Translations under genes and position numbers: made by a program
DNA from: an uncultured delta proteobacterium
GTDB lineage: Bacteria > Myxococcota_A > Polyangia > Polyangiales > Polyangiaceae
Assembly (NCBI GenBank): GCA_963696385.1
Contig: CAVOKF010000007.1
Location: 224,001 to 288,000, forward strand
Direction of reading: 5' to 3'
DNA length: 64,000 nt
Notes under the pieces: generated by a model
What the model was told of the DNA's origin: nothing
The model's database searches: none
The model's input: only the letters and a program-made list of their open reading frames with translations
Shown: piece by piece, positions 1-64,000 of the stretch
How the letters are laid out: each line of letters starts with the position of its first letter
Numbering within the stretch: the stretch's first letter is position 1

Positions 1-300
1 GGCCACCCGGATGAAGAAACGCTGCTGACGAGCGGTATTCTTCCCCTGAACAGCTGGCAGCACCTCGCCGTCACCCAAGCTGCTGCGACGGCCACCCTCT
101 ATCACAATGGGGCCGCGGTCGTTCAAAGCACAGCTACGACGCTCGATCCGGCGGCCCTGGGCGTCACCACGCAGAACTGGATTGGGCGCTCACAGTACGT
201 CTCGGATCATTATCTCGAGGGGGAGGTCGACGAATTTCGCATTTACAATCGGGCGCTGAGCGCCGCGGAGGTCATGGACCTCTACGTGGAACGAAGGTAA
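1..300 (+). CDS. LamG-like jellyroll domain protein, 3' end only (partial at window edge)
   Basis: Frame 1 reads ...LPLNSWQHLAVT...ATLYHNG...NWIGRSQY..D.YLEGEVDEFRIYNRALSAAEV...* (TAA 298-300), a typical Laminin_G_3 C-terminal pattern. Not in the ORF track because the start lies outside the window. Confidence 0.85.
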   Translation, partial: GHPDEETLLTSGILPLNSWQHLAVTQAAATATLYHNGAAVVQSTATTLDPAALGVTTQNWIGRSQYVSDHYLEGEVDEFRIYNRALSAAEVMDLYVERR

Positions 301-593
301 GGCGCCCCGCCGAGTGCGCCTGTCCCGATATCCGGGCGACACGCGCGTGTGCTTCTTCACGTCCACCGCGGCACTCCAGGCCGAGCGCACGCACGCCGTC
401 GCGGAAGTCGCCCGCGTCGCCATACCGGCAATGGGGGTCTCGTCCTAACGAACAGCGAGTCGTACGCATCGCCGTTTGAAACGGTCCTACGGGTATGGGC
501 TGGCGACCAGTCGGGAAGCATCTGGGGTGTGTCCCACCGCCGCTTCCCCGTGAAGTCGTGAAATCGAGTGCAATGGCTTCCGCTCCGCTGGTG

Positions 594-609
594 AGGCAAT
601 CTAGTTGCT
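594..609 (+). promoter_or_regulatory. possible sigma54 (-24/-12) promoter
   Basis: AGGCAATCTAGTTGCT has GG-N10-GC spacing with TTGC at -12, about 50 bp upstream of the next CDS. First base deviates from the TGGCAC consensus. Confidence 0.3.
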
Positions 610-659
610 AACCGTCTTGGGCTCCGTTTGGAGCCAAGCACTCGCGATTCGTCCTGGCT

Positions 660-1502
660 GTGACCCGTCTTGACCTCCCACGCTCACGCTTTGCCACGAT
701 GGACGAGCCGTGGCTGGCGGCGCGTCGTCACTCTCGTTCGGCCTCTGAGCAGGTGTACGCAATCCTCGGACTCCTCGGAGCCATCGTAGTCGTCGTCCTG
801 GGCGACGCCGCGGCTCGCGCTCAGTCCGGACCCGAAGGCGACGCCAGCGCGGTGGGCGCGGCCGATTGGCGTGAGCAGGTCGCTCGCCTCGAGGCCGGAT
901 ACCGCGGCGTCGTCCTCACTCGGTTTGCGCCAGACGAATACCTTTCTGGCCCTTCGCTGACCGTTTCGCGCACCGTCTATGCGCAAGGCCCCTTTGCCTT
1001 CGCACCCGGCATTTCATGGGACTACGGTGCCGTCACCTTTGGCCGCATCAATTACGACTACGAGGCAACGGCGCTTCACGTAAACCGATTCATGCTGCCT
1101 CTCGAGGCACGCATGCACTTCGGGCCCTGGGGATACGTGTTTGCGCGCGTGGCCCCGGGTCTTGCATGGAATCATGCCGAAGCCCGTGAGTCGGTGACGG
1201 TCGACACACTCGCGGGCCCGGTCGTCATTGCGCCAGCGCCGTTGAAGACGTCACTCTGGGTGTTCACTGTGGATGCGAGCGCCGGCTATACGATCCCCGT
1301 TGCGCCGCTTCCCAATCGCCCCGGACGATCCATGCGAGTGTGGCTCCAGGGCGACGTGGGGTATTCGTGGGTCGCCAACGAGAATCTGATCCTCGCGCCC
1401 GCGACGTCGGTCGAAGAGCCCACGACCCCAGGTCTCGCCCTGTTGTGGCTCGGGGCTCTGCGTGGCCCATTTTTCCGATTTGCGTTCGCCGTCAGCTACT
1501 GA
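660..1502 (+). CDS. putative outer-membrane beta-barrel protein (hypothetical)
   Basis: Hydrophobic signal-like segment ending AARAQ, alternating amphipathic strands, C-terminal FRFAFAVSY resembling a beta-signal. Start uncertain. Confidence 0.55.
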   Translation: MTRLDLPRSRFATMDEPWLAARRHSRSASEQVYAILGLLGAIVVVVLGDAAARAQSGPEGDASAVGAADWREQVARLEAGYRGVVLTRFAPDEYLSGPSLTVSRTVYAQGPFAFAPGISWDYGAVTFGRINYDYEATALHVNRFMLPLEARMHFGPWGYVFARVAPGLAWNHAEARESVTVDTLAGPVVIAPAPLKTSLWVFTVDASAGYTIPVAPLPNRPGRSMRVWLQGDVGYSWVANENLILAPATSVEEPTTPGLALLWLGALRGPFFRFAFAVSY

Positions 1503-1924
1503 ACGGGCTTTGAACAGACGCAGCGTCTTGGCTAGTTTGCCGATCCGCCGAAAATTCGCTGCGGGGGACAGCGCTGTATTCGCGCACGGTGTTCGCCGTC
1601 GTGGCCTTACTCGCCGCCGCAGGGGCCGACTGTTTCGCTCGCGACGGTCGTTGCACACACCGAGACCGCCTTGCTCCGACACGCACTCACCGTGCTGCAC
1701 CGGTCGGTCACCCGACCGCACGTGACGGGGCTCGACGGATCGTCCTAGCGGCACCCGCCGCCATCACGCCCACACGTTATCCTTGGAACGGCGAAGCGAT
1801 TGGAGCGTGTCGGCCGACGAGAGCCGAAACCGCGCCGTTGGGTGCCTGCCTAACGGCCGAGTGGTTACCAACCGCGTGAACGGATGGGAATGTTGCGCGA
1901 GAGCAAGTCGCAGGAGACGGACGG

Positions 1925-3562
1925 ATGAGCTCACGTGTTCGCGTCCTGATGGTTGGTTTGGGCTTGGCGAGCGCCGTCGTGTCGTGCGGATCGTCCGGCA
2001 ACGGCGCGGCCACGTCAGACGGTGGGTCGGAGTCGGCCTCCGCCTCGGCCGACTCCGACGGCAGTACCGGTACCAGCGTCATGCCCTCTGAAGCAACGTC
2101 GGACAGCGCCGCCCCCTCGAACGACGCGACGGCGTCGGACACCGTCGCCTCCTCGAGCGACGCCTCGGCGTCGGGTAGCTCCTCCTCCTCGAACAGCGCC
2201 GCTTCCTCGAACAGCTCCGCGTCGTCGGGTAGCGCCCCGGAGTCCGGCATCGACGCAGGAGCGGATGCGGTCGCTGCACCGGGGATCGATGCGACGACGG
2301 ATGCCCCGGTCCACGACGCGTCGGACCCACCAGACGTCTCGCAGAGCACAACCCCCGATTCTGCGCCGGCGCCCGCCGGGGGGGCGGCCTTGCTGGCCAC
2401 TGGCGATACCCGAAGCGTGACCGAACCCACTTATCCAGCCGTCTGCTCCACGCTAAGCGCACAGTTCACGATAAGCGATCGGAGTTCGCCTCCGAGCAGC
2501 GACGACACCGACCGGATCCAGGCCGCGTTGACCGCGTGTGAGGGGACCGGGCAAAGCGTCGTCCTCGCGATGTCCGGAACGAACGACGCGTTTTACTCGG
2601 GCACGCTCACCGTCAACGGAGAAGCCCTCGTCGTCGACGCAGGAGTGACGCTCTTTGGAAACAACAGTTACACGGGCGAGCTCCTCGCCATACGAGGGGT
2701 GAACTCCGCTCTCATGGGACCGGGCTCGGTGGATGGGCGGGGAGATCTCATCAGCGGCATCCCGCGCCTGATTCAGGCCAGTAATATCACCAACTTTACC
2801 GTATATAACGTGACGATCGAGCACTCGGGGAAGGAGCACCTTTATGTTCAGGGCGGAAACGGCTTCACGGCATGGAATCTGACGGTCGCGACACCCGCGA
2901 ACACCAAGAACACGGACGGGATCGACATCGACAGCCTCACGAATGCCACCGTCTACGGCTCGTCGATTTCGGATGGGGATGACGGCATTGCCATCAAGAC
3001 GAACGCGGCCGCCACGTCGAATATCACCGTCGAGAACAACACATTCCACGGCACGCACGGCATGTCCATCGGCAGTCAGACGTTCGACGGCGTCGTCAAC
3101 GTACTCTGGAAAGGCAATACCGTGTACGGCACTGACCCATGGGGGAACACTTCGACGAACAACAACGGCATCAACATCAAGACGGATGTGGACTGCGGCG
3201 GAACGGTTCGTCAGGTAACTTACCTGGACACGTGCATGACCGGGGTGAAGCATCTTCTCGTCTTCAACACCAGCTACGGAAGCTGCACCGGCACGATGGG
3301 CACCCCGTACTTCACGGACATCGTCGTCGATGGGGTATACGGAACGGACTCGGCCTCGGGCGCCTATTCTGAATTCGAAGGATACAGCGCCGCCTTTCCG
3401 CTCGGCCTCACACTGGAAAACGTGAACCTCGATGTCACGACGCAGCAAAACTCGCAGTACGCCAACGTCGCCCTTTACCAATCCAACCTCATTCCGTCGG
3501 GAACCGGCGTAGTGACACAACAGCGTACGGGAAGCGGGTCCGTCCCTACGTGCTCGTTCTGA
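1925..3562 (+). CDS. glycoside hydrolase family 28 (polygalacturonase-like) lipoprotein with Ser/Ala-rich linker
   Basis: Lipobox-like AVVSC, long low-complexity linker, GH28 motifs NTDGID, GDDGIAIK, HGMSIGS, GINIKT. Confidence 0.9.
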   Translation: MSSRVRVLMVGLGLASAVVSCGSSGNGAATSDGGSESASASADSDGSTGTSVMPSEATSDSAAPSNDATASDTVASSSDASASGSSSSSNSAASSNSSASSGSAPESGIDAGADAVAAPGIDATTDAPVHDASDPPDVSQSTTPDSAPAPAGGAALLATGDTRSVTEPTYPAVCSTLSAQFTISDRSSPPSSDDTDRIQAALTACEGTGQSVVLAMSGTNDAFYSGTLTVNGEALVVDAGVTLFGNNSYTGELLAIRGVNSALMGPGSVDGRGDLISGIPRLIQASNITNFTVYNVTIEHSGKEHLYVQGGNGFTAWNLTVATPANTKNTDGIDIDSLTNATVYGSSISDGDDGIAIKTNAAATSNITVENNTFHGTHGMSIGSQTFDGVVNVLWKGNTVYGTDPWGNTSTNNNGINIKTDVDCGGTVRQVTYLDTCMTGVKHLLVFNTSYGSCTGTMGTPYFTDIVVDGVYGTDSASGAYSEFEGYSAAFPLGLTLENVNLDVTTQQNSQYANVALYQSNLIPSGTGVVTQQRTGSGSVPTCSF

Positions 3563-3850
3563 CACGAGCGCCGCTGAGCGTGCGCGTGCTCGGTGCGATG
3601 CTTCACGACCTTCCCGGTTCGAGCCACGGGTAGCGACGTCGCTCTCCTCGCGTCCGCTCGGCGAGATGAGCGAGGCGGCGCACCCCGACGCGCTACTCGA
3701 GGCGCTGCCGCTCGACCAAATCTGCCTTCCGGCCCGTCCAGAGACAGGCGGGAAGCGCTGCAACGCTTCGCTCGACGATCGACCTCCGGTCGATCGCGAA
3801 TGCACCTGAGCGTATGGTAGCCTCTAGGAGGCCGAATCGCGTGGGTGCGC

Positions 3851-4636
3851 ATGTCCAGGGACTTCTCCACGATCTCGCCTTCGGCGAAGTCGCTGCTCAT
3901 GGTGAAAGCGCAGACGTCGCTGCCCTTCGCGCGCCAAGCCGCCGAGCTTCTCTGCGGCGCAAGCGCCGTGGAGCAGGCCGCGCGCGAGATGGCCTCGACC
4001 CCCTGGGGCGTCGGCAGGACGCACCACTTCGAACGGCGTGCTCGGAGCATCGATGCAGCCATCGAGGGGCTCGGCTCGACGCGCATCTTGGAACTCGCCG
4101 CCGGCCTCTCCTTTCGCGGGCTGGACATGGCTGCACGGCGCGACCCCGTGTTCTACGTGGACACGGACCTGCCCGAGATGATCGCGATGAAGACGGACCT
4201 CGTGCGGCGCCTGCATCCTGAACCGCTTCGGGGCACGCTCCTCGTGAAACCGTTGAACGCGCTTGATGCGGACGCGTTCCGCGCGTGCGTCGACCTGCTG
4301 CCCGCCGGCCCCATCGCCGTCGTGCAGGAGGGGTTGCTCATGTACCTCGACGACGCGGAGAAGGCAGCACTCGCGGGACATGTGCGGGCGGCTCTGCTTG
4401 CATGCGGTGGCTCGTGGGTCACCGCCGACGTGTACGTGCGCAGCGCGGTTCAGCCGCAGCGAGACGAACGCGCCGCCAAGTTCCTGGAAGCGCATAAGGT
4501 CGAGGAGAAGAAGTTCGGCGACTTCGCAGCCGCGAGCACATTCTTCCAGGCGAACGGATTTGCGGTCCTCCAGCGTCTCGCGCCGGCAGCCGACCCATGG
4601 CCAGTTCGCCAGACGTGGGTGCTCGAAGCGAGGTAG
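3851..4636 (+). CDS. class I SAM-dependent methyltransferase (LCM/O-methyltransferase-like)
   Basis: ILELAAGLSFRG, YVDTDLPEMIAMK and EGLLMYL motifs. Confidence 0.8.
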   Translation: MSRDFSTISPSAKSLLMVKAQTSLPFARQAAELLCGASAVEQAAREMASTPWGVGRTHHFERRARSIDAAIEGLGSTRILELAAGLSFRGLDMAARRDPVFYVDTDLPEMIAMKTDLVRRLHPEPLRGTLLVKPLNALDADAFRACVDLLPAGPIAVVQEGLLMYLDDAEKAALAGHVRAALLACGGSWVTADVYVRSAVQPQRDERAAKFLEAHKVEEKKFGDFAAASTFFQANGFAVLQRLAPAADPWPVRQTWVLEAR

Positions 4637-4798
4637 CGGCCGGCCGCGCAGCGCATTGGGGGCGTTCGTTGCTCTCGCGGGGGACACCTTCCACGCTTCA
4701 GCGTGCAAGGCTCAAATCGGTTCGCCGTTTTAGCTTTAGCGACAACGAGGTACAGGCCCACCCCATCGCTTCGGGATGCCACCTGCTAGCCTTCTTGA

Positions 4799-5644
4799 AT
4801 GCGTCTTGCCCTTTCCTTCTTTGCGGCAGCCGCCGTGCTTGCGGGGTGCTCGGCCTCGCCCGGCCCGCCGGCCGAGACCGATTGCAACCCGCTCGCAACA
4901 CACCCCACCACGCTGGCGACGATCTTGGGCGTGGGCAAGGATCAAGGCGGCACGCTGTATGCGGCGGATCAAGGCGGGGTCGCCGCCGAGCCATCCATTG
5001 TCCGGGTGTTCGTAGCGAATGCGGGTTCGCTCGTCCGTCAGGACGTGATTGGGGCTGGCTCCATCGGGAGCAGCGAGGATATCGAGACATTCGAGAGCCC
5101 GGACGATTTGACACCACCACGGGATCTCGCCATTCAAATCGCAGGCGACAAAGCCACGTCCATGACGCTCGGCCCCGAGGGCTCCGCCAAGGCTGACCTC
5201 GAAGGAATCGACGCAGGTGCAGCCATGGCACTCACCCTCGTCGCCGACGACGCCGTGCAGGGGCTACCCGCGATTGATTTGCCGGGGGCCGTGAGCTATG
5301 TCGCGGACGCCGCCGATGGGGAGGCCATCGTCGTGACGGCCCCGCTGGAAAACGATCTCGGGAGCGCGGCGTTCCATCTTTTCTACGGAACGCCGGGCGC
5401 CATGGTTGAGCGACGCATCGTAGATTTCGACCAGTCGCTCAGTGGCTATCCAACGATACGGTTCGCCGTCGGATCCCAGACCTACGTAATGGCCATCTCG
5501 TCGGTTCCCTTCGACGGTGGCTTCGGGGAGGCCCCCGGGCCCGTAACCCTCGTCACCGGCGACGGCGGCGGCGTCACATTCACCCTGCGCCTGCCGACGC
5601 CAACGACTCTCGCCAGCTTCACCTTCACCTGCCTCGAGAACTAG
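4799..5644 (+). CDS. hypothetical lipoprotein
   Basis: Canonical lipobox LAGC after a hydrophobic leader. Confidence 0.7.
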   Translation: MRLALSFFAAAAVLAGCSASPGPPAETDCNPLATHPTTLATILGVGKDQGGTLYAADQGGVAAEPSIVRVFVANAGSLVRQDVIGAGSIGSSEDIETFESPDDLTPPRDLAIQIAGDKATSMTLGPEGSAKADLEGIDAGAAMALTLVADDAVQGLPAIDLPGAVSYVADAADGEAIVVTAPLENDLGSAAFHLFYGTPGAMVERRIVDFDQSLSGYPTIRFAVGSQTYVMAISSVPFDGGFGEAPGPVTLVTGDGGGVTFTLRLPTPTTLASFTFTCLEN

Positions 5645-5711
5645 TGAGCGTGGTGATCCGAGAGTGAGCTTCTTGTACGTTCTCGGGCGGTAAGGACGGG
5701 CGCCAGCGGCA

Positions 5712-8711
5712 ATGACCCCTTCGCAATGGCCCTCCGGTCCGCTCCACCCGGCTCAGCGTCGCTACCTCGCCGAGGACCTCATGCGGCGCCGGCGTTCCGA
5801 CGAACAGCGGCGGTACGCTGCGCCGCAGCGCGCGGCGAAGATCGACGCGAACCCGCACCAGGTCGCAGCCGTCATCTTTGCTCTCGCGCGCGTTCGCGAA
5901 GGGGGCTGCATTTTGGCCGACGAGGTCGGGCTCGGTAAGACGATCGAAGCGGGTCTCGTCATCGCCCAGCTCCTCGCCGAAGGCGCCCGTCGCGTCCTCT
6001 TGGTCGCGCCCAAGCCGCTTCTCGGGCAGTGGGGGCAGGAACTGTTCCAGCTCTTCGACATCCAGGTGCGAGAAGGACAGGCGCGGCCGGGCGGGTTCGA
6101 CGGGGATGGAGTATTTCTGGTGGGCCGCGAGACCGCCGGCAGCGAGAGAGGACGCGACGCTTTACTGGCCGCCGAGCCTTTCGATCTGTGCGTCATCGAC
6201 GAGGCACACGAGATCTTTGCCGGAGTCTACAAGCGCTTCGACAAGTTCGGCGCGTACGTCGACGATGCCCTTCAGGCCCGAACGGCCGGGCGCGTGCGCG
6301 AGACCCTGCTTGCGTCACGCACGCCCGTCCTGCTGCTGACGGCGACCCCGATTCAGAACAGCCTGACGGAACTCTGGGGACTCATTCAATACGTGGATCC
6401 CCTGGGAACCCTGCTCGGAGATCTGCCGACCTTCCGGGCCGTTTTCTGCGGGGCCGACGATCGCCACCTCGCTCCGGGCCAGGAGCAAGAGCTGAGAAGT
6501 CGGATCCGCGGGGTCCTGCAGAGGACCTTGCGCCGTCAGGCGCAGGATTTTCTCGAGAAACCGTTCGTCAGTCGGGAGGCGCGGTTGTTCGAGTACGCGA
6601 TGAGTCCGAGAGAGCGCGGACTCTACGACGACGTGACCCGCTATCTCTTGCAGCCCGGGATCCTGGCGTTCGAGGGGAGCCACCGGCAGCTGCTGCTTCT
6701 TGGGTTTCACCGACGGATGGCGTCGTCCACGCGGGCGCTCGCGGCGAGTCTCGAGCGCGTTGCGGCTCGCCTTCGCCGGATGCTCGCAGGTGACGACACC
6801 CCGAGCGGAGCCGACGAGGATCTTCGCAGTGTGGTCGCCGACCTGGAGGGCGAAGACCTCGACATTCGGGACGAAATCTCGGCGAGCCCGAGCGACGTGG
6901 ACTCGAGAACGCGCGCTCCGGACCCGGAAGCGGTCCGTCAGGAACTGCACCGCGTCGAGAGCTTCATCGAGCGCGCCCAGTCGCTCGAGGGCGAAGACAG
7001 CAAGTTTCGAGCTCTCCTCCAAGCGTTGCACTTCGTGACCGAGCGAGCCGAGAAGGGTCAAGGCACCGCCAAGATCGTCATCTTCACCGAGTCGCTCGTC
7101 ACCCAGGACTACTTGCGCACTCGTCTGATGGAAAGCCGTTTGGTCACCGATGCCGAGATCACCCTGTTCCGGGGCACCAACGACTCCAAACGCGCGCAGG
7201 CCGCGCTCGAGCGATGGCGCCAGGAGGTTCCGCAAGACGAAGGACTCCATCCAAGCCTCGACATCGCGACGCGGCTCGCGCTCGTGCACGAATTCAAGAC
7301 GCGCCCGAAGGGCGTCTTCATCTCGACCGAGGCGGGCGGCAAGGGACTGAACCTGCAGTTCTGCGACACGATCGTGAACTACGATTTGCCGTGGAACCCT
7401 CAGCGCATCGAGCAGCGGATCGGCCGCTGTCACCGCTACGGACAGCAGAGCGGCGTGACGGTCATCAATTTCCTCGCCAAGGACAACGAAGCGCAGCGGC
7501 TCACGTTCGAAATTCTCAGCCAGAAGCTCGAACTGTTCGGCACCGTGCTCGACGCGTCCGACCAGGTGCTGCACCGGTCCGACGCGGCTCGGGGCGAAGT
7601 GCTCGTCAGCGCGCTCGGCGCCGAATTCGAAGCGGAGTTGCGTCGGATCTACGAGCGGGCCCGGTCGCTCGACGAGGTCGCGGCGGAGCTCCGTGCGCTG
7701 CGCGACCGAGTGGCTGAAGAGCGCCGGCGCTTCGAGGAGACGCACGATCGCACCGCCAGCCTCATCGAGGAGCATCTCGACGAGGATCTGCGGCGGGTTT
7801 TCCGTTCGCACAAGCAGGACTTGCCTCGCGCCCTTGCGGATCTCGACCGACATCTGCTGACGGTCGTGCTCGGGTATCTCGACAGCACGTCGATTGCCTA
7901 CGAGCGCGTGAAGCTTGGCGAGGACGATCTGTTGCGCATCGGGCCGGATCCGAGTCTACCGAGCGACTTGTGCGAGGGAATCACCGCGGCCGTCGGCGCT
8001 TCGAAGGAACACGCCTCGCTGCACCTGCGCCACCCCCTGGTCGTCGCCGCCGTGGCCGAGGCGCGTGCATCGACGTCGCCGATGGCGGCGACCGTCGCTT
8101 TGGCCCGCGGCGCGCCGCAGGCTTTGCGCCGGCTTGCGGGCAAACGCGCGCGGCTGCGACTCGTCAAGGTGTCCTTCGATGGCTTCGAGTCCATCGAGCA
8201 GCTCGTGCCGGTCGTCGTACTGGAGGGCGGCGAAAGGATCGGCGTCGCCGAGGGCGACGCGTTGCTGCGAGCGAGCATGCGGGAATCCGTCGTGGCCAAC
8301 CTCTCGATCGAAGAAGACATGGTCGCGGATGCGACCGACGAAACGCTCTTCGATCTTCTCTCGTCGGTCGACGCCGCGGAGCACGGGCGATTCGAAGGCG
8401 CGCAGCGGCAGGCCGAGCGCTTTCTCGACGATCGGCTCCTGGTGCTGCGCAGACGCCGGGGGATTCTCGCGGAACGGCTCAGGGAGGCGAAGCGCAAGCG
8501 AGACGGTGCGACCGGGTCCGAATCGCGGTCGGAGGCAGAAGTCGCTCTCGCGGCCGCCGAGGTCGCGCTCGAAGAGGTCGAGGCCGCGATCGATCGGCTC
8601 GAGCAGCATGACGACGACACGTTTCGAGCGTTCCAAGAACACATCCATCAGCGCCGCTATTCGCAGCCGCGCGTGGACCACCTTTTCGATCTCGATCTGG
8701 TGATCGAATGA
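5712..8711 (+). CDS. SNF2-family (SF2) helicase/ATPase, 999 aa
   Basis: PHQ, LADEVGLGKT, DEAH, TATP, KIVIFTES, STEAGGKGLNLQ, NYDLPWNPQRIEQRIGRCHRYGQ motifs; coiled-coil C-terminus. Confidence 0.95.
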   Translation: MTPSQWPSGPLHPAQRRYLAEDLMRRRRSDEQRRYAAPQRAAKIDANPHQVAAVIFALARVREGGCILADEVGLGKTIEAGLVIAQLLAEGARRVLLVAPKPLLGQWGQELFQLFDIQVREGQARPGGFDGDGVFLVGRETAGSERGRDALLAAEPFDLCVIDEAHEIFAGVYKRFDKFGAYVDDALQARTAGRVRETLLASRTPVLLLTATPIQNSLTELWGLIQYVDPLGTLLGDLPTFRAVFCGADDRHLAPGQEQELRSRIRGVLQRTLRRQAQDFLEKPFVSREARLFEYAMSPRERGLYDDVTRYLLQPGILAFEGSHRQLLLLGFHRRMASSTRALAASLERVAARLRRMLAGDDTPSGADEDLRSVVADLEGEDLDIRDEISASPSDVDSRTRAPDPEAVRQELHRVESFIERAQSLEGEDSKFRALLQALHFVTERAEKGQGTAKIVIFTESLVTQDYLRTRLMESRLVTDAEITLFRGTNDSKRAQAALERWRQEVPQDEGLHPSLDIATRLALVHEFKTRPKGVFISTEAGGKGLNLQFCDTIVNYDLPWNPQRIEQRIGRCHRYGQQSGVTVINFLAKDNEAQRLTFEILSQKLELFGTVLDASDQVLHRSDAARGEVLVSALGAEFEAELRRIYERARSLDEVAAELRALRDRVAEERRRFEETHDRTASLIEEHLDEDLRRVFRSHKQDLPRALADLDRHLLTVVLGYLDSTSIAYERVKLGEDDLLRIGPDPSLPSDLCEGITAAVGASKEHASLHLRHPLVVAAVAEARASTSPMAATVALARGAPQALRRLAGKRARLRLVKVSFDGFESIEQLVPVVVLEGGERIGVAEGDALLRASMRESVVANLSIEEDMVADATDETLFDLLSSVDAAEHGRFEGAQRQAERFLDDRLLVLRRRRGILAERLREAKRKRDGATGSESRSEAEVALAAAEVALEEVEAAIDRLEQHDDDTFRAFQEHIHQRRYSQPRVDHLFDLDLVIE

Positions 8712-9868
8712 CCGGCGGCGGGGAGGACGACATCGTGCTGAAGCTTCTTCACACTGCAGACTGGCATCTGGGCAGGCGGTTCCGCAGCTTCCGGGAGGAC
8801 CAGGCCATCAAGCTTTCGAGGGCCCGGCTCGATGTTCTCGACCGAATTTTCCTTGCGGCCGAGCGCTCCGCGGTCGACGCTGTGCTTTGCGCCGGCGACC
8901 TGTTCGACGAGCCCAACCCGGAGCCGGAGTGGTGGGAGCAGGTCGCGCTGCGGCTGGAAAAGCGCAAGTGGGACCATCGTCCCGTGTTTCTCTTGCCCGG
9001 CAACCACGATCCGCTCGTTGCCGACTCGGTCTGGGCCAAGGAGGCCTTTCGCAAGCGTCTGCCCGAATGGGTCCACATCGTCGACCGGGAGGACTTCGAG
9101 TTTCCGCTTTCGAATCGCGCCGTGCTCTACGCGGTGCCCTGCGCATCCCCGGCTGGGGCGCGCGACCCGACCCAGTCCATCCCCCAACGCGCGCCCGGCG
9201 ACGATCGCATCCGGATCGGCATGGTGCACGGCAGCACGTTCGACGCGAACGACTGGCAGCGCAATTTCCCGATCGCGGCCGATGCGGTGCTGTCCCGCGG
9301 TCTGGACTATCTCGCGATTGGCGACACGCACGGATTTCGGTTCGTTCCGCCCGACCGAAAGCATCCCCCGACGATCTACCCGGGCACCCCGGAGCCAACC
9401 GCTTTCGACGAGAAGGATCCGGGCTCGGTCGCCGTGGTCTTCATCAACCGGCAGCGGCTCGCCACGGTGCGGGCCGAACGCGTCGCGCGCTGGACGTGGG
9501 AGGAGGTATGGGTGCGCTCGCCCGCCGAAATGCGCGCTCTCGGCAAGCGAACGGATTTGGCGGATCGGGTCCTCCGGCTCCGCGTCGAAATGCGGGTGTC
9601 GGCGCCCGAGTACGAGGAGATGGAGCGGCTCTTCGAGGATCTTCAGGGAACGATCGCCAGGAGCGGCACAGTCGGCGTTTTGGACCTCGATCGGCAAGGC
9701 CTCGAGCTCGAGACGGCAGACGTCGAACGCTACTGCGACGACCTGCCGGACGTCCTGCAGTCGACGGTGCGAAGGCTCAAGATCGCGGCCGACGACCCGC
9801 TGCAGCGGTCGGTCGCGCAGCGTGCGCTTTATCACCTCTACCGGGTCTCTCGGAAGAAGGCCTCCTGA
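8708..9868 (+). CDS. Mre11/SbcD-like metallophosphoesterase DNA nuclease
   Basis: HTADWHLG, AGDLFD, PGNHD, VHGS, GDTH and YPGTPEP motifs; ATGA overlap with the helicase stop. Confidence 0.92.
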   Translation: MTGGGEDDIVLKLLHTADWHLGRRFRSFREDQAIKLSRARLDVLDRIFLAAERSAVDAVLCAGDLFDEPNPEPEWWEQVALRLEKRKWDHRPVFLLPGNHDPLVADSVWAKEAFRKRLPEWVHIVDREDFEFPLSNRAVLYAVPCASPAGARDPTQSIPQRAPGDDRIRIGMVHGSTFDANDWQRNFPIAADAVLSRGLDYLAIGDTHGFRFVPPDRKHPPTIYPGTPEPTAFDEKDPGSVAVVFINRQRLATVRAERVARWTWEEVWVRSPAEMRALGKRTDLADRVLRLRVEMRVSAPEYEEMERLFEDLQGTIARSGTVGVLDLDRQGLELETADVERYCDDLPDVLQSTVRRLKIAADDPLQRSVAQRALYHLYRVSRKKAS

Positions 9869-12800
9869 TGCGCTTCATCCGGCTCGTCGTCGAGGCATTT
9901 CGGGCCATCGAGCACGCGGAGGTCCACTTGGGTGCCGGCTTGAACGTGCTCTATGGGCCGAACGATCTCGGCAAGTCGACGCTGGCGGCCGCCCTCCGTG
10001 CGGCGCTGCTCGTGCGCCCGGACGCCGCGGAGGCAACCCAATTCCACTCGTGGTTCACCGACGCGACTCCTCGGGTCGCGCTCTCGTTCGTGACCGGAGA
10101 CGACCGTTACTGGACCGTCCGCAAGGGCTTCGGCGACGGGTCGACCAAGGCCGCCGAGCTTCTGTCCTCGAAGGACGGATCGTCCTTCGTCTTCGAATGC
10201 CGCGGACGGGAGGTCGAGGAGCGCCTTCGCGCTCTGCTCGGGTGGGGAATCCCGGCGCCGGGCGGCAAGGCCGGGCCCCGAGGGGTCCCGATCACGTTCC
10301 TCGAAAACGCGCTTCTCGCGGCACAGACCGACGTCGATTCGATTTTGGCAGCCAGTCTTGCCACGGACCCGGATCCGACCGGCAAGATCCGCTTGTCCAA
10401 GGCTCTCGCCACGCTCGCGCAAGATCCGCTGTTCAAGAAGGTGCTCGACGCCGCTCAGCGCGAGGTGGAGGAGTGCTTCACGCGCACGGGCCAACGCAGC
10501 CGCGCCCAGACATCCCGGTTCACCAAGACGGCGAATGTCATCCATACGCTGCAGGGCGAGCTCGAGGATCGGCAGCGCCGCGTCGCGGACTCGGCCGCCA
10601 TCGAAGAGCGGGTGCGGTTGCTTCGTGAACGACGCGATCGGGCCGAGCTAGGCTTGGCGGAACGTGCCGCCGCCCTTTCGGCCGTGCGCGATCGGCTCAA
10701 GCGTTCGCAGGACCGACAAGAGCTCGCGGCGCGCCTCGAGGCGGCCAAGACTGCGCTCTCGGAGATCGACAGCGAGGCCGCGACGGTCGGCGCCCTCGAC
10801 GCCGAGATCGAAAGACTCGCCAAGCAGGTGAAGTCTCGCGAAGAAGATCGGACGCGTACGACGCGCGACCTGGAGATCGCAACCGCCGCCGTTCGCGACG
10901 CGCAGGAGCGACTCCGGGTGGCGACGAGCGAGGGTGCGGCCCGCCAACGAGAGCTCTTGCGATCGCAACTCGCGGAGCAGGCTGCCGTTGTCGGCGCGGA
11001 TCGGCAAGCCGCCGAGAACCGAAAGGCGAGCCTCCTCGCGGCACTCCAGGCGATCGACGCGGCCCGGCGAGATCGAGATGCGGCCGCCAGCGCGCGCACG
11101 GAGCGGGACCGGTTTCTCGCACGTCTCGAAGCCGCGCGCGCGTCGCTTTTGGCAATCGACCAAGAGCTCGAGCTCGCACGAGCGACGCTCGCGTACGGAC
11201 GGTTGCGTGCCGCCCTGTCGGCGGCGGACGAGGCGGCCAAAGCGAAGAAAGCCGCTGCCAACGGTACTCGCGAGGCCGAGCAGAAAATGGCGCAAGCGGC
11301 GTCCTTCGACGAGCACGCGCGCGCGATGGAGGTCGATCTCGCGGCCCGACAGCGGGTGTTGCCGACCGGGGATCAGGCCACGGCGCTCGCAGCCATGGAA
11401 CGGCAGCTCGAGGTGGCGGAAGCGGCTCTCGGCGGCGGCGTGAGCGTCGTCCTGCGGCCCCGCAAGGCCGTGACCGTGCAGGCCCGCGTCGACGACGAGG
11501 GGGCCGTCGACCCCGTCGACCTCGCCATCGAACGGACGCTCGAGGCCGAGCGCAGCGTGCACCTCTCGGTCGCCGATCTCGTCGACATCGAGGTCACGGC
11601 GGGCGCGGCGGACCAGCGACGAGCCGTCGACAAGCTTCGCCTTCGACGCAAAAAGGAGCTTGTCCCGGTACTCCAACGAGCCGGACTCAACACGTTGCAC
11701 GACGTCGCAACCGCCCTCGGCGCCATGGCGAAAGATCATGCAACGGCCGAGGCAATCCGGAAAAAGGCGGCGGATCTTCGCAACGACGCGGCGAAGCTTC
11801 TCGAGCGTGCCGAGGAGCAGACCGAGCAGGCCGCGAGGCTCTCGAGCCGCGCCGACGGGCTCGAGGCTCGCAAAGCCGCACTGGGCAAGACAGCCCCGGC
11901 GGTTTTGGAGCAGCGGTTGGCCGCGCTCGGGACACACTGGGAGGCGCCGGCCGAGGCGCTGCACGCGAAACGTTCGAACGAGCAACGCACGGCAGCGGCA
12001 GCGACGCGAACGGCCGAGCAGGACGCCGAGCGGGCCGAGTACCAGGTCGCGGAGGCGGATCGGCGAACCGCGGAACGGGTCGCAAGGTCCGAAGCGGCCT
12101 TGGCGACCGCCCAATCCTCGGACCCCGGGCCTTTACTCGCTCGGATCGAGCGGGAGCTCGAATCGTTCGGCAAGCGCGAAGCGGATATCGCGGCGAAGCG
12201 CCAGGCGCTGGAGACGGCTCCGAACGACGATGTCGACCAAGCCGAGCGGGCGATTGCGGCCGCCGAGCACAGTCTGGCTGCGGCGAAGCCGGCGCACGAT
12301 GACGCCGTGCAGGCGGTCGAAACGTCGAGAGCGGAATGCAACACGCGAACGGGGGAGGCCAATCTCCGTCGCCTCCGACTCCATGGCATGGACCGGGCTG
12401 CCGCCGCGGCGCTCGTCGAGCAGCGTACACGCGAGTGGGCGGCGCTGCCGGTCGAGAAGAATGTGTCCGAGGCCGACGTCGTGGCGGCCGAGCAAGACGC
12501 AGCGGCCGCGAACCGGGAACTCGATTCGGCGAAAGAGGAACTCTACAAGAGCGAGGGCGCTCTGACCAAGGTCGGTGGCAACACGGTGCGCGAAGATTTG
12601 GAGCGAATCCAGGAAGCCCTTACCGCCGAATTCGCTCGGCAGCGGGAGATGGAGACCGATGCCGATGCGTGGAAGCTGCTCCGCGACACCCTGCGCGATG
12701 TCGAAGATGACGAGGGCGCCCACCTCGGACGTGCACTCGCAGGACCCGTGTCGAAAAAGTTCGAGGAATTGACGGCGGGCCGTTACCGGGATCTCCGGCT

Positions 12801-13209
12801 CGATGCGGCACTCAAGACGGAGGCGCTGGGTCTGAGTGAGTCGTCTGCGACGGGTGCGGACGTCCTTTCGGCGCTCTCGGTCGGCACACGCCATCAACTC
12901 GCGACGCTCATTCGCCTCACCGTCGCGGCGCAGTTGAAAAGCGCGATCGTGCTCGACGATCACCTGGTCCACACCGACCCGGTGCGACTCGCATGGTTTC
13001 AGGACGTGTTGATGAAGACCGCGCTGAATACGCAGGTCGTGGTTCTCACCTGCCGGCCGGAGGATTACCTCACAACGGATGACCTCGCCGGGGAAGGCAC
13101 CGAACGCGACATCGCCGGAGGTGCGGTGCGGGTCATCGACGGGGCTCGCGTGATCCAGCGCTGGGCGGACGTGTCTTCGCGATCGTCGCGCCCACTGCCC
13201 GTCGAGTGA
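9868..13209 (+). CDS. Rad50/SbcC-like (YhaN-like) ABC ATPase with long coiled coil, about 1113 aa
   Basis: True start MRFIRLVVEAFRAI (TGATG overlap at 9866-9870). Walker A GPNDLGKST, signature LSVGT, Walker B/D-loop IVLDDHLVHTD, VLTC. Confidence 0.92.
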   Translation: MRFIRLVVEAFRAIEHAEVHLGAGLNVLYGPNDLGKSTLAAALRAALLVRPDAAEATQFHSWFTDATPRVALSFVTGDDRYWTVRKGFGDGSTKAAELLSSKDGSSFVFECRGREVEERLRALLGWGIPAPGGKAGPRGVPITFLENALLAAQTDVDSILAASLATDPDPTGKIRLSKALATLAQDPLFKKVLDAAQREVEECFTRTGQRSRAQTSRFTKTANVIHTLQGELEDRQRRVADSAAIEERVRLLRERRDRAELGLAERAAALSAVRDRLKRSQDRQELAARLEAAKTALSEIDSEAATVGALDAEIERLAKQVKSREEDRTRTTRDLEIATAAVRDAQERLRVATSEGAARQRELLRSQLAEQAAVVGADRQAAENRKASLLAALQAIDAARRDRDAAASARTERDRFLARLEAARASLLAIDQELELARATLAYGRLRAALSAADEAAKAKKAAANGTREAEQKMAQAASFDEHARAMEVDLAARQRVLPTGDQATALAAMERQLEVAEAALGGGVSVVLRPRKAVTVQARVDDEGAVDPVDLAIERTLEAERSVHLSVADLVDIEVTAGAADQRRAVDKLRLRRKKELVPVLQRAGLNTLHDVATALGAMAKDHATAEAIRKKAADLRNDAAKLLERAEEQTEQAARLSSRADGLEARKAALGKTAPAVLEQRLAALGTHWEAPAEALHAKRSNEQRTAAAATRTAEQDAERAEYQVAEADRRTAERVARSEAALATAQSSDPGPLLARIERELESFGKREADIAAKRQALETAPNDDVDQAERAIAAAEHSLAAAKPAHDDAVQAVETSRAECNTRTGEANLRRLRLHGMDRAAAAALVEQRTREWAALPVEKNVSEADVVAAEQDAAAANRELDSAKEELYKSEGALTKVGGNTVREDLERIQEALTAEFARQREMETDADAWKLLRDTLRDVEDDEGAHLGRALAGPVSKKFEELTAGRYRDLRLDAALKTEALGLSESSATGADVLSALSVGTRHQLATLIRLTVAAQLKSAIVLDDHLVHTDPVRLAWFQDVLMKTALNTQVVVLTCRPEDYLTTDDLAGEGTERDIAGGAVRVIDGARVIQRWADVSSRSSRPLPVE

Positions 13210-13304
13210 CGCTCGCAGGTCACTCGGCTACAGAAAGCCAATCTCGGCGAACAGCATGCCGGGGCCGTATGCAGACGCCCCGAGCTCCGCGGTATGGTGT
13301 GACG

Positions 13305-14141
13305 ATGGATGAGACCGCCGACCCGATCGCGTATTGGAACGGACCCGCGGGCGAGCGTTGGGCGCGCGAGCAAGAAGCGATCGATCGAGCTTTTGCGGCG
13401 TTCAGCGCCAAGCTCTTCGATCGCGCGACGCTGCGCCCGGGCGCTCGTGTCCTCGACGTGGGCTGCGGATGCGGGACGACTACGCTCGCCGCGGCCGACG
13501 CGGTGGGACCGGGGGGCGCGGTCGTGGGAATCGACGTGTCGACGCCGATGGTGGCACGAGCGCGCGAACGCTCGACCGGGCGGCCGAACGTTTCGTACGT
13601 CTTGGCCGACGCAGCCGAGCATGGATTCGAGACTCCGTTCGACGCCATCGTGTCGCGTTTCGGAGTGATGTTCTTCCGGCGCCCGGTACCGGCCTTCCGG
13701 CGGATGCGCGAAGCGCTGCGATCGGGCGGCACCCTGGCGTTCGTGTGCTGGCGCGCGGCGAACGAAAACGAATGGGTTCGCGTTGCCCGGGACTCCGTCG
13801 ACTTGCTTCTTCCTGCCGAACCCGCCGAATCGGCGGATGAGCCGGGGCCATTCGCGTTCGCAGACTCTGGCCGCGTGGCGGCAATCCTCGACGAAGCGTC
13901 ATTTACGAACGTCGCAGTCGTTGCCTTCGACGCCGATGTCGTCCTTTCGCAGCAGGGGCTTGGTGAAGCCGCGCGCTTCGCCATGACTACGGGGCCGACG
14001 GCGCGCCGGTTGCGGGACGCCGACGATGACACGAAGGCCCGGGTCCGCGTGGCGCTCGAGGCGCGATTGCGGCCTTTCGTCAGGGGCGAGCGCATCGCCC
14101 TGCGCGGCTCGGTCTGGGTGGTGAGCGCCACGAGAAGCTGA
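13305..14141 (+). CDS. class I SAM-dependent methyltransferase
   Basis: YWNGPAGERW N-terminus, VLDVGCGCG, SRFGVMFF, PGPFAFAD. Confidence 0.9.
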   Translation: MDETADPIAYWNGPAGERWAREQEAIDRAFAAFSAKLFDRATLRPGARVLDVGCGCGTTTLAAADAVGPGGAVVGIDVSTPMVARARERSTGRPNVSYVLADAAEHGFETPFDAIVSRFGVMFFRRPVPAFRRMREALRSGGTLAFVCWRAANENEWVRVARDSVDLLLPAEPAESADEPGPFAFADSGRVAAILDEASFTNVAVVAFDADVVLSQQGLGEAARFAMTTGPTARRLRDADDDTKARVRVALEARLRPFVRGERIALRGSVWVVSATRS

Positions 14142-14286
14142 CTCGCCCGAGAGATTCGGAAAGCCACCGGGACGAGGATGCCCCAGGGGCTCTCGCGGGC
14201 TAGGACGCCGCGTCCCGCCGAGTCGCTGAAATGACGGAAATGCGCGCATTATCCATGCGGCACAGGCCATGCACTGAACTCCACGC

Positions 14287-14610
14287 ATGAACGCCTTTCA
14301 AGGATCTCGCGCCTTACGTTCCGGCTTCGTCGCGGCCATGCTGTTTTTTGCCCTTTGGATGGGGGCCCCGCGGACTGCGGCCGCTCAAGTCATCGACGTC
14401 GCGCCGCCAGCCCTCCGCCTGGAGGTCGCCCCTCTTCGCCCTTCCCCGAATCACTTTTGGATCCCCGGCTATTGGGGATGGGGACCGCGCGGTCACGTGT
14501 GGTACGGAGGGCGCTGGGAGCTCGAGCGACGCGGCAGCCATTGGGCGGCTGCTCGTTGGACTCACGAGGGTCGACGATGGCATTTTTCTCCCGGGCGCTT
14601 TCGACGGTAA
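14287..14610 (+). CDS. YXWGXW/WXXGXW-repeat exported protein
   Basis: Signal peptide, APPALRLE, and repeated WIPGYW, WYGGRW, WAAARW. Confidence 0.85.
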   Translation: MNAFQGSRALRSGFVAAMLFFALWMGAPRTAAAQVIDVAPPALRLEVAPLRPSPNHFWIPGYWGWGPRGHVWYGGRWELERRGSHWAAARWTHEGRRWHFSPGRFRR

Positions 14611-14722
14611 AAGCTCCCGGCGCGCAAGCGGGGCGGGCCCCGCCGGGCCACCGGCGGCTCGATCTGCGCGGTGAGCTCTTTGGGACGCCTCCGGACACTG
14701 GGGTGGCCCAAGGAGAAGCCCT

Positions 14723-16438
14723 TTGCACCCCAAGCGTACGCGGCCTTCCGCCGATCGGCTTCACGCGGCAGCGGCGCTTGCGATCGGTGCGACGACGCTG
14801 CTCCTTGGCTGCGGCAACTCGGCAAGCGGGCAAGCGCAGCCGACCCCCACACCGAGCTCCGTCGACGCGAGCGGCAGTCCGGCAGCTCCCGGCAGCGACG
14901 CGGCTGCGAGCCGCAGCGCCAGCACGGCAACGAACGGTAGTTCGAGCAGCACGGCATCAAGCGGGGCTGCACCCGCGAGCGGCCCGAGCGGCAGTGACGC
15001 GGCAAGCGGCTCGAGTGACGCGACGACCGGTGGCGGCCCGAACGGCAACGACGCCGCAAGCGATGGCGGGTCGAGCGACGCCGCCGGTGATGGCTCGAGC
15101 GCGACCGGCCCCGCCGTCGACGGCGCGGCGGTAGCCACCGGCTGGGGCACGATCCACAACGACTTCTTCTGGTACGACCAAGACGGAAACCTGATCAATA
15201 CCCGAAGTGGCAAGATCCGTCAGTTTGGCAATCTTTATTACTGGTATGGCGGAGCCCCCGGCGCGGCCGATCAGAACCTGTATACCTCGCCCGACTTCAT
15301 CCATTGGACCTACAAGGGCGTGGTCTTCCATTCGCCCGTCGAAGCCAATCGACTGGACGTCCTGTACAATGCCGCGACCCAGACGTACGTGATGTTTTTG
15401 AAGTACGACGGAGATTCGGCGTATTTGGGAATAGCGACCTCTCCGACTCCGGACGGAACGTTCACCTTTCAGAGCCAAACGCTGGTCGATGGGTACACCA
15501 TCGGCGACATGTCGATGTTCGAGGACGACGACGGTCAAGCCTATCTGGCGTACGTGTGGTGGGAAACCGGTCCCAATCGCGAGCACGGAATCTACCGGAT
15601 GTCCGCCGACTATTTGACTTTGGCAGAGCGGGTCTACCTGTGGAACATCCCCAGTCGAGAGGCTCCCCACATTTTCAAGCGAAATGGAGTGTACTATTAT
15701 GGGACTTCCCGTACCGCCGGCATCAACCCGACGGCTACGGAATATTACATGGCAACGAACTTGGCCGGCCCCTGGTCGGCGGCGACGAACCTGACCACGC
15801 CGGGCTCCACCACCTCGTATCAAACGCAGTGTGACTTCGTGTTTCCCGTTGCGGGCACGCAAGGCACGTATTTCCTGTACGACGGCGATCGATGGCTGCC
15901 CACCGGGGGAAGCGAAGGCGACTACGTATGGCTGCCGCTCGCGTTCGATGACGCCGGCCTACCGTCGATGAACTATTATCAGGATTGGGACTTCAACCTT
16001 GGCACCGGGACGTGGCGGACGTTCGATTTGACACGAGACCTGGCACTCGGCAAGACGGCTACGGCCTCCTCGGACGACGGTACGAACCTGCCTGCAAGCG
16101 TGACGACGGCCACGACCTACCTGACCTACGCCGCGACCCGCTGGGAGAGCGAGGCCACCGATCCGCAATGGATCATGGTGGACCTCGGAGCCCCCACTCA
16201 AGTCGATCGAGTCATTCTCAAGTGGTATTTGGACTACGCGAAGGCGTTTGAAATCCAGGTGTCGACCGACGCGACGACCTGGACCTCCGTATACACGACG
16301 ACGATCGGCGCATCGTATTCGGTCACCGACGTCACGTTCGCCGAAACCTCTGCGCGGTACGTCCGGATGCTCGGAACCCAAAGGGGCACCACGAATGGCT
16401 ATTCGCTTTTTGCTTTCATGGTTCTCGACGACCCTTGA
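14723..16438 (+). CDS. GH43 (exo-beta-1,3-galactanase-like) lipoprotein with C-terminal F5/8 type C (CBM32) domain
   Basis: LLGC lipobox, Ser/Gly linker, YYWYG, GDMSMFEDDDG, REAP, YQTQ, GDRW...YVWLP, then LALGKTATASS...TRWES...QWIMVDLG...ARYVRM. Start uncertain. Confidence 0.85.
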   Translation: MHPKRTRPSADRLHAAAALAIGATTLLLGCGNSASGQAQPTPTPSSVDASGSPAAPGSDAAASRSASTATNGSSSSTASSGAAPASGPSGSDAASGSSDATTGGGPNGNDAASDGGSSDAAGDGSSATGPAVDGAAVATGWGTIHNDFFWYDQDGNLINTRSGKIRQFGNLYYWYGGAPGAADQNLYTSPDFIHWTYKGVVFHSPVEANRLDVLYNAATQTYVMFLKYDGDSAYLGIATSPTPDGTFTFQSQTLVDGYTIGDMSMFEDDDGQAYLAYVWWETGPNREHGIYRMSADYLTLAERVYLWNIPSREAPHIFKRNGVYYYGTSRTAGINPTATEYYMATNLAGPWSAATNLTTPGSTTSYQTQCDFVFPVAGTQGTYFLYDGDRWLPTGGSEGDYVWLPLAFDDAGLPSMNYYQDWDFNLGTGTWRTFDLTRDLALGKTATASSDDGTNLPASVTTATTYLTYAATRWESEATDPQWIMVDLGAPTQVDRVILKWYLDYAKAFEIQVSTDATTWTSVYTTTIGASYSVTDVTFAETSARYVRMLGTQRGTTNGYSLFAFMVLDDP

Positions 16439-16471
16439 CCCAAGCCGAGCCCCACGCGAGCGCTCTCCGCG

Positions 16472-17425
16472 CTACGGATCTCCGGCAGCCGCCGTGAAGT
16501 GAACGACGAGGTCCGACCCACCGGACGCGAACGCCACGCTACCGTCGAGACCGCCCGCGCCCAACCGCATGTCGAATGTCGTATCGACATTCGGTGTGGC
16601 CGTGCATCCGCTCGACCCGCACGTGCATACCTGGGGCTGCGGCGGATTGTCGCAGAGGACGACTTTGCCGCAGTTCATCGTGAGGTCCGGGCCGCCGTCA
16701 GGATTGTGGAGCGCGCAAAGGCTGGACGCCATGAAACCCGCATCCACGCCGCCGACGACGGACACCTGCCAATCTGGCGCGCAGCCATACGCGCAAGGAT
16801 TCAGGGGCGCGTAGCTGTACGAGGTTTGCAGCGCGCACCACGGCTTGTACTCTTCGAGCGAATTGACGCCGAATCGCAAACGCGTGCCGTCGAACTGAAC
16901 GTCTTCCACGGTATAGGCAAAGCCCTCGGCAACCTCTCCGACGAGCTTGCCCAAGCCATTCGATGCCGTGGGTTCGACGGTTGGGAATACAGGGATGGGG
17001 ATCGCGCCGGTCGGCATTCCGACCGGCCAGTAGCCGACGGTCGGGTCCACGGCAGGCAGGGACGCCGGACCCTGACCGAACGCGATCGTCGCGGCGATCG
17101 CCCCATCCGCCTCGGCGGTGAAGCTGAGCTGCAGGGCATCCGATCCGGAGGGGAAAGTGTAGTTCTCGACGTATCCGGTCCATCCCCCCAGAAGGGGGGC
17201 CAAGCTGGATCCCGCGTCCGTAGGGCCTGCATCGGTCCCCGCAGGGCCCGGTTGCACACAGGTTGCGACGCTGGCGTCCGCCGCGACCGGACTGGCGGCG
17301 TCCGGCGCGTTGTCGATGCCGTTCGCGTCGGCTTCGGGGCTTGCTGTCGAGCTGAGATAGATGTCTTTGCCCCCGCACGCGCTCGAGAAGGCGAAGAGTG
17401 CGAGGAAGGTCAGTCTGTTTTTCAT
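16472..17425 (-). CDS. hypothetical Cys-containing lipoprotein
   Basis: MKNRLTFLALFAFSSAC leader, WTGYVEN and several Cys; last gene of the ECF cassette. Confidence 0.7.
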   Translation of the reverse strand: MKNRLTFLALFAFSSACGGKDIYLSSTASPEADANGIDNAPDAASPVAADASVATCVQPGPAGTDAGPTDAGSSLAPLLGGWTGYVENYTFPSGSDALQLSFTAEADGAIAATIAFGQGPASLPAVDPTVGYWPVGMPTGAIPIPVFPTVEPTASNGLGKLVGEVAEGFAYTVEDVQFDGTRLRFGVNSLEEYKPWCALQTSYSYAPLNPCAYGCAPDWQVSVVGGVDAGFMASSLCALHNPDGGPDLTMNCGKVVLCDNPPQPQVCTCGSSGCTATPNVDTTFDMRLGAGGLDGSVAFASGGSDLVVHFTAAAGDP

Positions 17426-17471
17426 TGGCGCATCACCCATGAATAACGATTGGGTCGTCCGCGTGGGCCCT

Positions 17472-18155
17472 TCACGGAATGGATGCGATGGCCGAGCGGA
17501 CCGTGTGGCCGAAGAGGCTTTCCGGCCAGCGATCGCCGAACGCCCGCGCCCGGTCGCGCGCTTCGCGATAGCGGCCCGCGCGCACCAGAGCCTGGATTTC
17601 GAGCGCGTCACGCTCTTCGGCCAAGATCGCTTTGGGAAATCGGGAACGGTGCGCCGCAAGGTTCTCGAGCGCGCGGTCGGGGATCTCGGCGACGAGCGCC
17701 GCGCGCGCGTCGTCGAGCAAGCGCCGTTCGGCCTCGAGCTGCGATTGCTCTTGTGGCCCCGGCGGGCCTGCGCTGGCCGGGCCGGTCATCGCGGGGTTCG
17801 GCACCATGGCGGTCGCGCTCGCGACTTCGGTCGGCGCCGGCCCGGCACTCTGGACCGCTGTCGGCGCCGGCGGTTCGACGTAGACAACCCGCGGCGGAGG
17901 CGCCCGCTCGAGCACACCGGCGAGCGCGGCGCCGGCCATCCCGCCCAAAGCGAACGTCGCCACCGGCCAAGCGATGCCGCCGCGCCATCCTCGGACCCGG
18001 CCACCGTGCCCGCCGCCGCCTCCGGCGCGCCGAATCTCGGGGATCGCGATTTCGAGCTTCGCCCGAACGCGGGCTTGCGCCCCGGGCGGAGGTGAGCCGT
18101 CTGCCGAGAGCTCTTCGAGCTCGAATGGCCTAAGGGGCGGGATGGAATCAGCCAC
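17472..18155 (-). CDS. putative anti-sigma factor (single TM, Pro-rich linker, TPR-like C-terminus)
   Basis: GTG start overlaps the sigma stop by 8 bp; one TM helix; LEAERRLLDDARAAL...FPKAILAEERDALEIQAL...WPESLF, a pattern typical of myxobacterial ECF partners. Confidence 0.7.
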   Translation of the reverse strand: MADSIPPLRPFELEELSADGSPPPGAQARVRAKLEIAIPEIRRAGGGGGHGGRVRGWRGGIAWPVATFALGGMAGAALAGVLERAPPPRVVYVEPPAPTAVQSAGPAPTEVASATAMVPNPAMTGPASAGPPGPQEQSQLEAERRLLDDARAALVAEIPDRALENLAAHRSRFPKAILAEERDALEIQALVRAGRYREARDRARAFGDRWPESLFGHTVRSAIASIP

Positions 18156-18244
18156 GATGCACCTCTCGCGCGGCGAGCGTCTTGACCGCAAAGGCAAGCT
18201 GTTCGCGGGCCAGACGCAACCGCGAATAGGCCGTGTTCAGGGGA
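18148..18244 (-). pseudogene. ECF sigma factor, 3' fragment (end of region 4) separated by the IS
   Basis: Reads PLNTAYSRLRLAREQLAFAVKTLAAREVHRG*; joins in frame to 22016-22473 when the IS and one AGGGGA copy are removed. Confidence 0.92.
18239..18244. repeat. 6-bp target-site duplication AGGGGA, left copy (right copy 22010-22015)
   Basis: Identical hexamer abuts both IS ends. Confidence 0.95.
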
Positions 18245-18352
18245 TGTAGACGGACGCGTAAATCCGCGGGAAAGGCGACGTGGAAGCAGTGCGCGGCCGA
18301 TCCCGGCGCTACCTCCTGAGGAAGGCGGCGCCGGGCAGCGGACGAGAATGGC

Positions 18353-18646
18353 TCAGCGAGGGAGGGGCTTGTCGTGGTGGTTGTGGTCACGCCCGTCGAC
18401 GACGTTCTGCTCGGCGAGTCGATATTGGCGGATATGCCTGCGTAAAGCGCGCATGGCATTGAGGAGGTCGCGAGTGGGGGGATGATTGGCGCCGCCGCGT
18501 GTCGACGAGGAGGGGTCGGGGCCGATGGCGAGAAAGCGGCGAGCCGCGATGAGTGCAGCGTCGAGCACGAAGAGCGGACCGAGTTCGGGCGCCAAGACGA
18601 TGTCCCACTCGGAGGGCGCAACGAGCCGCTGGCGCGGCGGCGTCAC
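18353..18646 (-). CDS. IS-borne hypothetical protein downstream of istB, 97 aa
   Basis: GTG start overlaps the istB stop (GTGA); helical-looking APELGPLFVLDAALIAARRFL...LRRHIRQYR. Confidence 0.55.
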   Translation of the reverse strand: MTPPRQRLVAPSEWDIVLAPELGPLFVLDAALIAARRFLAIGPDPSSSTRGGANHPPTRDLLNAMRALRRHIRQYRLAEQNVVDGRDHNHHDKPLPR

Positions 18647-19428
18647 ACGCGCCTCCGGGCGGAGGCGCCTCGCGAGCGGGGCCTGGGTTGCGGAGGCGGT
18701 GGGGAGTTGCCCGGCTTTTGCCGGTAGGAGTCGGCATCGATGTCGATGGTGTGCAGATGCTGGGTGAAGCGATCGATGAGAGCGACGAGGCAGGCGGCGC
18801 CGGGGAATACGCCCCCCCATTCCTTGAAGGCCAAGTTGGTCGAGATGATGGTGGAGGCTCGTTCATGGCGCCGGCTGATGATCTGGAAGAAGAGGTCGAC
18901 GGCGCGCTTGTCTACGGGCACATATCCAAGTTCGTCGCATACGAGAAGATCGACATTGGTATAGCGCTTCATGCGTCGCTCGACGGCGGGCAGCGACTCC
19001 TGTTTCAAGAGATCGGCGAGCGCCGAAACGACCGGGGTAAAGCAGACGGTCATGCCGGCGCTGAGCGCGGCGAGGCATACGTTCTGCGCAAGCATGGTCT
19101 TACCCACACCGCTTGGGCCGCGAAAAAGGACGTTCTCGCGGCGCTCCACGAAGCCCAAGCCGAGGACATTCTCGCATAGGGCGCGGTCGATCTTGCGCGG
19201 ATGGCTCCAGTCGAAACGGTCCATCGTCGTGTGCGCCCCCACCGTCGCCATCTTGGTGCGGGTGGCGAGATTGCGTGCTTCACGCTGCCGGCGCTCCATT
19301 TCGACCAGCAGCTCGACGACCTGCACGTGCGAGAGGCGGTTGGCGGTCGCGTGCGACAGCAGTGCCTCGAGCTGCTCGCGCGACGCGCAGAAGCCGATGG
19401 CCCGGAGCTCGTCGACGACGTCGCTCAC
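18643..19428 (-). CDS. istB: IS21 helper ATPase IstB
   Basis: FDW, Walker A GPSGVGKT, LLVCDELGY, FFQIISRRHE, STN, W, LIDRF, SYR. Confidence 0.95.
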   Translation of the reverse strand: MSDVVDELRAIGFCASREQLEALLSHATANRLSHVQVVELLVEMERRQREARNLATRTKMATVGAHTTMDRFDWSHPRKIDRALCENVLGLGFVERRENVLFRGPSGVGKTMLAQNVCLAALSAGMTVCFTPVVSALADLLKQESLPAVERRMKRYTNVDLLVCDELGYVPVDKRAVDLFFQIISRRHERASTIISTNLAFKEWGGVFPGAACLVALIDRFTQHLHTIDIDADSYRQKPGNSPPPPQPRPRSRGASARRRV

Positions 19429-20906
19429 GACTCACCCCGCTTTCGGTCGTAGGAACCGAGGTCGTGGGGCACCACGATGGCGTCGACGACGTGCGCGCCG
19501 AGCACGATATCCACCGGCATGGGCCGGTCGGTTCGCTGCCGCTCTTGCTCGCAGAGAAGGGCCAGCGCGCCGATGTCGTGCGTGCCGCGCTCGCCCATGA
19601 CGCGCACGGCGTAACCGAAGATCTCCAGCCCGTAGAGTGTGAAGAGCTTGCGCGCATGCCCGGTCATGAAGTTGATGTTTCGTCCCTGCTCGACCCAGCG
19701 TTCGTAAAGCACCGAGAGCTCGGGCACGGCGCCGAGCAGCTGGTCGCGTATCGTGATGGCCTCGGCTCGTGGCCGCCCCTCGCAGAGGGCGCGGCGATGC
19801 GCGGGGTCGTCGATGCGCTGACCGCGTCCCCACGAGCGTCGGTGGCGCGCCACCTCTTTCTCCCCATCGAGAAGCCGCACGTGATCGTCGTCCGCCACGA
19901 GCGTCAGCGTCGCGCTCGCGTACTTCGGCGGCGCCGAGTAGCGGTTGGTCCCGAGCCGTACGCTCGCCGTCTTGTCGACGGCGACAGGCAACACCAGGTC
20001 CGCCGTCGGCATCGGATTGGGCAGCGGCATCAGGCGCTCCTTCTCCTCGGCGAAGACCTCGCCCACGCTGCGGCTGGCGAGGGTTGGGTGGCGACGCGTC
20101 ATCACGACCGATTCGATGTGGCGCCGCAGGCCGAGGTTTCCTATCTCCAGACTCGGGATCGAACGGCCCGCGAAGAATCCTTCTTTGAGCTCGCGTATGG
20201 CTCTTTCGACTCCGCCCTTGTCTTCGGGCGTCCGCACGCGCGCGAGCACTGGTTTGACGCGAAGCTGTCCGGCGAGCTCGATGATCCCGGAGTGAAGCCG
20301 CGCGGCGCGACCATGGCGCTCGATCACGACGATCTTGGGGTTGTCGAAGAGAAGCTGCCGTGGCACGCCACCGAAGAAGCTCAGCGCGCGCAGGATCGAG
20401 CGCCGGAGCGATTCCGCCGTCATATCGAGCACCAACTCCGCGTACCGCATTCGCGAATACGCCAAAAGCATCACGAAGACCCAGAGCGCCCGCATCCCTC
20501 CCATGACGGAGAGCTGCCCCACGTGACCCCAGTCCACTTGCCCTTGCTCGCCCGGCAGGCGCTCGCAGACCAGGTACGCCTTGCTCGCCGCGCGCGGACG
20601 GATGCCTTTGACGAAGCGCTCGACGAGCTTTGCGCTGCCCCGAAACCCGCGCTCGGCGATCATCGTGCGCAGCCGCGTCGCGCGCAGCCGTGGATACCTC
20701 TCGATCTGCTCGAGGATGAAGCCCTTGTACGCGTCGAGCTTGCTCGGCCGAGGCTCGCGCGCGGGCTGTCCAGTGGCGTCCTGGGCGAGCACGCGCGTGA
20801 CGACGTCGTGGTGCACCCCCAGCTCGGCGGCCACCGTGCCTTCGGGCCACTTCTCGGCCTGCACGAGCCGAAGGATCTCGCTCTCGCACTCTTTGCTGAC
20901 TGTCAT
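19425..20906 (-). CDS. istA: IS21 DDE transposase IstA
   Basis: N-terminal HTH, SKLDAYK, PGEQGQVDWG, LFDNPK, KGGVER, NRYSAP. Confidence 0.95.
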   Translation of the reverse strand: MTVSKECESEILRLVQAEKWPEGTVAAELGVHHDVVTRVLAQDATGQPAREPRPSKLDAYKGFILEQIERYPRLRATRLRTMIAERGFRGSAKLVERFVKGIRPRAASKAYLVCERLPGEQGQVDWGHVGQLSVMGGMRALWVFVMLLAYSRMRYAELVLDMTAESLRRSILRALSFFGGVPRQLLFDNPKIVVIERHGRAARLHSGIIELAGQLRVKPVLARVRTPEDKGGVERAIRELKEGFFAGRSIPSLEIGNLGLRRHIESVVMTRRHPTLASRSVGEVFAEEKERLMPLPNPMPTADLVLPVAVDKTASVRLGTNRYSAPPKYASATLTLVADDDHVRLLDGEKEVARHRRSWGRGQRIDDPAHRRALCEGRPRAEAITIRDQLLGAVPELSVLYERWVEQGRNINFMTGHARKLFTLYGLEIFGYAVRVMGERGTHDIGALALLCEQERQRTDRPMPVDIVLGAHVVDAIVVPHDLGSYDRKRGES

Positions 20907-21277
20907 GGCGACACCCCCTGCAAGCAGACCTGCCGCAGATCACCGAAGCAGCCCAATCCCCCCAGACGGCCCGCGCGACGGCGATGCGCCGGACCGCGCA
21001 GCATCACCTCCACGTCGAAATGCAGATTGCGCACGCCGAAGCCCAGCGCGTCCTCCAGCCGCAATGCAGACATAGATTCCTCGGTATCCGCACAGAGAAC
21101 AACGCAGAGCGGGCGCTGCTGCCAGAGCGCCAGCCCCTCGAGCAGCGTGGAGGCCGCCCGCGGATGCGCCGACGCCGATGGGCCCAACACCGCCCGCATC
21201 CGTTCCTCGCGCCCCTCCATCATCAGGATCCGCGTCGCCTCGCGCCGGGGATCCATCGTCACCGTCCATCGATTCAT
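20903..21277 (-). CDS. IS-borne hypothetical protein upstream of istA, 124 aa
   Basis: MNRWTVTMDP...TRILMM...HPRAASTLLEGLALW...; stop overlaps the istA ATG (ATGA). Confidence 0.65.
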   Translation of the reverse strand: MNRWTVTMDPRREATRILMMEGREERMRAVLGPSASAHPRAASTLLEGLALWQQRPLCVVLCADTEESMSALRLEDALGFGVRNLHFDVEVMLRGPAHRRRAGRLGGLGCFGDLRQVCLQGVSP

Positions 21278-21702
21278 CGGTCCTGCTCCTGGCCGCCTCG
21301 GTCGCCGCCTCCGGGTTGGAGGCGAGCGCCGCGCCGCGCGAGCGCACAACACGCGAATCGGCACTCCCACCAGAAGGGGGATCCGTTACGACCTGCCCAT
21401 CCGTTCCCGGCGCGACCGGCGCCACCACGCCCCGCTGCCGAGCCTTGCGGCCTCGCCGGCCCGGATGTGCTTGGCGAAACCAGTGCTGCCGGTCGCGGTT
21501 GTTCTGCCGACCCTCCACCGTCGTCGCTTCCAACCGCCGCGCCGTGCGACAGAATCCGCGCGCGCCCTACCCCTTGGCACGCCTCGCTGCAGTAGCGGCG
21601 CTCGCCGAACCGATCGCACCTGGCGCACGCGTAGAACCCCTCGCCGCAGGCCCCACAGCACGCAAAACGAAGCGGCTGCTCGACTCCCTCATGCTCGTGC
21701 AC
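20940..21702 (-). CDS. IS-borne Cys-rich (putative zinc-binding) protein, probably frameshifted near 21553
   Basis: CCGAC...CARCDRFGERRYCSEAC. As written it ends at 21274. Removing one base at AGAATC (21551-21556) continues RICRTARRLEATTVEGRQNNRDRQ...VTD...CSLCG to a stop at 20940. Confidence 0.55.
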
Positions 21703-22009
21703 GCGTCCATTCCACGGACGCGTGATGCGCACGGGTTGACCCGGCGCTTGCTCTCAGGCACCGTCCGCGGCGTCCAGAGCCGCGTCCGCGTCTGGGCCGA
21801 AGGCTCGGGGTTGCCGCCCTGGGCCTTCACTCTTTTGTGCGTCCATTTCGTCGCGCCTTCTACGCCAGCACGCGCGCCGACACGAGCGGGGACCCTTCCC
21901 GCCGGCTCTCACGCAAGAGGATGGCCTTTGCGACCCGTCCTGAACGAATGCTCGGGCGTCCTACGCCCTGACGCGTCCCGGATCAGGCGGTTCTTCGCGT
22001 CGCTCTACA

Positions 22010-22473
22010 AGGGGAATCTCCAACGTCTCGGCAATCTCGCCGACAGGCACACCGTCGACGTAGTGCAGGACGAGCACGGCCCGACGCTCCAGATCCATCG
22101 CATCGAGCGCGGCACGCACGAGCTGGCCGCGCTCGGCTTCGACCATCCGCTCATCGACGGGCTGGGTCGGGTCTCGGGCTTCGACGTGCACGCCGTTCAG
22201 TTCGAGGCGGTGTCGCGCCAGGCGTCGGTAATCGGAGGCCAGGCGGTAGGCGAACCCGAAGAGCCAAGGACGGATTGGCCGCGTCGGGTCGTAGTCGGCA
22301 AGGCGCGCATGCACGCGGAGAAACACGTCGTGACAGAGGTCTTCGATCTCGGCTTCTCGCACGCCGAGTCGGCGCAACGTGCTCCATACGTAGCCGAACT
22401 GCTCGTCGAAGATGGCGCCCAAGTCGGGCCTTGCCGGCTGCGCGCTCGCGGACACTTCCACCATTGGGTCCAC
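22010..22473 (-). pseudogene. ECF sigma-70 factor, 5' fragment interrupted by the IS
   Basis: YVWSTLRRLGV..EDLCHDVF..RPWLFGFAYR..DYRR (region 2) and RRAVLVLHYVDG..EIAETLEIP (region 4); homology stops at the IS end. Confidence 0.92.
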
Positions 22474-22485
22474 GAGCGACTTCCT

Positions 22486-23496
22486 TCACAGGAAAAACGT
22501 CGAGAAGCCCACCCCGAAGTCGTACGTGAGGGGCCAAGTGGACCACACCGGCCTTGTCTGACCATCGAACAGGAAAAACTCTCGGTGGGTCAGATCGTAC
22601 AGCGCGTCCCCCCGTAGGTGGACGGTCACGGCGCGGCTGAGTGGCCATTCGAGCCCGATCCGGCCGCCTGAGGCCGCGAACAGCCGGTCCTGCGTGTGGG
22701 GCTGACGGCCTCCTTCACCCCAGACGACGAGGCTTCCGATCTCGCCGAGGGGGCACGCAAACGCCGGCCCGAGATGGGCGCACGCGACGACCGCGCCGGC
22801 GAAAACCGAAGATTGGACAATCGCGTCCGCACTCCCTTGGGTGGAGCGCGTCGAGAGATCGCCCATCGCTTCGACCTGGATCGACCCGAACCCGCGGCGC
22901 GTCCCCGCGAACAACGCGATCCCCGGTGCCCAGGTCGGGGCCGTCCCGCCCGCCACGAGGGCGTCGGCGCCGATCCTCCAGAGGGGGGCGACCTGCGGTG
23001 GCGCACGAGACGTGTCGGCGTGGAGTGGGGCCTGGGCGGGCGCAGCAGGTGCTTGGGGCTGCGGAGCGAACGCGGGCACGTCGGAGCTTGGCGCCGGCGC
23101 TGGCGCAACCGGCGGAGATGCCACGGGGTCGGCGGCGTCGAGCGCGATGCTAATGGCGAGAGCCGTTGCATCGAACAGGCTCGCGCACCCGTCGCGGTCG
23201 GACGTGATCTGGCGCGTCCCGCGGTCGATGCCTTGTTCGTCGACGAGCTGCACGCGCGCGTTCAACCGCCCGTGTTCCCTCCAGACCTGGACGACCACCG
23301 CGCCCTTCGCCCACGGGAAGAACGGATCGTAGCCGAACCGGGTCGCCACGGCCGCGCGAAGGGAGGCCTCGTCGGGACACGCCATGGCATCGGCGGACCG
23401 CGTGTACACGAGCCGCGTCGAAGGGCTCGCGCGGGCGCTCGCGGCAACCGCCAGAGTCACCATCACGACCGCCGCGCCGATCCGCATCGCAAACAT
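22486..23496 (-). CDS. exported/outer-membrane protein heading the ECF cassette
   Basis: Signal peptide, CPDEASLRAAVATRFGYDPF domain, Pro-rich linker, beta-strand-rich C-terminus. Start may be 23487. Confidence 0.7.
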   Translation of the reverse strand: MFAMRIGAAVVMVTLAVAASARASPSTRLVYTRSADAMACPDEASLRAAVATRFGYDPFFPWAKGAVVVQVWREHGRLNARVQLVDEQGIDRGTRQITSDRDGCASLFDATALAISIALDAADPVASPPVAPAPAPSSDVPAFAPQPQAPAAPAQAPLHADTSRAPPQVAPLWRIGADALVAGGTAPTWAPGIALFAGTRRGFGSIQVEAMGDLSTRSTQGSADAIVQSSVFAGAVVACAHLGPAFACPLGEIGSLVVWGEGGRQPHTQDRLFAASGGRIGLEWPLSRAVTVHLRGDALYDLTHREFFLFDGQTRPVWSTWPLTYDFGVGFSTFFL

Positions 23497-23829
23497 CCTA
23501 AACCAAGCATCCCGCAGGTGAGCGGCCTGTCGTCGGACCACGCCGTCGTACGAAGCCCATCCCAGGCTACGAGTCCGCCGTGAAGGCGGTGGGCGGGAGT
23601 CTTTCTGGCGCCACGGCGCGAACGTGGCAAACCCAAGTCGTCCCGCGCAACGGCGTGGCGAGCCGGCTGGGCGTGCTCGACGTAGGCGCTAGGCGGCCGA
23701 TGGTGGGGCAGGACTCGTCCGAAAGGACGTGGCTCTGGTGCCGGTCTGGGCGTTCCTCGTCCGATTCTCGGGTGCACGGCGGCCTTCCGGAGGTACGCTC
23801 GAATAGGAACCGAGGAGCTAGGAAGTCCG

Positions 23830-24476
23830 ATGCCGACGTGGCGACGTGCCCCTATCGAATCGATCGGGATCGGGCTCGTGGTCGCCGCCGCGCTCTTGCC
23901 GGATCGCGCCGCTTCCGCTCAGACGCCTGCCTCGGTCGGCTCGCAGACGACAACGCCGCCGGCGGCGCCCTCCGGTGACGACCTGGGTTACGTCCCCCCC
24001 TTTTCCGGATCCGTGCTGGCTGCGCCGATGCGCTTGACACTCGAGGGCAGCATCTCTCCCAGGGCGGGCGGGTTCCCCCAGTGCGCCTCCCTCGAGGATG
24101 ACGTCGGCAACTCCGTGGGAGGCATTCCCGTTCAGCACTACACCGATTGGCGGCTCACCCCTCACCTCGTCTTGAGCGTGTTCACCCAGCTCGGTTGCCC
24201 CATCGACGCCGGCATGGGCGCGGTGGTCACGTACACCGTTCCTATTCGGCCGTCGGTGGCATGGGTCTTCGCAGCCGGCGCCTACGCGGCCCCCGCGCAG
24301 TTTCCATTGTACGGCGGGATGCAGCCGGCGCTCTCGCTGGCGTTGAAGGGCGCGAGCGCGCGGTCTCGACTCGAACGGATATCGTTTGGAAGGCTGCGGA
24401 CGGACACCCGTACAACGTGGGCGTGCAGGTTCTGGGGCAGAGCAGGCAGCAGATCACGTTCGGAGCCGGCTTCTGA
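23830..24476 (+). CDS. hypothetical exported protein, frameshifted near 24355
   Basis: Signal peptide. Plausible beta-rich C-terminus (TRTDIVWK...QQITFGAGF*) lies in another frame ending at 24476; the shift is near a GCGCGC run. Confidence 0.5.
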
Positions 24477-24597
24477 AATCCCCCAGGGGCCCGTCACCTC
24501 GCGAACACGCGGAGCCCCGGGAAAGAACGTAGCAAGCTTCCGGCAGTCGTCGACCTTCATCGCGATCGGCAGGAGCGTATATATACTCACCGTCGCC

Positions 24598-24963
24598 GTG
24601 GACCCTTCTCGGAACGACAGCTTCGCCCGCGGAGCGCTTCTCTTCGACTCAGGCGCGTTCTTCGAGGCCCACGAGGCGTGGGAGACGGACTGGCTCGTCG
24701 AGACAGACCCGACGCAACGGCGGTTTCTTCAAGGACTCATCCAAGTTGCCGCAGGCTTCCACAAGCTTCTGGCAAGGGGATCCGTCGACTCCGCCTCTCG
24801 CCTGCTCGCCAAGGGCATCGCCAAGCTCGACGCGTGTCCGCCACATGTTGGTTGCACGGATGTCGCAACGTTCCGCGACGGGGTTCGCGCCTGGGCTCAC
24901 GAGCTCGCCGCCGGTCGCTTCGATCACGCGGCCATCCCGAAGGTAGGCACGAGCACGCTGTAG
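24598..24963 (+). CDS. DUF309 family protein
   Basis: GALLFDSGAFFEAHEAWETDW...FLQGLIQVAAGFHK; GTG start at 24598. Confidence 0.85.
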   Translation: MDPSRNDSFARGALLFDSGAFFEAHEAWETDWLVETDPTQRRFLQGLIQVAAGFHKLLARGSVDSASRLLAKGIAKLDACPPHVGCTDVATFRDGVRAWAHELAAGRFDHAAIPKVGTSTL

Positions 24964-25121
24964 GCTCCGTGGCCGAACGCATCGCACGCACCGTGAGGAG
25001 TCCGCAAGCGTGATCGGAAACGGTCATGACGTAAAGGTCGCGGAAAAGCGGGCCGCACCCACAGTTCGTGATCATGGATGATCTTGCCATTCGTCGCAGC
25101 ACGGTCGACGTTGCGGCCACC

Positions 25122-25724
25122 ATGGAGGACAAAGCGCCTCTGGTTCTCATCGTTGAGAGCGACGCCGGCCTGCGCTCGGACTACTGCAGATGGCTCGCCG
25201 AGGAAGGCTACCGAGTCTTGGTGGCGGCGAACGGCCTGGAGGCGCTGGAACTCACGCGGATGCATCAGCCGCTGCTCGTGCTGATGAACCTGGACCTTCC
25301 GGGCCTGGACGGCTGGGAGGCGACTCGCGTACTTCGCCGCGATCCCTGGCTGCGCGCGATCCACGTTGTCGCTCTGACCGGCAGCGCTGCAAAGACGAGG
25401 GAATGCGACGGGCGATCGGCGGGGTGCGACGCCGCGCTTCGAAGCCCGATTCAACGACAGGCCCTGATCGAACTGGTCGGACGGTTTGCCATCGCGCGAA
25501 CATCACGTCCATGCGCCGACGACGATGACCACGATCCCAAGGGTGGCCACATTCCAGACCAGCGACCGGACGACCGGAACGCCCAGTGCGTAGAGCGGGA
25601 CGTACGCGAGCCGGGCCCAAACATACATCCGACGTCCGATCACCGTGGCGCCCTCGTCGTGGCCCCTGAGACTCGCCACCAGCACGGCCGCGAGGATCCT
25701 TCGGCGCGTCCGTCTCGCGGATAG
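25122..25724 (+). CDS. single-domain response regulator-like protein (degenerate receiver)
   Basis: VLIVESD, AANGLEAL, LVLMNLDLPGLDGWEATR, VVALTG. The domain ends near 25500 but the ORF runs on antisense into the next gene remnant. Confidence 0.7.
   Translation: MEDKAPLVLIVESDAGLRSDYCRWLAEEGYRVLVAANGLEALELTRMHQPLLVLMNLDLPGLDGWEATRVLRRDPWLRAIHVVALTGSAAKTRECDGRSAGCDAALRSPIQRQALIELVGRFAIARTSRPCADDDDHDPKGGHIPDQRPDDRNAQCVERDVREPGPNIHPTSDHRGALVVAPETRHQHGREDPSARPSRG
25503..25693 (-). pseudogene. MAPEG-family membrane protein, C-terminal remnant
   Basis: AAVLVA...YVWARLAYVPLYALGVPVVRSLVWNVATLGIV; no MAPEG-like N-terminal half upstream. Confidence 0.7.
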
Positions 25725-25995
25725 GGAGCCGAGCATTGGCGCCGCGAGAACGGCCGGGATGCGGCTGTTTCGTTCGGCGGTGGCTCGCTCTCTCGTGGAG
25801 GCGCGCGCCTGTCGTGACGCGTTCGAGGCCGACGTGCTGGCGGGCGCGTTTTTCGTCGCTCTCGAGACGGCCATCGAGCACTGGGCCGCAACCGATGCCG
25901 CTCTTCCACTGCGCCACTTCATTCAGCGTGCACTTCGCGACTTGGCGCTGTTCGGAAGGCAGGCGCGCAGGCCCAAACCAAGCAACGGGCGATAG
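25694..25995 (+). pseudogene. probable TetR-family C-terminal domain remnant
   Basis: RILRRVRL..REPSI...ADVLAGAFFVALETAIEHW...LRHFIQRALRDL; no HTH upstream. Confidence 0.45.
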
Positions 25996-26053
25996 AGCAA
26001 GGGATGCGCGGTCGGTTTCGGTGCTCGAAATCGTCGGCTCGATGCGTGGCCAA

Positions 26054-26863
26054 CTACGGTGTGCATAGCCCTACGTTGCAGGCGTCGCCCGGCGGACACA
26101 CCTCGCCGCAGGTTCCGCAGTTGTTCGGGTCGGTCAGCTCATCGACGCAAGCTCCGCTGCACGCCGTGTCACCCTTCGGGCAGGCGCAAGCGCCGTTCGT
26201 GCAGGTAGCTCCATCGGGGCACGGGTTGCCGCAGGCGCCGCAGTTGTCGGGGTCGCTCGTGAGATCCGTGCAGGCTTGACCCAGGCACGTCGTGCAAACG
26301 GTCTGCCCCGCCGGACAGTCGCACACGCCGTTCACGCAATTCGCGCCAGCCGCGCACGTCGCCCCGCAAGCGCCGCAATTTTCCGGATCGACAGAGCTAT
26401 TGACGCATTGTTGAGGCGAGCCACAAGCGATCTGCGTACGCTCTGGCCCGCACGGAACACACAGACCGCCCTTGCAGACCAAGGCGGCGGAACACGTGGC
26501 TCCGCACATGCCGCAATTATCGGGATCGATCATCGTGTCTGTGCAGCCAAAGCCGCAATCGGTGTTCCCGATCGGGCATTCGCAAACGCCAGCCGTGCAT
26601 GCATCATCGGGTGCGCAAGCGTTGCCGCAGACTCCGCAGTTACTCGGGTCGGTCAAGAGACTCGTGCAGAGGCCGGAGCATAGCGTCTCCACGGTCGCGC
26701 ACTCGGTCCGTGGCATGGGCATCGATGCCGCTTCGGTGCTCGCCGGCAGATTGGCGTCAACCACTTGCGCAGGCGCTGGCCCCCCATCGTCGACGAGCGG
26801 AGCAATGTGTCCGCCACACGCGACGGCGAATGGGATGAACAAAAGTGCGACGAAGCTCCGCAT
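26054..26863 (-). CDS. Cys-rich repeat lipoprotein
   Basis: AVAC lipobox and five (T/I/V/S)DPxNCGxCGxxC repeats, typical of myxobacterial Cys-rich proteins. Confidence 0.85.
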   Translation of the reverse strand: MRSFVALLFIPFAVACGGHIAPLVDDGGPAPAQVVDANLPASTEAASMPMPRTECATVETLCSGLCTSLLTDPSNCGVCGNACAPDDACTAGVCECPIGNTDCGFGCTDTMIDPDNCGMCGATCSAALVCKGGLCVPCGPERTQIACGSPQQCVNSSVDPENCGACGATCAAGANCVNGVCDCPAGQTVCTTCLGQACTDLTSDPDNCGACGNPCPDGATCTNGACACPKGDTACSGACVDELTDPNNCGTCGEVCPPGDACNVGLCTP

Positions 26864-27201
26864 GGCCGCCTCCGTCATTGCGTCGGACAGCATCCCACCG
26901 TAACGCTGGAGCTCGAAGAGGCGCGGTTCATCGTTATGGCATCGACGGGATTCTTTCGTTCCACCCGGTTCGGCCGTCGTCTCCAAAAGCAGGCTCCGAT
27001 AATCGCTCCGGGAAGCGGTTTTGCAAGGTCCTCGGATGGGCGGGTTACCGGTGTCGACCTCGTTGCCGATAACGCAACGCGTCGGCAATTCTCGCGTACC
27101 CGTCAAGGCACAGCTCCTTCGGGCGGCGGTTCGAGGCTATTCCCACCCCTCGGTGATGCGCACCTCGAAGGGCGCCCCAGCATTGCGCGCTCCGCAAGGA
27201 C

Positions 27202-28596
27202 TCAGCGCGGGCTCCGATCCGAGAGGAGCTTCGGCAAGTTCATCGCCGCCGGCGGGGCAAAGCGCTTCATGCGCTCGCGGGAGGCGGTCACGCGCGGATC
27301 GTTTCGGTGGGCAGCGATCCCGCTCGTGGGTTGGAGGCGGCTCGCCTTGTTCCATGTCGCGAGGGGTGGATGGGCGGCGATCCTGCTCGTGACGCCCATC
27401 GTGGCGAGAAACGCGGTCAGATAGTCCTCGTTCTTGTCCCAGTACGAGATGGAGGGGCACAGGTCGTTCTTCGCCTCGTCGCTCTCGACCGTGGCCTCGA
27501 CCATGCCGAGCATCGCGAACTGGTAGCACGCGAACCCCCATATGAAGGGCTGGATTGTGACGCGTCCGGGATCGAAGATGGGGCGGCGCGGGGGGCTCGG
27601 AAGCCCTCGCGCCGCGCAGTGGACGTGGACCGTCCGTTCGTCGGTCGGCACCCGCCCTCGGTCGAGCACGATCTCGTCACGCTCGATTCGGCGCACGTGA
27701 CCCATGCGGACCACGCCGTCGATCCGGCGGAGAAGCCCGATCTCGGCCTCGCTCACGATGGCGCCGCGAAGCATGGTCGGCGCCACCTCGGGGTCGATCC
27801 GGAGAAACACGCTCTCCGATTCCAGCCGGGCGAAGAGCTCATCCACCGACCTGGCCTGAGCCATCGCCTCGATCTGGATCGCGGTGCCGCGCAGGAGATC
27901 CGGCAGGAGCGTGTGCGGCTGTTGGAACCGGCGATTGAGCCACCAACCTTCGCGCGGTCTGACCCACCGAATGGCCGTAGCCGGAACGCCACGCTCGAGA
28001 AGCCAGACGCAAGCGTCAAGCGCGGTCTTGCCCGCTCCGATGATCACGAAGCGCTCGGGCGGCTGTTCGAGGCGAGTGAGCTCGCTCGGCGTCATGCAGC
28101 GAACGCCGTCAGCCACCTCGAATGGCGGAGGGGTCGTCGCCGGGATCGTTCCCTCGCCGTACGTCGTGTCGACTAGCTTGCGGCGCACGTGCACCTGACA
28201 CGACGCGCCGGTGAGCCTGGAGACGAAGCGGTGCTCCCCAACGTAATCGCTACACGGGAAGTACCGGACCCGCCCGGTGGGCAGGAAGTGCCGGTGCATG
28301 ACGTGCTCGTAATAGCCACGCAGCTCGTCCGGGCCCGCCAGCTCGTAGAAGCCCGCGTTGGTCCCGGTTGTGTCGATGGCATCATGCCCGAGCGGCACGG
28401 AGTCGACTCCGTAGAGCGCGGATGGCTGATGGAGTCGAACGAACGGATAGGCGTCGACCCAATGGCCTCCGGGCGCATGCCGGCGGTCGACCACTGCGAC
28501 GGTCGCGTTCGAGTGCGCGAGAAGCGCGTCGGTGAACGCCATCCCCGCAGCCCCGGCGCCCACGACGAGGTAATCGGTCTCAAGCTCCGCGTGCAC
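27202..28596 (-). CDS. NAD(P)/FAD-dependent oxidoreductase
   Basis: DYLVVGAGAAGMAF, GGHWVDAYPFVRLHQPS, second Rossmann motif IIGAGKTALD. Confidence 0.9.
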   Translation of the reverse strand: MHAELETDYLVVGAGAAGMAFTDALLAHSNATVAVVDRRHAPGGHWVDAYPFVRLHQPSALYGVDSVPLGHDAIDTTGTNAGFYELAGPDELRGYYEHVMHRHFLPTGRVRYFPCSDYVGEHRFVSRLTGASCQVHVRRKLVDTTYGEGTIPATTPPPFEVADGVRCMTPSELTRLEQPPERFVIIGAGKTALDACVWLLERGVPATAIRWVRPREGWWLNRRFQQPHTLLPDLLRGTAIQIEAMAQARSVDELFARLESESVFLRIDPEVAPTMLRGAIVSEAEIGLLRRIDGVVRMGHVRRIERDEIVLDRGRVPTDERTVHVHCAARGLPSPPRRPIFDPGRVTIQPFIWGFACYQFAMLGMVEATVESDEAKNDLCPSISYWDKNEDYLTAFLATMGVTSRIAAHPPLATWNKASRLQPTSGIAAHRNDPRVTASRERMKRFAPPAAMNLPKLLSDRSPR

Positions 28597-28697
28597 CGGG
28601 AAAGCCTACCTTCCCGTCGCTAGGCGCACGGCGGACGCTGTCGCACGCTCAGCATTTCGATTGCGGGCATCGGGTCACTCGGACGCTATACTGAAGC

Positions 28698-28940
28698 ATG
28701 GCTCGCACGGCTTCCGACATTAGAGCGGATCGGCGAAGGGCGACCTGGAGCGGCGCCAAAGCCGGTTCCTTTGCGGAACTGAACGAGAAGGGGTTGGATT
28801 TCTGGGCCAACGCAGAGCCGTCCACCAAGCTGCAGGCCATGTGGGATGCCATCGTCGAAGCCTGGATCATCAGTGGGAAGAATGGACCTCCACCCCGATT
28901 TCAAGGATCTGCTTTCGGCGTTAGCCGACACGAACGCTGA
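28698..28940 (+). CDS. small hypothetical protein paired with the nucleotidyltransferase
   Basis: 80 aa, DFW...KLQAMW...PPRFQGS; overlaps the downstream gene by 59 bp. Confidence 0.6.
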   Translation: MARTASDIRADRRRATWSGAKAGSFAELNEKGLDFWANAEPSTKLQAMWDAIVEAWIISGKNGPPPRFQGSAFGVSRHER

Positions 28941-29349
28941 GTACCTGGTCGTGGGCGGATGGGCCGTCGGTTACCATGCCGAGCCACGCTTTACGAAGGA
29001 CCTTGATCTGTTCATCGGCCCCTCGGACCAAAACCTTGAGGCGGTAGCGCGTGCGCTCGCGCAGTTCGGGGCCCCGGCGGCGATCGTCGAGACCCTTCGT
29101 GGCCTCGGGCCCGACGAGTTCATGTTTCTCGGGGCGTCGCCGGTGCGCGTCGACCTTCTGCGGCGCATCGATGGCATCGCGTTCGCTGAAGCGTACGCGC
29201 GCCGGATTAGGGTGAATTGGGACGGCGTCGCCGTCTCGCTGGTCTGCCTCGATGACTTGGTCGCAGCAAAGCGCGCTGCCGGTCGTGAACGGGACCTGCG
29301 CGATCTCAAGCAGCTTGAGGCCGCGCGAACGCGGAGACGCGGCGGGTAA
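28882..29349 (+). CDS. nucleotidyltransferase-fold protein
   Basis: MDLHPDFKDLL..YLVVGGWAV..PRFTKDLDLF..VDLL..KRAAGRERDLRDL (GG, DxD and K..AGR.xD motifs). Confidence 0.85.
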   Translation: MDLHPDFKDLLSALADTNAEYLVVGGWAVGYHAEPRFTKDLDLFIGPSDQNLEAVARALAQFGAPAAIVETLRGLGPDEFMFLGASPVRVDLLRRIDGIAFAEAYARRIRVNWDGVAVSLVCLDDLVAAKRAAGRERDLRDLKQLEAARTRRRGG

Positions 29350-29860
29350 ACCGAGCCCGAACTACGCTCAGCCAGGGTCGAGCGAAAGCGTCGGAGGCTG
29401 TCGTGCCCGGGTGCGGTGCTCGGCGTATGTGGAGGCGAAATGATGGGCGGGAAGACGTCGCCGTACGACGCTGGCGCCGTCGTTACGTACTTCCACCAGA
29501 CGCTGAACGCATCGGGCTTTCTGAAGCTCAGCGACTGAGCGGCGTGACCCTGCGTAGCCGAGAGCCCCCAAGAGGCGCAAGAGCCTTGTCGTACTGCCAA
29601 CCGTGTTCTCGTCTGGCCCGCTCGGCCTCTCCGCCGTCGCCCCCTTGCGGCAAACCGTCAGTGAAGCGGCGGCCCTCCGAGAACCGGTCGGCAAGGTGCG
29701 CGACAAAATGCTTCCATGGACCCTCCGCAGCTTGCCGAGCCGCCGGCTTGGCGCCCTCGGGGACACCGGGAGTGCGGGCAAACCATCGCCGCAAGTAAAT
29801 CCCGAACGCCTCCGACAGGAGCTCGAGGTCGTGGTGATCGCGTGCCCGGAGAGGCTTTCG

Positions 29861-30073
29861 CTACGCCTTCTCCATCGCTTCACCGTCTTCAACCACTTGC
29901 TCGACCGCGGGCGGTGGTGGGGGGGGAGGGGCGATCTGAGGACCGAACCCGGCGCCCAACCCGATCGCCAGCGCGCCCCATGTACGCCACAGGACGCGCC
30001 GGGCGCGCGACGCTATCGCGATCGCGCGACGCAACCACGCGATGACGTGGTCACGTCGAGTTCCTCTCGACAT
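29861..30073 (-). CDS. small hypothetical protein with poly-Pro tract
   Basis: Basic/hydrophobic N-terminus, PPPPPPP, acidic tail; AGAGG/GAGAG-rich RBS-like region upstream. Confidence 0.4.
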   Translation of the reverse strand: MSRGTRRDHVIAWLRRAIAIASRARRVLWRTWGALAIGLGAGFGPQIAPPPPPPPAVEQVVEDGEAMEKA

Positions 30074-30121
30074 GCTCTCTCTCCTCTGCTGTTGGGCGAA
30101 CGACGAGGGGCGTCGCGGCTC

Positions 30122-30424
30122 TCAGCAGAGGAGCGAGCAGTGACGAAGGTACTTCCGAGAACTCAGCGCCCGTGGCGATTGAAGCTGCGCGAGAGGGCGC
30201 GCGTCGTCAGACCACACGACCGGCGTCGTCGGGGTCGGTCGCGACAGGACTCGCGATGCGCTCGGCGAGGTCTCTTCCGTGGCATACGGCGCCTCGGCAG
30301 CGAAGCGCGTGGCGGCGACCAGCACGACGTCGTCGAAGACGCCCGGTACCGCTGGCACGGGTGGCGCCAGAACGAACGCCAGAACGAACGCCAGACACGC
30401 GACGAGCAGTCGCGCCACACGCAT
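30122..30424 (-). CDS. small exported/membrane protein ending KYLRHCSLLC
   Basis: N-terminal hydrophobic segment (LAFV duplicated), low-complexity middle. Confidence 0.5.
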   Translation of the reverse strand: MRVARLLVACLAFVLAFVLAPPVPAVPGVFDDVVLVAATRFAAEAPYATEETSPSASRVLSRPTPTTPVVWSDDARPLAQLQSPRALSSRKYLRHCSLLC

Positions 30425-30713
30425 CCAACGGCGCGACGGACTGCTCACAGCGAGCAGTGTAGTACGCAGCCGCCGTCGCCGATATCCGAGGCAGGGCCCG
30501 GACTTTTTCGCCGGATCTGGTCGGTCAAAAAAACGTCGGAGCCCTGCTCACGTAAGCGTACGCTTTGCAAGCGCGCTCGGCACGGCATTGGACCCAGCTC
30601 GCCGGGCAGCGCCATCCGTGTCGCTCGTGACGTCGCGAGCGGCATGCGCGTGAAGCGGTCGGGAGGGCTCCCGATCTTCAGTTGGCCACGGGCCCGAACG
30701 ATCTTCGGACAAC

Positions 30714-31553
30714 GTGCGGACCCTCGAAGAGGAAATCGCCAGGCTCCCGGGGATCGAGAAGCTGAAGAACAGGCCCGTCATTTGGAACGAGGAGGTCGGA
30801 GACAAGATCGCCAAGCAGTTCGCGGAGAAGAGCAAGATCCCGACCCTCGCATTCATCGACCCCTGGGGCTACAAGGGTCTGACGTTGCGCCTCGTCGATG
30901 CCTTCCTGCGGGACTGGGGCTGCGACTGCATCTTCTTCTTCAACTACGCGCGCATCAACGCAGGGCTCAGCAACCCAATGGTTCGCGAACACATGGGCGC
31001 GCTGTTCGGGGCAGAGAAAGCAGAAGCCCTGAGCCGAGTGCTGGAGCCTCTCGGGCCTGCCGCGCGAGAGGCCACGATCGTCGAGGCCCTCAGTCAGGCG
31101 CTCAAGGGATATGGGCATCGGTTCGTGTTGCCCTTCTGCTTCAAGAGTGACGCGGGCACCCGCACGAAGCACCACCTAATTCTCGTGACCAAACATTTCA
31201 GGGGCTACGCGGTGATGAAGGACATCATGGTCACCGCCAGTTCAACCCGCGAGCAGGGGGTTCCAAGCTTCAGCTACAGCCCTGCGGACAGCTCGGCTCA
31301 GCAACTCCTCTTCGAGCTGAATCGACCGCTCGATGAGCTTCGGGCGAGACTCCTTCGCGACTTCGCTGGGCAGACGGTGACGATGCGCGCCATTTACGAG
31401 AAGCACTCCGTGGACCGCGCGTACCTCGCCAAGAATCATAAGGACGTGCTGACGGCGATGGAAAGCGATGGGGCCATTAAGACCAGCGGGCGAAAATCCA
31501 AGCGGGGCTTCGCGGACAACATCGTCGTCATCTTCCCGCACGGAGGGCGCTGA
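30714..31553 (+). pseudogene. tcmP: three-Cys-motif partner protein TcmP, 5'-truncated
   Basis: PTLAFIDPWGYKGL, DCIFFFNY, HLILVTKHFRGY..MK and a wHTH-like tail. The N-terminal YIDLFAGPG-type region is absent in all frames upstream. Confidence 0.75.
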
Positions 31554-32335
31554 TGGGACTCGGGTCCGGAATCGAGTGGACGGAGTCCACGTGGAACCCA
31601 GTTACGGGGTGCGACAAGATCAGCCCCGGCTGCAAATTTTGCTACGCAGAGCGCATGGCGGAGCGGCTCCAGGCCATGGGCCAGCCGAACTACAAGAACG
31701 GCTTCGACCTGACGCTCCAACCCCGGATGCTGGGGCTGCCGCTGACGTGGAGGAAGCCGCAGACGATCTTCGTGAATTCCATGAGCGACTTGTTTCACGA
31801 GGACGTGCCTCTCTCGTTCATCAAGCAGGTCTTCGACGTGATGCGACGTGCCCACTGGCATCGGTTTCAGGTGCTCACCAAACGCGCATCGCGTCTGGCG
31901 ACTCTCGACAAAGACCTGACGTGGGCTTCGAACATCTGGATGGGTGTCAGCGTGGAAAGCGCCCGATATGTGGACCGCATCGACGACCTCCGCCGTACCG
32001 GAGCGCAGGTGAAGTTTCTGTCTTTGGAGCCCCTTTTGAGTCCGCTTTCGGACCTTGACCTTCGATTCATCGACTGGGCAATCGTAGGAGGTGAATCGGG
32101 GCCACGTGCCCGCGCAATGTCGCCCGCGTGGGTCATCGAGATCCGCAGCCAATGCAGGGCGGCAGGGGTGCCCTTCTTCTTCAAGCAGTGGGGGGGCAAG
32201 AACAAGAAGAAGGCAGGGCGGCTGCTGGACGGACGAACTTGGGACGAGATGCCCGTTTCGCCGACTGTGTCGGCTCCCGGCGCTCGCTCCTTGCCTCTCC
32301 ATTCCGAGCGTCCTGTCGAAGCTCGTAGAGGGTGA
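31553..32335 (+). CDS. DUF5131 / phage Gp37-Gp68 family protein
   Basis: [64 protein letters not shown] coupling to tcmP. Confidence 0.93.
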
Positions 32336-32708
32336 GCCCAAGGTCGGAGTTCGGGAGACCTTCTCGTTTTCCGGCGCGCCCGCTTCCCGACGAAGACATG
32401 CATGGTTCGCGTTTCCGGCGGCGGTACGCGAGAGGCGCGGGTGGCTTAGGTCGTCGCTTGGCCGTAACCGCGGTTTCCCGCTTCGTGCCGTTAAGCGGCA
32501 GCCGTGCGCCCGTTTCCTCCCGCCCCCCTACGGACTCTCCACCTCGATTCGAAGGACGTGCGCGAGTCATGCGTCGACGGCCGCAAGGGACGCAGGGCAA
32601 GCACGGACAGGGGTTCCCATGGCGGCGCAGGTGCGAAGACGGTTCGGAAGTAATCCCGTGAAATCGTCCGGCTATTGACGACGGAGGACAGACCTTGAAA
32701 GAAACCGT

Positions 32709-34544
32709 ATGCCCAAACGTGGACGGACCCGCCCGGCGGCAGGGCTTGCTTCCCGGTTGAATCGGGTTCGGCGTATCCTGCTTGCCGTCGCGACCGGGAC
32801 GTCTGTCGGAGGATGCATCCTCGCGCGTCCGGCGAGCCCGTCGGAGGCCTCGACAGAAGCGGCTGCGTCGCGTCCTACAGTGCAGTTCCCCGCTCCCGCC
32901 GATCTGGAGCGATTGCCGAGTCTGCCTGCTCCCGCCGAGGCGTTCAGCACCGACGCGATTGCCGTCGATGACTGGGGTGTACCGGCTCCATCCGCGCAGG
33001 AGAGGGAGGGGCGCTCTCCCGACGCGCCTTGGCAAGACTATCTCCGGTCGACCGTCCTAGCCCATCGCGACACCCTGCGTGTCTCGCCCGAGCTTCGCTG
33101 CGCAGCAAGGGAGATCGCTCGCTTTCGAGTGGAAAAGGGGGGGCAACCGACCGAGCCTCTGCGCCGCTTCATGGTAGGACATTGCGGTGCGACGTCGCCG
33201 GACACGATGCCGATCGTCGTCGCCTTGACGGCGTCGTCTGCCCTCTCGGATCGGGGCGTCTACGAGCGGACGCGGCCGACGCTCGAGAAGCTCGTAGCCC
33301 ATGTCCTGGACTCTCCGCGCCGGCGCGCGATCGGACTTTCGAGCGGCCGAATGGGGTCGGAATTCGCCGTCGTCGCCCTCGTGGGAGGCGACGAAGTCGA
33401 CATGGGGGGTGAGCCGCGAACGATCGACGATAGCCGTCGCGTCGTCGTCGGCGGCAGCTTTCGAAGCGTCTTCGCCGATGCGGCGGCCTACATCAACCGC
33501 GGCGATTACGCGGTTGCCCCCTGCGAGCGGGATCCGACGGTTGCATTGCCACAATTTGCGTTTTCGTGTGCCATGGACAAGGCCGATCGGTCCGCGTGGA
33601 TGCAAGTCCTGGTTCGTCGCAGCGAGCGCATCTTGACCGAGAGCGTTGCGGATCTGCTGATCGAAGACCCGGCCAGCACGCCACTCGAGTACCGCGCGCG
33701 GAAGTTCGGACCGCCGGCGGAGGTGGACGACGCCCGAAGGCTCGGTCCTGCGCTGCTCGAAGCAATCAACCGTGTTCGCGCGGCAGGGCAGCTCGCGTCG
33801 CTCGTCCTGGAGCCGGCCGAGAGTGCGTTGAGCACGCAGCTCGCCGGCACGATGATCGACGCCGATATCCATGGGCGTGGAAGCGAAGCAGACGCGATCG
33901 CGCTTGGCCTTTTGGCCGGGTGGAAAGTGGGTGGAACGATTCGCGGCGGCAACCTTTTTGTCGGGCTCGCGGCACCCACTCGGGACGTGAACACATGGCT
34001 CGAAGTCGCGCTCGCGCGCCCCGTCGGACGCGTCGCTTTGCTGGACCCCGACGCCCGGCATGTTGCGATCGGTCCGGCGCTCCCGGGCAATGGGTCGAAG
34101 GCGATCGGGGCGGTCGTCACCACCTATTCGTTGTTCGAATCGTCGAATCACGACGCCGACGTATCTCGAATCGTCGCGCGAGTCGCTTCAGCCCGTGCGG
34201 CGCGCGGCGTAACCCCCTTGGCTCGTGTGGACGGAGGGCGTGAGCTCGTTGAGGGAGCGCAAACGGTTTTGGCGGGAACGCGCGAGCCCATGGCGGTGCT
34301 TCGGTTTGCGCTCCAAGGCCTTGCCCAACGGACCGGCGGGACCGTATCCGGCTACGTTGTCGAAGGAAACGACGTCGACACGATACCCATCCCGGACCCG
34401 TTGCTTCACATACCCAAGGGCAGTCTGGTCGTGCAGGTGACACATCACCGTGTGGCAGGCGCAGCATGGGGGCAATACGTCGTCTTTTTCTTGCTCGCGC
34501 GAACGACCGACGAGACCCAACTGCCAAACGTCGTTGGACTGTAA
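32709..34544 (+). CDS. large hypothetical exported protein, possibly a lipoprotein with CAP-like segments
   Basis: VGGC after a hydrophobic stretch; LLEAINRVRAAGQLASL and ARAARGVTPL resemble CAP-domain starts. Confidence 0.6.
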   Translation: MPKRGRTRPAAGLASRLNRVRRILLAVATGTSVGGCILARPASPSEASTEAAASRPTVQFPAPADLERLPSLPAPAEAFSTDAIAVDDWGVPAPSAQEREGRSPDAPWQDYLRSTVLAHRDTLRVSPELRCAAREIARFRVEKGGQPTEPLRRFMVGHCGATSPDTMPIVVALTASSALSDRGVYERTRPTLEKLVAHVLDSPRRRAIGLSSGRMGSEFAVVALVGGDEVDMGGEPRTIDDSRRVVVGGSFRSVFADAAAYINRGDYAVAPCERDPTVALPQFAFSCAMDKADRSAWMQVLVRRSERILTESVADLLIEDPASTPLEYRARKFGPPAEVDDARRLGPALLEAINRVRAAGQLASLVLEPAESALSTQLAGTMIDADIHGRGSEADAIALGLLAGWKVGGTIRGGNLFVGLAAPTRDVNTWLEVALARPVGRVALLDPDARHVAIGPALPGNGSKAIGAVVTTYSLFESSNHDADVSRIVARVASARAARGVTPLARVDGGRELVEGAQTVLAGTREPMAVLRFALQGLAQRTGGTVSGYVVEGNDVDTIPIPDPLLHIPKGSLVVQVTHHRVAGAAWGQYVVFFLLARTTDETQLPNVVGL

Positions 34545-34659
34545 CGCGGCGGATCTCCGTTTGCGGCCCCGTCCCGCCCGAAAGCAATACCACCCTACGC
34601 GGCGAGAGGCATCGGAGCGCCACACGCGTCTTCGATTCGAAAGTTGACCGCAGCTTCCC

Positions 34660-34687
34660 TTGACGGTGCCGGGGGGATGATTACGTT
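34660..34687 (+). promoter_or_regulatory. putative sigma70-type promoter of groESL
   Basis: TTGACG-N16-TACGTT immediately upstream of CIRCE. Confidence 0.5.
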
Positions 34688-34699
34688 CGCGGCCAAGTT

Positions 34700-34726
34700 T
34701 TAGCACTCTGGGTTGATGAGTGCCAG
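34700..34726 (+). promoter_or_regulatory. CIRCE element (HrcA operator)
   Basis: TTAGCACTC-tgggttgat-GAGTGCCAG against the consensus TTAGCACTC-N9-GAGTGCTAA, upstream of groES. Confidence 0.92.
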
Positions 34727-34824
34727 CGAACCTGCGGAATCGATTCGCGCGGGCGTCCATCGCGCGGTCGCGGTGACCCGCCCGCGCCCACGATCTCGCA
34801 TCCAACCGTCAACGAGGAGAGTCA

Positions 34825-36874
<2,050 letters not shown>

Positions 36875-36900
36875 GCCGACCCCCACACCCGGTGGTTTCG

Positions 36901-36928
36901 GGCGGGCTGCAGCCGCGAGCAGCCCGCC
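36901..36928 (+). terminator. GC-rich hairpin downstream of groEL (terminator or stabiliser)
   Basis: GGCGGGCTGC-N8-GCAGCCCGCC perfect 10-bp stem; no U-tract. Confidence 0.5.
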
Positions 36929-37064
36929 GCATCCGGGGTGCGGTGCCGGCCGCGGTCCCATACCGCGGCGCGCTCGCGATGGATCGTCCTGATTCGACGG
37001 CCGTCGCAGTGAGTATTGCCTTGCCCCGCAGCAGCGATAGATTCGGGCACGAGCGGTTGACCCG

Positions 37065-40000
37065 GTGAGTCCAACGAACAAATGGGATGTGCAGCGGCTC
37101 CAGACGCAAACGGAGCCCGCGTCGCACACACCCATGAACTCACCGAGCCGGAGCGTCATGGCGAAGCACTTCGCCCTCGTTCGACGACTCGGTCACGGCG
37201 GCTTCGGCGACGTCTATGAGGCGATCGACCTTCGCGACCAAGGAAGCGTCGCCCTGAAAGTCTTGCGCGATGCGCAGCCCCAATGGATCGAGCGATTCAA
37301 ACGGGAGTTTCGCACCATGCAGGGCATCAGCCACCCCAATCTCGTGCGACTCGACGAGCTTTTCTTCGACGACGAAGGCCCGGCATGGTTCTTCACGATG
37401 GAGCTCATCGACGGAACGGATCTGACGTCGTTCGTGCGATGTGCCGCTCCGACGATTCCCGACGAGAGCGCGAAACGTCGGGTCGAGCCGGTGAGCTGGG
37501 TCTCGACTGCGCGCGACGCCGATGCCGCGGCAGGCGCCATCGGGGCGTGCTTCGACGAGACTCGCCTTCGCGAGTCGTTGAGACAGCTGCTCGACGCATT
37601 GATCGTGCTGCACGGCGCGGGAATGGTGCACCGCGACATCAAGCCATCCAACGTGATGGCCACGGCCGAGGGACGAATCGTGCTGCTCGATTTCGGGCTG
37701 CTGATCGACCGCTTCGGCGAGTCCATGACGTCGGGCGTTCTCGGAACGCCCTCGTTCATGGCCCCCGAACAAGCGCGATTCAATTTCGAGGCGAACCCGG
37801 CCGCCGACATCTATTCGGTGGGCGTGCTGCTCTATCACCTTTTGACGGGGCGGTTGCCCTTCGAGGGCCGTGATCTTCAGTTCGTCCTCATGGGCAACCG
37901 CATGCTGACCCCTGCACCCCCCCAGGCCGTGGCAAGGGCCGTCCCCGAGGACCTCGCTCACCTGTGCCTGGCCATGCTGCGACTCGAAGCCTCGCGGCGG
38001 CCGACCGCCATCGAGGTAAAGCGTCTCCTGCTCGACGCGCAAGCGGTGCCGCGCGTCGGGTCGAGGAGTTCCCCCAGCTCGGAGCTCGTGGGGCGACAAG
38101 CGGAGCTCGATCGGTTGCGAGCCGCGCTCGAGACAGCCGCGAAGGGCGAGCTCGCCACCGTAATCGTGACCGGCGAATCCGGAATCGGCAAGTCGACGCT
38201 CATCCGGCACTTCATGCGGGAGCTTCGAGGCGAACGCGGCGACGTGACCCTGCTCGAGGGGCGGTGCTACGAGCGCGAGTCGGTCCCCTACAAGGCGATC
38301 GATGCCATCGTCGATGCGTTGAGCCGACGCTTGTCGCAACTGCCCGCCCACGAGGCTGCGCGGCTTCTGCCGGCCCGCAGCGCGGCGTTGGCTCAGATAT
38401 TTCCGGTCATGGGCCGGCTGGAGCCGGTCGCGCGCGAACACGCGACCTTCGCCCAGAACGGCGACCCGAGCGAGCTGCGGAAGCTGGCGTTTTCGGCGCT
38501 CCGCGAGCTCTTTACGCGAATCGCGCTGCGCGGACCCACGGTCGTCGCCATCGACGACTTGCAGTGGGCCGACGACGACGGGCTTCGCGCGCTCGACGAG
38601 AATCCTTCGTCTCCCCGATCCTCCGCCTTTGCTCGTCATCGGCGTCGTCCGGAGCGGCGAAGGGAGCGACGTGGCTCGCGAGCGATTGCGGCAGTCCGGC
38701 TTCGCGTCCTCGACCATCCTCGAGCTCGGCGGACTCAGCCTCGACGAAGGTCGCACCCTCGCAACTCGGCTGCTCGGGCCGCAACTGGGGCTCGTCGATC
38801 CAACGCGCATCGCGACCGAAGCGGCCGGGCACCCGCTCTTCGTCGAGGAGCTCGCGCGCCATGCCCTCACGGGCACGGTCGGCACCGACCGTCTGCACCT
38901 CGATGGCGCGCTCCGATCGCGCATCGAGCAGCTCGAGCCGCGAGCCCGCCGCACAGCCGAATTCGTGGCCCTGGCGGGCACGCCGCTCGCTCACGAGATT
39001 CTGGCAAGGTCGACGGGGAGCTCCGTTTCGGAGCTGAAGCAGTATGTCGCCGTCTTGCGATCCGCGAGCCTCGTCCGAACGAGCGGGGGGCGATGGGGCG
39101 ACGCCGTCGAGCCCTATCATGACCGCATTCGAGAGGCCGCCGTCGCCGAGCTCGGCTCCGAACAGCGCCGAGAGATGCACGAGGCTCTCGCGCTCGCCAT
39201 CGAGGGGACGTCGACCGCCGATCCCGAGGCGCTCGCGACCCACTGGAAGGAGGCTGGGCGGCCCGCCAAGGCCGCGGAATATGCCGCCGCCGCCGGCGCG
39301 CAGGCACTCAAAGCCTTCGCCTTTGATCGCGCCGCGCGCTGGTACCAACAGGCCCTCTCGCTTCTCCCGCAAGGGACCGCCCTGCACCGCGACCTCCGAG
39401 TTTGGCTCGGTGAGGCGCTCGCGGGAGCCGGACGAGGGGCGCTCGCCGCGGCTCACTTCGAGGCCGCCGCCCTGCAGGCGTCCCCCATCGATGCGCTGCA
39501 GTTGCGCAGACGGGCCGCCGACCAACTCTTGCGCAGCGGACGCATCGACGAGGGGATCGCCTTGCTTCGGACGGTCCTCGCGGCCATGGGGATCGCCATG
39601 GCCGAAGGCCCGAACGCGACCCTCGCTTCGCTGCTCTTTTACCGTGTCCGTCTCACCCTGCGGGGGTTGCGCTTTTCGGTTCGGGAGGAGACCGAGGTCG
39701 ATGCCGAGCTGCTCCGTCGCATCGACGCCTTGTGGTCGGTCGCGGCCGGGCTGAGCGTCGTCGACGTCGTGCGCAGCGCAGACTTCCACACGCGGGGCCT
39801 GCTGCTCGCGCTCGATGCCGGGGAGCCCGATCGGCTTTCACGGGCCCTGGCCATGGAGGCCGCGATGCGGGGCATCGAAGGGGGCCCGAGCCGCGCGCGA
39901 GCACCGGAGCTGCTCGAGATGGCCGAGCGACTCGCGCGCCGCAACGCACGCCCGGAAACCGAAGCGTGGATCGCGCTCACGAGCTCCGCGATCGCCATGC

Positions 40001-40873
40001 ACACGGGTCGTTTCGAGGACTCGCTGCGCTTCGCGACGGACGCGGAGGCGATGTTTCGCGAGCGCTGCGAGGGCCCGACGCGGAAAGTTGCCGACGCGCG
40101 AGCCTTCGGCCTGTGGGCGCTCGCGTTTCTTGGGCGCCTCGGTGAGCTCGCGCGCCGGATCCCGGCGCTGCTCCGCGACGCGATCGAACGGGACGACCTC
40201 TTCGCACAGATCGGCGTGGGCCTGGGCCCGACCCACGTGGCATGGCTGGCGCGAGACGACGCTCGGACCATGCGTCAAACCTGCGCGGACGCCATGCAGC
40301 GATGGACGCAGGCCGGCTTCCACTTCCAGCACCTGTGCGCGCTTTTCTCTCTCACTTCCGCCGATCTCTACGAGGGCGATGCCGCTGCCGCCTCCGCGCG
40401 CGTCGAGGCCGGGTGGGCGAGCGTGCGAAGGTCTCTCCAGCTCCGCACCCAGTTCGTGCGGATCGACTGTTGGTACCTGCGCGGGCGCGCCGCCGTCTCG
40501 CTGGCGTTCACCGACCCGAAAGCACACGCCCCTGCTCTGCGACGAGCGAGGGGCGCCGCGGCCCGCATTGAACGCGAGAAGATGGCCTGGTCGCAAGGAT
40601 TGCCCCACGCGCTGCACGCTGCGATAGCGCAAATCGGCGGCCATACCCCGGAGGCCGTGAAGTGGCTCGAGCTCGGCGAACGGGCTTTTCTTGCCGCGTC
40701 GATGCGCATGCATGCGGCGTCGTGCGCCTATCAGCGCGCGCTGCTCACGGGCGAGCAGGACCCGACGAGGGGTGAGGCCGTGCTGCGCGAAGAAGGGGTT
40801 CGTGATCCTGCCCGGTTCGCGAACGTGCTCGTGCCGATGCGCCGGATTCGAGCCTCCGACCGCAAGCGCCTGA
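37065..40873 (+). CDS. Ser/Thr kinase - P-loop (AAA_16-like) ATPase - TPR/helical protein, with apparent frameshifts near 38601 and 40847
   Basis: LGHGGFGDVY, VALK, HRDIKPSN, DFG, GESGIGKST, IDDLQWAD. Continues EILRLPDPPPLLVIG after removing one A at 38601; ends RRIEPPTASA* at 40873 after removing one T near 40847. Confidence 0.85.
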
Positions 40874-40972
40874 AGACGCCGCCGATCGCGACGAGAGCGG
40901 CAGCCTACGTCGCTCGAGACAGGAACGAAGTGGCTATTGCGCGCAAGGCGCGACCATGGTCAAGACGTCGGC

Positions 40973-42694
40973 ATGTCGACGCTTTCCCGGCGCGACCTTC
41001 TCGTCGCAACAGCCAGCGCGCTCGGGTCGGCGAGCTGCGCGCACGCGATCCCCGACTCCACGTGTGCCTCGAACTATGTGGCGCCCGACTCCGGGCCTTG
41101 CCCCTGCCCGGCTTCCGATGCCGGCGCGGCGTCGGCGCCTGCATCGGCCGCACCGTCCGGATGTGAGCTCTTCGCCTACGACGAGATTGAGCGCGAGTCG
41201 CCCCATGCCGTGTTTCATCCGACCGGCGAGGCGGACTTGGCGAGGTTGCTCCAGCAGATTTCCGCCGATCGAGGCGATCGGAGCGTGACCGTACGCGGCG
41301 GCGGCTTGTCGCTCGATAGCCAATCTCTCGGCAAGGACATCGTCCTCATCCTCGACCAGAAAGACCTCTGCACGATCGGGCTGCCCAAGCGCGACGAGAA
41401 GGGCTTTCACATGACCGTCGGGGCTGGCGCCCGATGGTGGGACGTCATCACTGCCCTTGGGCCGCTCGGCCTGATGCCCCCCTCGCTCCAGACCGGAGGC
41501 GACGCCACGGTAGGCGGCACGCTTTCGGCCGATTGCGTGTCGCGCATGTCGGCCATCGTTGGCAAAGAGGGATCTCACGTTCGCAGCTTCCGAATGGTCC
41601 TTGCGAACGGTGAGGTCGTGAGCGGGTGTCGCGACAGCGACGACCCTCAGCAGAAAGAGCTCTATCACGCCGTCATCGGCGGATTCGGCTACCTGGGCGT
41701 CGTCACCGAAGTGACCTTCGACCTCGTCGCTGCCCGAAAGGACGCGGGCGTCTGTGGCTTAGAGCCCCGCGTCTTTACGCGCGCGACGCGCTTTGCTCCG
41801 ACCGGCGATTGGGATGCGATCTTCCGTTCTCTGCAATCCAAAAGCAGGGACCGGCGGCTCTCGTACATGAGGCACAGAGAATCGCACCACGGCTTTTTGC
41901 CCCGCGATGGGCGCGCGCAGCCGGTCAGCACGCCGGAGTGGTCCGCCCTTTCGGTCGCTTGCTTTTTGGCCGGGTACAGCCTCGAAGCGAATCTGCTCGA
42001 ACAACGCTACACGCTCGACGCCCTCCGCCCGACCCCCGACGGCATCTACGCGAAGGACGGTTCCCTCAATGCTTTCGCCGAGCGAGTGGACAGTTTTTGG
42101 CAGACGGCAGCGGAGCTCGTCCTCGATTTCGGTTGGCCCCAGGGGGAGTTCGTCGACGACCTGTTCGGGTGGGCGTTCTTCTTCGGGAACTCCACCAAGA
42201 AGGCAAAGGCTGAAGCCCATGCTCTCGGCTACCGCCTGAACTGCATCCAGCAGTCGTTCGTCTTGCCGAGCGGTCCCGAAGATCGTCGGCCGGACACCCG
42301 ACCGGCGCAGCGGTTCATCGAGCTCATCCTTGCCCGGTCGCACGCCGCGGATCTCCGGCCCGGACCGATCGATTTTCTCTACGTGGGAAGCGAAGGCGAC
42401 ACCTCCGTGATGTCGGCAAGTCGCGGGCTTCCCGGCTTCGTCATCACTCTCGCCTTCGCCGACCGAAACCGTACGACGCTGAGCCCCCCGATCGACGATC
42501 TGCTGCGGGCGCTCAGCAGCGATTGCCGCTTGCTCGGCGGGCGGGTGCACCTCGTGAAGAACGTGGCCGCGGACCCCGGCGATTTGCGGGCGATGCACGG
42601 CGACGCGGCGCGGCAATTTCGTGAAATCAAAGCGAAGTACGACCCGCGGGGCATTTTTCGTAACGAGTTCTTCTCGAGAGTGTTCGAAGCATGA
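40973..42694 (+). CDS. Tat-exported FAD-binding oxidoreductase (VAO/DprE1/ALO-like)
   Basis: SRRDLL twin-arginine signal, VRGGGLS, GAGARW, TVGGTLS, IGGFGYLGVVTEV, GGRVHLVKN, KAKYDPRGIFRN. Confidence 0.88.
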   Translation: MSTLSRRDLLVATASALGSASCAHAIPDSTCASNYVAPDSGPCPCPASDAGAASAPASAAPSGCELFAYDEIERESPHAVFHPTGEADLARLLQQISADRGDRSVTVRGGGLSLDSQSLGKDIVLILDQKDLCTIGLPKRDEKGFHMTVGAGARWWDVITALGPLGLMPPSLQTGGDATVGGTLSADCVSRMSAIVGKEGSHVRSFRMVLANGEVVSGCRDSDDPQQKELYHAVIGGFGYLGVVTEVTFDLVAARKDAGVCGLEPRVFTRATRFAPTGDWDAIFRSLQSKSRDRRLSYMRHRESHHGFLPRDGRAQPVSTPEWSALSVACFLAGYSLEANLLEQRYTLDALRPTPDGIYAKDGSLNAFAERVDSFWQTAAELVLDFGWPQGEFVDDLFGWAFFFGNSTKKAKAEAHALGYRLNCIQQSFVLPSGPEDRRPDTRPAQRFIELILARSHAADLRPGPIDFLYVGSEGDTSVMSASRGLPGFVITLAFADRNRTTLSPPIDDLLRALSSDCRLLGGRVHLVKNVAADPGDLRAMHGDAARQFREIKAKYDPRGIFRNEFFSRVFEA

Positions 42695-44220
42695 TTTCGA
42701 GCCCGAACACGCGAATCTGCAGCGTGCTGGGGGGCTTGGCTGTATTGGCCGCGGGTCCGTCCGCGACCGCGGCCGACGCCAACCCTGCGGCGGCCCCGCT
42801 TTCCGACCCCCCGCCTCCGCCCATCGTGACCGACTTGCGGCCTCTGCCCCTCTTCGGGGACAAGGACGGGATTCTCTATCTGCGCGATCCGCTCGACATC
42901 CTACGCCTGTATCCGCAAGCCCAGGTCGACCTCGACGGCCACGGGTCTCTCGGCGCGCACGTCAACACGCTGCCTGCCTCCCAGGCCGGCGTCGACCTCG
43001 CGCCGCGCTTCTTCGTGCGGCGCGCCCGTCTCGAGCTCGCGGGCGAAGCGTTTCTTCGGAGCACCTTCGACGTGGGGCTCGACCTCGTGGCGAACCCCGC
43101 CATCGACGGTTCCCGCGTCGACGGGAACCGCACCGTCGTGGCGCTCGCAAACGCGTGGGGCGAGCTCGAGGCTGGACGCGGCTTGCGGCTGATGGGCGGC
43201 GTCTTCCCGGCACCCTTCTCGCTCGAGAACCGCACCGCCACGAGCGACCTCGCCATGATGGAGCGCAACGTCGCGATCCGCGGGTTCGTCGTCCCCGGGG
43301 GGCCGGTGCTCGGTGCGGCCATCGGCGGGTCGACCCGGCGCGAGGTCATCGAGTGGAACGCCGGCGTCTTTACGTCCGAGACGCAATCCCCCGGTGACTT
43401 CGTACCGTACTTCGACGGCATCGGACGCGTCACGTGGCGGCCGTGGGTCCACGACGACGCGGGCGTACCGGAAAGGTTGCAGATCGGCGCGAGCTTGCGC
43501 GTCGGCTCTCGCGATCGCCGCGACGCCGACGACGACGCTCCCGCGATCGATAGCGGGCAGGGCTTTGCGATGTGGCGCCCGACGCGCATCGACGCCCTTG
43601 GGCGCACTCTGCACATCATTCCTTCGTCCACACAGTGGGCCGGGGGCGGCGAAGCGAGCTTGCTGCTTCGGGGCTGGGGTTTTCGCGGCGAGGCGTACTA
43701 CGTTTCCCGAGACACCCACGAAGCACTCGACGGCTTGCAGGCCGTGGACGTCGAGCGGGCCGGCAACCTCCACGGCATTGGCGCGTACGTCGAGGCGTCG
43801 TGGTGGCCTCTGCAGTGGTTTCGCCTCATCGACGGCCGACGGCCCGAGATCGGGGAGTACCCGCAGCGCACGCACCTCGAACTCGCCGAGCTTGGGCCCA
43901 AACCGGACCTCGAGGGGCTCGAGGTCGCGCTCCTCGTGGCGGATGTACATGCCCAGTACGACGCCGCATCACGCAGTGGTGTCCCGGACCCCACAGCCCC
44001 GCCTTCGCGGATCGAAATCGTGCAGCTCGGCGTGGCGGTCAATTTTTGGAGAACGAGAAACGTCCGCCTCAGCCTGAGCGCCAGCGGCTATTGGGCCCCC
44101 CATAGCGGCGAGCCCGGCAACCTTGCCGTCGTCCCTGGCACGCTGCCCTCAAGCATCCCGCCCAACCTGTCCATGCCGTTTTTCGTGGAAATGGGCGCAC
44201 GCACGACCTTCCTCTTCTGA
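42691..44220 (+). CDS. OprO/OprP-like porin
   Basis: Signal peptide, FFVRRARLELAG, APFSLEN, MERN, GAYVEAS, C-terminal Phe; ATGA-coupled to the oxidoreductase. Confidence 0.8.
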   Translation: MISSPNTRICSVLGGLAVLAAGPSATAADANPAAAPLSDPPPPPIVTDLRPLPLFGDKDGILYLRDPLDILRLYPQAQVDLDGHGSLGAHVNTLPASQAGVDLAPRFFVRRARLELAGEAFLRSTFDVGLDLVANPAIDGSRVDGNRTVVALANAWGELEAGRGLRLMGGVFPAPFSLENRTATSDLAMMERNVAIRGFVVPGGPVLGAAIGGSTRREVIEWNAGVFTSETQSPGDFVPYFDGIGRVTWRPWVHDDAGVPERLQIGASLRVGSRDRRDADDDAPAIDSGQGFAMWRPTRIDALGRTLHIIPSSTQWAGGGEASLLLRGWGFRGEAYYVSRDTHEALDGLQAVDVERAGNLHGIGAYVEASWWPLQWFRLIDGRRPEIGEYPQRTHLELAELGPKPDLEGLEVALLVADVHAQYDAASRSGVPDPTAPPSRIEIVQLGVAVNFWRTRNVRLSLSASGYWAPHSGEPGNLAVVPGTLPSSIPPNLSMPFFVEMGARTTFLF

Positions 44221-44294
44221 GCGGGGCGCCGACATCCCGGCCGGCTCGAACGTCGCCACCGCGGGGTCGCGATCGGGCGCGGCGCGCGGATTCC

Positions 44295-44897
44295 CTACGC
44301 ATCGGTGTCCCACTTCGCGATCCTGGCGATTTCCCTATGTCGGAAGCAGTCCACGACATGGTCATTGACCATGCCGACGGCCTGCATGTGCGCGTAGATG
44401 ATGGTCGACCCCACGAAGGTGAAGCCGCGGCTCTTCAGATCCTTGCTCATGGCGTCGGACTGGGCGCTGCGAGCGGGGATCTCGCCCGCGGTTTGCCGGC
44501 GATTGTGGACCGGGCGGCCGTCGACGAAGCGCCACTGGTACGCGTCGAAGCTGCCAAACTCCGCTTGCACATCGAGAAACGCCTTGGCGTTCTTGATCGC
44601 CGATTCAATCTTCGCTCGATTGCGCACGATTCCAGCATCGGCCAGCAACGCCCCGACTTTGCGCGTGTCGTAGCGGGCGACTTTCCGCGGGTCGAACTGG
44701 TCGAACGCGCGCCGGTACGCATCCCTCTTGCGCAGGATCGTTATCCAGCTGAGCCCAGCCTGGGCACCTTCAAGGACGAGAAACTCGAAAAGGGCGCGAT
44801 CGTCGCGTACGGGAACGCCCCACTCTTCGTCGTGGTAGGCGACGTACAACGGGTCGGTGCCTGACCAGGTGCAGCGTTTCTTCACGAGTGCAGTCAC
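44295..44897 (-). CDS. tag: DNA-3-methyladenine glycosylase I
   Basis: RCTW..YHDEEWG..LEGAQAGLSW..IVRNRAKI..FVGSTIIYAHMQAVGMVNDH..C. Confidence 0.97.
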   Translation of the reverse strand: MTALVKKRCTWSGTDPLYVAYHDEEWGVPVRDDRALFEFLVLEGAQAGLSWITILRKRDAYRRAFDQFDPRKVARYDTRKVGALLADAGIVRNRAKIESAIKNAKAFLDVQAEFGSFDAYQWRFVDGRPVHNRRQTAGEIPARSAQSDAMSKDLKSRGFTFVGSTIIYAHMQAVGMVNDHVVDCFRHREIARIAKWDTDA

Positions 44898-45242
44898 CGT
44901 TCACCCCAACGAGCCGCGCCCTGGTCCAAGAGAGACCGTCTGCGGCGTTCGGTCTCGCCGACCCCACCTCTAGCGGCTCTTCTTCTTCGCGGCCAGTGCG
45001 GCGGCGGCACCGCCCCGCAGCACGCAAGCGGCGCGCCCGCGGGCGACGCATGCCTCGAGCCAGCTGTCGAGAGGCCCGGCGCCGAAGGTGCGTCGACCTT
45101 TTGGGGCCGAGCGCACTGCCCCTCTATCGATTGACAGCAGGAGGGCTCCGGGCCAAAAGGCGACATCGGTAGCACCGCCATCCTGCGCTCGCGCCGACCC
45201 CGAAAACCGAGTGCTCGTCAGAGATCGAGCAGGAGCTGTCCT

Positions 45243-46523
45243 ATGTCGACTCATCTTCGCCTCGCTGCAGCGTGCCGCACGGTCGCTCGGGGCATGCCCG
45301 TCGTCGTTATCGCGGCAATCGGCCCCGGTTTTGAACGCTCGTCCGTCGCCGGCGAGGCCTTGACCTCCGACCCGGCGGTGGACGCCGGCGCGATGATCAC
45401 GATCAGCGGCACGGTGACCGATCCTATTGACGGCCCGCAGGCCGGCATCACGATCACGCTGAGCGGCAGCGCCCAGGCTCAAGTCGTGACCAATTTTTCC
45501 GGCAGCTTCTCGTTCAGCGTCAAACCCGGCGGCTCGTATTCGCTCACGGCGGCCGGAACCAACAACTACTTCCAGCCGCCCTTTCAAACCTGCCTCACGG
45601 TGACCCCGAGCATCGTCAATCTCAACAACCTGAAGTCGAGCACCACCCTTCAGTTCGTCGGTTCCGGGACGGACCCGGTCACCAACTGTTCGCCCTCCGC
45701 GTCGACGGGCGCCATCTCGGGCTCGCTCACGCTTCAGGGTCGGGTCACCTCCGACGGGCTTCCCGTCGCTGGCGCCCGCGTTTACTTGAACGGCAGCGCC
45801 CAGGGCTACCGCACGTCCGACGAGACGGGGGCCTACACCTTCGCGGTGAATCCGGGTTCGTACTCGGTCGACGTCTCGGGCGCCTGTGCGTCGTTCACGC
45901 CCGACGTTTCGAATCTCAATAACCTCAAGGCGAACACGACGCAGAATTTCAAGGGCACGAGCTGCCCGCCCGCACCGCTCACGTACTGCCCTGCCTTCGA
46001 CGCGCTTTTCGGTCTCTCGGAGCCCGCGAGCTGCGACACGGTGTCCACGGACGATTGCGCGTTCGACCGGCTCGACTCCGCGGGTGGCTGGGCCGGCGAC
46101 GTGGCCAACGACTTTGACTTCACGACGGAGGCGACCGACTGCCGCCTCGGCGCGTGGAACAACCCGCCCATCGTCAACGACTTCACGGACGTGGGCTTCT
46201 TCCAGCAATCGCTCGCGCTGAACCTTTTCACCCTGCAACTGTTCGGGTGCGCGGAGGCCGGCAACCTCGACGGCCCACTCTCGTTGCAAGTCTCGCTCAT
46301 CCCGCCGGATCTCATTCGCGCGGGTCTGACGTTCACGACGGCCGACATCTCCGCCATGGAGGACGACTACGTCGCGGCGATCAACCAGGCGCTCGCGAGC
46401 AACGGGTCGCCCGCCCTCACGGCGACGCAGACAGCCGCCTTCCGTGCCCAGCTCGATTACGCGGCAAGCAAGGTTCCGGGCGTCATCTCGTCGTCGAAGC
46501 TTTCGTACAGCACGTGCCCGTAG
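45243..46523 (+). CDS. exported protein with two carboxypeptidase-regulatory-like beta-sandwich repeats and a helical C-terminal domain
   Basis: TISGTVTD..AGITITLSG and TLQGRVTS..AGARVYLNG repeats, each followed by NLNNLK. Confidence 0.7.
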   Translation: MSTHLRLAAACRTVARGMPVVVIAAIGPGFERSSVAGEALTSDPAVDAGAMITISGTVTDPIDGPQAGITITLSGSAQAQVVTNFSGSFSFSVKPGGSYSLTAAGTNNYFQPPFQTCLTVTPSIVNLNNLKSSTTLQFVGSGTDPVTNCSPSASTGAISGSLTLQGRVTSDGLPVAGARVYLNGSAQGYRTSDETGAYTFAVNPGSYSVDVSGACASFTPDVSNLNNLKANTTQNFKGTSCPPAPLTYCPAFDALFGLSEPASCDTVSTDDCAFDRLDSAGGWAGDVANDFDFTTEATDCRLGAWNNPPIVNDFTDVGFFQQSLALNLFTLQLFGCAEAGNLDGPLSLQVSLIPPDLIRAGLTFTTADISAMEDDYVAAINQALASNGSPALTATQTAAFRAQLDYAASKVPGVISSSKLSYSTCP

Positions 46524-46574
46524 CACGCACCCGTCCAGGTTCTCTGGTGGGATCGCCTTTAACGGGGCGCTGCA

Positions 46575-47046
46575 CTAAGCAAGCAGCAGCGACAGCCGTC
46601 CGCCGGCGTAGCCCGCGAGCGTCAGCTCGAGATCCAGGCGCATCCTCGGCTGGATGAGGACGTTGCCGACGGCGGGGGGCAATGCGGTCGATGGAGGCGA
46701 CAGAATCCCGCAAGCGCACATGCGTCCCTTCGAAAATGCCGGCCAGGATGTTCAACACCTCGCGAAGGTTGTCGAAGATCTCGTCGGGAAAGCTGCCCTT
46801 GCTCGCGGCGTCCGCGGCGACCGTGACTGGAATCAGCGCGAGGGCCGCGCCCATCGAGGCCGAGAGGGCCAGGTCGCAAATGCACACCGCCACGACCGCG
46901 CCCGAATCGTCGACGTAGGTTCCCGTGCACGCCTGGACGGAAGCGGGCATGGGCGCGCCCTTCTTCGGACCGACGGCCTTGCCGAAGAGATCCCGCAGGA
47001 CGCGGGCGACCGCGCTTGGAGCAGGGAGGGCAAGCCGTGCGGACAT
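46575..47046 (-). CDS. chemotaxis-cluster hypothetical protein (CheX/CheC-like), frameshifted near 46704
   Basis: DNLREVLNI (ExxN). The plausible end RLDLELTLAGYAGGRLSLLLA* (stop 46575-46577) is reached by removing one base at AGAATC 46702-46707. Confidence 0.7.
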
Positions 47047-47054
47047 CGGGGCAC

Positions 47055-47420
47055 TCAGCGCTTTAGGATGGGCCCCAGGACCTGTCGAAAGCTTTCGGAA
47101 TCGAAGGGCTTGGCAATGAGCGCTAGAGCTCCAGCCGCCTTCGCGCGCTCGCGCATCTCGGACGTCCCTTCGGACGTAATGAAGACGAAAGGGACCTTGT
47201 TCCCTTCGCGGGTGAGCGCGGACAAAAGATCGAACCCACTCATCTCCGGCATATTCCAGTCGGATAGCACGAGGTCCGGCGTCTTCACGCGAATCGCGGC
47301 GAGCGCCTCGGCCCCGTTGCAGGCTTCCTGGATGTCCTCGTCGGCGAAGTCCGCCTGCCGCAGCGTTCTCCGTACGATGAGCCGCATGGCCTTGGAGTCG
47401 TCTACCACCAGTATCTTCAC
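47055..47420 (-). CDS. cheY: CheY-like response regulator
   Basis: ILVVDDS, LSDWNMP, ITSE, AKPF. Confidence 0.88.
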   Translation of the reverse strand: MKILVVDDSKAMRLIVRRTLRQADFADEDIQEACNGAEALAAIRVKTPDLVLSDWNMPEMSGFDLLSALTREGNKVPFVFITSEGTSEMRERAKAAGALALIAKPFDSESFRQVLGPILKR

Positions 47421-47470
47421 GGTATGGCCCCCCCGTTTCGACGTTTCTGGGTGAGAGCGCCGACGTCACC

Positions 47471-47929
47471 CTACACGCGCGCCTCGCGCGAAAGCAGGGT
47501 CACGACGAACTCCTCTCCGTGCGAAGCAAACCAGACGGTTTGTACGGCCACGGCGTCGCAGATGGTTAGCGCGGCCCGGGCACTCTCGACGACGACGGGC
47601 AGCGAGAGCTGGGTGGGGCCCGGAAGAAGAGCCTTGATGTTCCCGCCCACCATGTTCGCGAGCTCGCCGAGCGCGTCGCGGACGTCATCCGACGAGGTGT
47701 CGGCGGGGCTGGTTTCGAACATGCTGGCGGCCGCCGCCCGGGCCAAGCCGACGGGACATTGGATCATCACGGCTCCCTCCCATGCGCCGCTGATCTGGAC
47801 GCACCCGGTGACGACCGTCGCAGGAAGTCGCGGTTCAGGCATCCCGGACCTTTCCTCGGCGTCCGTTTGAAGGACGTTGGTCCACACGGCACTCGTAATG
47901 TCCCGGATGTCTTGCTCTTCAACGCTCAT
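47471..47929 (-). CDS. cheX: chemotaxis phosphatase CheX
   Basis: ISGAWEG, DALGELANMVGGNIK, LSLP. Confidence 0.88.
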   Translation of the reverse strand: MSVEEQDIRDITSAVWTNVLQTDAEERSGMPEPRLPATVVTGCVQISGAWEGAVMIQCPVGLARAAAASMFETSPADTSSDDVRDALGELANMVGGNIKALLPGPTQLSLPVVVESARAALTICDAVAVQTVWFASHGEEFVVTLLSREARV

Positions 47930-48777
47930 TTTCCTGCCTCTGCGCCGCCAGGTCGGTAGTAAACGGCCTTGTCGACTTGAACGCGTTTGAACGAATCATC
48001 CACCTTGAGAGTGGTTTCGGCCCCCCCGAGAAACAGGTAGCCGTCGGGAGCGAGAACCTGCCGGACTCGTGACAGAACACGTTGTTTGGTCGGCACGTCG
48101 AAGTAAATGAGAACGTTGCGGAGGAAAACGACGTCGAAGACAGGCATGGCCGGCCAAGGGTCGATCAGGTTCATCTGACGGACCTCGAACAGGTCTCGAA
48201 GGCTCTGCTTGATCTGCCAATGGACTCCTGTTCGATCGAAGTACTTGACGAGCAGCGGCGCCGGAAGGCCGCGGTTGACCTCAAGCTGGCTGAATACTCC
48301 CTTTTGGGCGCGAGTGACCATCGCGGACGCCAGGTCGGTTCCGATGATCCGCACGTCCCAGGGCGTGAGGTCCGGGAAGTGCTCCCGGAGCACCATCGCG
48401 ATGGTGTAGGCTTCCTGCCCCATGGAGCAGGCCGCGCTCCAGATCCGGATTCGGCGCGATCCCGCGCGCGTTTTGCGCAATTTGGGGAGGATCTCCGTCC
48501 GTAGCGCATCGAACGGGTGCAGATCGCGAAAAAAGCTCGTCTCGTTGGTCGTCATGGCTTCGACGACTTTGGAATGCAAACCGTTCGCCGGTTGCGCGCG
48601 GAGCCGGCCCACCATCTCGTCGATCGAGGCGAACCCCTCCGCTCGCGCAAGGGGCCCGAGCCGCGACTCGATCAGGTACTCTTTGCCCGCTTCGATGACG
48701 ATGGCGGATCGCCGGTAGACGAGCTCGCGCACATAGGCGAGGTCCGACGGGCTTACCACGAGGAGGTCCTTGGCCAT
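47926..48777 (-). CDS. cheR: chemotaxis methyltransferase CheR
   Basis: TTNETSFFRD, IWSAACSMGQEAY, FLRNVLIYFD, FLGGAET. Confidence 0.95.
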   Translation of the reverse strand: MAKDLLVVSPSDLAYVRELVYRRSAIVIEAGKEYLIESRLGPLARAEGFASIDEMVGRLRAQPANGLHSKVVEAMTTNETSFFRDLHPFDALRTEILPKLRKTRAGSRRIRIWSAACSMGQEAYTIAMVLREHFPDLTPWDVRIIGTDLASAMVTRAQKGVFSQLEVNRGLPAPLLVKYFDRTGVHWQIKQSLRDLFEVRQMNLIDPWPAMPVFDVVFLRNVLIYFDVPTKQRVLSRVRQVLAPDGYLFLGGAETTLKVDDSFKRVQVDKAVYYRPGGAEAGK

Positions 48778-49865
48778 CGCAACTCGTCCGGGGGCGACCT
48801 CCGGGTGCCCCCGATCCGCCGCCACACCTCGTGGGCGACCGCGTCGAGGGGAACGACCGCGTCTGCAAGGCCTGCGTTTGCGATGTAACCCGGCATGCCC
48901 CACACGACGGACGTGGCCTCGTCCTGGACGACGACCTGCCCGCCGGCTTCGCGCACGTGCTCGCAGCCTCGAAGCCCGTCCTGCCCCATCCCCGTGAGCA
49001 CGACCGCCAATGTGTTCGCACCGTAGCACTCGACCGCCGAGCGAAAGAGCACGTCGACCGCCGGCCGGCACGAGTTCTCGTGCGGAGTTTTGAGCAGCTT
49101 GAGGCGTCGTGCAAAGCCTTCGCGATACACCACCATGTGGTAGTCGCCCGGCGCTATCCACAGATCGCCCGGCGCCAAGGTCTCACCGCCGCGGGCCTCT
49201 TTCACGCCGAGACTTGTGTGGGCGCGCAAGCGGTCCGCCAGCAGACGCGTGAAGACCGGAGGCATGTGCTGGACGATCACCACGGGGACGCTCGGATTCG
49301 GGGGGAACGACTCGAGCAGGGTCGTCAGCGCTTTCGGGCCGCCGGTGGAACAACCAATCATGAGTACTTCGACATGCGCCGCGGACGAGCGAGGCTTCGT
49401 CGCGACACCGCGCGCAGGCGCCGCGCTAGGCGTCGCGGTCGAGCGAAGCGAGCCGAGCGCAGAGGCTCCGAAGAGGAGAACCTTGCTGAGAAGCTGTTCT
49501 CGCAGCTGATGGCTAGCGGCCGCGATGCTCAATCCGCTGGGCTTCGTGACGTAGTCGCTGGCCCCCAGCGTGAGCGCCGTGAGTGTCGCCGCCGCCGCGC
49601 GCTCCGTGACAGCGCTGAACATGATGACGGGCAGCCGAGGATGCGTCTTGCGGATCGCAGCCAACGTCTCAAGGCCGTCCATCTCCGGCATCTCCACATC
49701 CAGGGTCACGACGTCGGGATTCACCTGTCCGATCTTGGCGAGCGCGATCTTGCCGTTCGCCGCCGTGCCTACGACTTCGCAGCTCGGATCGGAGCCGAGG
49801 ACGTCCGCGACGAGACGGCGAACGACGACGGAGTCGTCGACGATGAGAACGCGGATCTTAGGCAT
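48753..49865 (-). CDS. cheB: chemotaxis methylesterase CheB
   Basis: Receiver domain plus GCSTGGP, VQHMP, RPAVDVLF, LTGMGQDG. Confidence 0.95.
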   Translation of the reverse strand: MPKIRVLIVDDSVVVRRLVADVLGSDPSCEVVGTAANGKIALAKIGQVNPDVVTLDVEMPEMDGLETLAAIRKTHPRLPVIMFSAVTERAAAATLTALTLGASDYVTKPSGLSIAAASHQLREQLLSKVLLFGASALGSLRSTATPSAAPARGVATKPRSSAAHVEVLMIGCSTGGPKALTTLLESFPPNPSVPVVIVQHMPPVFTRLLADRLRAHTSLGVKEARGGETLAPGDLWIAPGDYHMVVYREGFARRLKLLKTPHENSCRPAVDVLFRSAVECYGANTLAVVLTGMGQDGLRGCEHVREAGGQVVVQDEATSVVWGMPGYIANAGLADAVVPLDAVAHEVWRRIGGTRRSPPDELRWPRTSSW

Positions 49866-50241
49866 GGGTCGGAGTGCCGAGGCCCAGGATCCCGAGCTTG
49901 GCTCGAAGAATTTCCGTGGTAAACGGCTTCATCACGTACTCGTTGGCGCCCGCTTCCAGGGCGCGTGCCATCTGTGCGGCTTCCGCCTCCGTCGTCACCA
50001 TCATCACGCGAACGCCGTCGAACGCATGGTTTTGGCGCACCGCGAGAACGAAGTCGAGGCCGTTCATTCGCGGCATGTTCCAATCGACTAGAGCGAGGTC
50101 CACCGTGCCCAGCTCTTGCAGTCGCTCGAGAGCCTCCACGCCATCGCTGGCCTCGACGAGAGTTCGGAAGCCTTCCGACGCAAGAAACTTTTTCAGGATG
50201 GATCGCATGACCCGCGAGTCGTCGACGACGAGTGCTTTCAC
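49858..50241 (-). CDS. cheY: CheY-like response regulator
   Basis: GTG start, KALVVDDS, LVDWNMP, MVTTE, MKPF. Confidence 0.9.
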   Translation of the reverse strand: MKALVVDDSRVMRSILKKFLASEGFRTLVEASDGVEALERLQELGTVDLALVDWNMPRMNGLDFVLAVRQNHAFDGVRVMMVTTEAEAAQMARALEAGANEYVMKPFTTEILRAKLGILGLGTPTHA

Positions 50242-50308
50242 CTCATATCTCCCTTCCGAGGCAAGAAGAACGACTCCCGCCCTCTTTCCGGCCGGAGGTC
50301 CGCGTTGC

Positions 50309-52622
50309 TCACAAATCGGACGACAGCCTTTGCAGGTCCCCGGCCATCCGCGACACCTCGCTCGAAGCCTTCTTGATGTCCTGCACTCCCGCGGAGGTGT
50401 CCTTCGCGGCTTGCGCGACCCCCGTGATGTTCTGTGCAATCTCGGAGCTGCCCTTCGCGGCCTCGGAGACGTTGCGACTGATCTCGTTCGTGGTCGCCGT
50501 CTGTTCTTCGACGGCGCTGGCGATCGTATTCTGAATGTCGTTGATCTGGTTGATGATGCCGCTGATCTGTCCAATGGCGGCGACGGCCCCTCGCGTGTCG
50601 GTCTGAATCGCCTCGATCTTCTGGCTGATGTCCTCGGTGGCCTTGGCCGTCTCCTTGGCGAGCTCCTTGACCTCGTTGGCAACGACCGCAAACCCTTTGC
50701 CCGCCTCGCCGGCCCTCGCGGCCTCAATCGTGGCATTGAGCGCGAGCAGGTTGGTCTGCTGGGCGATGGACGTGATGACCTTGATCACCTTGCCGATTTC
50801 GGCGCTGCTTTCTCCGAGCTTCGCGACGGTGGCGTTCGTGGTCTCCGCGACCTTCACTGCCGAGGTCGCGACGCGGGCTGCGTCGTTGGCGCTCTTGGCA
50901 ATCTCGCGAATGCTCGCGGTCATCTCCTCGGCGCCGGTCGCGACGGTCTGCACGTTCTTGTTCACCTGTTCGGCGGCGGCGGAGACGACGTTTGCCTGCG
51001 CCGACGTCTCCTCGGCGTTGGCCGCCATCGTGCTCGCGAGGGCGTCGAGCTCCGCTCCCGCGGCGCCGAGGGTCGTGGCGTTGCCTGCAATCTCTCGCTG
51101 GACCAGCGCGGCCCGCTCGCGGCGTCGCACGACCTCGGTGACGTCCGTGGCGTACTTGACGACCTTGCAGGGCTTTCCGTTGAGATCGAGGATCGGGTTG
51201 TAGGAGGCCTGAATGGTGACGACCTTGCCGCCTTTGCCGATGCGTTTGTACTCCGCAGCCTGGTACTCGCCGCGGTTCAGCTTCGCCCAGAACTCGCGAT
51301 AGTCGTTGCTCGACCGCGTCGCCTCGTCGACGAACATGCTGTGGTGCCGGCCCTTGATCTCGTCGAGCGAGTAGCCGAGGACTCTCAGGAAGTTGTCGTT
51401 CGCCGTAACGACCGTGCCGTCCAGCTTGAACTCGATCACCGCCTGGGACTTCGAGAATCGCCGCAATCTGTGCGACAAAGTCGGCCGTGGCGACCTTCTG
51501 CGCCGTGATGTCCGTGGCGTACTTGACGACCTTGAACGGCTTGCCCCGCAGATCGAGGATGGGGTTGTAGGACGCCTGGATCCAGACCTCCTTGCCGTTC
51601 TTGCCGATCCGCTTGTACTCCGCCGCCTGATACTCGCCGCGGTTCAGCTTCGCCCAGAACTCCCGGTACTCGTGACTCGATCGCGTGGCCTCGTCGACGA
51701 ACATGCTGTGGTGACGGCCTTGGATTTCGTCGAGCGAGTAGCCAAGCGCCCGGAGAAAGTTCTCATTCGCGCCGATGACCGTGCCGTCCATTTGGAACTC
51801 GATGACCGCCTGTGCCCTCGAGATGGCCGCGACTTGGCCCGCGTGGTCCTCGGTCTGGGTCACAATCTCCCAGGTCAGCATCATCGCGGCCGGCTTGCCC
51901 GTGGCGTCGTTCACCGACGTGACCAGAAGCGACAGACGCTCGGGGCCTAGCTGAACGATCGCGCGGTGCGGAAGGCTCTTCGGGTCGGACAAGATGCGTC
52001 GCTGGTGCGACGGGACCTTGTGGAACACGTCGATGCTGCTACCGATGATCTTCGATACGGGGATCGGGAGGTACTTCTCCAGAACCGATAGCGTGCTGCG
52101 CGACGCAGCGTTCATCTGACGGATGGTGAAATCCAGGTCGCACGTCAAGATGTTCACCGGCACGCTCTCGATCATCTGGGCGAGCTTGACGGCTTCGTCG
52201 CGCGCGCTGCCCCGATGCGTCGCGATCTCCAGGTGAATGCCCACGCCGCGGGACTCCTTTCCAGGGCCGCTCATGGGAGATGCCTGGATGGCGAGGAGCT
52301 CGTTGCCGACCCTCACCTCGACGGAGACCTCTCGACCCTGACGCAGACTGCGTCGCTCTTGCGCGGAGAATGCGTGGACGACGTCGAAAGGCTCTCCCAC
52401 AAGGCTGTCCGCGGCGATCTCGATAGCGTCACCGAGGCGCTCGAGAGCCTGGCGGGCTGCCCGGTTCACGTGGCGAACCGTGAGACTTGCATCGCAGTAC
52501 AATAGGCCCGCAGGCGATCCTTCGAAGAGGGCGTCGAGCGAAGCGTCGGTGTCGGGGCGTGCGGGCCCGGGCGGCACGACGCTGTTGCCATTGATTTTTC
52601 CGCGAGCGGTTTCCTCGTCCAT
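50309..52622 (-). CDS. soluble multi-PAS methyl-accepting chemotaxis protein, frameshifted near 51456
   Basis: No TM segment; PAS with [11 protein letters not shown], two tandem AVIEF..HHSMFV..QASYNPI PAS repeats, signalling domain [30 protein letters not shown]. Confidence 0.9.
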
Positions 52623-52695
52623 AGTATTTTCCGTCCCTGTTGTTTTGTTTCACCCATCACTCGTTTGCGGCCGGCTGCAGCGCCGCCGACACGCT

Positions 52696-53151
52696 TCAAC
52701 CAACCGGACTGGAGGGCGCCGGTTCGGCGACCGCCCCTTCCGTATCCAGGACCAGCATCAGCCGGTCCTTCAACCTGTAGACCCCGGCGACGAGCTCTCG
52801 ACCGCTCGCGGCGAGCGTCTCGGGCAAGCGCCCCCGGCTTGCATCGTCGACCTCAACGACGTCGCCAATCTCGTCGACCAACAGGCTGACGGCGCCGTCG
52901 TCGGTGCGGACGACGACGTTCGTGGGCCACTGACCCGCGGGCCGCGGCGCAAGGCCGAGCCGAGCGCGCATGTCGAGCGCGGTCACAATCTGGCCGCGCA
53001 GGTTGATGAGGCCACTGATGATCGGGGATGCCAGAGGCACGGGCGTCATCTCCTGATACCGAATGACCTCCTGGACTCGCGTAACGTCCACGCCGAAGAA
53101 ACGATCGGCGACGAGAAACGTGCAGAATTGCCGGGTATCGCTCATGGTCAT
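52696..53151 (-). CDS. cheW: chemotaxis coupling protein CheW
   Basis: QFCTF..VQEVI..GLINLRGQIV..LLVDEIGDVV. Confidence 0.93.
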   Translation of the reverse strand: MTMSDTRQFCTFLVADRFFGVDVTRVQEVIRYQEMTPVPLASPIISGLINLRGQIVTALDMRARLGLAPRPAGQWPTNVVVRTDDGAVSLLVDEIGDVVEVDDASRGRLPETLAASGRELVAGVYRLKDRLMLVLDTEGAVAEPAPSSPVG

Positions 53152-53156
53152 CGCCC

Positions 53157-55409
53157 TCAGGCCGCGTGGGTTCGTTCGAAGAACTCGGGGTCCGTGGCGC
53201 GAATGACTCCGTGAACGTCGAGCAGATCGGTGACCTTTCCTCCGATCACGGCAGACCCGATGACGCCGTGGCTTGCGGCCCGCATCTCTTCGGTAAACGA
53301 CTCCTCGACGATATCGAGGATTCGGTCCACGACGAGTCCGACGCTGCGCCCCAGCTCGGAGTAGACGATGACTTGGAGCGGGACATCGCCGTCGCCCGGG
53401 CCGTGGTCCATCGTGCCGCAAAGATCGATGAGCGGCAGGATGCGCCCCCGGTACTGCATGACATAACGGCCGCTCGATCGCTCGAGGCGCTCGCGCGGAA
53501 ACTCCTCGAGGCGAGCGACCATCGACAACGGAATGGCCATGCGGCCCGCTTCCCGGACGCGAAACAGCAGGACGGCTCGCCTTTTCTCCTCTTTGTGGCC
53601 TTGGTGGCCGGACTCCTTCCGGTCGTCGGCAAGATGGCGATCGCGGACCTCGGAGATGACGTTGGCTCTCTGGGCGATTCCAAGCACGTCCAGGATGAGC
53701 GCCACGCGTCCGTCGCCCATGATGGTCGCGCCAGCGAACACCGAGAGCCCCTTCAACTCCTTGCCCAGCGGCTTGACGACAATTTCCTCGGTATCGCTCA
53801 CGCCGTCGACGACCAGGCCGAACTGGCGATCGTCGGCCTGCAGAACGACAATATTGAGGGCTCCCGAATCCGCGAGATCTTTGTCGGGGAACCCCAGCGT
53901 CCGGTTGAGGAAAACGAGCGGCAGGATGTCGCCGCGAAGACGATACACAGGTGCGCCATGGACGTGCTCGAGGACCGTCCTGGCTTGCTCTCGCTCGAGG
54001 CGCACCAGCTCCAACAGGTTCACTTGCGGGATGGCGAAACGCTCGGTGTCGCTGGTCACGACGAGCGCGGGAATGATGGCCAGCGTGAGCGGAATCTTGA
54101 TCTTGAGCGTCGTGCCCTGACCGGCTTTGCTCTGGACGTCGACGGTGCCGCCGATTTTTTCGACGTTGGTCTTGACCACGTCCATGCCAACGCCCCGACC
54201 GGAGACGCTCGTGACCTTCTCGGCGGTCGAGAGCCCGGCCAAGAATATGAGGTTCAGGCTCTCGCGGTCGCTCATCCGGGCGGCCCGATCCTGCGCAACG
54301 AGCCCGCGCGCGACCGCCTTGTCCCGGATCTTCTCCGGGTCGATCCCCGCGCCATCGTCCGAGATCTCGATGTTGACCTGACCCCCTTCGTGGTAGGCGC
54401 GCAGAAGAAGCTTGCCGTAAGGAGGTTTCCCGCGCGCGATCCGCACCTCGGGAGTCTCGATACCGTGGTCGACGGAATTGCGGACCAAGTGCGTCAGCGG
54501 GTCTTTGATCGCTTCGATGATCGTACGATCGAGATCGGTCTCTTCGCCGATCATGTCGAGTTTGACTTGCTTGCCGCAGGTCACCGCGAGATCGCGAACC
54601 ACGCGCGGGAACTTGTTCCACACGTTGCCGATGGGCTGCATGCGCGTCTTCATCACGCCTTCCTGCAGCTCGGTGGCAATGAGGTTCAAGCGCTGCGAGG
54701 TGCCTACGAACGACGAGTCCTTGCTCTGTCCGGCGAACTGCAGAATCTGATTGCGCGCCAGAACGAGCTCGCCGACGAGGTTCATCAGCTTGTCGAGCAG
54801 CCCGACGTCGACGCGGATGCTCGTGTCCGAAGCGGCGGCGCGCATTTCACGCTGTGCATGCAAGGCCTCCGAGATGGCCGACGCGTTGTGGACGCTGCCT
54901 CGGGAAACGAGGATTTCGCCGATCTTGCGGGGGTCCTGCTTCTGCTGCTCGAGAGCCTCTTCGAGATCCTTCGGTCCGATGACTCCCGCCTCGATCAGGA
55001 TCTCTCCGATGGGCTGCACGCGCACCGCGCCAAAGGACTCGAGTCTCGCACGGAGAGAAGAGTAGTCCTCCGACCCCTCGCTCCGGGTCGACTCGACGCA
55101 TTTCAGAATGCGCCGGACGCCATCGACCATCGCCAAAAGCGTCGAAGTGATCTCCGGCGTCAGTGTCAACTTGCCGTCGCGGATCTTGCTGAGGACACCC
55201 TCGCCCCCGTGAGCGAGGTCCTCCAGCTTGGATAGTCCGAGAAAGCCCGATGTGCCCTTGATCGTGTGAATGGTACGGAAGATGGCCGCGACGCGATCGA
55301 TTGCACCGGGACTGCTTTCGAGCGCGACGAAGTCGCGATCGAGCCGGTCCAGATTCTCGGTGCTCTCCACCAAGAATTCGCGAAAGATCTCTTCGTCGCC
55401 GACCGCCAT
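53157..55409 (-). CDS. cheA: chemotaxis histidine kinase CheA with additional C-terminal CheW-like domain
   Basis: IFRTIHTIKG (HPt), SIRVDV, HLVRNSVDHGIE, SGRGVGMDVV, PLTLAI, two CheW-like domains. Confidence 0.96.
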   Translation of the reverse strand: MAVGDEEIFREFLVESTENLDRLDRDFVALESSPGAIDRVAAIFRTIHTIKGTSGFLGLSKLEDLAHGGEGVLSKIRDGKLTLTPEITSTLLAMVDGVRRILKCVESTRSEGSEDYSSLRARLESFGAVRVQPIGEILIEAGVIGPKDLEEALEQQKQDPRKIGEILVSRGSVHNASAISEALHAQREMRAAASDTSIRVDVGLLDKLMNLVGELVLARNQILQFAGQSKDSSFVGTSQRLNLIATELQEGVMKTRMQPIGNVWNKFPRVVRDLAVTCGKQVKLDMIGEETDLDRTIIEAIKDPLTHLVRNSVDHGIETPEVRIARGKPPYGKLLLRAYHEGGQVNIEISDDGAGIDPEKIRDKAVARGLVAQDRAARMSDRESLNLIFLAGLSTAEKVTSVSGRGVGMDVVKTNVEKIGGTVDVQSKAGQGTTLKIKIPLTLAIIPALVVTSDTERFAIPQVNLLELVRLEREQARTVLEHVHGAPVYRLRGDILPLVFLNRTLGFPDKDLADSGALNIVVLQADDRQFGLVVDGVSDTEEIVVKPLGKELKGLSVFAGATIMGDGRVALILDVLGIAQRANVISEVRDRHLADDRKESGHQGHKEEKRRAVLLFRVREAGRMAIPLSMVARLEEFPRERLERSSGRYVMQYRGRILPLIDLCGTMDHGPGDGDVPLQVIVYSELGRSVGLVVDRILDIVEESFTEEMRAASHGVIGSAVIGGKVTDLLDVHGVIRATDPEFFERTHAA

Positions 55410-55750
55410 GCGTCCGCCCCCCTTGGCCCCTTTGGGGAGCCCTTCAGTCCCCCCTCGTGACCGAGAAACCGCCATGGAGGACGGCTGCGTTCTGCCGGCA
55501 CATAAGCTTTTTCGTGCGCATCCACCCAAAAGAGGCGACCAATGTAAGCCAATGACGTTTCACCTGAAACGGTTGCGCGAAGCGTCCTCGCCCAACGTTG
55601 GGATGCGCGGCTCGCCGCGTGAGCTCGCTTCACACGAGGACGCCCGAGGCGTTGTCCAACGGGCACAAACGTGTTGCACAACGAACTATTGAACCTTCTC
55701 GGCCCGCATGCGACCGTCGCCCCCGTCCTTCAACGCGCAAAGGGGTTCCA

Positions 55751-56764
55751 ATGAAAAACGCTTTGTGGATGCACGTCGTCCTGGCGGCCGGGATTTCTAC
55801 GATCTCGGCACCCGCCCTGGCGTCCTCGGCCGTGGGCACCGTCTCGAGCTTCACCGGCAATCTCGCGAACTCGCCGTGCGGCAGCCCCGAGGGCCTTACC
55901 ATCGACTTCGAGGGCAATTTTTATATTGGATCCTCCCAGACGAAATCGACGGGCGACGTTTGCCAGGTATTGCCGAACGGATCGCTCGGCCACATTTACG
56001 CGATCCCCCCGGGGCCTGCCGGAGTCGTCTCTTTGCTCGGCCTGCTCTACGAGGGACCGCACAGGCTGTTTGCCCTCGACTTCGCGGATTCGTTCGAGAA
56101 CCCGACCCATACCAATGGCCGCGTGCTGTCCGTCGACACGGATAGCGGTGCGGTGACGACGGTCGCCTCCGGCTTTACGTTTCCGAACGGCATCGCGGAG
56201 GACTTGCGCGGCTATTATTACGTAGCCGACTCCTTCCAAGGTTCGGTCACGCGCATCTCCGCCGACGGCTCGAGCAAAACGTTGTGGTCCGCAAGCCCCC
56301 TGTTGCTGCCCGGCACCGGCTTTCCGCCTCTCGGCGCCAACGGCATCGCGTTCGACCTCTTCTTTCAGAACGTGTACGTGTCCAACACGTCGAATCACCA
56401 GATCATTCGCATCCCCGTCGAGTTGGACGGAAGCGCGGGCACCGAGGAGGTCTTCGCCGACGGCCCGACGATCGACGCGAAGCAAGGCACGACGAACGCC
56501 CTGGCTGGCGCGGATGGCATTGCATTCGACCTTTTCGGCAATCTGTACGTATGCGCCAACCAGGCCAACCAAATTCAGGTTATTTCGCCGAACGCAGAGC
56601 TCACGGCGCAATACACGAGTTCGACCGTGACGCTGGACAACCCCGCATCGCTCGTCTTCCTCGGCAATCGGCTGTTCTTCACGAACGCCTCGATCTTCGA
56701 CGGGGGCGTGAACTCGGCCGTCTTCGTGCTCCAGACACCGTCGTTCGGTCTGCCTCCTCTGTAG
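55751..56764 (+). CDS. SMP-30/gluconolactonase/LRE-like beta-propeller, exported
   Basis: Signal peptide, SPEGL, FPNGIA, GANGIAF, GADGIAFD..GNLYV, DNPASL. Confidence 0.85.
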   Translation: MKNALWMHVVLAAGISTISAPALASSAVGTVSSFTGNLANSPCGSPEGLTIDFEGNFYIGSSQTKSTGDVCQVLPNGSLGHIYAIPPGPAGVVSLLGLLYEGPHRLFALDFADSFENPTHTNGRVLSVDTDSGAVTTVASGFTFPNGIAEDLRGYYYVADSFQGSVTRISADGSSKTLWSASPLLLPGTGFPPLGANGIAFDLFFQNVYVSNTSNHQIIRIPVELDGSAGTEEVFADGPTIDAKQGTTNALAGADGIAFDLFGNLYVCANQANQIQVISPNAELTAQYTSSTVTLDNPASLVFLGNRLFFTNASIFDGGVNSAVFVLQTPSFGLPPL

Positions 56765-56919
56765 AGTCGGAGAGTATCCGATTCGATGACGCCCGCGCGA
56801 AGTTCGGCGCCCACATCCGGTTCAACGATCCGGTGGGGGCGTCGAATGGGGGCCGCCCTTGGGTCGCCCTTGGCGGATCCCTGCCAAGATGCAATGCTTG
56901 GACCGGGGAAGGTGACGCC

Positions 56920-57369
56920 ATGAACGGCGCGCTCGATGCAGAAGAGATTGAAGAGCTCTTGCTCGGCGAAGTGCTGGGTCGCGTGGGCTTCGTGGCGGAA
57001 GGCCGACCGTATATCGCTCCGGTGGCCTACGTGTACGACACGAAGTGTTCCTTCGTCTACGTCCATTCCACGACAGGATTCAAAGTGCGTGCAATGCGTG
57101 CCAATCCGGGTGTCTGCTTCGAGGTCGAGCGGGTTCGCGATATGGGCAACTGGCGCTCGGTCGTCGCCCAGGCCCGCTTCGAAGAGCTGCCGCCCGACCG
57201 CGAAGAGCTGGCCATGGCGGTTCTCGTCGCTCGCCTCGGCCCCGCAGACCCGGATCCGAAATACCTGGCGGATCGACGTGGTGCGATGCAAACGAAGCAC
57301 GGCGTCCGGCGATCCATCCTTTATCGTCTGCATTTGTTCGAGAAAGTCGGCCGATTCGAGCGAACCTAA
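56920..57369 (+). CDS. pyridoxamine 5'-phosphate oxidase-like flavin-binding protein
   Basis: GRVG..PYIAPVAYVYD..GFKVRAMRANPGVCFEV..WRSVV. Confidence 0.88.
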   Translation: MNGALDAEEIEELLLGEVLGRVGFVAEGRPYIAPVAYVYDTKCSFVYVHSTTGFKVRAMRANPGVCFEVERVRDMGNWRSVVAQARFEELPPDREELAMAVLVARLGPADPDPKYLADRRGAMQTKHGVRRSILYRLHLFEKVGRFERT

Positions 57370-57538
57370 TCCAATGGAACAGGTCACGAGATGGGCATCC
57401 GCACGAGGCGAGGGTCCGTCGGGGAAGGCGGCCGGTCCTGGATACCCCACGGAACCGCCGGGTCGAGCGTGCTCCGGGCCATGCGGTGCCGCGCCATCGA
57501 CCTCAAGACGCGCCTCGCCCGGTTGAGAAGGGCGAACC

Positions 57539-59602
57539 ATGGACACCGTTGAGACGCTGCGCGCAGCGCTGGAGCATCATCGTCAAGGCCAGCTCGGCCA
57601 GGCCGAGCGCATGTGCCGCCAAGTTCTGGCCATTGCGCCCCATCGGTCTGACGCACTCTTCTTGCTCGGACAGCTCGCGCTCGAAACGAACCGCGCTCTG
57701 GAGGCCTCGAGACTTTTCGCGCGCGCGGTGGCTCTCGCACCGGCCCACGCGGCCGTTCGAGCCGGCCTCGGCGAAGCGTTTCGGCGGCTGGGTCGTCCGG
57801 ATGAGGCGGGCGCGGCCTTCTTCGCAGCGCTTGCGCTGCAGCCGGACTTGGCCGAAGCCGTCTTCCACCTGGGGCTGCTCTTTGAAGAGCTCGGGCGGGC
57901 CGACGACGCGCTCGGGTGCTTCCGGCGGGCCGCCGAGCTGCGGCCCGACTCGGCAGCGATCCAGGCGCGCGTCGCTGCGGCTCGCAACAAGGTCGCCGGA
58001 TCCGGAAAAGTCTCATGGCCCGTGGGTGCGGCCGCGGCGTCGGTCCTTGTCGAGGTCGCGACGGCGCTTCGAGCGCGCGGCGACCACGACGGCGCGGTTG
58101 GCCTGTGCCGCCGGGCGCTCGATCTTCGGCCTCGCTTTCCCGAGGCCCTCAGCGTGCTCGGCGCCGCCCAGACCGAACTCACGCTGGTCGACGAAGCCAT
58201 CGCGACGTTTCGGCGGGCGCTCACGCTGTCGCCCGATTCGGCCGAGTTGCACGCGAATCTGGGGACGGCACTCGCCGCGGCGGGGCTGATCGACGAGGCG
58301 ATCGAGTCGACACGCAAGGCCTTGGCCCTCTCCCCGGCCCCGCGCACGCGCGCCAATCTCGTATTTTTCCTGCAGTTTAGCGCGAGCGCGAGCGCGACCG
58401 ATATCTTGGCCGAAGCCCGCCCCTTTCAAACGCAGTTCGGCGCCGCCCTCGCGGCCGAGATTCGACCCCATGCCAACGAGCCGTCGCTGTCGAGACGCAT
58501 CCGCGTCGGTTACGTCTCCCCCGATTTTCGCGATCACTGCCAGACGCTCTTCACCGCTCCCCTGTTCACCCATCACGATCACGCTCGCTTCGAGATCTTC
58601 GGATACTCGAGCGTAGCGGCCCCCGATCTGGCCACGGCCCGACTCGCCGGGGCCTGCGACCGATGGCGACCCGTGCACGGTCTCGACGACCCGACGCTGG
58701 CCTCGCGCATTCGCCAAGACGGCATCGACATCCTCGTCGACCTGACGATGCACATGTCCCAAGGCCGACCACGCCTATTTGCGAGCAAGCCGGCCCCCGT
58801 GCAAGTGTGTTGGTTGGCGTATCCCGGAACGACGGGGCTCGACGCGATCGACGCTCGAATCAGTGACCCCTACCTCGACCCGCCCGACGCCGATCTCGAC
58901 GTGTACTCCGAGAAGACCGTTCGGCTGCCCGAGACGTTTTGGTGCTACGACCCGCTCATCGAGGGCCTGGACGCGGGTCCGCTTCCGGCAGCCGCTCGCG
59001 GCGCGATCACGTTCGGGTGCCTCAACAACCCGATGAAGATCAATCGGCACGTGCTCGCCCTCTGGGCACGGGTTCTTCGCGCCGTCGGCGGCTCGAGACT
59101 GGTGGTCATGGCGCCGCTCGGGACGACGCGCAAGCGCATCGGCGACGCCCTCGGCGAGGCGGGCATCGACCGCCGCCGGGTGGACTTCGTCAAGCGACGC
59201 GCTCGGCCCGATTACCTCGCGCTCTACCGAGACATCGATCTATGCCTCGACACGTTTCCGTACGGCGGTCATACGACGAGCCTCGACGCGCTCTGGATGG
59301 GGGTGCCGGTGATCACCCTGGTGGGCGATCGGGTGGTCGGGCGGGCGGGTTTATCCCAAGCCATGAACCTCGGTATGCCGGAGCTCGTCGCGAGAAGCGC
59401 TGACGAGTACGTCGCGAGAGCGAGCGATTGGGCGCAAGACGCGGGCCGCCTCGAGGCCACGCGTCAAACGTTGCGTGCCAGAATGCAGAGCTCGCCGCTG
59501 ATGGATGCCGCCCGCTTCGCTCGCCATCTCGAGGCTGCGTACCGCCAGCTGTGGGCCGACTGGGTCGGCGCTCAGTCGGCGAATTCGAGCCGGAGCGGAT
59601 GA
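57539..59602 (+). CDS. TPR-containing O-linked glycosyltransferase (GT41, SPINDLY-like)
   Basis: N-terminal TPRs, IRVGYVSPDFRDH, DGIDILVDL, KPAPVQVCWLAYPGTTG, LDTFPYGGHTTSLDALWMGVP. Confidence 0.93.
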   Translation: MDTVETLRAALEHHRQGQLGQAERMCRQVLAIAPHRSDALFLLGQLALETNRALEASRLFARAVALAPAHAAVRAGLGEAFRRLGRPDEAGAAFFAALALQPDLAEAVFHLGLLFEELGRADDALGCFRRAAELRPDSAAIQARVAAARNKVAGSGKVSWPVGAAAASVLVEVATALRARGDHDGAVGLCRRALDLRPRFPEALSVLGAAQTELTLVDEAIATFRRALTLSPDSAELHANLGTALAAAGLIDEAIESTRKALALSPAPRTRANLVFFLQFSASASATDILAEARPFQTQFGAALAAEIRPHANEPSLSRRIRVGYVSPDFRDHCQTLFTAPLFTHHDHARFEIFGYSSVAAPDLATARLAGACDRWRPVHGLDDPTLASRIRQDGIDILVDLTMHMSQGRPRLFASKPAPVQVCWLAYPGTTGLDAIDARISDPYLDPPDADLDVYSEKTVRLPETFWCYDPLIEGLDAGPLPAAARGAITFGCLNNPMKINRHVLALWARVLRAVGGSRLVVMAPLGTTRKRIGDALGEAGIDRRRVDFVKRRARPDYLALYRDIDLCLDTFPYGGHTTSLDALWMGVPVITLVGDRVVGRAGLSQAMNLGMPELVARSADEYVARASDWAQDAGRLEATRQTLRARMQSSPLMDAARFARHLEAAYRQLWADWVGAQSANSSRSG

Positions 59603-59947
59603 GGATCGCTGCCACCTTCGCCCACGGGCGTGACCTGCTCAGGCGCCGCATTTCGCCCTGTCTCGGCCCCGCGTAGCGGTCCGGCGAAAACCTAAACGCG
59701 CATTCAGGTTCGGGCGCCCCGGTTGACTCGACAACGATCGGTGGGCCAGCGGTGTTGCGGCACACTTGCGCGCGACGCGAGTTGATCGGAAGCTTCGAGC
59801 CCGAGACGCCCAGGAGAGCCCATCGTACGAAGTACCGGCCGCAGACCTCACGAGGCCAAGGCCGCCGATCAGGGCCATTCGGGGAGTGAGTATGGACGAA
59901 GTTCTCGACGCCGATGCGAAAAACACTTCGACAGCCGACGTACAAGG

Positions 59948-60328
59948 GTGTCCACCACTCCGGACAGACGATCGTGGAGCGCCCGCGTAGCGCCTCCCAT
60001 TCGAAGGGAGAGCCTCCCAGTGCCACCCCGTTCCCGTAGCAAGCCTCCGGCCAAGATGGGCAGCGGGCCGCCCTCTGGACAGTTCAATAGAGAAGAACCG
60101 CCCACTCTGCCCTTCATTTCGCCGATAGGTGAAATTGAAGATCTAAAAAAAGAAATTGAAGATCTAAAAAGGGAGCTTGCCTCTGAACGCGAACGAGCGA
60201 CTTCGTGGAAGACCCTTGCGCAAAGTAGAGGCCGAAAAATTCGCGGCTTACAGGAGGCCAAGATATCCCTGACCGCACGAATCCGACGGCTGAAAACCAC
60301 CATCCCACCCGCGGCACCCGATAAGTGA
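59948..60328 (+). CDS. small hypothetical coiled-coil protein
   Basis: EIEDLKKEIEDLKRELASERER heptads; start uncertain. Confidence 0.35.
   Translation: MSTTPDRRSWSARVAPPIRRESLPVPPRSRSKPPAKMGSGPPSGQFNREEPPTLPFISPIGEIEDLKKEIEDLKRELASERERATSWKTLAQSRGRKIRGLQEAKISLTARIRRLKTTIPPAAPDK
60131..60170. repeat. 21-bp AT-rich tandem duplication
   Basis: GAAATTGAAGATCTAAAAA at 60131 and 60152. Confidence 0.9.
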
Positions 60329-60386
60329 CGGCCCTCTGCTCGACTCCGTCGATCGAGCGATAGATCGGCGATTTCGTCCTGCTCCG

Positions 60387-61421
60387 TCAAAACGATCCGT
60401 GCACGCCGGCGAAGCCCGCACCCGCATAGGGCCTGACGGTCAGGCCGGCGGTCGGAGCCCCTGGCGACGAGGCCTTGGCCGTGCCGACGGCGACGGATGC
60501 GATCGCGATCGCCGCCCCAACGCCAGCGAAGCCGAAGAACGCGTTGGAGACAATCGCCAGCCGGTTGGCGGAGTCGAGGTCCTGCGAAGGCCGTCCCGGC
60601 GGGCAACTAAGGTTCGGACACTCGGCTCTTAGCGACGACTTGTCCGACCAGGAGATGGCCCCGCTGACGATTCCGACGAGGAGACCCGCCGTTGCCGCGC
60701 CAAGCCCCGCGTAGGTCAGGGAGCTCGGCGAATGGGATCGCTTCCCCGGCGCTTGCGCGACCCCAACCGCCTCCGGCGGCGCGGACACCGTGGCTCGCGT
60801 GACAGCGCCCGGATCGGCATCCGCCAGGAACATCCTGAGTTGTTTTCGCTCCCCTTCCACCAGGTCGAACTCCTGCCGTGCTTGCACCTGAGCGACTCGG
60901 GCGACGATGACATGATGCCCGGGGTCGATGCTTCGCTCGATCCCCAAGGTCGCAGCGGGCACGACGACGCCGTCGATCGAGACAACGGGCCCGAGGCCGG
61001 AGGCGCTGCTCACGACGGCGGTGAGAGTCGGAACTCGCCCTTCGAGCGCCCCGTCGAGCTCGTCGGCGCGCCGTCTGGCCTCGTTGAAGGGCTCCGGATC
61101 GCCGGGCTTGGGCAAGGTCTTCCGAATGGAGGCGATCATGTCGCGCGCCTCGACGAGCAGCCCGAGAGAGACCTGGGTCCGCGCGACCTCGAGACCGGTG
61201 GTCGGCACGTGCATGATGTCGTCGGCTGCCTGAAAGCACCTCAGCGCTTTCGACTCGTCCCCCTGCCCGCGTAGCTCGCGCCCCTCTTGCATCAGTGCAC
61301 GCGCCGTCTCGCGGTCACCCGCAGTGGGTTGAGCACGCGCCCACCCAGCGGCCAGCGTGACGGCGACTGTGCAAGCGACAACGAGTGCGCCTTTCGAAGT
61401 GGGAGTGCTAGAATCCATCAT
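60387..61421 (-). CDS. TPR/PEGA-like exported membrane protein downstream of the kinase
   Basis: Signal peptide, ARALMQEG..PTTGLEVAR..GLLVEA, IDPGHHVIVAR, C-terminal TM segments and GAGFAGVHGSF. Confidence 0.75.
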   Translation of the reverse strand: MMDSSTPTSKGALVVACTVAVTLAAGWARAQPTAGDRETARALMQEGRELRGQGDESKALRCFQAADDIMHVPTTGLEVARTQVSLGLLVEARDMIASIRKTLPKPGDPEPFNEARRRADELDGALEGRVPTLTAVVSSASGLGPVVSIDGVVVPAATLGIERSIDPGHHVIVARVAQVQARQEFDLVEGERKQLRMFLADADPGAVTRATVSAPPEAVGVAQAPGKRSHSPSSLTYAGLGAATAGLLVGIVSGAISWSDKSSLRAECPNLSCPPGRPSQDLDSANRLAIVSNAFFGFAGVGAAIAIASVAVGTAKASSPGAPTAGLTVRPYAGAGFAGVHGSF

Positions 61422-63060
61422 CGATCCTCGGCTTTCGTGCGGGGGTGAGACCGCTCGACACGGCTCCCGACGACGCCGCGGGTCGCGCGGAGGGCGGTTG
61501 CCGCAGCGCGGCCGTGGGAAACGCTCTGGGCAAGAGACTACCGGGCGGTGGACCCGCGTCGGAACCCCTTGCCGCGCTCGACCCCTGCGAAGACCCGGTC
61601 GCCGCCGATGTGACGAAGGCCAAACGCTCGCTGTCCGAGCCTGCCGCGGCTTGCGCCCCCTGCACCGCTGGGTTCTGGCTCACGGGCAATGCCTCGGCGG
61701 CCACGACCGGCGGTGACGCTCCATACGCCGACCGCACCGACCAGGCGCCGGACGCCGCAACCGACGGAGTGGCCGACGAGGCGCCGGACGCCGCAACGGA
61801 CGGAGTGGCCGACAACCGAAGAGCCGTGGCCGCCGCGGCGCCGACAAGCGACACCGCAAGCGCGGTCGAACGAAGCGACAGTCGGCGCCCTCCGGGAGAA
61901 CGCAACGGCAGCCCCACGGCAGCGGAGCCCAGGCTCCCGTTGGGGAGTGCCGGCTCGCCGGGAGTGGAGGAAATGGGGTCACCGGGGTCGCGGGCGGGGT
62001 TCGGAGCTTCGTGGTCGGTTCGGGCAGGGTGCGTGGGATCGCCCGTACGCCTCGGCGGCCGAAGGCTCTCTCGCTGGGCTGCGGCCTTCAGCCCGCGCTG
62101 CATGGCCTCTTTTCGAGCTGCCGCGCGCGTGACCAGGTGCGGCTCGAGAAACGTCGCCACGGCCGCGGTGTCGGCGACCCACTTCGCCGCGACCATGGCC
62201 GATTCGATCGCTTGCTGCATCGCGGCGGCCGTCTCGAAGCGCTTCTCCGGCTGCGCCTCGAGCGCGCGGCGCACGACGCTCGCCACCGCCTCGTGAACCG
62301 TCGTGAGCGGGGGCGGAGGCACCCCGCTGGTCAAAGCCGACAGAATCTGCACGTCGTTGTCGCGCTCGTAGGGAGCTTTGCCGCTGAGCGCCTCGTAGAG
62401 AATGGCGCCAATGGCCCAGAGGTCGGCGCGACGATCGTACGCGGTGCCCCACGCGAGCTCCGGAGCCATGTACCGCACCTTCCCCTTGATGGTCCCGGTA
62501 CTCGTGTTCCCGCTCAATCGATCGCGGGCCTTGGCGATGCCGAAGTCGATGAGCTTCGCGTCACCGCTCGGCCCCACGAGAATGTTGTGCGGGGACACAT
62601 CCCGGTGCACGACGCCGAGAAGCTGACCCTCCTGCCCACGAAGTTCATGCGCCGCGTGTAGCCCTCTGCAAACGTCGGCCATGATTCGCAGAATGATCGC
62701 GGGCGACCACTTGGCGCCGCTCGCCTTCAGGACCCGGTTGATCGTCGAAAGCGCGTCCCCATCGACGTATTCGATGACAAGATAGGTCACCCCCTGCTGC
62801 TCGCCCACGTCGAGAACTCGGGCCACGTTGTTGTGCTCAATACGCGACGTGATGCGCGCCTCCTCGAGAAACATCGTTTGAAACGACGCGTCGGCTGCAA
62901 ATTCAGGTAAGATCGTCTTGATTGCGACGATGCGTTCGAATCCGTGCTTGCCGGTCTGCCGAGCGATCCAAACGCTGGCCATACCACCGCGCGCGATCGG
63001 ACAAATGAGCTCGTAGCGATCGAGCACAAGTCCGGGCGCCAGCGTGGTCCAAGCCTCCAT
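61408..63060 (-). CDS. membrane Ser/Thr protein kinase
   Basis: IARGGMASVW, VAIK, HRDVSPHN, DFGIAK, KGKVRYMAPE, TM segment and low-complexity tail. Confidence 0.95.
   Translation of the reverse strand: MEAWTTLAPGLVLDRYELICPIARGGMASVWIARQTGKHGFERIVAIKTILPEFAADASFQTMFLEEARITSRIEHNNVARVLDVGEQQGVTYLVIEYVDGDALSTINRVLKASGAKWSPAIILRIMADVCRGLHAAHELRGQEGQLLGVVHRDVSPHNILVGPSGDAKLIDFGIAKARDRLSGNTSTGTIKGKVRYMAPELAWGTAYDRRADLWAIGAILYEALSGKAPYERDNDVQILSALTSGVPPPPLTTVHEAVASVVRRALEAQPEKRFETAAAMQQAIESAMVAAKWVADTAAVATFLEPHLVTRAAARKEAMQRGLKAAAQRESLRPPRRTGDPTHPARTDHEAPNPARDPGDPISSTPGEPALPNGSLGSAAVGLPLRSPGGRRLSLRSTALAVSLVGAAAATALRLSATPSVAASGASSATPSVAASGAWSVRSAYGASPPVVAAEALPVSQNPAVQGAQAAAGSDSERLAFVTSAATGSSQGSSAARGSDAGPPPGSLLPRAFPTAALRQPPSARPAASSGAVSSGLTPARKPRIDDGF
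61743..61813. repeat. 36-bp intragenic tandem repeat (2 copies)
   Basis: Encodes SATPSVAASGA twice in the kinase tail. Confidence 0.85.
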
Positions 63061-63249
63061 GAGCCAGCCTAACTATCGCGCATACCGTTCGTTTGCGCGA
63101 GTCCATCCAATGGCGGCTTACATGTGCAGACAGGAGATCACGGATTCGCTGTATTCATACCCAAACCCCCAATCGCCTCCCGGCGATTGAAGGTCACCGC
63201 CCGGCTGATCCCTTTGTTCTGGGGCGGTGTCCTTAGGCCCGTTGCGTGC

Positions 63250-64000
63250 ATGGACGTATCTTGGCCTGTGCAGTTTGCGTTTCGGCTCGTGGCCGGCGTC
63301 GCGCTCGCGTGCGCGGCGGTTGCGTGCGCGTCCATCACCGGGCTCGACGCGTACACGAAGGGCGATTGCGCAGGCGATTGCGATGCGGGCGAAAAAGCGG
63401 ACGTCGCTGACTCCTGGTCGGACGCGGCCGATGGCGGGCTCGACGCCGTGGCGCCCGACGCCGTGACGCCCGACGCCGTGGCACCCGACGCCGTGGCACC
63501 CGACGCCGTGGCACCCGACGCCGTGGCACCCGACGCCGTGACGCCCGACGCCGTGGCGCCCGACGTGACCGTCAGCGGAGAGATCTTCGACGCCGCAGAC
63601 GAAAAGGGCGATTCGCCGGATGCTCGAGAGTCGTCTGTCGAGTGCGATGCCGACTCCTGTTCTCCGCCCGAATACGCGTGCGAACGGGGCGGCTGCAACG
63701 CCCCCGGCGGTTTGTGCAACGCCTCGGGCCAGCGGTGCAGTTGTACGACCAACGCCCAGTGCCCGAGCGGCTTGTGCGTCGCGGCTTTGGGCCAAAATGA
63801 CCTGTCGTGCGGCGCACGATGCACGGGCTCGGGCGTGGCCGATGGCTTTGGGTGCCTGCTGGCAAGCCCCGGGATTCCGACCGTCTCCAACTCGGCATTC
63901 GCTTACACGCCGCGCAACTTCGTTGCAGCGAATTATACGCCGCCGACGAGCGCGACGATCATCGATTGCGACACGACATACGACTCCACCGACCACACTT
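63250..64000 (+). CDS. Cys-rich lipoprotein with DAVAP repeats (partial, runs off the window)
   Basis: MDVSWPVQFAFRLVAGVALACAAVACASITGLD..., open to the window end; absent from the ORF track because there is no stop. Confidence 0.75.
   Translation, partial: MDVSWPVQFAFRLVAGVALACAAVACASITGLDAYTKGDCAGDCDAGEKADVADSWSDAADGGLDAVAPDAVTPDAVAPDAVAPDAVAPDAVAPDAVTPDAVAPDVTVSGEIFDAADEKGDSPDARESSVECDADSCSPPEYACERGGCNAPGGLCNASGQRCSCTTNAQCPSGLCVAALGQNDLSCGARCTGSGVADGFGCLLASPGIPTVSNSAFAYTPRNFVAANYTPPTSATIIDCDTTYDSTDHT
63442..63561. repeat. 15-bp tandem repeat, 8 copies
   Basis: GACGCCGTG(G/A)C(G/A)CCC x8, encoding DAV(A/T)P. Confidence 0.95.

Follow-up and report, generated by a model that had tools for sequence, protein, structure and literature searches.

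A mobile three-gene cassette joining a RapA/DrmD-like SNF2 helicase to an SbcE/SbcF-class nuclease and ATPase: a candidate defense system

Organization of the locus

The window analyzed here, a 64,000-nt stretch of a genome coded G000 from whose first letter all positions are counted, contains three genes, hereafter the trio, which together with their principal motifs are arranged as follows.

5712-8711, + strand: gene 1, 999 aa, SNF2-family dsDNA translocase, RapA/DrmD-like
5928-5942, + strand: helicase Walker A, GLGKT, residues 73-77 (G73, L74, G75, K76 and T77 invariant, n=60)
6198-6209, + strand: helicase motif II, DEAH, residues 163-166 (D163, E164, A165 and H166 invariant, n=60)
7779-8708, + strand: helicase C-terminal domain, residues about 690-999, pLDDT 85-94
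8708-9868, + strand: gene 2, 386 aa, Mre11/SbcD-type metallophosphoesterase nuclease, YhaO/SbcF-like
8999-9010, + strand: nuclease motif III, GNHD, residues 98-101
9868-13209, + strand: gene 3, 1113 aa, SMC/Rad50-like ABC ATPase, SbcE/YhaN class
9955-9978, + strand: ATPase Walker A, GPNDLGKS, residues 30-37 (G30, N32, G35, K36 and S37 invariant, n=76)
11362-11682, + strand: ATPase central (apex) domain, residues about 499-605, in the place of a zinc hook
12877-12963, + strand: ABC signature LSVGTRHQ (1004-1010) and Walker B VLDD (1028-1031), with invariant residues, n=76

Stop and start codons overlap at both internal junctions, which read gaATGAcc at 8708-8711 and ccTGATGcg at 9866-9870; re-reading of the sequence thus returned the coordinates and the ATGA and TGATG overlaps of three chained genes as described in a first-pass annotation of this DNA. 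The recognizable catalytic motifs and unrelated flanks noted in that annotation were likewise found, in that all motifs are kept and the active sites of all three proteins are intact, while Pfam assigns GH28, an LCM-like methyltransferase and an ORF without assigned function to the left flank, and a class I methyltransferase, GH43 and an IS21 istA/istB pair to the right flank. An ORF with a GTG start at 13206 overlaps the stop codon of gene 3, although its true start is probably the ATG at 13305. Because this ORF was found in none of 80 related loci, the end of the cassette is placed at 13209.

The helicase

The product of gene 1 comprises an N-terminal region of conserved helices, two RecA lobes (Pfam SNF2-rel_dom, 8.6e-21; Helicase_C, 1.9e-16) and a RapA-like C-terminal domain composed of a long helix, a beta sandwich, a helical hairpin and a terminal strand. 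Every motor motif is invariant across 60 homologues, as are H774, L776, A779 and A780 of the C-terminal domain. The initial assignment of this protein as an SNF2 helicase stands and can be refined, since structural comparison indicates that it resembles RapA, the RNA-polymerase recycling SNF2 ATPase of E. coli, over its whole length. Specifically, VIA-align superimposes residues 9-999 of the AF2 model (pLDDT 82, pTM 0.79) on residues 121-966 of RapA chain 8t0l_F (Z 20.6, 739 residues aligned), a stretch in which the C-terminal domain falls within the part aligned to the RapA C-terminal part, and the four best Foldseek matches of the model are all RapA entries.

RapA removes stalled RNA polymerase, and these alignments are consistent with a reading in which the trio resolves transcription or R-loop conflicts, the RapA-like motor evicting stalled polymerase and the nuclease processing the resulting DNA structures. 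Against this reading, the helicase is only 17-19% identical to RapA and scores 125.9 bits against the 576-bit cut-off of the RapA equivalog (NF003426); because RapA is structurally aligned only from residue 121 onward, its first 120 residues are without counterpart in the helicase, and it is the N-terminal part of RapA that contacts RNA polymerase. Given in addition that no transcription-linked genes lie in the neighborhoods, such a role appears improbable, and the helicase is not RapA itself.

Bit scores of the helicase against annotated families descend from DrmD (392) through BrxHI (194), HmaA (161) and DpdE (157) to RapA (126), such that its best-scoring annotated families are defense helicases, a finding in favor of a defense role. 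DrmD belongs to class 1 DISARM, where it is the SNF2 helicase, and the trio nonetheless does not represent DISARM: scores fall below both equivalog cut-offs (392 bits against 950 for NF038318, DISARM_DrmD_b; 211 against 610 for NF038317, DrmD, in a match spanning residues 154-986 and thus extending into the C-terminal domain), and none of drmA, drmB, drmC or a DNA methylase is present in the window flanks by Pfam or conserved across 13 related loci. Zorya is similarly excluded by a ZorD score of 60.9 bits against a cut-off of 1500 (NF041790) and by flanks that contain no ZorABC or membrane-motor genes.

The nuclease and ATPase

Gene 2 encodes a calcineurin-type nuclease (Pfam Metallophos, 1.1e-13) that ends in a conserved domain of about 120 aa; by sequence, the PDB entries closest to this nuclease are Mre11 of Thermotoga and SbcD of E. 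coli. The residues H15, D18, H20, D64, N99, H100, H174, D206 and H208 are invariant in 16 close homologues, and within the GNHD motif of 82 sequences, distant pairs included, G98 and D101 are invariant and N99 and H100 are at least 90% conserved. Gene 3 encodes an ABC head split by coiled-coil arms of about 280 and 390 aa that surround a central beta domain (AF2 model, pLDDT 81; Pfam AAA_23, 6e-09, and SMC_N), and Foldseek matches the model to the heads of Smc5/6, MukB, JetC and Rad50. In these respects the two proteins, for which Mre11 and Rad50 of Thermotoga and SbcD of E. coli are the best matches among solved structures, resemble SbcCD and Mre11-Rad50, in agreement with the nuclease and ATPase types first proposed.

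The pair is, however, not a generic Mre11-Rad50. Gene 3 contains no CxxC zinc hook; in its place lies the apex domain, the beta strands of which (525-577) are flanked by both coiled-coil arms in the model, and in which P499 is at least 90% conserved and D542 invariant among 76 sequences. In the same 76 sequences S1004, G1006, D1030 and D1031 are invariant, so that the Walker B motif ends in DD, with aspartate where the catalytic glutamate is expected, rather than DE; the H-loop position is occupied by arginine or histidine within a TC[RH]P motif. Canonical SbcCD is further argued against by the nuclease score (63.1 bits against the 77.65-bit cut-off of TIGR00619, sbcd, covering only residues 11-102), by the absence of an SbcD_C (PF12320) match in the nuclease and by the absence of an SbcC_Walker_B match in the ATPase.

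These features instead place genes 2 and 3, on sequence grounds, in the hook-less SbcE/SbcF (YhaN/YhaO) class. According to the published account, SbcE lacks the CxxC hook and possesses a unique central domain in which a proline is conserved (PMC2811018), both of which are seen in the trio ATPase. In Bacillus subtilis, as in the trio, the gene for an SbcD-like nuclease is followed immediately by that for an SMC-like ATPase; there, in contrast, SbcEF forms a two-gene unit (with yhaM) and includes no SNF2 helicase, and SbcEF is reported to be conserved in Gram-positive bacteria and to act in break repair and competence. The likeness to B. subtilis YhaN/YhaO is drawn from that published description and from shared features. 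Comparable nuclease/ATPase pairs without a helicase are widespread, and hhalign relates the trio ATPase profile to the ATPases of such pairs with 100% probability (E 7.9e-55, 848 columns). CxxC is absent from all 10 pair ATPases examined and present as CPVC in both canonical SbcC proteins, Walker B is DD in nine of 10 pairs and DE in both SbcC proteins, and P398 is invariant in an alignment of the 10 pair ATPases. Several ATPase homologues carry the JGI label 'uncharacterized protein YhaN'. Pfam AAA_27 (PF13514) matches the pair ATPases and several homologues, while gene 3 itself gives no match at E 0.01.

As the first-pass annotation had suspected, the trio is no named system: PADLOC-DB 2.0 returns none, with no match for the nuclease and a helicase score below the DrmD cut-off, and a literature search found no description of the trio. 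Matches of the ATPase to PADLOC 2.0 models are limited to the P-loop, the best being LmuB at 24 bits over residues 14-98, and the nuclease matches neither LmuA nor LmuC, which argues against Lamassu. By analogy, the trio may nevertheless share the logic of Lamassu LmuB and Wadjet JetC, in which a long-armed ABC ATPase serves as a DNA sensor alongside a nuclease, and that of Zorya ZorD, in which an SNF2 motor is recruited to foreign DNA; JetC and ZorD are indeed among the structural matches of the trio proteins. Unlike SMC-based defense systems, the trio includes no kleisin, KITE, Toprim or LmuA partner.

Synteny and horizontal transfer

The gene order was compared in 19 loci from other genomes, spanning at least five phyla, whose nucleases share 49-62% identity with gene 2. 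Immediately upstream of the nuclease, 19 of 19 have a helicase that shares about 50% identity with gene 1, and the ATPase lies downstream in 18, with an overlap or a gap of at most 22 nt at the nuclease/ATPase junction in 17 of those 18 (start codons assigned by script). This arrangement is far beyond chance. In a sister family, the helicase is found beside the nuclease on the same contig in nine of 11 nuclease-positive genomes.

Phylogenetic analysis of the nuclease places the trio members in one clade (SH-aLRT 100) nested among helicase-less two-gene pairs, and within that trio clade copies from Chthoniobacterales and Bryobacteraceae group as sisters, while one from Vicinamibacterales falls among Gammaproteobacteria. 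Furthermore, the pairwise identity matrices of the three genes show correlations of r = 0.88-0.91 (66 pairs), a level reached in none of 2000 permutations. The scrambling of phyla within the clade, together with the matching identity patterns, therefore indicates that the cassette travels as a unit among phyla of soil bacteria; these sequence comparisons establish a single origin, cross-phylum transfer and co-transfer of all three genes.

The same observations bear on whether the helicase and the nuclease/ATPase pair are mere neighbors with separate functions and no joint machine. That the pair is widespread without the helicase, and that contact between helicase and nuclease has no computational support, would fit such a reading; yet the 19 of 19 synteny, the overlaps between the trio genes, their congruent divergence and the restriction of sister-family helicase orthologs to nuclease-adjacent positions (two exceptions: one at a contig end and one a pseudogene fragment) make it very improbable.

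Distribution and neighborhood

The trio is known from Myxococcota, Acidobacteriota, Gammaproteobacteria, Verrucomicrobiota and Rokubacteria, and its patchiness, which speaks for a defense role, is evident: it occurs in none of 23 sampled genomes of the window's own family and in seven of 301 across the phylum, while its nuclease is present in 11 of 31 sister-family genomes. Its commonness in the latter counts against such a role, as does the absence of any difference in GC content between the trio and its flanks. No close copy was found in viral and plasmid collections, such that no direct link to phage conflict is drawn.

Specific defense-type genes lie within 10 kb in six of 16 other loci, a raw count without control for background rate: PDC-S37 at L009 and L023, Ppl-like and Schlafen-like genes at L014, PDC-M38A at L017, HmaA and HmaB at L022, and HEC-05/GmrSD at L024. 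Locus L009 also adjoins a TrwC relaxase, a T4SS coupling protein and a VirB11-like ATPase. Conversely, eight of the 16 have no PADLOC-type neighbor, two have weak or generic ones only, and the window's own trio sits among sugar hydrolases and methyltransferases with no defense genes, each of which counts against defense. The helicase-less sister form carries a different coupled third gene, encoding a 374-aa protein, and is found beside SIR2 and kinase-nSTAND1 genes, which is taken as a point in favor of defense.

Some of these data accord better with a portable break-repair module, in which an SbcEF-type processor of ends or hairpins would serve the cell's own chromosome in place of SbcCD or of the resident SbcEF pair. 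G000 encodes no second SbcD-like gene and gives no genome-wide match to PF13558 (SbcC_Walker_B); the separate canonical sbcCD that the first-pass annotation proposed to look for is thus not found there, which leaves the trio as the sole SbcD-like system detected. The two-gene pair carried by 18 of 25 genomes of the window's own family is also missing from G000. Among the nine helicase-bearing sister-family genomes, four have no other TIGR00619 match and two also encode canonical SbcD, and this sole-copy pattern fits a housekeeping substitute. The alternative raised earlier, that the locus is simply a sole, vertically inherited SbcCD, is accordingly right as to copy number in G000 and wrong as to inheritance. 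At L010, Ku and LigD are encoded 1.6-6 kb downstream, and the nuclease is under strong purifying selection (65-87% identity among the 120 metagenome proteins listed). Moreover, the characterized relative SbcEF acts in double-strand-break repair (PMC2811018).

For the helicase, a role by analogy may be envisaged in which the SNF2 remodeler frees break sites of nucleoid proteins or of polymerases that have stalled there. Eukaryotic Fun30/SMARCAD1 or INO80 assist MRX-dependent resection. Weighing against repair are the cross-phylum transfer, the conjugation and defense genes adjacent at several loci, the relationship of the helicase to defense families and the decay of copies at three of 19 loci, the last of which is counted in favor of defense. 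In addition, canonical SbcD accompanies the trio in four of 13 helicase-bearing genomes checked (G150, G049, G325 and G336), and because both coexist there the trio is not simply redundant with it. On balance, we regard the repair reading as rather unlikely.

A proposed mechanism and its implications

Taken together, the data most readily suggest that this mobile, self-contained cassette of an SbcE/SbcF-class nuclease and a RapA/DrmD-like translocase acts in defense against invading DNA, a reading to which we assign a probability of roughly 0.48. We infer that the three proteins would form a complex in which the ATPase, joined through its heads and central beta domain, forms a long-armed ring or clamp that scans DNA, and in which the DD Walker B would slow hydrolysis and prolong an ATP-engaged, DNA-clamped state. 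Upon meeting an abnormal structure or an end, whether free or blocked by protein, the clamp would allow the bound Mre11-type nuclease to cut, while the SNF2 motor might either reel in duplex DNA for the nuclease to destroy processively or strip away proteins shielding the substrate. Self-discrimination would depend not upon methylation but upon the lack of free ends in a circular chromosome.

A broader and more tentative form of the defense reading is that the trio is the first example of an unnamed immune family built upon an SbcEF-type end-sensing core, which would destroy linear or end-protected invading DNA without reference to a methylation mark and which, like Lamassu, would exchange its partners: the SNF2 motor in the trio and the coupled 374-aa protein in the sister form.

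Should defense be correct, the oldest DNA-break machine, Mre11-Rad50, would have been recruited with a chromatin-remodeler-type motor into bacterial immunity, adding a methylation-independent, end-sensing system in five bacterial groups. Should repair be correct, the trio would represent a bacterial counterpart of the remodeler-assisted end resection so far known from eukaryotes, as well as an example of horizontal transfer displacing a repair module. In either event, it offers a tractable handle on the poorly understood SbcEF class, the marks of which are a DD Walker B, a central domain and no hook.

Organization and limits of the cassette

The first-pass annotation described an SNF2 helicase, an Mre11-like nuclease and a Rad50-like ATPase, encoded by three genes chained through stop/start overlaps, with intact catalytic motifs and unrelated flanking genes. 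The coupling is borne out by the junction sequences, ATGA between genes 1 and 2 and TGATG between genes 2 and 3, and Pfam assignments on both flanks agree that the surrounding genes are unrelated to the trio.

Features of the trio and its surroundings
Left flank: GH28 protein, LCM-like methyltransferase and an ORF without a family (Pfam)
5712-8711, + strand: gene 1, SNF2 helicase, 999 aa (Pfam SNF2-rel_dom and Helicase_C)
8708-9868, + strand: gene 2, nuclease, 386 aa (Pfam Metallophos)
9868-13209, + strand: gene 3, ATPase, 1113 aa (Pfam AAA_23 and SMC_N)
13305-14141, + strand: class I SAM methyltransferase, directly 3' of the trio
Right flank: the class I SAM methyltransferase, a GH43/F5-8 protein and the IS21 istB/istA pair (Pfam)
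18643-20906, - strand: IS21-type element, istB (IstB_IS21, 5e-53) and istA (rve and Mu-transpos_C_2), 5.4 kb downstream of the trio

The GC content of the trio (0.64-0.70) is the same as that of its flanks. A scan for promoters and terminators was uninformative, giving no promoter-like site and 8 terminator-like ones (7.5 expected). The cassette is taken to end at 13209. A methyltransferase ORF at 13206, readable from a GTG overlapping the gene 3 stop, was considered as a fourth coupled gene and rejected because its domain begins only at about residue 66, because an alternative ATG, preceded by a lower-GC stretch, is available at 13305, and because this gene is absent from the best 80 of 580 related loci; the methyltransferase is thus probably not translationally coupled to the trio. 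Its match to PADLOC mad2 (2.4e-25) is limited to the generic SAM-binding region. Also set aside was an antisense ORF of 488 aa (10648-12114, - strand) within the coiled-coil region of the ATPase gene; its third-position GC is high enough for a simple GC3 filter to favor it over the true gene, but it is an artefact of coding sequence rich in GC and in Ala, Arg and Glu.

The earlier view that the trio is not a named system also stands, as PADLOC-DB 2.0 is without a model for the nuclease and yielded only P-loop matches to the ATPase. No description of a cassette combining SNF2, SbcD/Mre11-like and SMC-like proteins was found in full-text searches of the main text of open-access papers.

Relationships of the three proteins

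The catalytic motifs are intact in all three proteins. In the helicase, all SNF2 motor motifs are invariant among 60 homologues. Its highest-scoring annotated families are defense helicases, every one far under its cut-off: DrmD_b reaches 392 bits (cut-off 950), BrxHI, HmaA, DpdE and ZorD score lower. RapA reaches 126 bits (cut-off 576). In an AlphaFold model (overall pLDDT 82 and pTM 0.79; pLDDT 85-94 over the final 300 residues), the predicted motor (residues ~30-620) superposes on INO80, ISWI and CSB with Z scores of 23-24. Among the targets shown, only E. coli RapA aligns end to end (model residues 9-999 with RapA chain residues 121-966; Z 20.6, rmsd 4.7, 739 residues); the first 120 residues of RapA are without a counterpart. 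Judged by sequence and model, the helicase is a predicted RapA/DrmD-like bacterial SNF2 translocase.

The nuclease resembles SbcD/Mre11 over its first ~90 residues only (TIGR00619, 63 bits against a cut-off of 77.65). Its top PDB sequence matches are Thermotoga Mre11 and E. coli SbcD, and a search of the ESM Atlas returned only generic metallophosphoesterase clusters together with unnamed ones. Across 16 close homologues, residues H15, D18, H20, D64, N99, H100, H174, D206 and H208 do not vary; the majority remain at least 90% conserved in a wider set of 82 sequences, distant ones included. Two proteins that look like fusions of nuclease and ATPase, P0317 (1510 aa) and P0129 (1338 aa), were rejected as such and read as frameshift read-throughs because the last 60-115 nuclease residues are replaced by unrelated sequence ahead of the ATPase.

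Within the ATPase, the Walker A, Q-loop and ABC signature are all invariant; Walker B reads LDD, with D1030 and D1031 invariant in 76 sequences, and either Arg or His occupies the H-loop position, inside TC[RH]P. The CxxC zinc-hook motif is absent. In the model (pLDDT 81) the head is split, there are two long arms of helix, and a small beta domain (residues 525-577) lies at the apex; its Foldseek matches are the heads of Smc5/6, MukB, condensin, JetC and Rad50. PMC2811018 describes SbcE (YhaN) of Bacillus subtilis as an SbcC-like protein that lacks CxxC and whose unique central domain contains a conserved proline. By two-hybrid assay SbcE interacts with the SbcD-like YhaO (SbcF), and it functions in competence and the repair of breaks. 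The ATPase studied here fits that published type exactly, being SbcC-like, devoid of CxxC and equipped with a central domain.

Distant relatives of the nuclease occur in helicase-less two-gene pairs with AAA_23/AAA_27 ATPases. Walker B is DD in 9 of 10 pair ATPases and CxxC is missing from all 10, in contrast to two canonical SbcC proteins examined, in which Walker B is DE and CPVC is present. The alignment of a trio ATPase profile with those of the pairs spans 848 columns (E 7.9e-55), and several ATPase homologues carry the JGI label 'YhaN'. These features place the nuclease and ATPase, as predicted proteins, in the SbcE/SbcF class, the match to the Bacillus proteins being by published description rather than sequence. 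In a tree of 44 nucleases (19 from trios, 12 from pairs and 13 canonical SbcD chosen from more than 45; one truncated copy, L025, omitted), the trio nucleases form a single clade (SH-aLRT 100) nested in the pair clade (100) and separate from canonical SbcD.

Co-inheritance and distribution

The scan for related loci used one genome per species and kept the best 80 of 580 confirmed relatives. In 19 of these 80 the nuclease shares 49-62% identity with that of the window; these loci span Myxococcota, Acidobacteriota, Gammaproteobacteria, Rokubacteria and Chthoniobacterales. Synteny of the helicase with its partners extends to these genomes, with a helicase upstream in 19/19 and an ATPase downstream in 18/19. 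Over 12 full-length cassettes, pairwise identities in one protein track those in the others (matrix correlations r = 0.88-0.91, reached in 0 of 2000 permutations), and therefore the three genes travel together; one Chthoniobacterales and one Bryobacteraceae cassette share 85, 85 and 76% identity in the three proteins. The trio is an SbcEF-class nuclease to which a co-inherited SNF2 motor has been added.

Phyla are intermingled inside the trio nuclease clade, and occurrence is patchy: 7 of 301 genomes phylum-wide (E 1e-40 or better, the window's own genome counted in), none of 23 in its family, Polyangiaceae, and 11 of 31 in a sister family (E 1e-70 or better). The same-genus genome lacks the trio. 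The helicase orthologue adjoins the nuclease in 9 of the 11 sister-family genomes; the only others in that family are a copy where a contig ends, from a genome 71% complete, and a fragment containing two stop codons. The two sister-family genomes without the helicase, G333 and G342, both carry a sister form of the cassette.

Helicase-less relatives
L096 8488-13519 (G333:C11; G333 inspected): sister cassette of nuclease, 936-aa ATPase and an unknown 374-aa gene
L094 4103-9182 (G320:C13): separate two-gene pair of a 420-aa Metallophos protein and an AAA_27 ATPase

The G333 nuclease is 42% identical, the 374-aa gene overlaps by 4 nt, and the neighbors of the cassette encode a kinase-nSTAND1 protein and, divergently, a SIR2-domain protein of 892 aa; this arrangement suggests that the third partner of the nuclease/ATPase core is exchangeable. 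The two-gene pair is present in 18 of 25 Polyangiaceae genomes (E 1e-30 or better) and absent from that of the window.

The same-genus genome G225 shares only 27 nt with the left flank, and its matches to the right flank (68-72%) fall on different contigs, so insertion boundaries are not definable. As that genome is not collinear here, the region of the IS21 element may be a variable island. Among viral contigs, the best of the 80 loci retained was 26-47% identical, in partial stretches; phage records gave three partial matches, and 97 plasmid records matched at no more than 32.5% identity, the two inspected being helicase-less pairs.

Three of the 19 close loci are decayed: L013 is frameshifted in helicase and ATPase and L024 in the ATPase, while in L025 the nuclease ends after residue 153 and the ATPase is missing. 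All three come from metagenome bins and may instead reflect assembly error.

Defense or repair

A role in defense is the favored reading, at a probability of roughly one half, because of defense-type neighbors, the relatives of the helicase, the spread across phyla and the decaying copies. In a scan covering 89 of 123 flank ORFs, 6 of 16 loci (a raw count) have PADLOC-type neighbors no more than 10 kb away; they comprise PDC-S37 twice, Ppl-like with Schlafen-like, PDC-M38A, HmaA with HmaB, and HEC-05. One locus adjoins genes for a relaxase, a coupling protein and a VirB11-like ATPase. Counted against defense are the 8 of 16 loci, and the window itself, without such a neighbor, and the fact that the characterized relative is a repair factor.

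Somewhat less probably, the trio is a mobile repair module. The first-pass annotation had raised the prospect of a sole, vertically inherited SbcCD; the first part holds, as no separate canonical sbcCD was found and the 96%-complete genome has no SbcD-like system besides the trio, and vertical inheritance fails on the mixing of phyla. Of nine helicase-bearing sister-family genomes, four lack any other TIGR00619 match, three have only weak extra matches and two also encode canonical SbcD, as do two of five other trio genomes of the phylum. The sole-copy pattern fits a substitute repair machine, as does the repair role ascribed to SbcE in PMC2811018. Set against this, SbcCD and the trio coexist in 4 of 13 helicase-bearing genomes and so are not simply redundant.

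Several neighboring genes merit description. At L009 (1402-6012) and L023 (1538-6700), which belong to two different trio subclades, the gene adjoining the trio encodes a giant helicase of the AAA_11/AAA_12 type that also has a restriction-endonuclease-like MTES_1575 domain; it corresponds to PADLOC PDC-S37 (4e-54 and 3.5e-68, respectively) and may be a recurrent companion of the trio. Directly 3' of the trio in L022 (14128-19766) is an Hma-like pair, comprising an SNF2 helicase (HmaA, 1e-68) and a DNA methylase (HmaB, 2e-29). In an Acidiferrales genome the trio is followed, at a distance of 1.6-6 kb, by the non-homologous end-joining genes for Ku and full LigD (L010, 15991-20627). Elsewhere in the window, and unrelated to the trio, are a 3-methyladenine glycosylase gene (44295-44897) and, within 44295-55529, a chemotaxis cluster encoding CheY-like, CheX, CheB, MCP and CheA-CheW proteins.
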